Shown here: one piece after another, positions 1-24,000 of the stretch | Position numbering within the stretch: the stretch's first letter is position 1 | Layout of the letters: each line of letters starts with the position of its first letter | Assembly (NCBI RefSeq): GCF_010122465.1 | Contig: NZ_WLZY01000005.1 | Coordinates: forward strand, 218,901 to 242,900 | Direction of reading: 5' to 3' | Length of the DNA: 24,000 nucleotides | Source: Phytoactinopolyspora mesophila | Lineage (GTDB): Bacteria; Actinomycetota; Actinomycetes; Jiangellales; Jiangellaceae | Program-made: the position numbers and the translations under genes | Notes under the pieces: generated by a model | What the model saw: only the letters and a program-made list of their open reading frames with translations | Told to the model about the DNA's origin: nothing | Databases searched by the model: none

Positions 1-713
1 ACCAGCGCGGCCGCCACCGAGGAATCGACGCCGCCGGATAGCGCGCAGATGACCTGTTTGTCGCCGACCTGGGCGCGTACGGTCTCCACGGCGTCGTCGA
101 CGATGTTGACCATGGTCCAGGTAGGACGGATGCCCGCGATGTCGAAGAGGAAATGCTCGAGCACCACCTGGCCGTACTCGGTGTGCAGCACCTCCGGATG
201 CCATTGCACGCCCGCCAAGCCACGGTCGGTGTCCTCGAACGCCGCCACCGGGGTGGCTCCGGACGTGGCCAAGACGTCGAACCCGGGCGGGGCTTGGGTG
301 ACGGAGTCGTTGTGGCTCATCCACACTGACGACCCCGTGTCGACGCCGTGCAGCAGGGCGCCGGGGTTGGCGATGTCGATGTGGGTACGGCCGAATTCTG
401 ACAGGCCGGTGCGCGCCACCCGGCCGCCGAGCGCGACAGTCATCGCCTGGAAGCCGTAACAAATGCCGAACGTGGCGATGCCCGAGTCGAACAGGGAGGA
501 GTCGATCGACGGGGCGTCGTCGGCGTAGACGCTGGACGGCCCGCCCGAAAGGATGATGGCCTTCGGTTGTTTCGCGATCATCTCCTGCACCGGCATGGTG
601 TGCGGGACGATCTCGGAGTACACCCGGGCTTCGCGCACCCGGCGGGCGATCAGTTGCGCATACTGCGCCCCGAAGTCGACAACGAGCACGGTGTCATGCG
701 TGGTCTCACTCAC
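1..713 (-). CDS. guaA: GMP synthase (glutamine-hydrolysing), N-terminal ~237 codons; 3' end lies outside the window
   Basis: Not in the ORF track because it runs off the window. Manual reverse translation from GTG (713..711) gives [38 protein letters not shown]...[10 protein letters not shown]...VQWHPEV...[18 protein letters not shown]. This is a class-I glutamine amidotransferase domain followed by the SGGVDS PP-loop of the ATP-pyrophosphatase domain, the order typical of GuaA. Confidence 0.9.
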
Positions 714-753
714 TTGCCCGAGCCTATCCGACCGGTCTGTGTCGCCGCCGGTA

Positions 754-798
754 GCGTCCTGCAAAGCGAGCGCCAGAGGCCTCGGGATGCAGGGACGC
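754..798 (-). terminator. Imperfect stem-loop between the sdhB stop and the guaA start (possible sdh terminator)
   Basis: GCGTCCTGCA (754-763) pairs with TGCAGGGACGC (788-798) with one bulged base, and there is an inner GAGGCCTC palindrome. No U-tract follows on the minus strand, so intrinsic-terminator status is uncertain. Confidence 0.25.
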
Positions 799-811
799 AA
801 GCTACGGGTGG

Positions 812-1576
812 TTAGACGCGGCGGAACAGCAGAGCCTGCTTGACCTCTTGGATCGCCTTGGTGACCTCGATGCCGCGGGGGCAGGCGTCGGTGCAGTTGA
901 ACGTGGTGCGGCAGCGCCACACGCCCTCGCGATCGTTGAGGATCTCGAGGCGCTGCTCGGATCCTTCGTCCCGGCTGTCGAAGATGAACCGGTGCGCGCC
1001 GACGATTGCCTGCGGCCCGAAGTACTGACCGTCGGACCAATACACCGGGCACGACGTTGTGCAGGCGGCGCAGAGGATGCACTTGGTGGTGTCGTCGAAC
1101 CGCTCGCGTTCCGCGGGCGACTGGCGCCGCTCCCGCGTCGGTTCGTTCCCGCTCGTGACCAAGAACGGCATGATCGACTTGTAGGCCTCGTAAAACGGCT
1201 CCATGTCGACCACAAGGTCCTTCTGCACAGCCAGGCCCTTGATCGGCTCCACCGTCACCGGCTTTTTGAGCGGCAGGTCCTTGAGCAGCGTCTTGCACGC
1301 GAGCCGGTTGCGCCCGTTGATCCGCATCGCGTCGGAGCCACAGATGCCATGCGCGCACGAGCGGCGGAAGGTCAGGGAACCGTCGATCTCCCACTTGATC
1401 TTGTGAAGTGCGTCGAGCACCCGGTCGGTGCCGTGCATGGTCAGGGTGTGGTTCTCCCAGCGCGGCTCCGTGTCGAGCTCCGGGTTGAAGCGCCGGATCC
1501 GCATGGTGACCTGGAACGACGGGATGGCGCCCGCGTCAGGTGTTTCCTTGACGGGAGCCTCGGTGGTCAACGTCAT
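812..1576 (-). CDS. sdhB: Succinate dehydrogenase / fumarate reductase iron-sulfur subunit
   Basis: 254-aa ORF with the three Fe-S cluster Cys motifs ([34 protein letters not shown]). It lies directly downstream of sdhA; the sdhA TGA stop and sdhB ATG share one base (TGATG at 1578..1574). Confidence 0.95.
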
Positions 1577-3330
1577 CAGAACTTACGCTCCATCGGCTGG
1601 TAACGGGTGATGACGACGGGCTTGTAGTCCAGCCGGACTTGGGCGGTGCCGTCGTCACCTGCGACTCGGTACGCCATGGTGTGGCGCATGTAATTGACGT
1701 CATCGCGGTTCTGGTAGTCCTCACGGAAATGCCCGCCGCGTGATTCCTTGCGCTCGAGGGCACCAGCGACGATCACCTCGGCCAAGTCGAGCAGGAAACC
1801 CAGCTCGACGGCTTCCAAGAGGTCGGTATTGAACCGCTTTCCCTTGTCTTGCACAGAGACCCGGGCGTAGCGCTCACGCAGGTCCGCGATGTCGGCCAGC
1901 GCTTGCTTGAGGGTCGCCTCGGAGCGGAACACCTGGGCGTTGGCGTCCATCGTTTCCTGCAGAGCCCGCCGGACGTCGGCGATGCGCTCGCCGTCCTCTC
2001 TCGCGCGCATGCCTTCCAGCAAAGCCACGGTGTCGGCTTCCGGTGAGTCCGGAAGCTCGACCCAGGGGGCCTTCGCGGCGAATTCGGCCGCGGCGATTCC
2101 CGCGCGGCGACCGAAGACGTTGATGTCGAGCAGCGAGTTCGTCCCGAGCCGGTTCGCGCCGTGCACACTGACGCAGGCGACCTCGCCGGCGGCGAACATG
2201 CCCGGAAGCACCCGCTTGTTGTCGGCCAGAACCTCCGTCTCCACGTTGGTGGGGATGCCGCCCATGGCGTAGTGCGCGGTGGGATAGACCGGGACCGGCT
2301 CGGTGTACGGCTCGATTCCGAGGTACGTGCGGGCGAACTCGGTGATGTCGGGCAGTTTTGCGTCGATGTGCGCCGGTTCGAGGTGGGTGAGATCGAGCAG
2401 GACGTAGTCCTTGTTCGGCCCGGCGCCGCGGCCCGCCCGTACTTCGTTGGCCATGGCGCGGGCGACGACGTCACGTGGGGCCAGGTCCTTCAGCGTCGGC
2501 GCGTAGCGCTCCATGAATCGCTCACCCTCGGAGTTGCGCAGGATGGCGCCTTCGCCGCGGGCCGCTTCGGAGAGCAGGATGCCTAGGCCGGCCAGGCCCG
2601 TCGGATGGAACTGGAAGAACTCCATGTCCTCCAGCGGCAGGCCACGGCGGTAGGCGATGGCCATGCCGTCGCCGGTGAGGGTGTGCGCGTTGGACGTGGT
2701 CTTGTACACCTTGCCGGCGCCACCGGTGGCGAACACCACGGACTTGGCCCGGAAGATGTGGATCTCACCGCTGGCGAGGTCGTAGGCCACGACGCCGGCG
2801 GTGCGCTGCTCGCCGTCCACCTCGTTGAGGATGACGTCGAGGACGTAGTACTCGCTGAAGAACTCGACGTCGTGCTTGAGGCACTGCTGGTACAGCGTCT
2901 GCAGGATCATGTGACCGGTGCGGTCGGCGGAGTAGCATGCGCGTCGCACCGCGGCCTCACCGTGGTTCCGGGTGTGCCCACCGAAACGTCGCTGGTCGAT
3001 GGTGCCGTCCTCGGTCCGGTTGAACGGCAGGCCCATCTTCTCGAGGTCGAGCACCGCGTCGATGGCTTCCTTCGCCATGATCTCCGCCGCGTCCTGGTCA
3101 ACGAGGAAGTCACCGCCCTTGACGGTGTCGAAGGTGTGCCATTCCCAGTTGTCGTCCTCGACGTTGGCCAGTGCCGCGCACATGCCGCCCTGGGCGGCGC
3201 CGGTGTGCGAGCGGGTGGGATAGAGCTTGGTGATGACGGCGGTCCGTGCTCGCTGGCCGGCTTCCAGCGCCGCCCGCATTCCAGCGCCGCCGGCGCCGAT
3301 GATCACCACGTCGTACTGGTGAGTCTGCAT
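1576..3330 (-). CDS. sdhA: Succinate dehydrogenase flavoprotein subunit
   Basis: 584-aa ORF. It has the N-terminal FAD dinucleotide fold (YDVVIIGAGGAGMRAAL), SHTGAAQGG with the covalent-FAD His context, and HPTG and HGANRLG motifs typical of SdhA/FrdA. Confidence 0.97.
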   Translation of the reverse strand: MQTHQYDVVIIGAGGAGMRAALEAGQRARTAVITKLYPTRSHTGAAQGGMCAALANVEDDNWEWHTFDTVKGGDFLVDQDAAEIMAKEAIDAVLDLEKMGLPFNRTEDGTIDQRRFGGHTRNHGEAAVRRACYSADRTGHMILQTLYQQCLKHDVEFFSEYYVLDVILNEVDGEQRTAGVVAYDLASGEIHIFRAKSVVFATGGAGKVYKTTSNAHTLTGDGMAIAYRRGLPLEDMEFFQFHPTGLAGLGILLSEAARGEGAILRNSEGERFMERYAPTLKDLAPRDVVARAMANEVRAGRGAGPNKDYVLLDLTHLEPAHIDAKLPDITEFARTYLGIEPYTEPVPVYPTAHYAMGGIPTNVETEVLADNKRVLPGMFAAGEVACVSVHGANRLGTNSLLDINVFGRRAGIAAAEFAAKAPWVELPDSPEADTVALLEGMRAREDGERIADVRRALQETMDANAQVFRSEATLKQALADIADLRERYARVSVQDKGKRFNTDLLEAVELGFLLDLAEVIVAGALERKESRGGHFREDYQNRDDVNYMRHTMAYRVAGDDGTAQVRLDYKPVVITRYQPMERKF

Positions 3331-3363
3331 GAGTTGAATCTCTCTTCCGGTCTTGTGGTCGTT

Positions 3364-3822
3364 CTAAGCGCCGGGGCAGAACGACGGCAACAAGTCCGCA
3401 GCCGCCTCGACCGGGCATGGATCGAACGTGAAGATCACCAGCGTGCCGAGCACGATTGTGATGGCCGCCGCGGTGTAGAGCCCGACCTTGAGCCACATCC
3501 GCAACTGGTCACGTTCGGCGTAGTCGTTGATGACAGTGCGCATCCCGTTGGAGCCGTGGATCATGGCCAGCCACAGCATGAGAAGGTCCCAGATCTGCCA
3601 GAACGGATCGGCCCACTTCCCTGCCACGAAGGCGAAGTCGAGTGCGTTGATGCCCTCGCCGACCATTAGGTTGACGAACAGGTGCCCGAAGACGAGGACG
3701 ATCAGCAACAGGCCGGAGACCCGCATGAACAGCCAGGCGTAGAGCTCGGTGTTGGTTCGTCCGCGGAGCCGGCGTGGAGACCGAGGCGACCGAGGGGCGG
3801 CGATGGAAGTCGTGGTTGTCAT
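3364..3822 (-). CDS. sdhD: Succinate dehydrogenase hydrophobic membrane anchor subunit
   Basis: 152-aa ORF with three hydrophobic segments, sitting between sdhC and sdhA in the canonical sdhCDAB order. Assignment rests on size, hydrophobicity and position. Confidence 0.8.
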   Translation of the reverse strand: MTTTTSIAAPRSPRSPRRLRGRTNTELYAWLFMRVSGLLLIVLVFGHLFVNLMVGEGINALDFAFVAGKWADPFWQIWDLLMLWLAMIHGSNGMRTVINDYAERDQLRMWLKVGLYTAAAITIVLGTLVIFTFDPCPVEAAADLLPSFCPGA

Positions 3823-3826
3823 CTAC

Positions 3827-4204
3827 TCAGCCCCCGAACACGTGAGATAGGTGGCGGATCAGGAACGGGACCATGAGTACCAGCCACAGGACACCGACGC
3901 CGGCCAGCATCTGGCGCTGGTACCTCGGGCCCTTGCCCCAGAAATCGACCAGGATGATCCGGACCCCGTTGAAGGCGTGGAAGATGATCGCGCCGACGAG
4001 CGCGGCCTCCATCAGCCCGACGATCGTCGTCTTGTAGGTGGCGATGACCTCGTTGTAGGCCTCCGGCGACACGCGCACCAGCGCCGTGTCCAGGACATGG
4101 ACGAGAAGGAAGAAGAAGATACCGATGCCGGTGACCCGATGGGCCACCCACGACCACATGCCTTCTCGGCCGCGATAGATCGTGCCTGCCGGCGCCTTGG
4201 GCAC
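3827..4204 (-). CDS. sdhC: Succinate dehydrogenase cytochrome b subunit
   Basis: 125-aa ORF with a GTG start (4204..4202), three hydrophobic helices and conserved His residues (WVAHRVTG, LLVHVLD, IFHAFNG). It is the first gene of the operon and is preceded by GAAAGG about 12 nt upstream. Confidence 0.85.
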   Translation of the reverse strand: MPKAPAGTIYRGREGMWSWVAHRVTGIGIFFFLLVHVLDTALVRVSPEAYNEVIATYKTTIVGLMEAALVGAIIFHAFNGVRIILVDFWGKGPRYQRQMLAGVGVLWLVLMVPFLIRHLSHVFGG

Positions 4205-4225
4205 GGGAGGTCACCTTTCTCACGA

Positions 4226-4231
4226 ATTTTA
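4226..4231 (-). promoter_or_regulatory. Candidate -10 hexamer (TAAAAT on minus strand) for the sdh operon
   Basis: An isolated AT-rich hexamer in a GC-rich context, about 22 nt upstream of the sdhC GTG. No convincing -35 is seen. Sequence pattern only. Confidence 0.25.
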
Positions 4232-4684
4232 AGAACCGGGCGCGCAGTGAGCTCGCGGATCCGATCCGCGTTCATGGCAGTCCGCCCCGCGGGAGCGGCC
4301 GGCCCGTCTCGTGCACCTGCGGCCCAGCCGGAGCATTCGGGCTCCGACCGGCGTACATCGTAGCCGTGTGTCCACCGCGGTTTCCGTGGCGGAAGTCACC
4401 ATCGCGGTGTGACATGAGTCAAACTACGGCCCGGCGGTGATCTCCTGCCGGGACCTCCAGGCTGTCCGCGTAGCCGCGCGCCGCAGTTGCCGACCGCACC
4501 CCGATGATCTTGGCGCGGGGGGATTCTGTGATGATCACTACCCGCGCATGTCGAGCAGCGTCAGTGCGGCGAAGGCGGCGTTAATGATTCGAAATCTCAG
4601 CATGAGAGATGGGGTCGTGACTTTTTGAGAGACGAACACCGATGATCGATGTCAAGGGTTGGCGGAGTATAGGGCGCTCAGGGG

Positions 4685-5266
4685 TTGCCTATGACGGCTG
4701 AATCGGTACATGTCGCACGAGTTTTGCTGGTGGGAAAGCGTGCCCGAGTGCTCGAAGAGCTCGGCCGTTCGCTTCAGCACCTCGGTATGGAAGTGGTCCA
4801 GGAAACGGATTTAGCCAGGGCGCGGGATGTTATCGACGGCTCAATGGTCGACGTCTTGGCGCTCGGCCGAGCGGTGCGCGGTGCCAAGCGAGAAGAGCTG
4901 GTGGTCGCGCTGCGGGCGCAGAATCCGCGGCTCAAGGTGGTTGACGGGCTGGCGCCCATACCACCCTTGTTGGTCGCTCAAGTTCAGGAGGCGGTGAGTA
5001 CTCCGCCGAGTGATACGCGAATTGTTGGGAGCGCGACTTATGAACAAGGAATTAATCGTGTTGTTCTGATAATGCGCCGATCGGCGGAGGTTGGTATAAT
5101 GCTGCACCGCCTCGATCCGCTTTACCGAATTCACCAAACGCCGATATTCGCGGGGCGGCTTGGTGATGGGCGGCAGAATATTCCGATTGGCCGCAAGATA
5201 GGGCGTGGCGAACGCTTCCTTGTCGTGCGTGCTGACCAGGAAACAACGGTTCATCAAGTGAACTGA
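4685..5266 (+). CDS. Hypothetical protein; degenerate receiver (CheY)-like N-terminal half plus an unrecognised beta-rich C-terminal half
   Basis: 193-aa ORF with AGGGG 7 nt upstream of the ATG. The N-terminal ~105 aa show a beta-alpha alternation like a receiver domain (VLLVGKRA..., VDVLALG, LKVVDG) but lack the N-terminal acidic pair and the conserved Lys. Codon third positions are visibly more A/T-rich than in neighbouring genes. The opposite-strand ORF 4841..5299 translates to low-quality sequence. Confidence 0.6.
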   Translation: MPMTAESVHVARVLLVGKRARVLEELGRSLQHLGMEVVQETDLARARDVIDGSMVDVLALGRAVRGAKREELVVALRAQNPRLKVVDGLAPIPPLLVAQVQEAVSTPPSDTRIVGSATYEQGINRVVLIMRRSAEVGIMLHRLDPLYRIHQTPIFAGRLGDGRQNIPIGRKIGRGERFLVVRADQETTVHQVN

Positions 5267-5303
5267 GGTGAGCGGTTCCGCCCGCGTATGGCGGTGCACG
5301 AAG

Positions 5304-5347
5304 ACGAGCCGGGTTGATGGCGATAGGGCGTCATCAACCCGGCTCGT
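5304..5347. terminator. Perfect 16-bp stem-loop between convergent genes (candidate bidirectional terminator)
   Basis: ACGAGCCGGGTTGATG (5304-5319) is the exact reverse complement of CATCAACCCGGCTCGT (5332-5347), with a 12-nt loop. Only weak U-rich tracts follow on either strand (TTGCTTCGCT on plus). Confidence 0.5.
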
Positions 5348-5401
5348 TGCTTCGCTGCGCTGAGCGACCGGCAGGGTGGTCCGGTACAGCTCAGTTCGAC
5401 G

Positions 5402-6187
5402 TCAGGACAGCGTGACCTCGGCGGCGACTTCCTGGCGTTCGTCGCTGAGAAGCTCACCGTCGTCATCGACCGGCGTCAGCGTGGCTTCGAAGACCACCGC
5501 GGCGTCGGTCTTGTACATGAAGTTCTCCCCGTAGGAGAGCGTCTGTCCCGGTCCGAGCGGGTAAATGCCGTCCTCGTGGTGGTCGGCCGTGCCGCTGTTG
5601 TTGACCTCCATCTCATCGTAGAGATCGAAGTCGGTGATGCTGTCCATTCCCTGCAGGTACGGCCAGTCCTCGTACGTAGCCTTCATGGAGACCAGGCTGG
5701 CGCTGAGGTTGATGGGCTCGTCCGAGGTGTTGGTGACGACATAGTTGACGAACACGATGTCGTCGCCCTCGGCCAGGACCGGCTCGTTGTCATCCGGGTC
5801 GACGAGCATGCCGTCCTTTGGCGACTCGGTGACGCCGACCTGGTAGACCTCGACCTCGAAGTTGTCACCCTCGAGGGTCGCGATCAGCTCACCAGGGGTG
5901 GTGACGGGCGCCGCCCACTCGGGGGCGTCGCCGTCGCCGGCACCGTTCGGGCTGTCGGCGGCCTCGTCGACGTCAGCGTCGTCCTCATCTGCGTCATCCG
6001 CGTCGGCGTCGTCCTCGGGCGCGTCGTCCTCAGGCGCGTCCTCCTCCGTTTCGCTGGCGCTGTCGTTGCTCTCTTCTGCTGTGGCGTCGTCGGATGCGTC
6101 ATCATCCGACCCGCACGCGACCAGACCGAACGCGAGAATCGCGCCGGCCGCGGCGGTGGCCATGCGACGCGTTGGCGTCATACGCAT
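5402..6187 (-). CDS. Acidic lipoprotein, function unknown (possible DUF4352-like beta-sandwich C-terminal domain)
   Basis: 261-aa ORF with GAAAGGAAAC upstream as RBS. It has a signal peptide with lipobox LVAC|GS, then a ~65-aa D/E/A-rich low-complexity linker, then a beta-rich domain. The family assignment is inference only. Confidence 0.8.
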   Translation of the reverse strand: MRMTPTRRMATAAAGAILAFGLVACGSDDDASDDATAEESNDSASETEEDAPEDDAPEDDADADDADEDDADVDEAADSPNGAGDGDAPEWAAPVTTPGELIATLEGDNFEVEVYQVGVTESPKDGMLVDPDDNEPVLAEGDDIVFVNYVVTNTSDEPINLSASLVSMKATYEDWPYLQGMDSITDFDLYDEMEVNNSGTADHHEDGIYPLGPGQTLSYGENFMYKTDAAVVFEATLTPVDDDGELLSDERQEVAAEVTLS

Positions 6188-6563
6188 GACAGGTTTCCTT
6201 TCGATTGATTCACCATGAGATATGCAGCTACGGCGCTAATGCCGCGGCTGGGTCAGGTCAAGGACACCCGCGAACGTGTTCACGGCGCGATCCCATGCGA
6301 CCCGCTACAAGTGTAGATGCCGCTACCCTGGCTAAACGTGGGTGGTAGGTGAATCGATGAGCGACGGCGGGTGGTACGCTCGCGTTTTTTTTCGCGCTGC
6401 CGGCCGCCGGCGGGTCGTACCCGAGATCAAGGGGCTTCAACGGCCGGTGCGACCGTAGGCGATAACCGCTCGCGAGCGGCCTTCATCGGTTGCGAGCCAT
6501 CATGCGCGGCCGCCGCGGCGGGCTCCTCGTGGGACTCGCCGACGGTGACCGAATCATGTGGAC

Positions 6564-7571
6564 TCAGCGGACGATGGTCTGGACCTCGGCTACCGGGACA
6601 GTGAACGTCTCCTCGGTGGAGATCGGATCGAGATCGCCGCTGTCTGTCTCGGCGTCGCCGATCCCGCCGTGCCAGCCGGTCTGCCAAATGGTTTCGGCGG
6701 TGACCGGGAAACCGTCGGGATACTGGGTGGAGGCCCGCTCGTAGACAACTGCGCACGCTGGGTCTGTGCCCTCTGTCCAGGCTGTGACCGCTTCGGCCGG
6801 CGAGCATGTGGTGCTGCCTACCGGCGAGCTGATACGCAGCCCATCGGTGCTGGCCCACACCTGGACCCAGGTGCCGGTCTCCGGGATGGTGGCGCGGATT
6901 TCGACGAGGCCGTCCTCGCCGCCCACGGCGTCCGGGTCGAGCACCCAGTAGCCGGTGGGGATGTTCACCACAGTGGTGTTCTCGGTACCGGCTGCCTTCG
7001 GGTTCTGGTCCACTTCCGGGTTGGGAATCTCGATCAAGGCGCTAGCGGCGAGAGCAAGCTCTTCTGGCTGGATCACCACCGGTGGCTCGGACTCAGTGTC
7101 CTCCCACCAGACCGCCAGTTGCGGAATGCAGGCGTCCGGGTACCAGGCCTGACAGCTTCCGAGGAAGGTCTCGAAGTCGTCCAGCGTCGCATCCTCCACG
7201 CATCGCGCTTTATACCAGCGACCGTCCTTCGGGTCACTCTCTTCGTATATCTCCATGATGTAGTCCGGGTCAGGCAAGAAGACCCAGCCGCCCGGGAACC
7301 ACATCATGATCGTGAACCACCAGGATAGAAACTCTTCGTCGCTCTCGAACGCATTCCACCAGCACCGTGCGGGAATCGACATCGTCTCGGTCCTGCTGCC
7401 GCCGGGGATAGTGTCACCTTCGACGACAACAGTCTCGGTGACCGTGCCTTCCACGGTGTTCTCGTCGTCGTCGACGTAGCCATCTCGGTCTGCAGACGCG
7501 GGTGCGGAGATGGCGGCAGTGATGAAGAATGCGACGGGAATCGTTGCGAAGAGTCTCGACCGAACGCTCAT
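6564..7571 (-). CDS. Secreted Cys-containing protein, uncharacterised family (paralog S1 of 11077..12135 and 12151..13206)
   Basis: I prefer the ATG at 7571 because GAGGAG lies 8 nt upstream and the ATG overlaps the upstream lipoprotein stop as ATGA; the track ORF starts at 7589. Signal peptide MSVRSRLFATIPVAFFITAAISAPASA|D. The C-terminal ~180 aa align with S2/S3 (VNIPTGYWV, C...C pair, YPDGFPVTAET.W, VPVAEVQTIVR). Confidence 0.8.
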   Translation of the reverse strand: MSVRSRLFATIPVAFFITAAISAPASADRDGYVDDDENTVEGTVTETVVVEGDTIPGGSRTETMSIPARCWWNAFESDEEFLSWWFTIMMWFPGGWVFLPDPDYIMEIYEESDPKDGRWYKARCVEDATLDDFETFLGSCQAWYPDACIPQLAVWWEDTESEPPVVIQPEELALAASALIEIPNPEVDQNPKAAGTENTTVVNIPTGYWVLDPDAVGGEDGLVEIRATIPETGTWVQVWASTDGLRISSPVGSTTCSPAEAVTAWTEGTDPACAVVYERASTQYPDGFPVTAETIWQTGWHGGIGDAETDSGDLDPISTEETFTVPVAEVQTIVR

Positions 7572-8275
7572 TCGAAATACTCCTCGCATGTGTCTTTGTC
7601 AGGACCAATGTCGGTGTCTGCCGTGTACCAGACGCCGTCGATCAGGCGCAGTGTGGGGACCGAAAGGTAGTAGGGCTCGCTTTCGTTTGGCATGGAGCCT
7701 GCGGTACCTGTAAACCATCCGCGGGTGTCAATACACGCTTCTAGGGTCGCCTCGTCGCCGTTGACGTCTACGCTTAGAGCGACGATCGAGGAAGGTGGTC
7801 CGGTGGAGACGCGCTCGGTCTCAACCGATTCCTCGGCATAGTCGCGGATGCGCGACAGGTTGGGATCTATCGCAGCATCCTCGATACCGGAGTCTTCGGG
7901 GGGCACGCCCCACAGGATCTGTTCCCAGGATGCTTCAAACCGCCCGTACGCCTCGATTACCTCCATTTCCTCGTCGCTGACCTCGTCGGGTGGAGTTATT
8001 GGTATAACTTCGCGGAGTTCGACGATGTTCTCTTGTGGCAGGTGAGGCTGTGTGAAGGTGGCGACGGGCGTGGGGTCGTCGGATGTGGGATCTTCGGTGG
8101 GATCGGCGGTGGGCTCAGGGCTGTCCGTAGTCTCGGGTTCCGCCGCCGGGGCCGTTGGCTCTGCGGTGGAGGGTTCGGTGGCGTCGAGCCCAGCTGGCTC
8201 GTCGCCTGAGCCGCATGCTGCCAGTGTGAGTACCGTTACTGCCGCCATCGCCATGGTGCGCAGTATGAACCGCAT
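7568..8275 (-). CDS. Lipoprotein, uncharacterised family (paralog L1 of 10261..10971)
   Basis: 235-aa ORF with AAGGGAG as RBS. Lipobox LAAC|GS is followed by a Pro/Thr/Glu/Asp-rich linker, then a globular domain beginning TFTQPHLP...EVSDEEMEVIEAYGRFEASWEQILWG. This aligns with SFTQPHLP...DVSDDEREVLEAAGRFMATWQAVLFG of L2. Two Cys positions are conserved. Confidence 0.8.
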   Translation of the reverse strand: MRFILRTMAMAAVTVLTLAACGSGDEPAGLDATEPSTAEPTAPAAEPETTDSPEPTADPTEDPTSDDPTPVATFTQPHLPQENIVELREVIPITPPDEVSDEEMEVIEAYGRFEASWEQILWGVPPEDSGIEDAAIDPNLSRIRDYAEESVETERVSTGPPSSIVALSVDVNGDEATLEACIDTRGWFTGTAGSMPNESEPYYLSVPTLRLIDGVWYTADTDIGPDKDTCEEYFE

Positions 8276-8503
8276 GTGACTCCCTTGTTGTCCCCGTTAC
8301 GACGAAGGGTCAGGATAGACGTAAAATGTGTCGACGTGCACGGCGCCGTAGGCTATCTCCGCCGGTCCAGCTGCGAGAGTGTGAAGAATCTCCTGGTGTG
8401 CACATTGTCACGGCCATAGCGTGGGGCCTATCACTACGGTTGGGCGATGCTTGAGTGCGACGTCCTCCATCGGATGTGACCCATCTGCCAAAGCGAGGCA
8501 ACC

Positions 8504-10084
8504 ATGAGCGCGACAACGGAGTCCGGGCTGCCGATCGAACCCGTCTACGGCCCGGAAGCACTGGATGGCTGGGATCCTGACACGAAGCTGGGGGAGCCGG
8601 GAGCTTATCCGTTCACCCGGGGTGTGTACCCGAACATGTACACCGGCCGGCCGTGGACCATGCGGCAGTACGCCGGCTTCGGGACCGCCGCGGAGTCCAA
8701 CCGGCGCTACCACCAGCTGGTGGAGGCCGGTACGGGAGGGCTGTCGGTGGCCTTCGATCTGCCGACGCAGATGGGTTTCGACTCCGACGCCGCGTTGGTC
8801 AAGGGTGAGGTAGGCAAGGTCGGCGTCGCCATCGACTCGATCGAAGACATGCGGACCCTGTTCGACGGCATCCCGCTGGACCAGGTTTCGACGTCGATGA
8901 CCATCAACGCTCCAGCCGCGCTGCTCCTATTGCTCTATGAACTCGTCGGCGCCGAGCAGGGGGTCGCCGGAGACAAACTCACCGGGACCATCCAGAACGA
9001 TGTACTCAAGGAATACATCGCCCGGGGCACCTATATCTTTCCGCCCGCGGCCTCGCTACGGCTGGTGAGCGACATCTTCGCCTACTGCCGGCGGGAACTC
9101 CCGCGCTGGAACATGATCTCGATCTCCGGCTATCACATGGCCGAGGCCGGTGCCAATCCCGCGCAGGAGGTCGCGTTCACGCTGGCCAACGCCAAGGAAT
9201 ACGTGCGTGCGGCATTGTCGGCCGGACTCGAGGTCGACGAATTCGCGCCCAGGTTGTCCTTCTTCTTCGTCTCGCGGACCTCGTTCCTCGAAGAGGTCGC
9301 CAAGTTCCGCGCCGCCCGCCGGATCTGGGCGCAGATGATGCGGGACGAGTTCGGCGCCAAGAACCCCAAGTCGCAGATGCTCCGGTTTCACACCCAGACC
9401 GCCGGTGTCCAGCTCACCGCACAGCAGCCGGAGGTCAACCTGGTCCGGGTGGCGGTCCAGGCGATGGCGGCGGTGCTGGGCGGAACGCAGTCGTTGCACA
9501 CCAACGCCTACGACGAAGCCATCGCTCTGCCCACGGAGAAGGCGGCGCGACTGGCTCTGCGCACGCAGCAGGTGCTGGCGCACGAGACCGACATTACCCG
9601 CACGGTGGACCCGTTCGCGGGCTCCTACGCGGTCGAGTCGATGACCGACGATCTCGAAGAAGCTGCCCGGGATCTCATGCGCCAGGTCGACGACCTCGGT
9701 GGTGCGGTCGCGGCTATCGAACGCGGCTTCCAGAAGCAGGAGATCGAGCGGTCCGCCTATGCCGTAGCGCAGGAGATCGACCACGGCGATCGGGTCGTCG
9801 TCGGGGTCAACCGCTACAACTCCGACGGCGAGGAGCCGTATGAGCCGCTGCGGGTGGACCCGGAGCTCGAGGCTCAGCAGATCGAGCGGCTGGCGCGGGT
9901 TCGTGAGTCACGGTCGGCCGCCGACGTCGAGCGTTGCCTCGGGGCGTTGCGAGATGCCGCGGCCGGGAAAGCCAACGTGATGGACCCGATGCGTGAGGCA
10001 CTCGCCGCCCGCGCCACCGTCGGTGAGGTGTGTGATGCGCTGCGCGAGACCTGGGGCGTGTACCAGCCCCCGTCGACCCTCTGA
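8504..10084 (+). CDS. Methylmalonyl-CoA mutase family large (substrate-binding TIM-barrel) subunit, without a B12-binding domain
   Basis: 526-aa ORF with GCGAGG as RBS. Strong family motifs are present: [78 protein letters not shown]. The protein ends where the linker to the cobalamin-binding domain would begin, and there is no DxHxxG module. Confidence 0.93.
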
Positions 10085-10089
10085 CCACC

Positions 10090-10208
10090 GTGATCGTGAG
10101 TGGTTTCCTGCCCTTTCCCCAGTGATCGTGAGCGCGATCACGTCGTCATGGCGTCCAGGATCCGCTCATGATCACGGGCGTGTGGAGCGGGATCCTGATC
10201 ACGATCAC
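10090..10208. repeat. 119-bp nested inverted-repeat element, copy E1
   Basis: Four copies of a 12-mer: GTGATCGTGAGt (10090-10101, +), GTGATCGTGAGC (10122-10133, +), GCTCATGATCAC (10164-10175, inverted) and GATCACGATCAC (10197-10208, inverted). The geometry is the same as the element at 18481-18599. It shares the 20-mer TCCGCTCATGATCACGGGCG (10161-10180) with 18585-18604. It starts 5 nt after the mcm stop. Confidence 0.8.
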
Positions 10209-10260
10209 CGGCTGTGGCGATAGAGTGTGGCGCTGTCCGCAGGGCAACGGGAGGAACTTG

Positions 10261-10971
10261 ATGGCAGCCGGCACGGGGATCGCGAAGCATGCGCTGGCCT
10301 GTGCGACGGTGGCAGCGCTGGCCGTCACGGCGTGCGGCGCGGACCGGGAGGAGCCAGAAGGGCTGGGTACCGAAACGCCGGCGGCAACGGATCCGGCCGC
10401 CGACCCCACCGGTGAGGCGACCGGCAATGCGGACGCCACGCCCGGTTCTGACGAGGACGACGTCGATCCGACTGCCGAGCCGGAGGCGTCGTTCACCCAG
10501 CCGCATCTGCCCACCGAAGAGCCGAGCGTCATCGAACTCGACGACGAACTCCCGGTACAGCCGCCAGGCGATGTCAGCGACGACGAACGCGAGGTCCTGG
10601 AAGCGGCCGGCCGGTTCATGGCCACCTGGCAAGCCGTGCTGTTCGGCGCCGACGCGGAACACTCGCGCCTGTATGACACGACCACGGGCGTCCAGCTCGA
10701 CCGTCTCACCTCTCTCATCGACGAGATGGCCGAAGATGAGTGGGTTTTTGTCGGCGAGCCGATGGAACTTGAGGCGCTGAGCGTGAGTGTGGGAGGCGGC
10801 GAGGCCGAGGCCGATCTCTGTATCGGGCTGCCAGGCTGGATCGAGATCCGTGGCGGCGTCGGCGCACCGTTCGGCAGTGTGGAGCGGTATCTGATCAGCT
10901 TGTGGATGGAAGACGGCCGGTGGATGGTGACGGACGCGACCTCGCAAGACACCGCCGAGTGCGACTTTTAG
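10261..10971 (+). CDS. Lipoprotein, uncharacterised family (paralog L2 of 7568..8275)
   Basis: I prefer the ATG at 10261 because GGGAGG lies 6 nt upstream. The track ORF start at 10168 would translate through repeat element E1. Signal peptide with lipobox VTAC|GA, an acidic/Pro-rich linker, and a conserved FTQPHLP...AAGRF..W block shared with L1. Confidence 0.8.
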   Translation: MAAGTGIAKHALACATVAALAVTACGADREEPEGLGTETPAATDPAADPTGEATGNADATPGSDEDDVDPTAEPEASFTQPHLPTEEPSVIELDDELPVQPPGDVSDDEREVLEAAGRFMATWQAVLFGADAEHSRLYDTTTGVQLDRLTSLIDEMAEDEWVFVGEPMELEALSVSVGGGEAEADLCIGLPGWIEIRGGVGAPFGSVERYLISLWMEDGRWMVTDATSQDTAECDF

Positions 10972-11076
10972 TCCTCTGCGCAGAGTGGGCTTGAGCGACC
11001 GACAGCGTCCCACACCGGATCAAGGGCTGTTATTCTACCGTGGTCCGGACCCCGACATGTCGAGGTGTATGGAGAT

Positions 11077-12135
11077 ATGCGCAGGACGTCCCGTATCGCA
11101 GCCTGTGTCGCACTGGTTGCCGGGGGCTCGCTGGCGTTGACTACGGTGGCCGCAGCCGATCTGCCTGGCGGGGACAACGATGGCGAGTCTGGGTACTACG
11201 TCGAAGTCGGCGTCGATCTCAGCGGCGACGCCGCGCCCGATGGCGGGGGTTACTACAGTTTCTATATCCCGCCGCTGTGCTATTGGGGTCCGTTCCGAGG
11301 TTTGGCTGACGGGCCGGATCATGGTGACGGAACCGACATGCAGAAGGTTCTGGACTACATGGAGTACGCCTATAACATCCCGCTGAAGGATGGCTCCGGA
11401 TATTGGGTGCCGTACTACGGGCCGTTGAGTCGTTACGAAGAAGCCCTCGAGCGGGAAGAAGATGGCGAGGACCTCATCTGGTACTCCCTATACTGCAACA
11501 TTCACTACGGAGACGAGCGCGCCATCGAATTCGCCGATGGGGAGTACAACGGCGGCGCGCTACTCACCGGCCTGCGGACTCAGGGCGAAGAGCCCGAGAT
11601 CCTGATCGACCCCGAGGATCTGGCAGAGGCGGCTCGGGATGAGATGGTGATCGACCTCCCGGACATCGATCGCAATCCGCAGATGGCTGGTTCCAATGCG
11701 GGCGCGACGCTGGTCAACATTCCGACCTGGTTCTGGGTGACCAACCCGGACAGCGTGGGTGGCCCGGATGGTGAACGCAATATCCGCGCGGAGGTAGTCG
11801 GCGGTGATGTGTGGGCGGAGGTCACAGCCCAGACCGGGGGGTTGTCGATCGGCTCGCCGAACGGCAGCGCGTTCTGTGATCCGTCGGTTGCCCTGATCGA
11901 GTGGGGTGACGACGCGAGTGACGACGACGCCTGCACGGTGAGTTTCAGCCGCGCCTCGGTCAGCTACCCGGACGGCTACCCGGTCACCGCGTCCACCGAA
12001 TGGTCGGCGACCTGGGAAGGTGTCACCCAGGACGGTGAGGCGGTCGGCGGCGATCTTGAGCCCCTTTCCCGGCAAGCCGCTCCGGTTGATATTCCGGTGG
12101 CGGAGATCCAGTCGATCGTGCGCGGGTTGCGTTGA
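11077..12135 (+). CDS. Secreted Cys-containing protein, uncharacterised family (paralog S2)
   Basis: In-frame starts are GTG at 11065 (track) or ATG at 11077, which gives MRRTSRIAACVALVAGGSLALTTVAAA|DLPGG. The C-terminal half is ~85-90% identical in protein to S3 and clearly homologous to S1 (VNIPTWFWV, FCDP...DDACTVSF, SYPDGYPVTASTEWSATWEG, VAEIQSIVRGLR). Confidence 0.8.
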   Translation: MRRTSRIAACVALVAGGSLALTTVAAADLPGGDNDGESGYYVEVGVDLSGDAAPDGGGYYSFYIPPLCYWGPFRGLADGPDHGDGTDMQKVLDYMEYAYNIPLKDGSGYWVPYYGPLSRYEEALEREEDGEDLIWYSLYCNIHYGDERAIEFADGEYNGGALLTGLRTQGEEPEILIDPEDLAEAARDEMVIDLPDIDRNPQMAGSNAGATLVNIPTWFWVTNPDSVGGPDGERNIRAEVVGGDVWAEVTAQTGGLSIGSPNGSAFCDPSVALIEWGDDASDDDACTVSFSRASVSYPDGYPVTASTEWSATWEGVTQDGEAVGGDLEPLSRQAAPVDIPVAEIQSIVRGLR

Positions 12136-12150
12136 GGATTCGGAGCCGAG

Positions 12151-13206
12151 ATGCCGAGACCTGCACCAGGCAAGCGGAGGACCATTAGCAGCGGAACTGG
12201 GCTCGCGCTCGCGGCCGCGGTTTCGCTGGCTTTGCCCGGGATCGCCGTGGCCGATCTGCCCGGAGGCGGTGACGACGACGGGTACACGGTGGCCGTCAAT
12301 GTCCGGTTCAGCGGCGACGCCGCGCCGGGCGGCGGTGGCAGCTATACGGTCTACGTACCGCCCATCTGCTGGTGGGAACAGATGCCGAGCAACAACGTGG
12401 ACCCCACCGATCCGGAAGCGGTCTACGAGTACTACATGGAAGAAATCAGGGGCGGTGGTCGTACCCCCAGAGAAGTTCTCCAGTGGCCGGACGAAGAAGT
12501 CTTCCTCGATGCTATCGAGCGGGAAGAGAACGGCGAGAACATCACCTGGTACTGGATCTCCCACCGCTCGGCCAATCGGGCTCCGTGTTCGCCGCAGATA
12601 CGTGACTACGGGGATAGCTGGAACAACGCGATCGTGATCTACTCCCCGTTCGCGCACAACGAGCCGCCGGAGCCGGCGGTGGATCCGGAGGTTCTGGCGG
12701 AGGCGGCTCGAGATCGGATGGTGATCGATCGGCCGGAGGTCGATCGCAATCCGAAGATGGCTGGCTCCAACGCGGGGGCGACGCTGGTCAATGTGCCGAC
12801 CTGGTTCTGGGTGACCAATCCGGACAGTGTGGGTGGACCGGATGGCGAGCGCAGTATTCGTGCGGAGGTTGTTGGTGGCGACGTGTGGGCCGAGGTGACG
12901 GCGCGGACGGGTGGCCTGTCGATCTCATCACCGAGTGGGAACACATTCTGTGATCCGTCGGTGGCCGTGGTCGCGTGGGGTGATGGCGCCAGCGACGACG
13001 ATGCGTGCACGGTGAGTTTCAGCCGGGCCTCGGTCAGCTACCCGGACGGTTACCCGGTCACCGCGTCCACGGAGTGGTCGGCGACGTGGGAAGGCGTGAC
13101 CCAGGACGGCGAAGGGGTCGGTGGGGACCTCGCGCCGCTGTCTCGCCAAACGAGCGTCGACGTACCGGTGGCCGAGATCCAGTCGATTGTCCGGGGTCTG
13201 CGCTGA
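12151..13206 (+). CDS. Secreted Cys-containing protein, uncharacterised family (paralog S3, tandem duplicate of S2)
   Basis: 351-aa ORF beginning 15 nt after the S2 stop, with GGAG 5 nt upstream. Signal peptide ...LALAAAVSLALPGIAVA|DLPGG. It shares the DLPGG..SGDAAP.GGG.Y..Y.PP.C.W N-terminal block and the C-terminal domain with S2. Confidence 0.85.
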   Translation: MPRPAPGKRRTISSGTGLALAAAVSLALPGIAVADLPGGGDDDGYTVAVNVRFSGDAAPGGGGSYTVYVPPICWWEQMPSNNVDPTDPEAVYEYYMEEIRGGGRTPREVLQWPDEEVFLDAIEREENGENITWYWISHRSANRAPCSPQIRDYGDSWNNAIVIYSPFAHNEPPEPAVDPEVLAEAARDRMVIDRPEVDRNPKMAGSNAGATLVNVPTWFWVTNPDSVGGPDGERSIRAEVVGGDVWAEVTARTGGLSISSPSGNTFCDPSVAVVAWGDGASDDDACTVSFSRASVSYPDGYPVTASTEWSATWEGVTQDGEGVGGDLAPLSRQTSVDVPVAEIQSIVRGLR

Positions 13207-13351
13207 CCTGCGGTGAACGTGACACGCGCAGTTCGCTTTCGTTCTTGTAACAACGTCGAATCCGTGTCGCTTGGTGCGGATTCTGCGGATACGCTCTCCG
13301 TTCTCGGGCCAATACTGTCTGCCCGAGCATGTTCAGCGGAGGGAGCGGCCC

Positions 13352-14380
13352 GTGCCACGGGTTCTGAAGGTTGCTGCGGGCGTCGCCGGCTTGGCGTTGT
13401 TGCTCGGAGCGTGCGCAAGTGATGATGATGACGCAGGCGATTCGAACGGTTCGGGCGAGGACCTCCAAGTAGGGCTTGCCTTCGATATCGGGGGTCGGGG
13501 AGACCGGTCGTTCAATGATTCGGCGGCAGCCGGGATCGAGCGGGCTCGTGACGAGCTTGGCATCGAATTCCAGGAACTGTCCCCCAACCCGGACGGTTCC
13601 AATCGAGGTGAACTACTACGGGAGCTCGCGGACGGCGGGCACGATCCCATCTTCGGTATCGGGTACGCCTTCTTCGAAGAGATGGACACCGTCGCCGAGG
13701 AGTATCCGGAGGTGCAGTTCGTTCGCGTCGACGGGCCCCCGAGTGATCTCGACAACGTCGCCGTGATGACGTTCGCCGACCACGAGGGTTCTTTCCTGAT
13801 GGGTGTGGCGGCTGCGCTGACCACGGAGAGCGGCGAGGTCGGCATCATCGGCGGTAACGAAGGTGCGGTCATCAATGCCTTCGGCGCCGGTTTCAAGCAG
13901 GGAGTTGAAGCGGCCGATCCGGGGATTGAGATCACCGACCAGCGCCTGGCGTCGGGTGAAGACCCGAGCGGGTTCGCGGACGCAGCTGGTGCGAGGGTTG
14001 CGGCTGAGGCCATGTACGAGCGCGGAATCGACGTCATCTACACCCCTGCGGGTGACTCGAACGTTGGGACGTTCCAGGCGGCCGCGGACGCAGGTGCCTG
14101 GGCGATCGGAACCGACTCCGACCAGTACGAGACGGTCGGCGACCCCGAGCTGCAGGACGTCATTCTCACGTCCATGCTCAAGCGCGTCGACACCGCCGTA
14201 TTCGAGAGCATCAGCACCTACGCTGACGAGGGTTCAGTCGAGTCCAAGGCGTACGACTTGTCGGACGAGGGCGTCGGGTATGCCACCAGTGGCGGATTCC
14301 TCGATGACATCACTGACGAGCTCGAGGAATACAAACAGCAGATCATCGACGGCGAGATCGAGGTCAGTTCCACCGAGTGA
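13352..14380 (+). CDS. BMP-family ABC transporter substrate-binding lipoprotein (nucleoside-type, PnrA/NupN-like)
   Basis: I prefer the GTG at 13352 because GGAGGGAG lies just upstream; the track ORF starts at 13271. Lipobox LLGAC|AS. Typical BMP/Med-family sequence (VGLAFDIGGRGDRSFND, GYAFFEEM, GGNEGAVINAFGAGF). It is the first gene of the ABC operon next to cdd/deoA. Confidence 0.88.
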   Translation: MPRVLKVAAGVAGLALLLGACASDDDDAGDSNGSGEDLQVGLAFDIGGRGDRSFNDSAAAGIERARDELGIEFQELSPNPDGSNRGELLRELADGGHDPIFGIGYAFFEEMDTVAEEYPEVQFVRVDGPPSDLDNVAVMTFADHEGSFLMGVAAALTTESGEVGIIGGNEGAVINAFGAGFKQGVEAADPGIEITDQRLASGEDPSGFADAAGARVAAEAMYERGIDVIYTPAGDSNVGTFQAAADAGAWAIGTDSDQYETVGDPELQDVILTSMLKRVDTAVFESISTYADEGSVESKAYDLSDEGVGYATSGGFLDDITDELEEYKQQIIDGEIEVSSTE

Positions 14381-14418
14381 CGGTCGCGTACCGCAGACCA
14401 ACGCACAGCGACGCCATC

Positions 14419-14460
14419 GTCCTGCGCTGGTAGTCCGCAAACCGACTGCCGGCGCAGGAC
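14419..14460 (+). promoter_or_regulatory. 17-bp intercistronic stem-loop between the binding-protein and ATPase genes
   Basis: 14419-14435 (GTCCTGCGCTGGTAGTC) pairs with 14444-14460 (GACTGCCGGCGCAGGAC): 15 Watson-Crick pairs plus 2 G-U pairs and an 8-nt loop. No U-tract follows, so it looks like an mRNA-stabilising or attenuating hairpin rather than a full terminator. Confidence 0.55.
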
Positions 14461-14492
14461 AATGGTCACGCGGAGCGGTGAAATAGGGGGTC

Positions 14493-16073
14493 ATGGACAA
14501 CGCCGAGAACGCAGGTGATGCACCTGCTGAAGCGGCTGGCGAGACTGCCATCGAGCTCACGGGCATTACCAAACGGTTCCCGGGCGTGATCGCCAATCGG
14601 GATGTTCATCTTCAGGTGAACCGTGGTGAGGTGCATGCCGTCGTCGGCGAGAATGGTGCCGGCAAGTCGACGCTGATGAAGATCCTCTACGGGATGTACC
14701 GGCCGGATGAGGGCGTCATCGCGGTGGATGGCAAACCGGTCGACTTCCATGGGCCGAAAGACGCTATCGCGGCCGGTATCGGCATGGTGCACCAGCATTT
14801 CATGCTGGCCGACAACTTCACAGTGCTCGAGAACATCGTGCTCGGCGCCGAGCCTCGGCGGGGTATCCGGCTCGATTTCGCTGCCGCCAGGCGCCAGATC
14901 ATCGAGCTCTCCGAACGCTACGGACTGGGACTACGCCCTGGGCGGCTGGTAGAGGAACTCAGCGTCGCGGCCAGACAACGCGTCGAGATCGCCAAGGTCT
15001 TGTTCCGTGGTGCCCGGGTGCTCATCCTGGACGAGCCAACCGCCGTCCTGGTGCCGCAGGAAGTCGACGCGCTGTTCTCGAATCTAGGACAACTCCGAGA
15101 AGCGGGCCTCTCGGTCATCTTCATCAGCCACAAGCTCGACGAGGTGCGCCAGGTAGCCGACCGGGTCACGGTGATCCGTCGCGGCGAGACGGTGGCCACC
15201 GTCGACCCGCGTGCGACGTCGTCGCGTGAGCTGGCGCACCTGATGGTTGGCAGCGAACTGCCGACACCGGAGACCACCGAGTCCACCGTGACCGAGCAGG
15301 TCGAGCTGTCCGTGCGTGGAGTTACCATCGGCGCAGACGACGGGCCGGACCTCCTCCAGGACATCAGCTTTGACGTGCGCCGCGGGGAGATCGTTGGGTT
15401 CGCCGGTGTCGAAGGCAACGGCCAGAGCGAACTCGTCGAAGCCATCATGGGGTTGCGTCCGCTTGATGCTGGAAGCATCGAAATCGGTAGTCAGGATGTC
15501 ACCAGCTGGTCGTCGCACCGCCGCCGGGTGAGCGGAGTCGGATTCATACCCGAGGACCGTCATCGGCAGGCATTACTTCTCGAGGCGCCATTGTGGGAAA
15601 ACCGGCTGCTCGGATGGCACAGCCAGGCGCCGGCTGGCGGACGATTCTGGATCAACCCGGCGATCGCGCGTGCCGAGACCGTGAAGATCATGAAAGAGTA
15701 CGACGTCCGCGCACCCGGCCCAGAGACGCTGGCCACCGCATTGTCCGGTGGTAACCAGCAGAAGTTCGTGATCGGCAGGGAGATGAGCACCGACCTGAGG
15801 GTGCTGGTCGCCGCCCACCCCACTCGGGGGATCGACGTGGGGGCGCAGGCGGCGGTCTGGGACCGGCTGCGCGAAGCCCGGGCCGCCGGCTTGGCTACGG
15901 TGCTCTTGTCGGCCGACCTGGAGGAGCTGCTGGGCCTGTCCGACACCCTTTATGTGTTGTTCAGCGGCCGGATCGTCGCCAAGCTCGATCCGGCCGCTGT
16001 CACCCCTGAGATCCTGGGCGCGCACATGACTGGTGCGGCGGCCGGACCCGACGAGGCGGGAGAGCCGACATGA
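14493..16073 (+). CDS. ABC transporter ATP-binding protein with two fused ABC domains (BMP/nucleoside-sugar class)
   Basis: 526-aa ORF with AGGGGG as RBS. The first domain has Walker A GENGAGKST, signature LSVAARQRVEI and Walker B VLILDEPT. The second domain has GVEGNGQSEL, LSGGNQQK and a Walker-B-like segment. Confidence 0.93.
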   Translation: MDNAENAGDAPAEAAGETAIELTGITKRFPGVIANRDVHLQVNRGEVHAVVGENGAGKSTLMKILYGMYRPDEGVIAVDGKPVDFHGPKDAIAAGIGMVHQHFMLADNFTVLENIVLGAEPRRGIRLDFAAARRQIIELSERYGLGLRPGRLVEELSVAARQRVEIAKVLFRGARVLILDEPTAVLVPQEVDALFSNLGQLREAGLSVIFISHKLDEVRQVADRVTVIRRGETVATVDPRATSSRELAHLMVGSELPTPETTESTVTEQVELSVRGVTIGADDGPDLLQDISFDVRRGEIVGFAGVEGNGQSELVEAIMGLRPLDAGSIEIGSQDVTSWSSHRRRVSGVGFIPEDRHRQALLLEAPLWENRLLGWHSQAPAGGRFWINPAIARAETVKIMKEYDVRAPGPETLATALSGGNQQKFVIGREMSTDLRVLVAAHPTRGIDVGAQAAVWDRLREARAAGLATVLLSADLEELLGLSDTLYVLFSGRIVAKLDPAAVTPEILGAHMTGAAAGPDEAGEPT

Positions 16074-17206
16074 CCCGCGTGGTGGGATGGTTGCGCCGCG
16101 TCGTGCCGACGCTCGTAGCGCTGGGGGTGGCCCTGGTCGTCACCGCGTTGTTCATCCTGATCATCGGTGAGAACCCGTTGCGTGCGGTGGGCGCGTTGTT
16201 CGACTTCGGCGACACCTCGGTAGCTCAGGCGAACTCGATCGGTGTATGGATCAACCGGGCCGCACCGCTGTTTCTCGCCGGGCTAGCCGTCAGCATCGGC
16301 TTTCGGATGGGCCTGTTCAACATCGGCGTCGAGGGTCAGTATCGGGTGGCCACCGTGGTGGCAGCCGGGGTGGGCGCCGCGATCGTCTTGCCAGCTCCGC
16401 TGCACGTCTTCGTGATCGTCATCGCGGCGATGGCTGCCGGCGCCGCCTACGCGGCCATCCCGGCCGTCCTCAAGGTCACCCGTGGCGTCAGTGAGGTCAT
16501 CTCGACGATCATGCTCAACGCCATCGCGATCGGCTTGGTCGCCTGGCTGGTCCGGGTGCCCTTCGTCGATCCCGAGCTGGGCCCGGGTGAGATCGTCGCC
16601 ACCCGCCGGATCGAGGAGTCAGGGCACTTCCCTGGCCTGAACGAGTTGTTCGGTGTGATTGGCCTGGAAGAGCCCCGGCGCCCGGTGCACGGCTTCGTCA
16701 TCGTGGCGATCGTCGTCGGCATCATCATGGCCATCGTGCTCAGCCGGGCGCGGTTTGGATTCGAGTTACGGGCCAGCGGCCTCAACGCGCTGGCCGCCAC
16801 CGCCAACGGTATCTCGTCGAAGGCGATGATCCTGAAAGCGATGCTGCTGTCGGGAGCCCTCGCCGGACTGGTGGGTTTGCCGGATCTGCTCGGATCGGCG
16901 CATCGATTCCATGCTGACTCGTTCGTCGCGGGGTACGGATTCACCGGCATCGCGGTAGCGCTGCTGGGACGAAATCGCCCTGTCGGGATCGCCTTCGCTG
17001 CCTTGCTGTTCGCCTTCCTCGACCGGGCCGGTCCTAGCTTGCAGTCCGAGGGTATTCCGCCCGCCGCGGTGACGATCATGCAGGGAATCGTCGTGTTGTC
17101 GGTGCTGATCGTCGACGAGGTGGCCCGGCGTGGGCTTCTGCGCCGCGAGGAACGAAGGGCCCGGAACCAGGATCGGGATGCCGTGACCGAGGAGGTGCCG
17201 TCGTGA
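16070..17206 (+). CDS. ABC transporter permease (BMP-family system, first permease)
   Basis: 378-aa polytopic hydrophobic ORF. Its ATG overlaps the ATPase stop (ATGA, 16070-16073). Confidence 0.88.
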   Translation: MTRVVGWLRRVVPTLVALGVALVVTALFILIIGENPLRAVGALFDFGDTSVAQANSIGVWINRAAPLFLAGLAVSIGFRMGLFNIGVEGQYRVATVVAAGVGAAIVLPAPLHVFVIVIAAMAAGAAYAAIPAVLKVTRGVSEVISTIMLNAIAIGLVAWLVRVPFVDPELGPGEIVATRRIEESGHFPGLNELFGVIGLEEPRRPVHGFVIVAIVVGIIMAIVLSRARFGFELRASGLNALAATANGISSKAMILKAMLLSGALAGLVGLPDLLGSAHRFHADSFVAGYGFTGIAVALLGRNRPVGIAFAALLFAFLDRAGPSLQSEGIPPAAVTIMQGIVVLSVLIVDEVARRGLLRREERRARNQDRDAVTEEVPS

Positions 17207-18477
17207 CCGGTCAACCCGCCATGCCGATTCAGACAGAGCCCGACGGCGTCAAGTACCAAGTGTCGCGGGTGCAAAAGGCGCTATTGATCGCCGGACTCGG
17301 CTTGGTGGCCATCTCGGCGGTGCGTGTCATCACCGGTGAGACGGTATTGACCAGCAGCGGGACGGCGCGCGCGATGCTCACGCTCGCCCTGCCCATCGCG
17401 ATGTGCGCGCTGGGCGGACTGGTCGCCGAGCGGGCCGGTGTCATCAACATCGGTCTCGAGGGAATGATGATCCTCGGCACCTGGGGTGCGGGGTTCGGCG
17501 GCTGGCAGTACGGCCCGTGGGGAGCGCTGCTCGGCGCGCTCATCGGCGGCGCGCTCGGTGGGCTGCTGCATGCGCTGGCCACTGTGACCTTCGGTGTCGA
17601 CCACATCGTCAGCGGCGTGGCCATCAACCTGGTGGCAGCCGGATTGGTGCGCTTCCTGTCCGAAGCCGTGTACGCCGACAGCACAGAGGGCGGCGGGCCA
17701 ACCATGTCTCCGCCGCTGGGTTCGGTGGACACGTTCAACATTCCGATCCTGTCGTCCGGTCCAAACCTGCTCAGACGGCTGGAAGATACCGATCTGCCGG
17801 TGCTTTCCGACCTCGGCGGCATCTTGCACGGACTCACCAGCGGTCTTACGGTGTTCACGCTGATCATCGTCGCCATGATCCCGCTCGCGTGGTTCGTGCT
17901 GTGGCGCACGGCGTTCGGGCTGCGGCTGCGCTCGGCCGGGGAGAGCCCGGTCGCGGCGGAATCGCTGGGTGTCAATGTCTACAAGATGAAGTATCTGGCC
18001 GTGACCGCCAGCGGTGCGCTGGCCGGCCTCGGTGGGTTCATGCTGGTTATGTTCGAGCAGTCCTATCGGGAGGGGCAGACCGGGGGGAGAGGCTACATAG
18101 GTCTGGCGGCCATGATCTTCGGGAACTGGCGACCAGGCGGTCTCCTCGCCGGCTCCGGGCTGTTCGGTTACGCGGATGCGGTTCGGCTGCGGGCATCGAC
18201 GTCCGCGGCAGTGCTGGCGCTGCTTCTGCTTGTCGGGCTGATCCTCGCGGCTGTGGGCGTGTGGGATCTCTACCGGCGCCGGTACGTGCTCAGCGCTGTC
18301 CTGCTGGTGCTTGCCGGGGCAACCATCCTGGCGTGGGGGACACTCGACGCGCTGCCGCGTGAGGTCACCACCATGACGCCGTACCTGGTGACCCTGGCTG
18401 TGCTGGCGACTGCCACTCAACGGCTCAGGCCGCCGGCGGCCGACGGTATGCGGTACCGCCGGGGCGAAGAACATTAA
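17203..18477 (+). CDS. ABC transporter permease (BMP-family system, second permease)
   Basis: 424-aa polytopic hydrophobic ORF. Its GTG start overlaps the preceding stop (GTGA, 17203-17206). Confidence 0.88.
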   Translation: MTGQPAMPIQTEPDGVKYQVSRVQKALLIAGLGLVAISAVRVITGETVLTSSGTARAMLTLALPIAMCALGGLVAERAGVINIGLEGMMILGTWGAGFGGWQYGPWGALLGALIGGALGGLLHALATVTFGVDHIVSGVAINLVAAGLVRFLSEAVYADSTEGGGPTMSPPLGSVDTFNIPILSSGPNLLRRLEDTDLPVLSDLGGILHGLTSGLTVFTLIIVAMIPLAWFVLWRTAFGLRLRSAGESPVAAESLGVNVYKMKYLAVTASGALAGLGGFMLVMFEQSYREGQTGGRGYIGLAAMIFGNWRPGGLLAGSGLFGYADAVRLRASTSAAVLALLLLVGLILAAVGVWDLYRRRYVLSAVLLVLAGATILAWGTLDALPREVTTMTPYLVTLAVLATATQRLRPPAADGMRYRRGEEH

Positions 18478-18480
18478 CCG

Positions 18481-18599
18481 GTGATCATGAGCTGATTCGC
18501 GCTGGCGGCGCCGGTGATCGTGAGCAATATCCGGCCGCTATGGTGACTCAGATTTGCTCACGATCACCGGACGTGGAGCAGATTTCCGCTCATGATCAC
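18481..18599. repeat. 119-bp nested inverted-repeat element, copy E2
   Basis: GTGATCATGAGC (18481-18492, +), GTGATCGTGAGC (18514-18525, +), GCTCACGATCAC (18556-18567, inverted) and GCTCATGATCAC (18588-18599, inverted). The outer pair and the inner pair are each perfectly complementary (12/12). It starts 3 nt after the permease TAA stop and ends 28 nt before the cdd ATG. Confidence 0.85.
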
Positions 18600-18627
18600 G
18601 GGCGGGGATGACGGGAGGACATGAGGG

Positions 18628-19011
18628 ATGAACGAGACTTTCGACTGGGTGGGATTGCGCGCGGCGGCCGCGGAAGCGTCGTACCGGGCATACGCGCCGT
18701 ACTCGTCGTTCCCTGTGGGCGCGGCCGCACTGGTCGACGACGGCCGCCTCGTCACCGGCTGCAACGTGGAGAACGCGTCGTACGGGCTGACGTTGTGTGC
18801 CGAATGTGGCTTGGTGTCGTCCTTGATCGCCACCGGCGGAGGCCGCCTGGTGGCGTTCAGCTGTGTGGGTGGTGAAGAGCGTGAGACGATCATGCCGTGT
18901 GGGCGTTGCCGGCAGCTGCTGTGGGAGCACGGGGGCCCGGAACTGCTCGTAGACACCCCCGAGGGCGTGCTGAGCATGTCGCAGGTGCTTCCGCAGGCGT
19001 TCAGCCTGTGA
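18628..19011 (+). CDS. cdd: Cytidine deaminase (small homotetrameric type)
   Basis: 127-aa ORF with the zinc-binding motifs CAECG and PCGRCRQ at the spacing typical of Cdd. Confidence 0.93.
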   Translation: MNETFDWVGLRAAAAEASYRAYAPYSSFPVGAAALVDDGRLVTGCNVENASYGLTLCAECGLVSSLIATGGGRLVAFSCVGGEERETIMPCGRCRQLLWEHGGPELLVDTPEGVLSMSQVLPQAFSL

Positions 19012-19045
19012 CCGCGTCCGGCCGGCGTCACGGAGATGAGCAACC

Positions 19046-20416
19046 ATGAGCAGGGTCTGCTCCGACGTGTGGACGTTGCTGCACCGGCCCGGGTTCAGGC
19101 GGCTGTTCGCCGTACGTATCGCCGGGCAGCTCGGCGACGGCGTCTTGCAGGTCGCCCTGGTCTCGTTCGTGTTCTTCTCCCCGGAGCGCCAGACCACGGC
19201 ACCGGCCGCCGCCGCGGCCTTCGCCGTCATCCTGCTGCCGTATTCACTTGTCGGGCCGTTCGCCGGCGTGCTGCTCGACCGATGGCAGCGACGTCAGGTC
19301 CTGCTGTACGTCAACCTGCTCCGCGCCGGACTGACGCTGGTGGTCGCATGGCAGGTGATGAGCGACAACGTCGGCTTGCTGTTCGTCGCGACCGTGCTGC
19401 TCATGTTGTCGCTGAACAGGTTCATCCTGGCCGGCCTCGGCGCCTCGGTCCCGCGTGTGGTGCCGCGTCGTGAGCTGGTGATGGCGAATTCGATCGCGCC
19501 GACCGCCGGCGCGGTCGCTGTCATGACCGGCGTCGGCGTCGGGTATGTGACCCAGCGCTGGCTGCTCGGGTCGGAGGCCGAAAATTCTGCCGAGAGCCCG
19601 ATTGTGATGGTCGGCGCGGCCGTCTATCTGCTGGCCGGCCTGTTGGCACTGAGGCTCGGGCGGCGATCGCTCGGCCCGGAACCGGGCGCCGTGCAGATCG
19701 CCGTCGGGCACGCGGTGCGGCAGGTGGCCAGCGGCATGGTCTCGGGCGCGCGGCACGTGGTCGCGCGCCGGCCGGCGTTTCTGGGACTGGCGGTGATGGC
19801 GTCGAGCCGCTTCTTCTACGGCCTGACGCTCGTCATGGCGATCTTGCTGGCCCGGAATCATTTCCACCATCCCGACGACGTCGACGCGGGTCTCGGCACG
19901 CTGGCGATGCTGCTGGGGCTTTCCGGGGCGGGCTTCGCGCTCGCCGCAGTGATCACACCCGCGGCGACCCGCCGGATGAGCAAACAGACCTGGGCGGTGA
20001 CGTTGCTCGCCGCGGCGGGGATGATCACTCTCGCTCCCGGTGTGTTGCTGACCGTCCCGGCACTGGCGGTGGTGGCCACCGTGCTCGGGGTAGCCGCCCA
20101 GGGGGTGAAGATCGTCGTCGACACGGTGATCCACGAGAACGTCGACGACGAGTTTCGCGGCCGGGTCTTCTCGTTCTACGACGTGGCGTTCAACGCCACC
20201 TTCGTGGCCGCTGCCGGTGTCGCGGCGCTGTTCATGCCCGCGTCCGGGCACTCGTACATAGCTCTCGGCGTGATCGCCGCCGGGTTCGGGCTCACGGCGG
20301 CGGGCTACCGGTTCGCAGACTCCGGGTGGGCTGGAGCGCGCTCGCCGGCGCCGGTCCAGACGGCCGATGGAATGCAGCGGGCGGGTCTCGACGACGACAC
20401 AAGCGCGCGACCCTAA
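19046..20416 (+). CDS. MFS transporter, MFS_3 / EntS-like family
   Basis: 456-aa polytopic ORF of about 12 hydrophobic segments. The loop motif GVLLDRWQRRQVLL is characteristic of the MFS_3 (transmembrane secretion effector) group. The substrate cannot be inferred. Confidence 0.8.
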   Translation: MSRVCSDVWTLLHRPGFRRLFAVRIAGQLGDGVLQVALVSFVFFSPERQTTAPAAAAAFAVILLPYSLVGPFAGVLLDRWQRRQVLLYVNLLRAGLTLVVAWQVMSDNVGLLFVATVLLMLSLNRFILAGLGASVPRVVPRRELVMANSIAPTAGAVAVMTGVGVGYVTQRWLLGSEAENSAESPIVMVGAAVYLLAGLLALRLGRRSLGPEPGAVQIAVGHAVRQVASGMVSGARHVVARRPAFLGLAVMASSRFFYGLTLVMAILLARNHFHHPDDVDAGLGTLAMLLGLSGAGFALAAVITPAATRRMSKQTWAVTLLAAAGMITLAPGVLLTVPALAVVATVLGVAAQGVKIVVDTVIHENVDDEFRGRVFSFYDVAFNATFVAAAGVAALFMPASGHSYIALGVIAAGFGLTAAGYRFADSGWAGARSPAPVQTADGMQRAGLDDDTSARP

Positions 20417-20494
20417 TACACGGAACCAGAGGCTGCGTGTTCGCTCGTTGCTGACGCGCTGGTCACCCGGGCCGGCGTCGGGCATCGTTAGGTC

Positions 20495-21820
20495 ATGAGC
20501 AGCGCATCTGACTTCGACGCGGTCGACATCATCCGGTCCAAGCGCGACGGCGAGGAATTGTCCGACGCCCAGATCGACTGGGTCATCGAGGCCTACGCGC
20601 GCGGCGCTGCTGCTGGTGACGGCCGATCCGGCGCCATCGCGGACGAGCAGATGTCCGCATTGGCGATGGCCATCCTGCTGAACGGGATGTCCCGGCGGGA
20701 AATCGCGCGATGGACAGATGCGATGGTCCGCTCGGGCACCAGGATGGATTGGTCCGGAGTCGCCCGGCCCACCGCGGACAAACACTCCACCGGTGGCGTA
20801 GGCGACAAGATCACGCTGCCGCTGGCGCCCACTGTCGCGGCGTGTGGTGCGGCGGTCCCGCAGCTTTCCGGGCGCGGGCTTGGACACACGGGCGGCACCC
20901 TGGACAAGTTCGAGTCGATCAGTGGGTGGCGGGCGTCGCTGTCCGCCGCCGAGATGCTGGCCGTGGTCCAGGAGGCCGGTGCTGTGGTGTGTGCCGCCAC
21001 CGACGACCTCGCGCCAGCGGACAAACGGCTGTATGCGCTGCGCGACGTCACCGGCACGGTCGAGTCGATCCCGTTGATCGCCAGCTCGATCATGAGCAAG
21101 AAGATCGCCGAGGGCACCGGTGCTTTGGTGCTAGACGTCAAGGTCGGCTCGGGCGCGTTCATGAAGGATGCCGAAAACGCTACGGAACTGGCGCGCACCA
21201 TGGTCCAGCTCGGAACCGATGCCGGGGTGCGCACGGTTGCGCTGCTGACCAACATGCAGACGCCGTTGGGCCTCACCGTCGGCAATGCGCTGGAGGTGCG
21301 CGAATCCGTCGAGGTGCTCGCCGGTGGCGGGCCGGAGGACGTCGTGGAGCTCACGGTGACGCTCGCACGCGAGATGCTGGCCGCCGCCGGCCTCGGTGAA
21401 ACCGATCCGGCCGACGCGCTCAAGGACGGCTCAGCCATGGACGTCTGGCGGCGGATGGTGATGGCGCAAGGCGGGGCGCCGGACGCGCCGTTGCCCAGCG
21501 CGCGGGAGACTCACACCGTGCTGGCCCCCGCCAGCGGCGTGCTCGCTCAGCTCGACGCCTACCGGGTCGGCGTAGCCGCCTGGCGCCTCGGCGCGGGACG
21601 CGCTCGCAAGGAGGACACTGTCCAGGCCGGAGCCGGTGTCGAGATCCATGCCAAGCCCGGAGCACATGTCGCTGGGGGTGAGCCGCTGCTGACGTTGCAC
21701 ACCGACGAGCCACAGCGGTTCGAGCGGGCGCTGGAAGCACTTGAGGGCGCTTACGAGATCGCGCCATCCAATGCCAGGCCGGACCTGCTGCCGTTGATCA
21801 TCGACCGGGTTACGGCCTAG
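20495..21820 (+). CDS. deoA: Thymidine / pyrimidine-nucleoside phosphorylase
   Basis: 441-aa ORF with IIRSKRDGEELSDAQIDWVI, DKHSTGGVGDK, SGRGLGHTGGTLDK and a C-terminal alpha/beta domain. It sits in the classic cdd-deoA neighbourhood. Confidence 0.93.
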   Translation: MSSASDFDAVDIIRSKRDGEELSDAQIDWVIEAYARGAAAGDGRSGAIADEQMSALAMAILLNGMSRREIARWTDAMVRSGTRMDWSGVARPTADKHSTGGVGDKITLPLAPTVAACGAAVPQLSGRGLGHTGGTLDKFESISGWRASLSAAEMLAVVQEAGAVVCAATDDLAPADKRLYALRDVTGTVESIPLIASSIMSKKIAEGTGALVLDVKVGSGAFMKDAENATELARTMVQLGTDAGVRTVALLTNMQTPLGLTVGNALEVRESVEVLAGGGPEDVVELTVTLAREMLAAAGLGETDPADALKDGSAMDVWRRMVMAQGGAPDAPLPSARETHTVLAPASGVLAQLDAYRVGVAAWRLGAGRARKEDTVQAGAGVEIHAKPGAHVAGGEPLLTLHTDEPQRFERALEALEGAYEIAPSNARPDLLPLIIDRVTA

Positions 21821-21835
21821 CCCGGCCGCCGCTCA

Positions 21836-21872
21836 CGACAGCCTTCCGGCCGTGCGGCCATGAAGACTGTCG
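21836..21872. terminator. Composite imperfect hairpin between convergent deoA and the RDD gene
   Basis: CGACAG (21836-21841) pairs with CTGTCG (21867-21872). Inner CTTC/GAAG and GGCC-GTGC-GGCC pairings are also present. There is no clear U-tract. Confidence 0.3.
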
Positions 21873-21887
21873 TTCGAGGGAGCTGGA

Positions 21888-22910
21888 TCAAGCCGGCGGC
21901 ACGAAGCCGCTGCTGTTGCGCGTCGTCTCGGCATTCTGGCCGGCCGACCGGTCAGAATGGGCCGGGCCTTCTTCGCGGCCGGCGTCCCGCGAGGGGGAAT
22001 CGTCGTTCGGTCGTGTGTTGCCGGCGGGAGCGCCGGGTAGTGCGGGCAACATGCCCGCAGGGTGGGCTGGTGCCTCTGGCGCGGATCCGGTTCCGGGCGA
22101 TGCGTCGCCGGGTGTTGTGTGAAACGGCGAGCCGGTCGGCGCGTCGGCCCGTGGTGGAGGTGTGGATTGCCCGGACAGCCGGACAGTTTCCCGCCGGCCT
22201 CGCTCGCCCAGCACAGCTGCCAGGTACGCCGGCGCGGAAACTCCCGGTGGTGGCTGAGGGCTGACCACCGAGGCCACCTGTCCGGCGATCCTCGCACCGA
22301 GACTGTCGCGGATCTCCGGCGCCATCTGCTGCCAGCGGATGAGATAGTTCCGGGCGTCGAGTGCGAGATCATTGGGCAGCCGCGACAGGTCGAGAGTGCG
22401 GGCCCAGCCCGCGAGTTCCGATGGGACGGCCGGCAGCCCGGGTTGTTGCGGGATCCGTTCGCGCAGTACGACGGTGCCGGCCATGACATCGCCGATCCGT
22501 TTGCCGCGTTGATTGAGCAGTGAGCAGAAGATGGCGCCGACACCGAAGGTGACGACGAAGTCGGTGAAGACACCGTTCAGGGCCCGCACCAGCGCATGAC
22601 GGGCGCGGATCGGTCCGCCGTCGTCGCGAACCACCCGGAGCCCGAGGACGAACTTACCGAACGACTTGCCGCGGGAAAGCGTCTCGATCGTCGCAGGGAC
22701 GGCCACCAGCAGGGTGATCGTGGTGGCCAGACCGAGCGCGGTGGCCAGAGCCGCGTCGAGCGCGGGCAGTACGGCGCCGGCGAGCGCGTAGAGTCCCAGG
22801 CCGCACACCGCGTAGACCGCGGCGTCGATGGCGATGGACAGCGCCCGCGACGGAAGCTTGGCCAGTCGGAGTTCGAGGGGTACTGCCTCGCCGGTCACCA
22901 CGTCGTTCAT
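21888..22910 (-). CDS. RDD-family membrane protein with a long Pro-rich disordered C-terminal tail
   Basis: I prefer the ATG at 22910 (MNDVVTGEAVPLELRLAKLPSRALSIAIDAAVY...). The track ORF extends to 23012 through an Arg/Cys-rich improbable leader. The protein has the RDD-type topology, with conserved R..D and GKRIGDVMAGTVV segments. The last ~140 aa are P/A/G/S-rich. Confidence 0.8.
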   Translation of the reverse strand: MNDVVTGEAVPLELRLAKLPSRALSIAIDAAVYAVCGLGLYALAGAVLPALDAALATALGLATTITLLVAVPATIETLSRGKSFGKFVLGLRVVRDDGGPIRARHALVRALNGVFTDFVVTFGVGAIFCSLLNQRGKRIGDVMAGTVVLRERIPQQPGLPAVPSELAGWARTLDLSRLPNDLALDARNYLIRWQQMAPEIRDSLGARIAGQVASVVSPQPPPGVSAPAYLAAVLGERGRRETVRLSGQSTPPPRADAPTGSPFHTTPGDASPGTGSAPEAPAHPAGMLPALPGAPAGNTRPNDDSPSRDAGREEGPAHSDRSAGQNAETTRNSSGFVPPA

Positions 22911-23132
22911 ACCGACCAGTCTGCCGCACCAGCGGATCTTCCCGGGCACGGGACAGCAACTGGAAACCCGGAGCCTCCTCGAACAACGCCTGGCTTCTCC
23001 GCGCACGCGCAACTCCGTGTGATGAGCTTCTCCGTCATCAGCCGGGGATTGGTAGCGTCAAGGGCGTTGGCTGTGTGGCCGTCAATCGGGCCTGTGTGCC
23101 GGTAGCGTTGTTTGATCGTCGAAGGGACACGT

Positions 23133-24000
23133 GTGGACGTCGAGGCATTCGTGGCCGCTCACCAGCATGAGTGGGACCGGCTTGAATCGCTGCTGCGGCG
23201 CCGCGGCCGGTTGTCCGGGGCTGAGGCTGACGAGCTGGTCGGGCTCTATCGCCAGGTGTCCACTCACCTGGCCATGGTGCGTTCGTCCGCGCCGGACGCC
23301 GTGCTCCTGGGCAAGTTGTCGAGCCTGGTGGCCCGGGCACGCTCGGCTGTGACGGGCGCGCGAGACCCGGGGTGGAACGACGTCGTCCGGTTCCTGACGG
23401 TGAGTTTCCCGGCTGCCGTCTACCAGAACCGGCGCTGGTGGATCACCGTGGCTGTCGCCTTCGTCGCACTCACCACGGTCATGGCGTGGTGGGTCGCGGC
23501 GAACCCGGACGTGCAGTTGGCGATCGCGGCTCCGGAGGAGATCCGCCAGCTCGTCGAGCATGATTTCGAGGACTACTACTCGGCACAGCCAGCTGCTTCC
23601 TTCGCCACGCAGGTGTGGATCAACAACCTCTGGGTTGCCACAGCCTGTCTGATTCTCGGGGTGTTCCTCGGCGTGCCGGTTGTCGTCATCTTGTTGCTCA
23701 ACGTCGCCAACGTCGCCGTCTCGGGCGGTCTGATGGCCTCGGCCGGGCGGCTGGACATCTTCCTCGGGCTGATCACTCCGCACGGGCTACTTGAACTCAC
23801 GGCCGTGTTCATCGCTGCGGGCGCGGGGTTGAAGGTCGGGTGGACGGTGATTGATCCCGGGCCGCTGCGGCGTACCGATGCGCTGGCCCGTGCCGGCCGC
23901 TCAGCTGTGGGGCTGGCGGTCGGCCTGGTGGGGGTGTTGCTGATCTCCGGCATCATCGAGGCGTTCGTGACGCCCTCGGGCCTGCCGACGTGGGCACGCA
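23133..24000 (+). CDS. SpoIIM-like (stage II sporulation protein M / DUF95 family) integral membrane protein; 3' end outside the window
   Basis: Not in the ORF track because no stop occurs before the window end. GTG at 23133 has GAAGGG 6 nt upstream. Manual translation: VDVEAFVAAHQHEWDRLESLLRRR...FPAAVYQNRRWW...ITPHGLLELTAVFIAAGAGLKVGW...IIEAFVTP. This matches the family pattern of a soluble N-terminal helix followed by TM helices with a HG..E motif. Confidence 0.8.
   Translation, partial: MDVEAFVAAHQHEWDRLESLLRRRGRLSGAEADELVGLYRQVSTHLAMVRSSAPDAVLLGKLSSLVARARSAVTGARDPGWNDVVRFLTVSFPAAVYQNRRWWITVAVAFVALTTVMAWWVAANPDVQLAIAAPEEIRQLVEHDFEDYYSAQPAASFATQVWINNLWVATACLILGVFLGVPVVVILLLNVANVAVSGGLMASAGRLDIFLGLITPHGLLELTAVFIAAGAGLKVGWTVIDPGPLRRTDALARAGRSAVGLAVGLVGVLLISGIIEAFVTPSGLPTWAR

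Follow-up and report, generated by a model that had tools for sequence, protein, structure and literature searches.

The window analysed here is a 24-kb stretch of the Phytoactinopolyspora mesophila genome in which a gene for a mutase is flanked on both sides by genes for a predicted lipoprotein (L) and a predicted secreted cysteine-containing protein (S). All six open reading frames of the original prediction were found in the order and orientation that it gave, S1(-) L1(-), mutase(+), L2(+) S2(+) S3(+), and the features are as follows.

6564-7589, minus strand: S1, secreted protein of 341 aa (open reading frame; the NCBI start at 7571 gives 6564-7571 and 335 aa)
7568-8275, minus strand: L1, lipoprotein of 235 aa (open reading frame and alignments)
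8276-8503, no strand: intergenic region from which L1 and the mutase gene diverge, presumed to hold promoters for both
8504-10084, plus strand: acyl-CoA mutase large subunit of 526 aa (PF01642, E 1.8e-221; TIGR00641, E 3e-226)
10261-10971, plus strand: L2, lipoprotein whose NCBI start gives 236 aa (the open reading frame opens at 10168)
11065-12135, plus strand: S2, secreted protein of 356 aa (open reading frame and alignments)
12151-13206, plus strand: S3, secreted protein of 351 aa, paralogous to and in tandem with S2, with L2 common to both (open reading frame and alignments)

The L1 stop codon and the S1 start codon overlap in an ATGA, and the true start of S2 may be at 11077 since the orthologue P0001 begins at that internal Met. 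Pfam and NCBIfam models assign to the mutase the substrate-binding domain alone, without a B12-binding domain. No sigma-70-like site was detected in positions 5200-13500, including the divergent region at 8276-8503, no Rfam family was matched in the window, and promoter and terminator scans of the window returned nothing useful.

L is a lipoprotein with an NTF2-like domain

L1 and L2 align with 39% identity (E 5e-36) and carry the lipoboxes LAAC and VTAC, respectively, as read from the sequence, in agreement with their original description as homologous lipoproteins. In L1 a disordered tether of ~50 aa that is rich in Pro, Thr, Glu and Asp leads to an FTQPHLP segment and then to an NTF2-like domain with two conserved cysteines, C181 and C230. 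L2 has the same layout of acidic/Pro tether, FTQPHLP segment and NTF2-like domain with two Cys, and both the FTQPHLP motif and the cysteine pair noted originally recur in the family alignments. The AF2 model of L1 has a pLDDT of 80 overall and above 90 over residues 70-235, and a Foldseek search of the PDB with this model gave 35 matches at E <=1e-3, all of them NTF2-like. The top match was the ARC6/PARC6 domain (5d9r, E 5e-6, target-normalised TM-score 0.65), with SnoaL and bile-acid dehydratase also among the matches. On this model, L has an NTF2-like fold, cone-shaped and of alpha+beta type, with helices packed against a curved beta sheet.

Sequence searches with L gave no Pfam match and no NCBIfam match above cut-off, and a sequence-profile search of the PDB (alignment A4) gave no match. 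Thus, L matches known families at the fold level only, within the broad NTF2-like superfamily, and the entry P0018, which goes with L2, is named "Nuclear transport factor 2 family protein" in UniRef. The L HMM used for the neighbour counts below was built from the NTF2 domain alone, because a full-length iterated HMM caught the BMP binding protein via its signal peptide and tether.

S combines a variable N-terminal half with a conserved C-terminal domain

The three S proteins, which had been described as homologous signal-peptide proteins, do align with one another at 33% (S1 versus S2, E 9e-52) to 60% identity (S2 versus S3, E 2e-128), and their hydrophobic N-termini end in ASA, AAA and AVA as read from the sequence of S1, S2 and S3. 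The motifs reported for them, P..C.W, NP(K/Q), VN.PT.FWV, a Cys pair, YPDG.PVTA and VPVAE.Q, were all present in the alignments. S1, which is 100% identical to a P. mesophila entry named "Secreted protein" (P0003), begins with a signal peptide and a variable alpha/beta N-terminal domain, in which C76 is invariant, followed at about residues 170-341 by a conserved beta domain at the C-terminus. Mean top-residue frequency in S is 0.48 in the C-terminal domain versus 0.32 in the N-terminal half, and S2 and S3 are 88% identical in the C-terminal half and 38% in the N-terminal half. Recent gene conversion between S2 and S3 was rejected, as 41% of the codons in the conserved half differ where the two proteins have the same residue. 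The S2-S3 tandem recurs on a related metagenome contig (P0001/P0002).

Among 140 full-length members of the S family, C76 is kept in 100% and C279 in 99%, and the number of cysteines is even in 126 (four in 97 and six in 29). These even counts fit disulfides, as had been suggested from the conserved Cys pairs. A stricter test for a second disulfide, co-occurrence of C130 and C262, failed, with alignment shifts as the probable cause. The residues conserved at >=85% in S are C, P, W, N, E, Q and S together with small and hydrophobic residues, with no His/Asp set. Judged by the lipobox of L, the signal peptide of S and the cysteine counts and conserved residues of S, both proteins are exported and probably non-enzymatic.

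The AF2 model of S1 (pLDDT 79, pTM 0.67) gave nothing at E <0.08 in a Foldseek search of the PDB, with TM-scores of ~0.1. Searches of Pfam, NCBIfam, PADLOC and PHROGs with S or L gave no real match, a sequence-profile search of the PDB (alignment A3) gave nothing, and no S homologue was present in a phage collection. A word-indexed protein search, even with a diverse profile, recovered just 17 close relatives; the S family as a whole comprises 1278 cluster representatives at 50% identity. We found no paper on the L or S genes or on DUF6571. L and S are two large protein families that have no Pfam or NCBIfam model, and sequence and fold searches uphold the earlier statement that neither belongs to a characterised family.

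L and S form a conserved two-gene unit

Pairing was assessed for 37 S genes from 33 sources, namely 32 loci and the window. An adjacent L gene on the same strand was present for 34 of them, with L preceding S in 30 cases and S preceding L in four. The distance matrices of L and S are correlated (Mantel r 0.84, a value reached by none of 5000 permutations), the paralogue types of L and S co-segregate, and ATGA-type start-stop overlaps between L and S are shared by the window with many other loci. The L-S pair is a conserved unit. Adjacency and co-segregation together substantiate the two-component unit that had been proposed from the window, and the neighbourhood survey suggested at that time shows that L and S homologues do co-occur elsewhere; neither protein was placed in a well-characterised family, which with a lack of co-occurrence had been named as grounds for rejecting the proposal.

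The history proposed for the mirror-image arrangement did not hold. Duplication and inversion had been invoked, and instead S1/L1 and S2/L2 fall into separate paralogue clades of old origin, and either clade has orthologues of its own in further genera. P. mesophila and P. limicola are the only species in which the two lineages have come to lie next to each other. By this phylogenetic distribution the two window copies are ancient paralogues and not the product of a recent local inverted duplication.

The mutase gene is a syntenic neighbour

The mutase belongs to a syntenic block in the order sdh, mutase, L, S, nucleoside ABC transporter and deoA, and the same-strand order mutase-L-S is kept across Jiangellales, Kribbella and Nocardioides. 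Of 43 sources, chromosomal or metagenomic, about 17 show linkage to the mutase, and in more than 20 L-S loci a nearby mutase gene is lacking. To the question raised originally of whether this linkage is incidental, the answer is that it is inherited synteny and that the pair often occurs without a mutase. The mutase is a syntenic neighbour that lies outside the L-S unit, and the linkage is an old synteny and no rule. L-S lies directly upstream of BMP-family nucleoside transporter genes in about 17 loci, and a further set of pairs lies directly 3' of a gene for an OpuAC-type binding protein.

Homologous pairs occur in Tad/Flp pilus clusters

A tblastn search with S2 gave matches on 24 plasmids, and the same search with an S-like protein from Brachybacterium located the S C-terminal domain on 226 actinobacterial plasmids, including plasmids of Cutibacterium acnes, Clavibacter, Rhodococcus and Streptomyces. 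In all eight plasmid loci sampled, from eight genera, a gene for an L-like lipoprotein lies directly before the S-like gene inside a Tad cluster that contains SAF/RcpC, TadZ, TadA, TadB, TadC, Flp, two TadE, TadG and a giant LysM/BTAD protein. The place of the pair within these clusters varies, with L always directly preceding S. Profile comparison by hhalign matched S (A3) to the S-like proteins of Tad clusters (A7) with 99.6% probability (E 5e-24) over S1 residues 170-341, and L (A4) to the Tad-cluster lipoproteins (A8) with 98.7% probability (E 3e-16); in A8 the Cys of the lipobox is invariant, as are two Cys further on. A hydrogenase match obtained with A7 in a PDB search was spurious and due to a low-complexity region. 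On these profile alignments we firmly regard the window pair as homologous to the Tad-cluster pair.

The Tad association is not confined to plasmids. Among the long-form chromosomal pairs, for example, that of L040 stands in the order tadB, tadC, flp, tadE, tadE, tadG, giant protein, L, S, and those of Kineosporia (loci L005 and L008) are Tad-linked as well. The Tad-cluster link of the pair is new here. A published study of the chromosomal tad clusters of M. luteus makes no mention of such genes (PMC4322843), and a paper that reported the C. acnes plasmid in acne-associated strains named the plasmid lipoprotein "RcpB" from a CpaD match at E 0.53 (PMC3666418). The plasmid S-like genes are often labelled "ATP/GTP-binding protein". 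We detected in S no nucleotide-binding family and no conserved P-loop-type motif, and this label is a widespread misannotation of a signal-peptide protein.

The counterparts in Arthrobacter pAL1, Clavibacter pCSL1 and the linear C. acnes plasmid (PAGK_2370 and the following ORF) belong to the closest system known for the window pairs, a mostly plasmid-borne one, and are likewise uncharacterised. They share with the window pairs the position of L directly before S with a stop/start overlap, the lipobox and two-Cys layout of L, and the C-terminal domain and motifs of S. In contrast, the window pairs lie outside any Tad cluster within the 24 kb, their S proteins are longer (341-356 aa versus 170-310 aa) with a larger folded N-terminal domain, and their L proteins carry the extra conserved FTQPHLP segment. 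HMMs for TadA, TadB/C, SAF and the giant protein gave no match in the window.

Type VII secretion neighbourhoods and the alternatives

A gene for an EssC-like ATPase lies within 10 kb of the pair in eight loci from at least five lineages (L006, L008, L010, L011, L020, L025, L035 and L049). For example, the order in L006 is L-L-S-EssC, and in L049 a WXG100 gene (PF06013), L, S and EssC follow one another on one strand. In L010 and L011, pairs of the S1/L1 clade of the window have EssC and WXG-like genes as neighbours; in L001 the neighbour is a WXG-like gene. The type VII loci also contain the giant LysM/BTAD protein that is typical of Tad clusters, so the two contexts may belong to one larger gene neighbourhood. 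The 24-kb window has no EssC or WXG100-like gene, and most chromosomal pairs, including the mutase/BMP synteny group, have no Tad, LysM/BTAD, EssC or WXG100-like gene within 10 kb.

The reading that we prefer is that L and S form an extracytoplasmic two-subunit complex that would be accessory chiefly to the Tad/Flp pilus and also to EssC-type T7SS, with the window copies as detached paralogues; we give it a probability of about one half. The operon-like arrangements in L006 and L049, and the eight EssC-linked loci in general, could also mean that the pair is an accessory of EssC-type T7SS that aids passage of WXG100/LXG-like proteins through the wall or assembly of the apparatus, with the Tad association being secondary. 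This we consider unlikely, as the fetched stretches of the eight plasmid Tad clusters have no EssC-like gene while L-S is kept in all of them, EssC is not always oriented in the same way with respect to the pair (the two are convergent in L008, L011 and L025), and the giant protein of the type VII loci is shared with Tad clusters. The loci next to BMP-family transporter or OpuAC-type genes raise another alternative, that the window copies act as a wall-zone or ligand-binding module of their own, unconnected to pili or secretion, in which, for example, the NTF2 pocket of L holds a small hydrophobic ligand or wall precursor and works with the binding proteins of the neighbouring ABC transporters. 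Small-molecule binding is common in NTF2-like folds, and SnoaL and bile-acid dehydratase were among the fold matches of L. However, the BMP linkage is one inherited block and therefore counts as a single observation, the pair is found in many unrelated contexts, L and S have no homology to transporter components, and the NTF2 domains that L matches best in fold are protein-binding ones, all of which makes such a module quite improbable.

Two further explanations fare worse against the same data. NTF2-like immunity proteins exist, genomes carry multiple paralogous pairs, and LXG-like and HExxH toxin genes lie near the pair in L006, L010 and L011, all of which would suit a polymorphic toxin-immunity pair with S as the secreted toxin and L as its lipoprotein immunity protein. 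Yet S is conserved in its C-terminal half and variable in its N-terminal half, the reverse of polymorphic toxins; it has no conserved catalytic residues, the L gene lies upstream and not downstream of S, the pair has been passed on stably within core synteny in different orders, and no PADLOC match was obtained, so that we hold this explanation to be very improbable. A functional tie to the mutase, such as a metabolic or cofactor-related envelope function, would account for the same-strand order kept in Jiangellales, Kribbella and Nocardioides. It is largely refuted by the distribution of L-S, given the loci that have no mutase, and hardly credible in that L and S are exported whereas the mutase is a cytoplasmic protein, and in that the whole sdh-to-deoA region is syntenic, so that the linkage needs no functional reason.

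Proposed role of the L-S pair

On the preferred reading of L-S as a pilus and secretion accessory, the pair is probably an unrecognised outer part of Tad and type VII cell-surface machines. L would be attached through its lipid to the outside of the cytoplasmic membrane, and its long disordered tether would extend the NTF2-like, protein-binding domain into the wall zone. S, once exported, would adopt a disulfide-containing fold made up of its variable N-terminal domain and its constant, Trp-rich C-terminal beta domain. Physical binding by L would keep S at the surface, and the two would probably have a scaffolding or guiding task in the cell-wall zone and no enzymatic one, as argued from the absence of catalytic signatures in S. 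The window pairs and the extra S3 would be chromosomal paralogues that no longer adjoin machine genes. They would either work in trans for a pilus or secretion machine whose genes lie elsewhere, or have taken on a related role in the wall zone. The exact role of these "orphan" copies is inferred because no machine genes lie nearby, and the extra FTQPHLP segment of L and larger N-terminal domain of S indicate that their function may have diverged from that of the plasmid Tad versions.

Several known systems offer points of comparison. The Mce-associated proteins (Mam/Omam, such as OmamA, Rv0199) also present a membrane-tethered NTF2-like domain to the envelope, and proteins of the OmamA type are thought to stabilise the envelope-spanning Mce machine via protein contacts (PMC13492129). 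One L homologue carries the name of a Mce-associated membrane protein in UniRef. However, L is anchored by lipid and Mam proteins by a transmembrane helix, and Mam proteins adjoin mce operons and lack a partner of the S type; no mce genes were seen in the L-S loci with annotated neighbours. The intermembrane-space domain of ARC6/PARC6 in plastid division is likewise an NTF2-like domain on a membrane protein, and it binds the C-terminal peptide of its partner, PDV2 or PDV1. By analogy with this binding, L may provide a docking site for the C-terminal tail of S, whose VPVAE.Q sequence is almost invariant. ARC6/PARC6 is eukaryotic/cyanobacterial, acts in an unrelated process and shares 15% identity with L, so that the likeness is a fold analogy only. 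Gram-negative Tad lipoproteins (TadD, RcpB and CpaD) resemble L in being encoded in Tad clusters and in acting outside the cytoplasmic membrane. Unlike L, they work for a secretin of the outer membrane, and monoderm Actinobacteria have none; L gave no Pfam match to the TadD (TPR), RcpB or CpaD families at E up to 1.

A wider and more doubtful proposal is that L, S and the giant LysM/BTAD protein together make up a hitherto unrecognised wall-zone sub-complex found solely in monoderm Actinomycetota and common to two unrelated machines, the Tad/Flp pilus and EssC-type T7SS, that passes filament or substrates through the wall. If so, this sub-complex would be the counterpart of diderm secretins and their pilot lipoproteins, and the chromosomal orphan pairs would be spare or specialised versions with differing variable N-terminal S heads. 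To our knowledge, the Tad pili and type VII systems of monoderm Actinobacteria, which have a thick wall to cross, have no secretin, and no wall-zone component of them has been defined. Because it occurs in every plasmid Tad cluster inspected and the S domain is found on 226 plasmids, the L-S pair is a concrete candidate for the missing wall-crossing part of these systems.

Gene organization of the window

The window carries the following features:

812-4204, minus strand: sdhB, sdhA, sdhD and sdhC
4685-5266, plus strand: ORF of unknown function, 193 aa
5402-6187, minus strand: acidic-tether lipoprotein, 261 aa
6564-7589, minus strand: S1
7568-8275, minus strand: L1
8504-10084, plus strand: acyl-CoA mutase large subunit, 526 aa, without a B12-binding domain
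10261-10971, plus strand: L2
11065-12135, plus strand: S2
12151-13206, plus strand: S3
13271-14380, plus strand: BMP-family binding protein
14493-18477, plus strand: ABC ATPase and two permeases
19046-20416, plus strand: MFS transporter
20495-21820, plus strand: pyrimidine-nucleoside phosphorylase
21888-23012, minus strand: RDD-family protein

The ORF map, pairwise comparisons and alignments bore out all of the reading frames, homologies and motifs in the original prediction of a mirror-image cassette flanking the mutase gene. The lipoproteins L1 and L2 share 39% identity (E 5e-36), while among the secreted Cys-containing proteins S1 and S2 share 33% (E 9e-52) and S2 and S3 share 60% (E 2e-128). 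The stop codon of L1 overlaps the start codon of S1 (ATGA), and S1 is 100% identical to a P. mesophila database entry named "Secreted protein" (P0003).

A third lipoprotein gene lies just downstream of S1 (5402-6187, minus strand), with lipobox LVAC and a very acidic Asp/Glu/Ala tether; its product falls outside the L family and gave a weak DUF5067 match alone (E 4e-4, below the cut-off). Neither a small-subunit nor a MeaB gene is located near the window mutase, and the syntenic position in Nocardioides (loci L016 and L024) is occupied by a full-length mutase of 720-780 aa followed by a MeaB-like GTPase. In relatives (L034, L037 and L050), sdhC and the mutase gene are separated by a GT4 glycosyltransferase gene and small ORFs. 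The corresponding interval of the window (4205-8503) lacks GT4 and contains the 193-aa ORF, the acidic lipoprotein gene and the inverted S1-L1 pair, which suggests a local replacement or insertion common to the window and P. limicola.

L and S form a conserved gene pair

A pattern scan using one genome per species yielded 32 loci from Jiangellales, Kineosporiales, Kribbella, Nocardioides, several MAGs and one Chloroflexota MAG, which were analyzed with purpose-built domain-restricted HMMs. After three of the 40 S genes were set aside as lying at contig edges, a same-strand adjacent L-domain gene was present for 34 of the 37 assessable S genes, in the order L-then-S in 30 cases and S-then-L in four, the latter confined to a Nocardioides-type group. 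Of the three S genes without their own adjacent L, one is the tandem copy S3, one is an orphan and one belongs to a degraded locus. The L and S pairwise distances are correlated (Mantel r 0.84, reached by 0 of 5000 permutations) and the L and S paralogue types co-segregate. The pair is a conserved, co-diverging and often translationally coupled unit. This adjacency and co-divergence, together with the export signals and the lack of a family match for S, support the original description of an uncharacterised two-component envelope unit. The Chloroflexota MAG (L032, 72-1413) contains an L-domain ORF (E 1.5e-24) and, after it, an ORF with weak similarity to S (E 1.5e-5), reflecting either horizontal transfer, a binning error, or a family that extends beyond Actinomycetota.

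S1/L1 cluster with pairs of P. limicola, P. halophila, Haloactinopolyspora alba and one MAG, and S2/L2 cluster with the pair that other genomes have downstream of the mutase; by their sequence relationships, the two window copies are therefore old paralogue lineages. Head-to-head pairs around the mutase occur in P. mesophila and P. limicola only, with P. alkaliphila having no inverted pair. The order sdhCDAB-(GT4)-mutase-L-S-(M20 peptidase)-BMP binding protein-ABC transporter-cdd-deoA is kept in approximately 17 of 43 chromosomal or metagenomic sources. Because the pair is also found in quite different contexts, such as beside sbcCD, beside glnA/glnE or after an OpuAC binding protein, linkage to the mutase is inherited synteny and not a functional rule.

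Sequence and predicted structure of L and S

L combines a lipobox (LAAC for L1 and VTAC for L2) with a disordered tether of ~50 residues made up of Pro, Thr, Glu and Asp, the conserved segment FTQPHLP and a domain in which two Cys are invariant. It matched no curated sequence family in Pfam, NCBIfam or a PDB sequence profile search. The AF2 model is confident across residues 70-235 and has a predicted NTF2-like fold, with 35 PDB matches at E <= 1e-3 that are headed by the intermembrane-space domains of ARC6/PARC6, with SnoaL-type enzymes and the CaMKII hub coming next. UniRef labels on L homologues read "NTF2 family" or "Mce-associated membrane protein".

S carries a signal peptide ahead of two domains: the N-terminal one is alpha/beta and variable, and the C-terminal one is conserved, beta-rich and has a long hairpin (AF2 model pLDDT 79, pTM 0.67). 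Both L and S thus carry predicted export signals. No relatives of S were found by sequence or fold in Pfam, NCBIfam, PADLOC, PHROGs or PDB, and an exhaustive profile search returned 1278 cluster representatives (134 at E < 1e-30), nearly all of 330-370 aa. C76 and C279 are essentially invariant across 140 full-length members, of which 126 have four or six Cys, a pattern that fits a disulfide-bonded exported protein. Residues conserved at >=85% in these members are C, P, W, N, E, Q, S and small or hydrophobic residues, with no conserved His or Asp set; therefore S looks like a binding or structural protein and not an enzyme.

S2 and S3 form a mosaic in which the N-terminal halves are 38% identical and the C-terminal halves 88% identical. 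In the latter, 41% of codons for identical residues differ, which rules out recent gene conversion; selection therefore appears to hold the C-terminal domain constant as the N-terminal "head" diversifies. An S2-S3 tandem is also present on a related metagenome contig (proteins P0001/P0002). Two S proteins whose heads differ apparently share L2 as their lipoprotein. S2, S3 and their orthologues have an Arg-Arg pair near their start (MRRTSRI, KRRTISS and, in P0002, MRRTFRA; window 11065-11110 and 12151-12200) that loosely resembles a twin-arginine (Tat) signal. Since S1 lacks this pair, S2-type proteins may be exported by a different route.

Homologous pairs in Tad/Flp pilus clusters

With S2 as query, a translated plasmid search matched 24 actinobacterial plasmids over the C-terminal domain, many of the hits being annotated "ATP/GTP-binding protein", and a search with one of these hits, a Brachybacterium S-like protein, matched 226 (Streptomyces 156, Rhodococcus 23, Curtobacterium 8, Micrococcus 6, Cutibacterium 6, and others). 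Eight plasmid loci from eight genera were inspected (Streptomyces, Kineococcus pKRAD01, Brachybacterium, Cutibacterium acnes, Rhodococcus, Arthrobacter pAL1, Clavibacter pCSL1 and Nonomuraea). In all eight, a lipoprotein gene of ~175-215 aa immediately precedes the S-like gene, and the pair resides within one co-directional Tad/Flp cluster that encodes SAF/RcpC, TadZ-like, TadA, TadB, TadC, Flp, two TadE, TadG-related and ~1000-aa LysM/BTAD proteins, often with a prepilin peptidase. The pair is located at the cluster head, between TadG and the LysM/BTAD "giant", or after the giant, always with L immediately before S. Profile-profile comparison matched plasmid and window S with 99.6% probability (E 5e-24, over S1 residues 170-341) and plasmid and window L with 98.7% probability (E 3e-16). 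These profile alignments show that the window pair has homologues in two genes integral to the Tad clusters of actinobacteria.

A long-form chromosomal-type pair is found on a metagenome contig in the order tadB tadC flp tadE tadE tadG giant L S; the next gene encodes the M20 peptidase that also comes after S in loci with the mutase synteny. The Kineosporia pair and a complete tad operon are divergently oriented. A study of the C. acnes plasmid cluster left the pair ORFs uncharacterised and, because of a CpaD match at E 0.53, named the lipoprotein "RcpB" (PMC3666418); beyond that paper we found no others listing such a cluster. Such genes are unmentioned in a study of the M. luteus chromosomal tad clusters (PMC4322843).

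The plasmid S-like gene (L041-L048 and the 226 records) is widely labelled "ATP/GTP-binding protein" or "ATP-binding protein", yet its product has a signal peptide. No nucleotide-binding family was matched among the scanned window and chromosomal S members, and the plasmid S-like alignment has no conserved P-loop-type motif. The label looks like a propagated misannotation.

The giant protein is a constant but uncharacterised Tad-cluster member. It has a membrane segment at its N-terminus, a BTAD-type region at its C-terminus and, in addition, a LysM domain. Giant or giant-like ORFs in the comparison loci are:

L040 (metagenome contig), 3593-6370
L049, 3-1607
L011, 19880-21001
L041-L048 (plasmid loci), ORFs in each

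Pairs beside EssC-type T7SS genes

The pair also recurs beside type VII secretion (T7SS) genes, with an EssC-type FtsK/SpoIIIE ATPase (~1550 aa, FHA-like N-terminus) <=10 kb away in eight loci from Jiangellales, Kineosporia, Nocardioidaceae, Actinomyces and uncultured lineages, accompanied by WXG100-like genes and LXG-like or HExxH toxin genes. One contig has, on a single strand, giant (cut by the contig end)-WXG100 (PF06013)-L-S-EssC, with L and S overlapping as ATGA; its L is the L-family match P0028, which is closely alignable with P0030, an additional L that a different P. mesophila contig encodes. Because an EssC-adjacent protein is homologous (40% identity) to the C-terminal 500 residues of the Tad-cluster giant, L, S and the giant protein travel together in both Tad and EssC clusters. 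As EssC genes are rare per genome, chance is an unlikely explanation for their recurrence in several independent L-S contexts, by a rough estimate and not a formal statistic.

T7SS-like islands in Jiangellales and Actinomyces (L006 11173-15834 and neighbours, L010, L011 and L035) contain EssC with the FHA-like N-terminus, larger LXG-like proteins (one with a C-terminal HExxH), WXG100-like small proteins with the motif GAW.S..AD.F unrecognised by Pfam and, in Actinomyces, DUF6571 proteins; no EccB/EccD/MycP-type genes were seen within the fetched stretches. A 741-aa protein of Kineosporia aurantiaca (L008 10946-13171, minus strand) is homologous to the N-terminal part of EssC only, covering the FHA, membrane region and first degenerate domain without an FtsK/SpoIIIE Pfam match; its gene is convergent with S and adjoins the complete tad operon.

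Proposed role of the pair

By analogy with OmamA-Mce and ARC6/PARC6-PDV, L would tether S at the outer face of the membrane, and the L-S complex would be a non-enzymatic scaffold or guide for wall-crossing machines. OmamA is a membrane-tethered NTF2-like domain acting in this way with Mce complexes (PMC13492129). ARC6/PARC6, which L resembles in its NTF2-like fold, have a membrane-tethered domain of this type that binds the C-terminal peptide of PDV. The nearly invariant C-terminal tail of S, VPVAE.Q, is a candidate ligand of the L pocket.

An HMM scan of the 24-kb window detected no machine genes near its L-S copies, which would act either in trans or in an independent wall-zone role. Because both options stand, we place the probability that L-S is a wall-zone accessory pair of Tad and T7SS machines at roughly 0.5. 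The EssC-linked loci could favor a role specific to T7SS, which is unlikely given pairs embedded in Tad clusters. An autonomous ligand or transport-related module, to which the adjoining BMP binding protein and ABC transporter genes might point, is doubtful to a similar or slightly greater degree. Toxin genes near EssC-linked pairs bring to mind a toxin-immunity pair, an improbable reading, and a mutase-linked function is more improbable still, as the gene order that could suggest it is seen in a portion of the sources only.

Judged from sequence, the window cassette is an orphan, expanded version of a widespread, undescribed Tad-pilus/T7SS accessory pair, with the function of the window copies being one that we infer. 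Its members belong to large families, unannotated or misannotated, that bear on the passage of pili and T7SS substrates through the actinobacterial wall.

What the first reader, a model, noticed from the sequence alone, without database searches (positions are those of the whole stretch)
10090..10208. 119-bp nested inverted-repeat element (copy 1), built from four GTGATC[G/A]TGAGC motifs at helical-turn spacing
Two direct and two inverted copies of a 12-mer are arranged as -> -> <- <-.

- **Geometry:** plus-copy starts are 32 bp apart, the inner pair spans 54 bp, and inverted-copy ends are 33 bp apart. The total is 119 bp. The second element at 18481-18599 has a 33/54/32 geometry and the same total length.
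- **Extra inner partial copy:** GCGATCAC at 10134-10141 lets GTGATCG (10122-10128) pair with CGATCAC (10135-10141) in a tight local hairpin.
- **Homology between copies:** the spacers are only partly similar (GTGGAGC.G.AT and ATGG.G.C..AG are shared), so the two copies are diverged homologs rather than a recent duplication.
- **Position:** both begin 3-5 nt after a stop codon inside plus-strand gene strings. This resembles REP/ERIC-type imperfect-palindrome elements of enterobacteria or a non-autonomous MITE.
- **Alternative:** the roughly 3-turn spacing between like-oriented copies would also suit four operator sites for one DNA-binding protein.

I do not recognise this element as a described family. 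It also creates a spurious 31-codon N-terminal extension of the L2 ORF.
Basis: seen in the sequence. Interest (0 to 1): 0.65.

Follow-up and report, generated by a model that had tools for sequence, protein, structure and literature searches.

The report
Hairpin repeat family with partner nuclease
The 119-bp nested inverted repeat is one of about 300 hairpin repeats in this actinobacterial genome that sit on or just after gene stop codons, and hairpins of its type also bracket a gene for a DNA-binding, Vsr-like nuclease, which resembles the REP/RAYT pairing of proteobacteria but uses a different enzyme.

Summary
**Observation confirmed.** Window 10090-10208 and 18481-18599 each carry four GTGATCRTGAGC arms arranged ++-- (8 hits against 0.5 expected).

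**What it is.** The two copies belong to a large dispersed family.
- This 6.5-Mb genome, probably a Phytoactinopolyspora (Jiangellaceae), has at least 306 hairpin loci sharing the stem base TGATC(R)T. They fall into several subfamilies and 281 are intergenic.
- They favour gene 3' ends. In 33 of 176 facing genes the stop codon is the element's own TGA.
- Stems covary. I found no target duplication, no U-tract, no Rfam match, no RAYT and no TnpB.
- Copy 1 is absent from the same site in four congeners. Copy 2's site is empty in two congeners and holds a different subfamily in the other two.

**Partner gene.** A lead from earlier notes of this scan held up when tested.
- Genes for a wHTH plus DUF559 (Vsr-like) nuclease are bracketed by matching hairpins, four times in this genome.
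- The paralogue bracketed by GTGATCGT-base elements lies at contig 12:324061-325089.
- Its 57%-identical homologue in a congener is bracketed by the same nested ++-- form as the finding.

**Reading.** This looks like an actinobacterial counterpart of REPIN/RAYT that I could not find described. Enzyme activity, mobility mechanism and any RNA role are inferred. This scan has seen the pairing before on other DNA.

The parts
10090..10208 (.). Copy 1 of the nested (++--) A1-type hairpin element, 119 bp
   Evidence: The RNA fold is -74.6 kcal/mol, z -5.1. The site is empty in all four congeners; G003 reads ...CTCTGACCACC^CGCCGG.
10090..10101 (+). Outer left arm GTGATCGTGAGT
   Evidence: 1 mismatch to the arm consensus.
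10122..10133 (+). Inner left arm GTGATCGTGAGC
10142..10155 (.). Central mini-palindrome GTCGTCATGGCGTC; the family consensus is GTCGCTATAGCGAC
10164..10175 (-). Inner right arm (GCTCATGATCAC on the + strand)
10197..10208 (-). Outer right arm (GATCACGATCAC on the + strand)
   Evidence: 1 mismatch.
18481..18599 (.). Copy 2 of the nested A1-type element, 119 bp
   Evidence: The RNA fold is -74.2 kcal/mol, z -6.9. The site is empty in G003 and G004 and holds a B-type element in G001 and G002.
18481..18492 (+). Outer left arm GTGATCATGAGC
18514..18525 (+). Inner left arm GTGATCGTGAGC
18534..18547 (.). Central mini-palindrome GCCGCTATGGTGAC
18556..18567 (-). Inner right arm
18588..18599 (-). Outer right arm
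8504..10084 (+). Upstream gene of copy 1, methylmalonyl-CoA mutase family; its stop is 5 nt before the element
   Evidence: Pfam MM_CoA_mutase, E 1.8e-221.
10261..10971 (+). Downstream lipoprotein gene; its probable true start is at 10261, outside the element
   Evidence: no Pfam hit.
17203..18477 (+). Upstream gene of copy 2, ABC permease; its stop is 3 nt before the element
   Evidence: Pfam BPD_transp_2.
18628..19011 (+). Downstream gene of copy 2, cytidine deaminase
   Evidence: Pfam dCMP_cyt_deam_1.

Best explanation
The two window elements are solo, non-coding copies of a hairpin-repeat family.
- **Stem.** The family is defined by an invariant stem base, (G)TGATC(R)T paired with A(Y)GATCA(C). 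The stem above it is free to vary as long as it pairs.
- **Modular growth.** A roughly 33-bp arm-plus-spacer unit can be present once, twice or three times on each side.
- **Placement.** Copies have been inserted into, or lost from, gene 3' flanks during the divergence of this genus. They lie at or immediately after stop codons and leave no target duplication.
- **Partner gene.** The family is paired with a dedicated gene for a protein with an AbiEi-like winged-helix N-terminus and a Vsr-like (DUF559) nuclease C-terminus. That gene is itself bracketed by two hairpins of the cognate type.

**Proposed mechanism (inferred).** The nuclease recognises the conserved stem base of the extruded or single-stranded hairpin and nicks there. 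This would drive copying, relocation or gene-conversion-like homogenisation of the hairpins, much as RAYT transposases do for REP/REPIN elements.

**Secondary consequence (also inferred).** Each copy puts a very stable hairpin lacking a U-tract on the 3' end of the neighbouring transcripts. Such a hairpin is more likely an RNase III or exonuclease-barrier site than an intrinsic terminator.

**Shown here:** family membership, position, covariation, insertion polymorphism, and the bracketing of nuclease genes.

**Inferred:** enzyme activity, its specificity for the hairpin, the mobility mechanism, and any RNA role.
For: **Family and position.**
- There are 157 A-type loci and 306 TGATC-base loci; 154 and 281 of them are intergenic.
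- Context is convergent 51, tandem 86, divergent 17, against 24, 86 and 44 expected (p 5e-11). In tandem spacers 71 of 86 lie nearer the upstream stop.
- In 33 of 176 facing genes the stop codon is the element's TGA. No other single distance exceeds 6. The same pattern appears in other lineages.

**Hairpin as the unit.**
- Arm positions 9-12 changed identically on both sides 144 times, on one side only 34 times.
- Variable stem positions pair in 0.56-0.76 of copies, against 0.30-0.50 with shuffled partners.
- A copy in G003 carries a symmetric duplication of the 33-bp unit.

**Constraint in place.** In four G000/G003 orthologous copies the 8-nt core diverged at 6 of 132 positions and the rest at 63 of 285 (Fisher 1.8e-6).

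**Turnover.**
- Copy 1's site is empty in four congeners, with clean boundaries.
- Copy 2's site is empty in two congeners and holds another subfamily in two.
- Of 13 G003 copies, 4 are orthologous with G000. Most of the rest are present in only one of the two genomes or have a different form at the same site.

**Partner gene.**
- Four nuclease paralogues in G000 are bracketed by same-type hairpins: C12:15044-16069, C12:94639-95643, C12:324061-325089 (A2-type) and C23:277414-278505.
- Only about six of 5538 genes are bracketed by same-type hairpins at all.
- The G003 homologue (57% identity) is bracketed by A1-type elements, including a full 120-bp ++-- copy.
- Further brackets occur in G002, G003 and G068, G166, G199 and G187, and G045, read from coordinates.

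**Nuclease identity.**
- Pfam gives DUF559 and REase_MTES_1575 plus AbiEi_4.
- D271 and E282 are invariant across the six paralogues aligned.
- The C-terminal domain of the model (pLDDT 76-93) matches the catalytic domain of homing endonuclease I-Bth0305I (3r3p, TM 0.77-0.78) and the putative endonuclease-like protein NGO0050 (3hrl, TM 0.77).
Against: **The link to the A1 subfamily is indirect.** In G000 no nuclease gene is bracketed by A1 arms. The connection runs through the shared GTGATCGT base with A2 and through the G003 homologue.

**The nuclease family does not track the hairpins simply.**
- It is present in all 58 family genomes, including those with almost no TGATC hairpins.
- Many paralogues show no bracket: 9 of 27 in other families have no hairpin on either side and 12 have one on one side only.

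**Weak or missing support.**
- Pfam scores for DUF559 sit around the cut-off.
- The structure model is poor in the middle third.
- No enzyme activity, binding or transposition has been shown, and how a nicking nuclease alone could disperse a hairpin is unknown.

**No sign of RNA-level selection.**
- Sense and antisense folds are equally stable (17 against 23 copies, p 0.37).
- Three-arm forms show no orientation bias relative to transcription (17 against 14).

**Method limits.** Gene calls are my own codon-usage calls, not a curated annotation.
Confidence: 0.6

Rival explanations
1. The hairpins are mainly host-useful RNA elements at transcript 3' ends, acting as RNase III processing sites, exonuclease barriers or bidirectional terminators. 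On this view the conserved base is read by an RNA-binding factor and the nuclease-gene association is incidental. This is partly compatible with the best explanation.
For: - The elements hug stop codons and are enriched between convergent genes.
- The folds are very stable, -62 to -75 kcal/mol with z -3.6 to -8.6.
- The core is conserved in orthologous copies.
- By analogy, TRIT and Correia repeats have 3' ends consistent with RNase III cleavage (PMC13714241).
Against: - There is no U-tract: the right flank is G-rich and T is at most 23% at any of 14 positions.
- There is no sense-strand excess of stability. G-U pairs are favoured over A-C only weakly (47 against 30).
- Presence and absence differ between congeners at conserved gene junctions.
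- TRIT-type hairpins overlapped only 2-4% of mapped termination sites in M. tuberculosis (10.1101/2022.06.01.494293).
- This view does not explain why nuclease genes are bracketed on their 5' side too.
Confidence: 0.2
2. The nuclease genes are selfish homing-type genes that target pre-existing hairpins, as some IS elements insert into REPs. The hairpins would then be their landing sites and would spread by another, unknown route.
For: - At the site where G003 has element-nuclease-element, G000 has a single solo element (C26:326590-326708), and G000's own paralogue lies elsewhere.
- The catalytic domain resembles that of a homing endonuclease.
Against: - Both flanks carry complete hairpins rather than half-hairpins, which is not what insertion into a hairpin would leave.
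- Each paralogue has its own hairpin type, and that type is multi-copy.
- Hairpin dispersal would remain unexplained.
Confidence: 0.12
3. The element is an ordinary MITE derived from an insertion sequence and moved by a DDE transposase.
For: - It has terminal inverted repeats, is small, has many copies and shows insertion polymorphism.
Against: - There is no target-site duplication (empty-site comparison).
- No longer element is bounded by the arms.
- The few long repeats in the genome have unrelated ends.
- Stems vary while staying complementary.
- There is no match in plasmids.
Confidence: 0.05
4. The element is an array of four operators for a DNA-binding regulator, spaced at about three helical turns.
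For: - The 12-mer arms are conserved and spaced 32-33 bp apart in the nested form.
Against: - Spacing and arm number vary across the family.
- Copies lie at gene 3' ends and are depleted in divergent promoter regions.
- Compensatory changes preserve pairing rather than sequence.
Confidence: 0.02

Closest known systems
REP/REPIN elements with RAYT (REP-associated tyrosine transposase), mainly in Proteobacteria (from my own knowledge: Nunvar 2010; Bertels and Rainey 2011; Ton-Hoang 2012)
   Same: - Short extragenic palindromes in tens to hundreds of copies.
- Lineage-specific sequence with a short invariant motif at the stem base.
- Compensatory stem changes and singlet or doublet forms.
- A partner gene that is bracketed by the repeats.
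- Location at gene 3' ends.
   Different: - No Y1 (HUH) transposase was found in any of six genomes tested.
- The partner is a wHTH plus Vsr-like/DUF559 nuclease, present as many paralogues per genome.
- The invariant motif is TGATC(R)T rather than GTAG.
- Elements often supply the stop codon.
TRIT (Tuberculosis Rho-independent terminator motif) of Mycobacterium (PMC3152330; PMC13714241)
   Same: - An actinobacterial, lineage-restricted, conserved palindromic motif: 147 copies, bidirectional, in a very narrow position overlapping the stop codon.
- No good evidence that it terminates transcription.
- A sequence-specific factor has been suspected.
   Different: - TRIT is a roughly 50-nt single hairpin reported only in Mycobacterium.
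- I could not obtain its sequence model to compare.
- No partner gene is mentioned in the TRIT papers I read.
Correia repeats (Neisseria), ERIC (enterobacteria) and RUP/BOX (pneumococcus) MITE-like repeats (from my own knowledge)
   Same: - Imperfect palindromes of 100-150 bp that are co-transcribed with neighbouring genes.
- They are insertion polymorphic and act as RNA processing sites.
   Different: - Correia and RUP elements have a TA target duplication and IS-like ends.
- They have no dedicated bracketed nuclease gene.
- Their sequences are unrelated, and no Rfam family matched here.
Vsr-like (EDxHD) homing endonuclease I-Bth0305I and DUF559 proteins (PMC3239194; PDB 3r3p, 3hrl)
   Same: - The predicted catalytic domain of the partner protein has the same fold.
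   Different: - I-Bth0305I is encoded in an intron and cuts an intron-less allele.
- Here the gene stands free between two hairpins and carries an AbiEi-like DNA-binding domain.

Membership tests
REP/REPIN-RAYT | Dispersed short extragenic palindromes with compensatory stem changes | tested here: met
REP/REPIN-RAYT | A Y1 (HUH) RAYT transposase gene in the genome, flanked by the repeats | tested here: not met
   PF01797 gave no hit in G000, G001-G004 or G068, while the control genomes did give hits.
IS-derived MITE | Direct target-site duplication flanking the terminal inverted repeats | tested here: not met
   There is no direct repeat of 3 bp or more in 74 copies; 2-bp matches equal the control. 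The filled/empty comparison at site 1 shows none.
IS-derived MITE | An autonomous IS with the same ends and a transposase | tested here: not met
   No arm pair encloses a coding element. The long repeats have unrelated ends. There is no TnpB.
Intrinsic (Rho-independent) terminator | A GC-rich hairpin followed by a U-tract | tested here: not met
   The hairpin is present, but the 3' flank is G-rich and T is at most 0.23 at each of 14 positions.
TRIT (Mycobacterium) | Match to the TRIT sequence/structure model | not testable with these tools
   The model is not in Rfam 15 as searched, and the papers give it only as a figure.
TRIT (Mycobacterium) | Palindromic motif in a narrow position overlapping the stop codon | tested here: met
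   In 33 of 176 facing genes the stop is the element's TGA; the median distance in tandem spacers is 13.5 nt.
Any Rfam 15 family | Covariance-model match | tested here: not met
   There were no hits at gathering score in the window and only chance-level hits (E above 2) at the element.
Hairpin repeat paired with a wHTH-DUF559 nuclease (seen earlier in this scan; not in the literature I could search) | The nuclease gene is bracketed on both sides by hairpins of one type that is multi-copy elsewhere in the genome | tested here: met
   There are four brackets in G000. For the finding's own type, A2 elements bracket C12:324061-325089, and A1 elements including a ++-- copy bracket the G003 homologue.
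Hairpin repeat paired with a wHTH-DUF559 nuclease | The partner protein has a DNA-binding domain plus a Vsr-like nuclease fold with its catalytic residues kept | tested here: met
   Pfam, invariant D271 and E282, and fold matches to 3r3p and 3hrl. The model confidence is moderate.
Hairpin repeat paired with a wHTH-DUF559 nuclease | The nuclease acts on its cognate hairpin | not testable with these tools
   This needs biochemistry or genetics.

The most novel reading that the evidence does not exclude
Actinomycetes carry a class-wide system in which families of stop-codon-hugging hairpin repeats are each maintained or spread by their own wHTH plus Vsr-like nuclease. This would be a second, independent invention of the REPIN-RAYT type of partnership, built on a nicking nuclease instead of an HUH transposase. 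The mycobacterial TRIT motif may be one of its branches.
Probability: 0.45. Interest if true: 0.85.

Novelty: new variant of a known kind. Interest (0 to 1): 0.7.

Why it matters
**A new kind of repeat-enzyme partnership.**
- Dispersed palindromic repeats are among the commonest non-coding features of bacterial genomes.
- A cognate enzyme is well established for few of them; REP/RAYT is the clearest case.
- A hairpin family that has a dedicated Vsr-like nuclease, touches hundreds of gene ends per genome and often supplies the stop codon would be a different partnership.
- It would also give a biochemical handle on DUF559 proteins, whose function is still unassigned.

**Links to an open question.** It could offer a lead on what TRIT-like motifs in actinobacteria are.

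**Practical consequences.**
- The elements create false N-terminal ORF extensions, as at 10168.
- They alter C-termini.
- They are useful markers of strain divergence.

Tried and rejected
**Searches that found nothing relevant.**
- Rfam at gathering score and at E-value threshold: nothing.
- RAYT/Y1 transposase: absent in six genomes. TnpB: absent.
- An autonomous element bounded by the arms: none.
- IS-like long repeats: few, with unrelated ends; one is a DUF222/HNH gene that is not next to hairpins.
- Genes lying between closely spaced A-type (A1/A2) elements: ordinary metabolic genes and no transposase.
- Plasmid collection: no relevant match.
- Scan of about 185,000 species genomes for the A-type arm pair: only scattered single hits.
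- Literature searches by sequence, taxon and DUF559: nothing relevant.
- PDB search by sequence for the nuclease: no hit.

**Tests that came out negative.**
- Target-site duplication: none.
- Flank complementarity beyond 2 nt: barely above shuffled partners in gapless comparison. The C-rich left and G-rich right composition explains most of it.
- Sense against antisense RNA stability, and G-U against A-C mismatches: no clear asymmetry.
- Orientation of three-arm forms relative to transcription: none.
- Presence or number of nuclease paralogues as a simple predictor of TGATC-hairpin count: no, the family is ubiquitous.

**A control I discarded.** The reversed-pattern control for single 8-mers is biased because it contains CTAG. 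I used the minus-then-plus arrangement instead (8 loci against 148).

Full report
**Observation.**
- Four copies of GTGATCRTGAGC lie at 10090 and 10122 (+) and at 10164 and 10197 (-). Four more lie at 18481 and 18514 (+) and at 18556 and 18588 (-).
- That is eight matches with at most one mismatch, against 0.5 expected. None of 100 shuffles reached eight.
- Copy 1 begins 5 nt after the stop of a methylmalonyl-CoA-mutase-family gene. Copy 2 begins 3 nt after the stop of an ABC permease gene and lies 28 nt before the cytidine deaminase gene.
- The ATG at 10168 lies inside copy 1. The ATG at 10261 follows a GGGAGGA ribosome-binding site and opens a lipoprotein signal, so the longer ORF is probably an artefact.
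- Both strands of both copies fold into one long hairpin of two 12-bp helices plus a central GTCGC-TATA-GCGAC-like stem (-62 to -75 kcal/mol, z -3.6 to -8.6).

**Scale within the genome.** The window is contig 23:218901-242900 of a 6.51-Mb, 66% G+C assembly in 27 contigs.
- The exact 12-mer occurs 176 times; the reversed control occurs 0 times.
- A profile search finds 106 loci.
- Searching only for the 8-nt core as an inverted pair (GTGATCRT...AYGATCAC) finds 148 loci, against 8 for the opposite arrangement.
- That core search reveals a second subfamily of equal size. I call the finding's type A1 (arms GTGATCGTGAGC) and the second type A2 (arms GTGATCGTCAGT, about 60 loci, mostly 87 bp).
- The union is 157 loci.
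- Architectures are modular: +- 47, ++-- 35, ++- 33, +-- 19, and more arms in 22.
- Relaxing to any hairpin whose stem starts TGATC(R)T gives 306 loci. Further subfamilies include TGATCATGAACA (45), TGATCATGTTTG (41), TGATCATGGGC (35) and TGATCATTG.. types.

**Position.** I called genes myself with a codon-usage log-odds model (5538 genes, 87% coding).
- 154 of 157 A-type loci and 281 of 306 superfamily loci are intergenic.
- Context is convergent 51, tandem 86, divergent 17. By spacer length 24, 86 and 44 are expected (p 5e-11).
- In tandem spacers 71 of 86 copies lie nearer the upstream stop, with a median of 13.5 nt against 80.5 nt to the next start.
- Of 176 gene 3' ends that face an element, 33 use the TGA of the terminal TGATC as their stop codon. 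No other single distance has more than six cases, and distances 0 to 3 do not occur.
- The same stop-in-element pattern appears in loci from other genera and families.

**The hairpin is the conserved unit.**
- Within the A types, arm positions 9-12 depart from consensus identically on both sides 144 times, on one side only 34 times.
- In 86/87-bp copies the stem runs to about 25 bp. Its variable positions pair in 0.56-0.76 of copies, against 0.30-0.50 when partners are shuffled.
- A copy in the congener G003 has an exact duplication of the 33-bp arm-plus-spacer unit mirrored on both sides (+++---).
- RNAalifold on 26 nested copies recovers the two 12-bp helices, but most of those pairs are invariant.
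- I found no sign that the transcribed strand is favoured. Sense and antisense folds are equally stable in 41 tandem copies (17 against 23, p 0.37), and G-U exceeds A-C only weakly (47 against 30). Three-arm forms face either way (17 against 14).
- There is no target duplication. The flanks are C-rich on the 5' side and G-rich on the 3' side, so there is no U-tract.

**Turnover and constraint.**
- At copy 1's site all four congeners lack any element. G003 reads ...CTCTGACCACC^CGCCGGCGG where G000 has ...CTCTGACCACC[119 bp]CGGCTGTGG.
- At copy 2's site G003 and G004 are empty. G001 and G002 carry a different palindromic element, which I call B-type, with arms AAATGATCATGTGAAGTAGG.
- The B-type arm occurs 164 times in G001 and is absent from G000.
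- Of 13 A-type copies fetched from G003, four are orthologous with G000 copies. Most of the rest are present in only one of the two genomes or have a different form at the same site.
- In the four orthologous pairs the 8-nt cores differ at 6 of 132 positions and the rest at 63 of 285 (Fisher 1.8e-6). The core is therefore held constant in resident copies, although how the copies were found adds some bias.

**Distribution.**
- The exact A-type arm pair occurs only in G000 and G003 among 58 family genomes, and only as scattered single hits among about 185,000 species genomes.
- B-type hairpins lie in records named Phytoactinopolyspora halotolerans and Jiangella endophytica. The family is therefore Jiangellaceae and the window's genus is probably Phytoactinopolyspora.
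- The generic hairpin TGATCRTG-N(26-104)-CAYGATCA is found in 53 of 58 family genomes (up to 242 matches; reversed control 0-1).
- It is also well above the background of 0-5 in at least nine other families of the class (51, 39, 24, 24, 19, 19, 18, 15 ...). Each has its own stem sequence, and multi-arm forms occur again.

**What it is not.**
- There is no Rfam family, no Y1/RAYT transposase in six genomes and no TnpB.
- No IS has matching ends.
- There are no plasmid matches.
- I found no paper on the sequence, the taxon or DUF559 with repeats.

**The partner gene.** Earlier notes of this scan, made on other genomes, reported stop-codon-hugging palindromes that bracket a DNA-binding, Vsr-like nuclease gene. 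I tested that here.
- G000 has eight DUF559 hits and 13 matches to a profile of the family.
- Four paralogues are bracketed on both sides by hairpins of a single type:
  - C12:15044-16069, by TGATCATTGACAGT hairpins. AbiEi_4 scores E 2.7e-9, and a profile-profile comparison gives 99.5% probability of homology to the family.
  - C12:94639-95643, by TGATCATGGGCA hairpins.
  - C23:277414-278505, by TGATCATTGTGC hairpins.
  - C12:324061-325089, by A2-type elements at 323947-324035 and 325221-325309.
- In the whole genome only about six of 5538 genes are bracketed by same-type hairpins.
- In G003 the 57%-identical homologue (C12:364145-365131) is bracketed by A1-type elements. One is a full 120-bp ++-- copy 13 nt from its end, the same architecture as the finding.
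- At that G003 site G000 has only a solo A1 element (C26:326590-326708), and G000's paralogue lies elsewhere. The hairpin-gene-hairpin unit therefore differs in location between species.
- More brackets, each with its own hairpin type, occur in G002, G003 and G068. In other families three homologues (G166, G199, G187) are bracketed by my strict match, and three more (G034:C142, G163:C2, G166:C4) by related hairpins on inspection. G045 is bracketed too, read from coordinates.
- Not all paralogues are bracketed. The family is also present in genomes with few TGATC hairpins, where other hairpin families seem to take that place.

**The protein.**
- Pfam gives a weak-to-clear AbiEi_4 winged helix at the N-terminus and DUF559/REase_MTES_1575 at the C-terminus.
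- Six paralogues share invariant D271 and E282 within a PD...ExD..H pattern.
- An AlphaFold model is confident for the two end domains and poor in between.
- Its C-terminal domain matches the Vsr-like catalytic domain of homing endonuclease I-Bth0305I (3r3p, TM 0.77-0.78, probability 1.0) and the putative endonuclease-like protein NGO0050 (3hrl, TM 0.77).

**Interpretation.**
- The window elements are solo copies of a hairpin repeat whose nearest analogue is REP/REPIN with RAYT. The partner enzyme is of a different kind and the recognition motif (TGATCRT) sits at the stem base.
- I think the nuclease reads that base on an extruded or single-stranded hairpin and nicks it, driving copying or conversion. 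That is inference.
- The main rival is that the nuclease genes merely home into hairpins. Complete hairpins on both sides weaken this, but it is not excluded.
- For RNA, the best-documented parallels are TRIT and Correia repeats. Recent 3'-end data for those point to RNase III processing rather than termination (PMC13714241; 10.1101/2022.06.01.494293). The lack of a U-tract here fits that picture.

Noticed in passing
G000 contig 2:190188-190307 (outside the window): A nested A1 element fills a 105-nt spacer between two convergent genes, and both genes end inside its arms. One uses the TGA of GTGATC. The other uses a TAG created by a variant arm, GTTAGC.
   Followed up: partly
G001 and G002 at the permease-cdd junction (L159, L157), orthologous to window 18478-18627: At the same intergenic site two congeners carry a different hairpin subfamily, which I call B-type. 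It is about 92 bp with a central CTGCAG. In G001 it is very homogeneous: the arm occurs 164 times and 18 copies I inspected are near-identical. That suggests a recent burst.
   Followed up: partly
G003:C34 about 115,250-115,440 (L171): A long C-rich tandem repeat of roughly 14 units of CCCCCACA-like sequence lies directly 5' of an A-type element. The orthologous G000 site has neither the repeat nor the element.
   Followed up: no
G000 contig 1:676176-677522 and related copies (C25:391421-392725, C27:1-733, C1:309990-311663): There is a multi-copy repeat of about 1.3 kb. Judged by eye from its N-terminal sequence, it encodes a DUF222/HNH-type protein of the kind in mycobacterial REP13E12 repeats. 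It is not adjacent to the hairpins.
   Followed up: no
G000, whole genome: Two large subfamilies, TGATCATGAACACT (about 45 loci) and TGATCATGTTTGGT (about 41 loci), often flank the same gene. I found no bracketed nuclease for either.
   Followed up: no
window 10168-10260: The longest ORF of the lipoprotein gene starts at an ATG inside the element. Automated annotation is likely to over-extend this and similar genes.
   Followed up: partly
   Followed up: partly
G000, whole genome: The single 8-mer GTGATCRT and its complement occur 1580 times, against 43 for the reversed word. Part of this gap is CTAG avoidance in the control, so I did not use it as evidence.
   Followed up: partly

What the first reader, a model, noticed from the sequence alone, without database searches (positions are those of the whole stretch)
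18481..18599. 119-bp nested inverted-repeat element (copy 2) occupying the permease-cdd junction of the nucleoside-salvage gene string
This is the cleanest copy.

- **Pairing:** the outer pair GTGATCATGAGC / GCTCATGATCAC and the inner pair GTGATCGTGAGC / GCTCACGATCAC are each 12/12 complementary. The variable seventh base differs between the pairs but stays complementary within each (A:T outer, G:C inner). This is what is expected if base-pairing or dyad symmetry is selected.
- **Subrepeat:** the inverted copies are each preceded by CAGATTT (18550-18556 and 18580-18586), which suggests a ~32-bp subrepeat unit.
- **Position:** the element fills almost the whole 150-bp gap between the last importer gene and cdd, ending 28 nt before the cdd ATG.
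- **Possible roles:** it could act as a transcriptional attenuator or insulator, an mRNA-processing or stability element, or a four-site operator that decouples cdd-MFS-deoA expression from the importer.
Basis: seen in the sequence. Interest (0 to 1): 0.6.

Follow-up and report, generated by a model that had tools for sequence, protein, structure and literature searches.

The report
Dispersed hairpin repeat with candidate nuclease partner
The 119-base nested inverted repeat is not a control site made for the cdd gene: it is one of about 185 scattered copies of a mobile hairpin repeat, and its relatives bracket genes for a DNA-binding, Vsr-like nuclease that may be the enzyme behind the repeats.

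Summary
Four GTGATCRTGAGC motifs (++--) lie at 18481-18599, where chance predicts 0.5 such matches in the whole window.

The element is not specific to this locus:
- It is one of about 185 mostly intergenic copies in this 6.5-Mb genome, probably Phytoactinopolyspora (Jiangellaceae).
- Copies hug stop codons, and 41 motifs supply the neighbouring gene's TGA stop.
- The permease-cdd junction is empty (about 35 nt) in two congeners. Two others carry an unrelated hairpin element there. This is therefore a lineage-specific insertion.

Family-wide, pairing that is specific to each copy is weak. The A:T / G:C "covariation" seen in this copy does not generalise.

There is no RAYT, no target duplication, no U-tract terminator and no Rfam family.

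Hairpins of this type bracket AbiEi-wHTH + DUF559 (Vsr-like) nuclease genes in this genome, in a congener and in three unrelated MAGs. Across the order, 15 of 27 homologues sit between two copies of their own hairpin, against 3 of 400 control genes.

The best reading is a REPIN-like repeat with a non-RAYT partner. The partner's role is inferred, not shown.

This scan has noted DUF559-hairpin pairings before, on copy 1 of this window and in many other genomes.

The parts
17203..18477 (+). Last importer permease gene (BPD_transp_2); stop TAA at 18475-18477
   Evidence: ORF list; Pfam PF02653, E = 3e-34
18479..18601 (.). Whole repeat element, copy 2: GAGC subtype, nested four-motif form, CGGTGATC...GATCACGG
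   Evidence: nhmmer family hit C23:237379-237500; sequence; folds
18481..18492 (+). Motif 1, outer left arm, GTGATCATGAGC
18514..18525 (+). Motif 2, inner left arm, GTGATCGTGAGC
18526..18555 (.). Central 30-nt loop region. It holds a degenerate version of the family's GTCGC-TATA-GCGAC tip.
   Evidence: Family consensus; sequence
18556..18567 (-). Motif 3, inner right arm
18588..18599 (-). Motif 4, outer right arm
18613..18619 (+). GGGAGGA, the likely cdd ribosome-binding site, left intact downstream of the insertion
   Evidence: Sequence; the role is inferred
18628..19011 (+). cdd (cytidine deaminase)
   Evidence: Pfam PF00383
10088..10210 (.). Copy 1 of the same family, after the methylmalonyl-CoA mutase stop. 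Motifs at 10090, 10122 (+) and 10164, 10197 (-). Absent at the orthologous site in all four congeners.

Best explanation
The element is one copy of a dispersed family of hairpin-forming repeats that works like REPINs or MITEs. It belongs to the GAGC subtype and has the nested four-motif form.

Insertion. In this lineage the element was inserted 1-3 nt after the stop codon of the last importer permease gene, into a spacer of about 35 nt that was probably co-transcribed with cdd. It was not built as a cdd control site.

Partner (inferred). The family's hairpins are the same type that brackets genes for a protein with an AbiEi-like winged-helix DNA-binding half and a DUF559 (Vsr-like, PD-(D/E)XK) nuclease half. 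The proposed mechanism has two steps:
1. The protein binds the invariant GGTGATC-containing 12-13-mer at the hairpin base.
2. It nicks there, and this copies, moves or homogenises the hairpins. This parallels what RAYT does for REPINs, with an unrelated enzyme.

Local effect (inferred). The element is transcribed within the importer-cdd message and folds into a long hairpin. The hairpin could protect the upstream mRNA from 3' exonucleases or cause partial polarity on cdd. It carries no promoter or U-tract terminator.

Shown versus inferred:
- Shown: the anatomy, copy number, positions, presence or absence among congeners, and the nuclease-hairpin association.
- Inferred: binding, cutting, mobilisation and any effect on transcripts.
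For: Family:
- 176 exact motifs fall in 83 clusters. nhmmer finds 185 loci: 75 GAGC, 93 CAGT and 17 mixed.
- Predicted genes cover 18% of element bases against 83% of the genome.
- The median distance from a stop codon to the element is 11.5 nt.
- 41 motifs supply the neighbour's TGA. The offset peak holds 36, and no other offset exceeds 6.

Mobility:
- The cdd junction is empty in G003 and G004. G001 and G002 carry a different hairpin element there.
- Copy 1 is absent from all four congeners.
- One other site appears shared with G003.
- The exact hairpin pattern occurs 43 times in G000, 2 times in G003 and 0 times in G001, G002 and G004. The reversed control gives 0.

Partner:
- Four paralogues in G000 (40-44% identical) are each bracketed by their own hairpin type. 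One of them carries the GTGATCGTCAGT variant of this family.
- Each of those hairpin types is dispersed, at about 100, 10, 13 and 15 places.
- The closest homologue in G003 (57%) sits between nested four-motif elements that share a 75-nt stretch at 98.7% identity. About 40 dispersed relatives in G003 are 73-88% identical to the flanking copy.
- In loci retrieved by the hairpin pattern alone, three MAG loci carry a homologue next to the exact GTGATCATGAGC hairpin. Two of them are bracketed on both sides.
- Order-wide, 15 of 27 homologue loci have the same 43-57-nt hairpin on both flanks. Among 400 random genes, 3 do, and 2 of those 3 are themselves distant DUF559-like genes.
- The hpD family occurs only in G000, with copies 97-98% identical to the copies flanking nucD. 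The homologues in the congeners (61-63%) carry different hairpins.
- The subtype that flanks the intact nuclease is more homogeneous. Median nearest-neighbour identity is 84.9% against 78%, P = 5e-19.

Domains:
- AbiEi_4 matches 30 of 45 family members, DUF559 27 of 45 and MTES_1575 21 of 45.
- PADLOC AbiEi models match at E down to 4e-16.
- The AlphaFold model has pLDDT 93.
Against: - No biochemical or transcript evidence was obtained.
- In G000 the GAGC subtype itself does not flank a nuclease gene. Only the CAGT variant does.
- GAGC copies are old: the best partner of this copy is 77% identical. This copy may be a decaying relic.
- Copy-specific compensatory pairing is absent in four-motif copies and weak in inner hairpins. 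Relatedness among copies alone could give such a weak excess.
- There is no target-site duplication of 5 bp or more, so no transposition signature.
- The association does not give direction. The nuclease cassette could simply land in, or travel with, hairpins.
- For the query protein, Pfam hits to DUF559 fall below the curated cut-offs, and PDB sequence hits are marginal.
- Later checks recorded in this scan priced the analogous bold claim on other DNA at 18-27 in 100.
Confidence: 0.6

Rival explanations
1. The hairpin repeats spread or persist by some other route, and the nuclease gene is a passenger or a homing-type selfish gene. It would use the hairpins as landing sites or carry them as cassette ends. 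The nuclease then targets the repeats but does not multiply the solo copies. Solo copies could also be scars left when the gene is lost by recombination between its two directly repeated flanks.
For: - The flanking elements are direct repeats of complete hairpins. nucA has the +-- form on both sides, and G003 has a 75-nt direct match.
- The closest homologues in G000 and G003 are not syntenic, so the cassette itself relocates.
- A weak profile hit goes to the Vsr-fold homing endonuclease I-Bth0305I, 3r3p.
- GAGC copies persist in G000 without a GAGC-flanked gene.
Against: - Each nuclease paralogue is single-copy, while its hairpin has 10 to about 100 copies.
- hpD solo copies are 97-98% identical to the gene-flanking copy, which suggests recent copying of the hairpin alone.
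- The subtype with an intact flanked gene is the more homogeneous one.
Confidence: 0.2
2. The repeats are structural elements kept by the host for their own sake, like E. coli REP/BIME. They would act as two-way transcript-end or mRNA-stability hairpins, or as binding sites for nucleoid proteins. The nuclease link would be incidental.
For: - Copies lie tightly after stop codons.
- Copies are enriched between convergent genes: 57 of 181 against 19% of gaps genome-wide.
- The folds are very stable.
- Each end carries a TGA, which limits damage to the neighbouring gene.
Against: - There is no U-tract and no terminator-like site.
- Presence and absence differ between close species at the same junction.
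- Many copies are decayed, with about 77% of arm positions pairable.
- 28 copies sit between divergent genes.
- The nuclease bracketing is far above the control rate.
Confidence: 0.12
3. One reading: the element is a locus-specific attenuator, insulator or four-site operator that uncouples cdd-MFS-deoA from the importer.
For: - It fills the only sizeable gap in the gene string.
- The four motifs are spaced at roughly whole helical turns.
Against: - The same element occurs at about 185 unrelated loci.
- Congeners with the same gene string lack it, or carry an unrelated hairpin there.
- It matches no promoter or terminator consensus and no Rfam family.
Confidence: 0.05

Closest known systems
REP / REPIN elements with RAYT transposases (PMC3116915, PMC3337134, PMC2817692)
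   Same: - Short palindromic extragenic repeats in tens to hundreds of copies.
- Doublet or nested hairpin forms.
- A single-copy enzyme gene bracketed by its own repeat type.
- Several cognate enzyme-repeat pairs in one genome.
   Different: - No Y1/HUH transposase is present in the genome.
- The candidate enzyme is a wHTH + DUF559 PD-(D/E)XK nuclease.
- There is no GTAG or CGTC tag. The invariant end is GGTGATC.
- The elements abut or supply stop codons.
- The closest enzyme homologues are not syntenic between species.
BoxC / PIT / TM intrastrand-triplex repeats (PMC4666352)
   Same: - Orphan GC-rich palindromic repeats with G-rich tails and no known enzyme.
- Earlier notes of this scan link BoxC-type repeats to DUF559 genes such as E. 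coli ycjD.
- The copies here have C-rich leaders and G-rich trailers.
   Different: - No third mirror-repeat block that would allow a triplex was seen.
- The core is a sequence-specific 12-mer hairpin, not a homopurine/homopyrimidine motif.
- The taxon differs (Jiangellales).
MITEs such as Correia/NEMIS, RUP and ERIC (from my own knowledge)
   Same: - Elements of about 100-150 bp with inverted ends.
- Intergenic positions, co-transcribed with neighbouring genes and able to fold in the mRNA.
- Presence or absence varies between strains and species.
   Different: - No target-site duplication.
- No parent insertion sequence with a transposase sharing the ends.
Vsr-fold homing endonucleases (I-Bth0305I, PDB 3r3p) and DUF559 proteins (PDB 3hrl)
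   Same: Only marginal sequence-profile hits to the C-terminal domain. The conserved acidic and histidine motifs resemble the DUF559 pattern.
   Different: - The gene is free-standing with an AbiEi-like N-terminal half. It is not inside an intron or intein.
- The fold comparison could not be run.

Membership tests
REP/REPIN-RAYT | High-copy extragenic palindromic repeats that form hairpins or doublets | tested here: met
   - 185 loci, mostly intergenic.
- Nested ++-- form in about 26-35 copies.
REP/REPIN-RAYT | A RAYT (Y1 HUH transposase, PF01797) gene flanked by the repeats | tested here: not met
   PF01797 has no match in the 99.5%-complete genome. The control genomes do give matches.
REP/REPIN-RAYT | Conserved GTAG or CGTC tag at the hairpin foot (PMC3733652) | tested here: not met
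   The invariant foot is (C)GGTGATC, preceded by a C-rich leader.
MITE | Terminal inverted repeats | tested here: met
   The 12-mer arms at both ends match 12 of 12 in this copy.
MITE | Target-site duplication flanking each copy | tested here: not met
   - Shared flank k-mers of 5-8 nt occur at the level of shuffled pairings in 164 copies.
- The flanks instead continue the stem (5.63 against 5.06 of 12 positions).
MITE | An autonomous parent element with the same ends and a transposase | tested here: not met
   The only genes bracketed by these hairpins are wHTH-DUF559 nuclease genes. No transposase was found between copies.
BoxC / PIT / TM triplex repeats | Three consecutive triplex-forming blocks: a G-rich block, its C-rich complement, and a G-rich mirror copy | tested here: inconclusive
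   Only a C-rich leader and a G-rich trailer were seen around the hairpin. No triplex finder was run.
Intrinsic (Rho-independent) terminator | GC-rich hairpin followed by a U-tract | tested here: not met
   No terminator-like site in 18300-18750 on either strand. The tail after the element is G-rich.
Known RNA families (Rfam 15) | A match at the gathering score | tested here: not met
   No match at gathering score. The best sub-threshold hits score 17-19 bits against a cut-off of 50.
DUF559 / Vsr-like nuclease (for the partner protein, outside the window) | C-terminal PD-(D/E)XK domain matching PF04480 or PF18741 | tested here: met
   - 27 of 45 family members match DUF559 (best 3e-6) and 21 match MTES_1575.
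- The G000 paralogues score just under the cut-off.
- Conserved S-x-x-E, D, E-x-D and H motifs are present.
Type IV toxin-antitoxin AbiE | An AbiEi antitoxin gene paired with an adjacent AbiEii nucleotidyltransferase toxin gene | tested here: not met
   - The N-terminal half is AbiEi-like.
- The neighbours are hairpins and unrelated genes: fumarase and thioredoxin-like in G003, a lipoprotein and glycogen phosphorylase in Jiangella, and a glycosidase-like gene and IclR in G000.
Mycobacterial MIRU-type units (from my own knowledge) | Tandem direct repeats of 40-100 bp inside operons, with overlapping stop and start codons | tested here: not met
   The elements are inverted-repeat hairpins, not head-to-tail arrays.

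The most novel reading that the evidence does not exclude
AbiEi-wHTH + DUF559 (Vsr-like) nucleases are the dedicated enzymes of a second class of REPIN-like hairpin repeats that owes nothing to RAYT. Each paralogue recognises the hairpin type that brackets its own gene and copies or homogenises that type's scattered members. On this reading the 119-bp element is a non-autonomous member of such a cognate pair. With at least six nuclease-hairpin pairs, this genome would be a natural test bed. The result could also give the orphan BoxC-type repeats an enzyme.
Probability: 0.33. Interest if true: 0.85.

Novelty: new variant of a known kind. Interest (0 to 1): 0.6.

Why it matters
- **For this locus.** The finding removes a tempting but wrong regulatory story. 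The cdd junction simply received a mobile hairpin.
- **More widely.** Dispersed palindromic repeats are common in bacteria, yet only REP/REPIN has a known enzyme (RAYT). Here one genome offers several matched pairs of hairpin family and bracketed nuclease gene. Some solo copies are 97-98% identical to the gene-flanking copy, and close species differ in which pair they carry.
- **Testability.** Whether DUF559 nucleases drive a class of repeats can be tested directly by binding and cleavage assays on cognate against non-cognate hairpins.
- **In print.** Full-text searches found no paper that describes this link. The nearest are a table row listing DUF559 as enriched among predicted inversion targets (PMC9881135) and the BoxC/TM work, which states that no mobility genes were found at its sites (PMC4666352).
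- **Annotation.** The repeats also donate stop codons to 41 genes, which matters for annotating the 3' ends of genes.

Tried and rejected
- **Rfam.** No family at gathering or permissive thresholds.
- **RAYT / IS200 Y1 transposase.** None in the genome.
- **Promoter and terminator scans.** Nothing found.
- **Per-copy covariation.**
  - Not significant in the 26 four-motif copies. A first comparison of nested against cross pairing (P = 0.02) reflects only that outer and inner units have different consensus sequences.
  - The innermost hairpins show a weak excess that relatedness could explain.
- **Target-site duplication.** None found.
- **Exact insertion boundaries from empty sites.** Intergenic DNA between congeners is too diverged and synteny often breaks at the elements. 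Only approximate boundaries could be given.
- **A recurrent gene between neighbouring copies.** No shared gene apart from the nuclease.
- **The G001/G002 junction hairpin next to a nuclease gene.** Not found in the loci fetched.
- **NCBIfam.** No model matches the nuclease.
- **Organism look-up by exact protein.** The record is withheld. The genus was inferred from homologue names and from G003 = GCA_011320225.1.
- **One mistaken call.** A query that was too short.

Full report
**1. The observation**

The sequence is as described. GTGATCATGAGC lies at 18481 and GTGATCGTGAGC at 18514 on the + strand. Their exact complements lie at 18556 and 18588.

- The permease ORF (17203-18477; PF02653) stops at TAA 18475-18477.
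- cdd (18628-19011; PF00383) starts 28 nt after the last motif.
- The 12-mer with up to one mismatch occurs eight times in the window, only in this element and in a second one at 10090-10208. Shuffles give 0.5.
- The stretch folds as one nested hairpin. As RNA the energy is -74.2 kcal/mol (z = -5.2). As single-stranded DNA it is -40.3 kcal/mol (z = -6.4).
- The CAGATTT sub-repeats sit one base earlier than stated.

**2. It is a dispersed family, not a local device**

The window lies in a 6.5-Mb genome with 66% G+C.

- Exact motifs occur 176 times in 83 clusters.
- Three rounds of nhmmer give 185 loci.
- Recurring architectures are:
  - ++-- with spacing 33/42/33 (about 122 nt, the form studied here);
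  - +- with spacing 74-75;
  - +- with spacing 42;
  - ++- or +-- with spacing 31/44, built on the variant motif GTGATCGTCAGT.
- By motif there are 75 GAGC, 93 CAGT and 17 mixed loci.
- The four-motif consensus is a long palindrome. Each arm is the 12-mer plus about 10 nt, and the tip is GTCGC-TATA-GCGAC.
- The flanks are C-rich on the 5' side and G-rich on the 3' side for about 15 nt. Within a copy they continue the stem more than between copies.

**3. Position**

I used a crude GC3-based gene caller, which covers 83% of the genome.

- Called genes cover 18% of element bases.
- The median distance from a neighbouring stop codon to the element is 11.5 nt. To a neighbouring start it is about 63 nt.
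- Of 181 placed copies, 96 lie between tandem genes, 57 between convergent genes and 28 between divergent genes. Genome-wide the gaps are 61%, 19% and 19%. By my arithmetic, convergent gaps are about 1.6-fold enriched.
- In 41 cases the TGA inside GTGATC is the stop codon of the adjacent gene. That offset holds 36 cases and no other offset holds more than 6.
- One example was compared with congeners. There the C-terminal codons of the G000 protein are replaced by element sequence.

**4. Comparative evidence for insertion**

The cdd gene and its upstream permease are conserved in the four other species of the genus.

- In G003 and G004 the permease stop and the cdd start are about 35 nt apart, with no element.
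- In G001 and G002 the junction holds an unrelated hairpin element of about 90 nt.
- G000 alone has the GTGATC element.
- Copy 1 is likewise absent from all four congeners.
- At another site, G003 retains the foot of the same element, so some insertions seem to predate the split.
- The exact hairpin pattern occurs 43 times in G000, 2 times in G003 and not at all in G001, G002 and G004. The reversed control gives 0.
- BLAST finds many diverged copies in G003 only.

**5. Is pairing selected?**

- In 26 four-motif copies about 77% of arm positions can pair. This is no more than when arms are shuffled between copies (z = 1.0-1.4).
- The variable seventh base is discordant in 9 of 26 outer pairs and 7 of 26 inner pairs.
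- The innermost hairpins show a small excess: 86.3% against 84.8% for CAGT and 78.8% against 76.3% for GAGC (z = 2.5 and 3.2). Shared descent could produce this.
- Copy 2 is simply a well-preserved copy. Its nearest relative in the genome is only 77% identical.

**6. What the element is not**

- No Rfam family matches.
- No sigma-70-like promoter or U-tract terminator is present.
- The genome has no RAYT/Y1 transposase.
- There is no target-site duplication.
- No transposase lies between neighbouring copies.

**7. The partner lead**

A note from this scan on copy 1 (e1-2463265) claimed a Vsr-like nuclease partner. I tested the claim independently.

Paralogues in G000:
- G000 has four paralogous genes of about 340 codons, 40-44% identical.
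- Each is bracketed on both sides by its own hairpin type.
- The gene at C12:324061-325089 is bracketed by the GTGATCGTCAGT / GTGATCGACAGT variant of this family, in the same +-- form as the dispersed copies.
- All four hairpin types are dispersed, at about 100, 10, 13 and 15 places.

Domains:
- The N-terminal half is AbiEi-like (PADLOC E = 1e-9 to 4e-16; AbiEi_4 in 30 of 45 homologues).
- The C-terminal domain is DUF559 / MTES_1575 (27 and 21 of 45). The G000 proteins score just below the cut-offs.
- Conserved motifs fit the DUF559 pattern.
- AlphaFold gives a confident model (pLDDT 93).
- PDB sequence hits are marginal: 3hrl at E = 0.017 and 3r3p at E = 0.23.

**8. Independent tests of the association**

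(a) Retrieval by hairpin pattern alone.
- The scan of one genome per species used only the GAGC hairpin pattern and returned 19 loci.
- Three of them, from three Mycobacteriales MAGs, carry a homologue next to the hairpin.
- In two, the gene is bracketed on both sides by GTGATCATGAGC hairpins.

(b) The closest homologue in G003.
- It is 57% identical, in GCA_011320225.1, a Phytoactinopolyspora assembly.
- It lies between nested four-motif elements of this very architecture. The two flanks share a 75-nt stretch at 98.7% identity.
- About 40 dispersed copies in G003 are 73-88% identical to the flanking copy.

(c) The order as a whole.
- 49 of 58 genomes have homologues.
- 15 of 27 fetched loci have the same 43-57-nt hairpin on both flanks, each locus with its own sequence.
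- A named example is Jiangella mangrovi.

(d) Control.
- 3 of 400 random G000 genes of similar size have a shared flank repeat.
- Two of those three are themselves distant DUF559-like genes with their own hairpins.

(e) The hpD family.
- It occurs only in G000, and its solo copies are up to 97-98% identical to the copies flanking nucD.
- The congeners' homologues (61-63%) carry different hairpins.

(f) Homogeneity.
- The subtype that flanks the intact nuclease (CAGT) is more homogeneous than GAGC.
- Median nearest-neighbour identity is 84.9% against 78%, P = 5e-19.

**9. Limits**

- In G000 no nuclease gene is flanked by the GAGC subtype itself.
- The association does not show who acts on whom.
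  - The flanks are direct repeats of whole hairpins.
  - The closest homologues in G000 and G003 are not syntenic.
  - So the cassette may be the mobile unit, and solo hairpins its derivatives or its landing sites.
- I could not recover a clean empty site for a cassette.
- No transcript data were available.
- Later checks recorded in this scan priced analogous bold claims at 18-27 in 100. I give about one in three here.

**10. Comparison with what is known**

- The system works like REP/REPIN-RAYT but fails its defining tests (no RAYT, no GTAG/CGTC tag).
- It resembles MITEs but lacks target duplications and a transposase-bearing parent.
- It shares G-rich tails and orphan status with BoxC/PIT/TM repeats, for which no mobility genes were found (PMC4666352). 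I saw no triplex-type third block.
- In the library searched, only 25 papers mention DUF559 at all, and none ties it to repeats. The nearest is its enrichment among predicted inversion targets (odds ratio 14.3; PMC9881135). Palindromes on both flanks of the gene would explain that enrichment.

**11. Verdict**

- The element is real and is a lineage-specific insertion of a dispersed hairpin repeat.
- The locus-specific regulatory reading is not supported.
- The likely but unproven mechanism is recognition and propagation or maintenance by wHTH-DUF559 nucleases.
- At the cdd junction a passive or mildly modulating RNA hairpin is expected.

Noticed in passing
G000:C23:277340-277420 (L034), L085-L105, L127:1400-1420, L128:1440-1452: A DnaA-box-like motif, T[TC][AG]TCCACA (mostly TTGTCCACA or TTATCCACA), lies 56-100 nt upstream of 16 of 26 nuclease homologue loci, between the upstream hairpin and the start codon. 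Chance predicts about 0.005 per locus. It could be a promoter element, an autoregulatory site or a real DnaA box.
   Followed up: partly
L026:1386-1476 (G001) and L028:1385-1475 (G002): At the same permease-cdd junction, two congeners carry a different hairpin element of about 90 nt. Its arms begin AAATGATCATGTGAAGTAGG. This shows repeated independent occupation of this junction. No nuclease gene flanked by this type was found in the loci fetched.
   Followed up: partly
G000:C12:94639-95643 and G000:C25:110978-112042: Two further, more distant DUF559-like genes are each bracketed by their own hairpin of about 67 nt with G-rich tails. They turned up among the 'random' control genes. The genome therefore has at least six nuclease-hairpin pairs.
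   Followed up: partly
G000:C1:1296641-1297621: A 326-codon gene of unknown family is flanked by a 71-nt repeat (91.5% identical) that is not an obvious hairpin of the families above.
   Followed up: no
G000:C12:323815-323900 (L031:115-200): A head-to-tail array of five copies of a 17-nt unit (GGCGCAGTACGTCTAGT-like) lies directly beside the left hairpin of the nuclease gene. G-rich imperfect repeats lie beyond the right hairpin.
   Followed up: no
L052:1340-1460 (G003:C37): About 120 nt of near-pure C runs followed by G runs sit where G000 has an element copy. This is either an assembly artefact at a hairpin or an extreme C/G-tailed copy.
   Followed up: no
window 11065-12135 and 12151-13206: Two adjacent paralogous genes share 300-nt stretches at 82% identity (11608-11907 and 12682-12981). 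They lie upstream of the BMP-family binding-protein gene.
   Followed up: no
G000:C23:217792-217904, about 1 kb before the window start: A third family copy lies just outside the window, so this 25-kb neighbourhood holds three copies.
   Followed up: no
window 10164-10208: Copy 1 has a degenerate extra half-site (GATCACGATCAC region), giving a ++--- pattern. Its outer right arm is GTGATCGTGATC, which itself contains two GATC sites.
   Followed up: no
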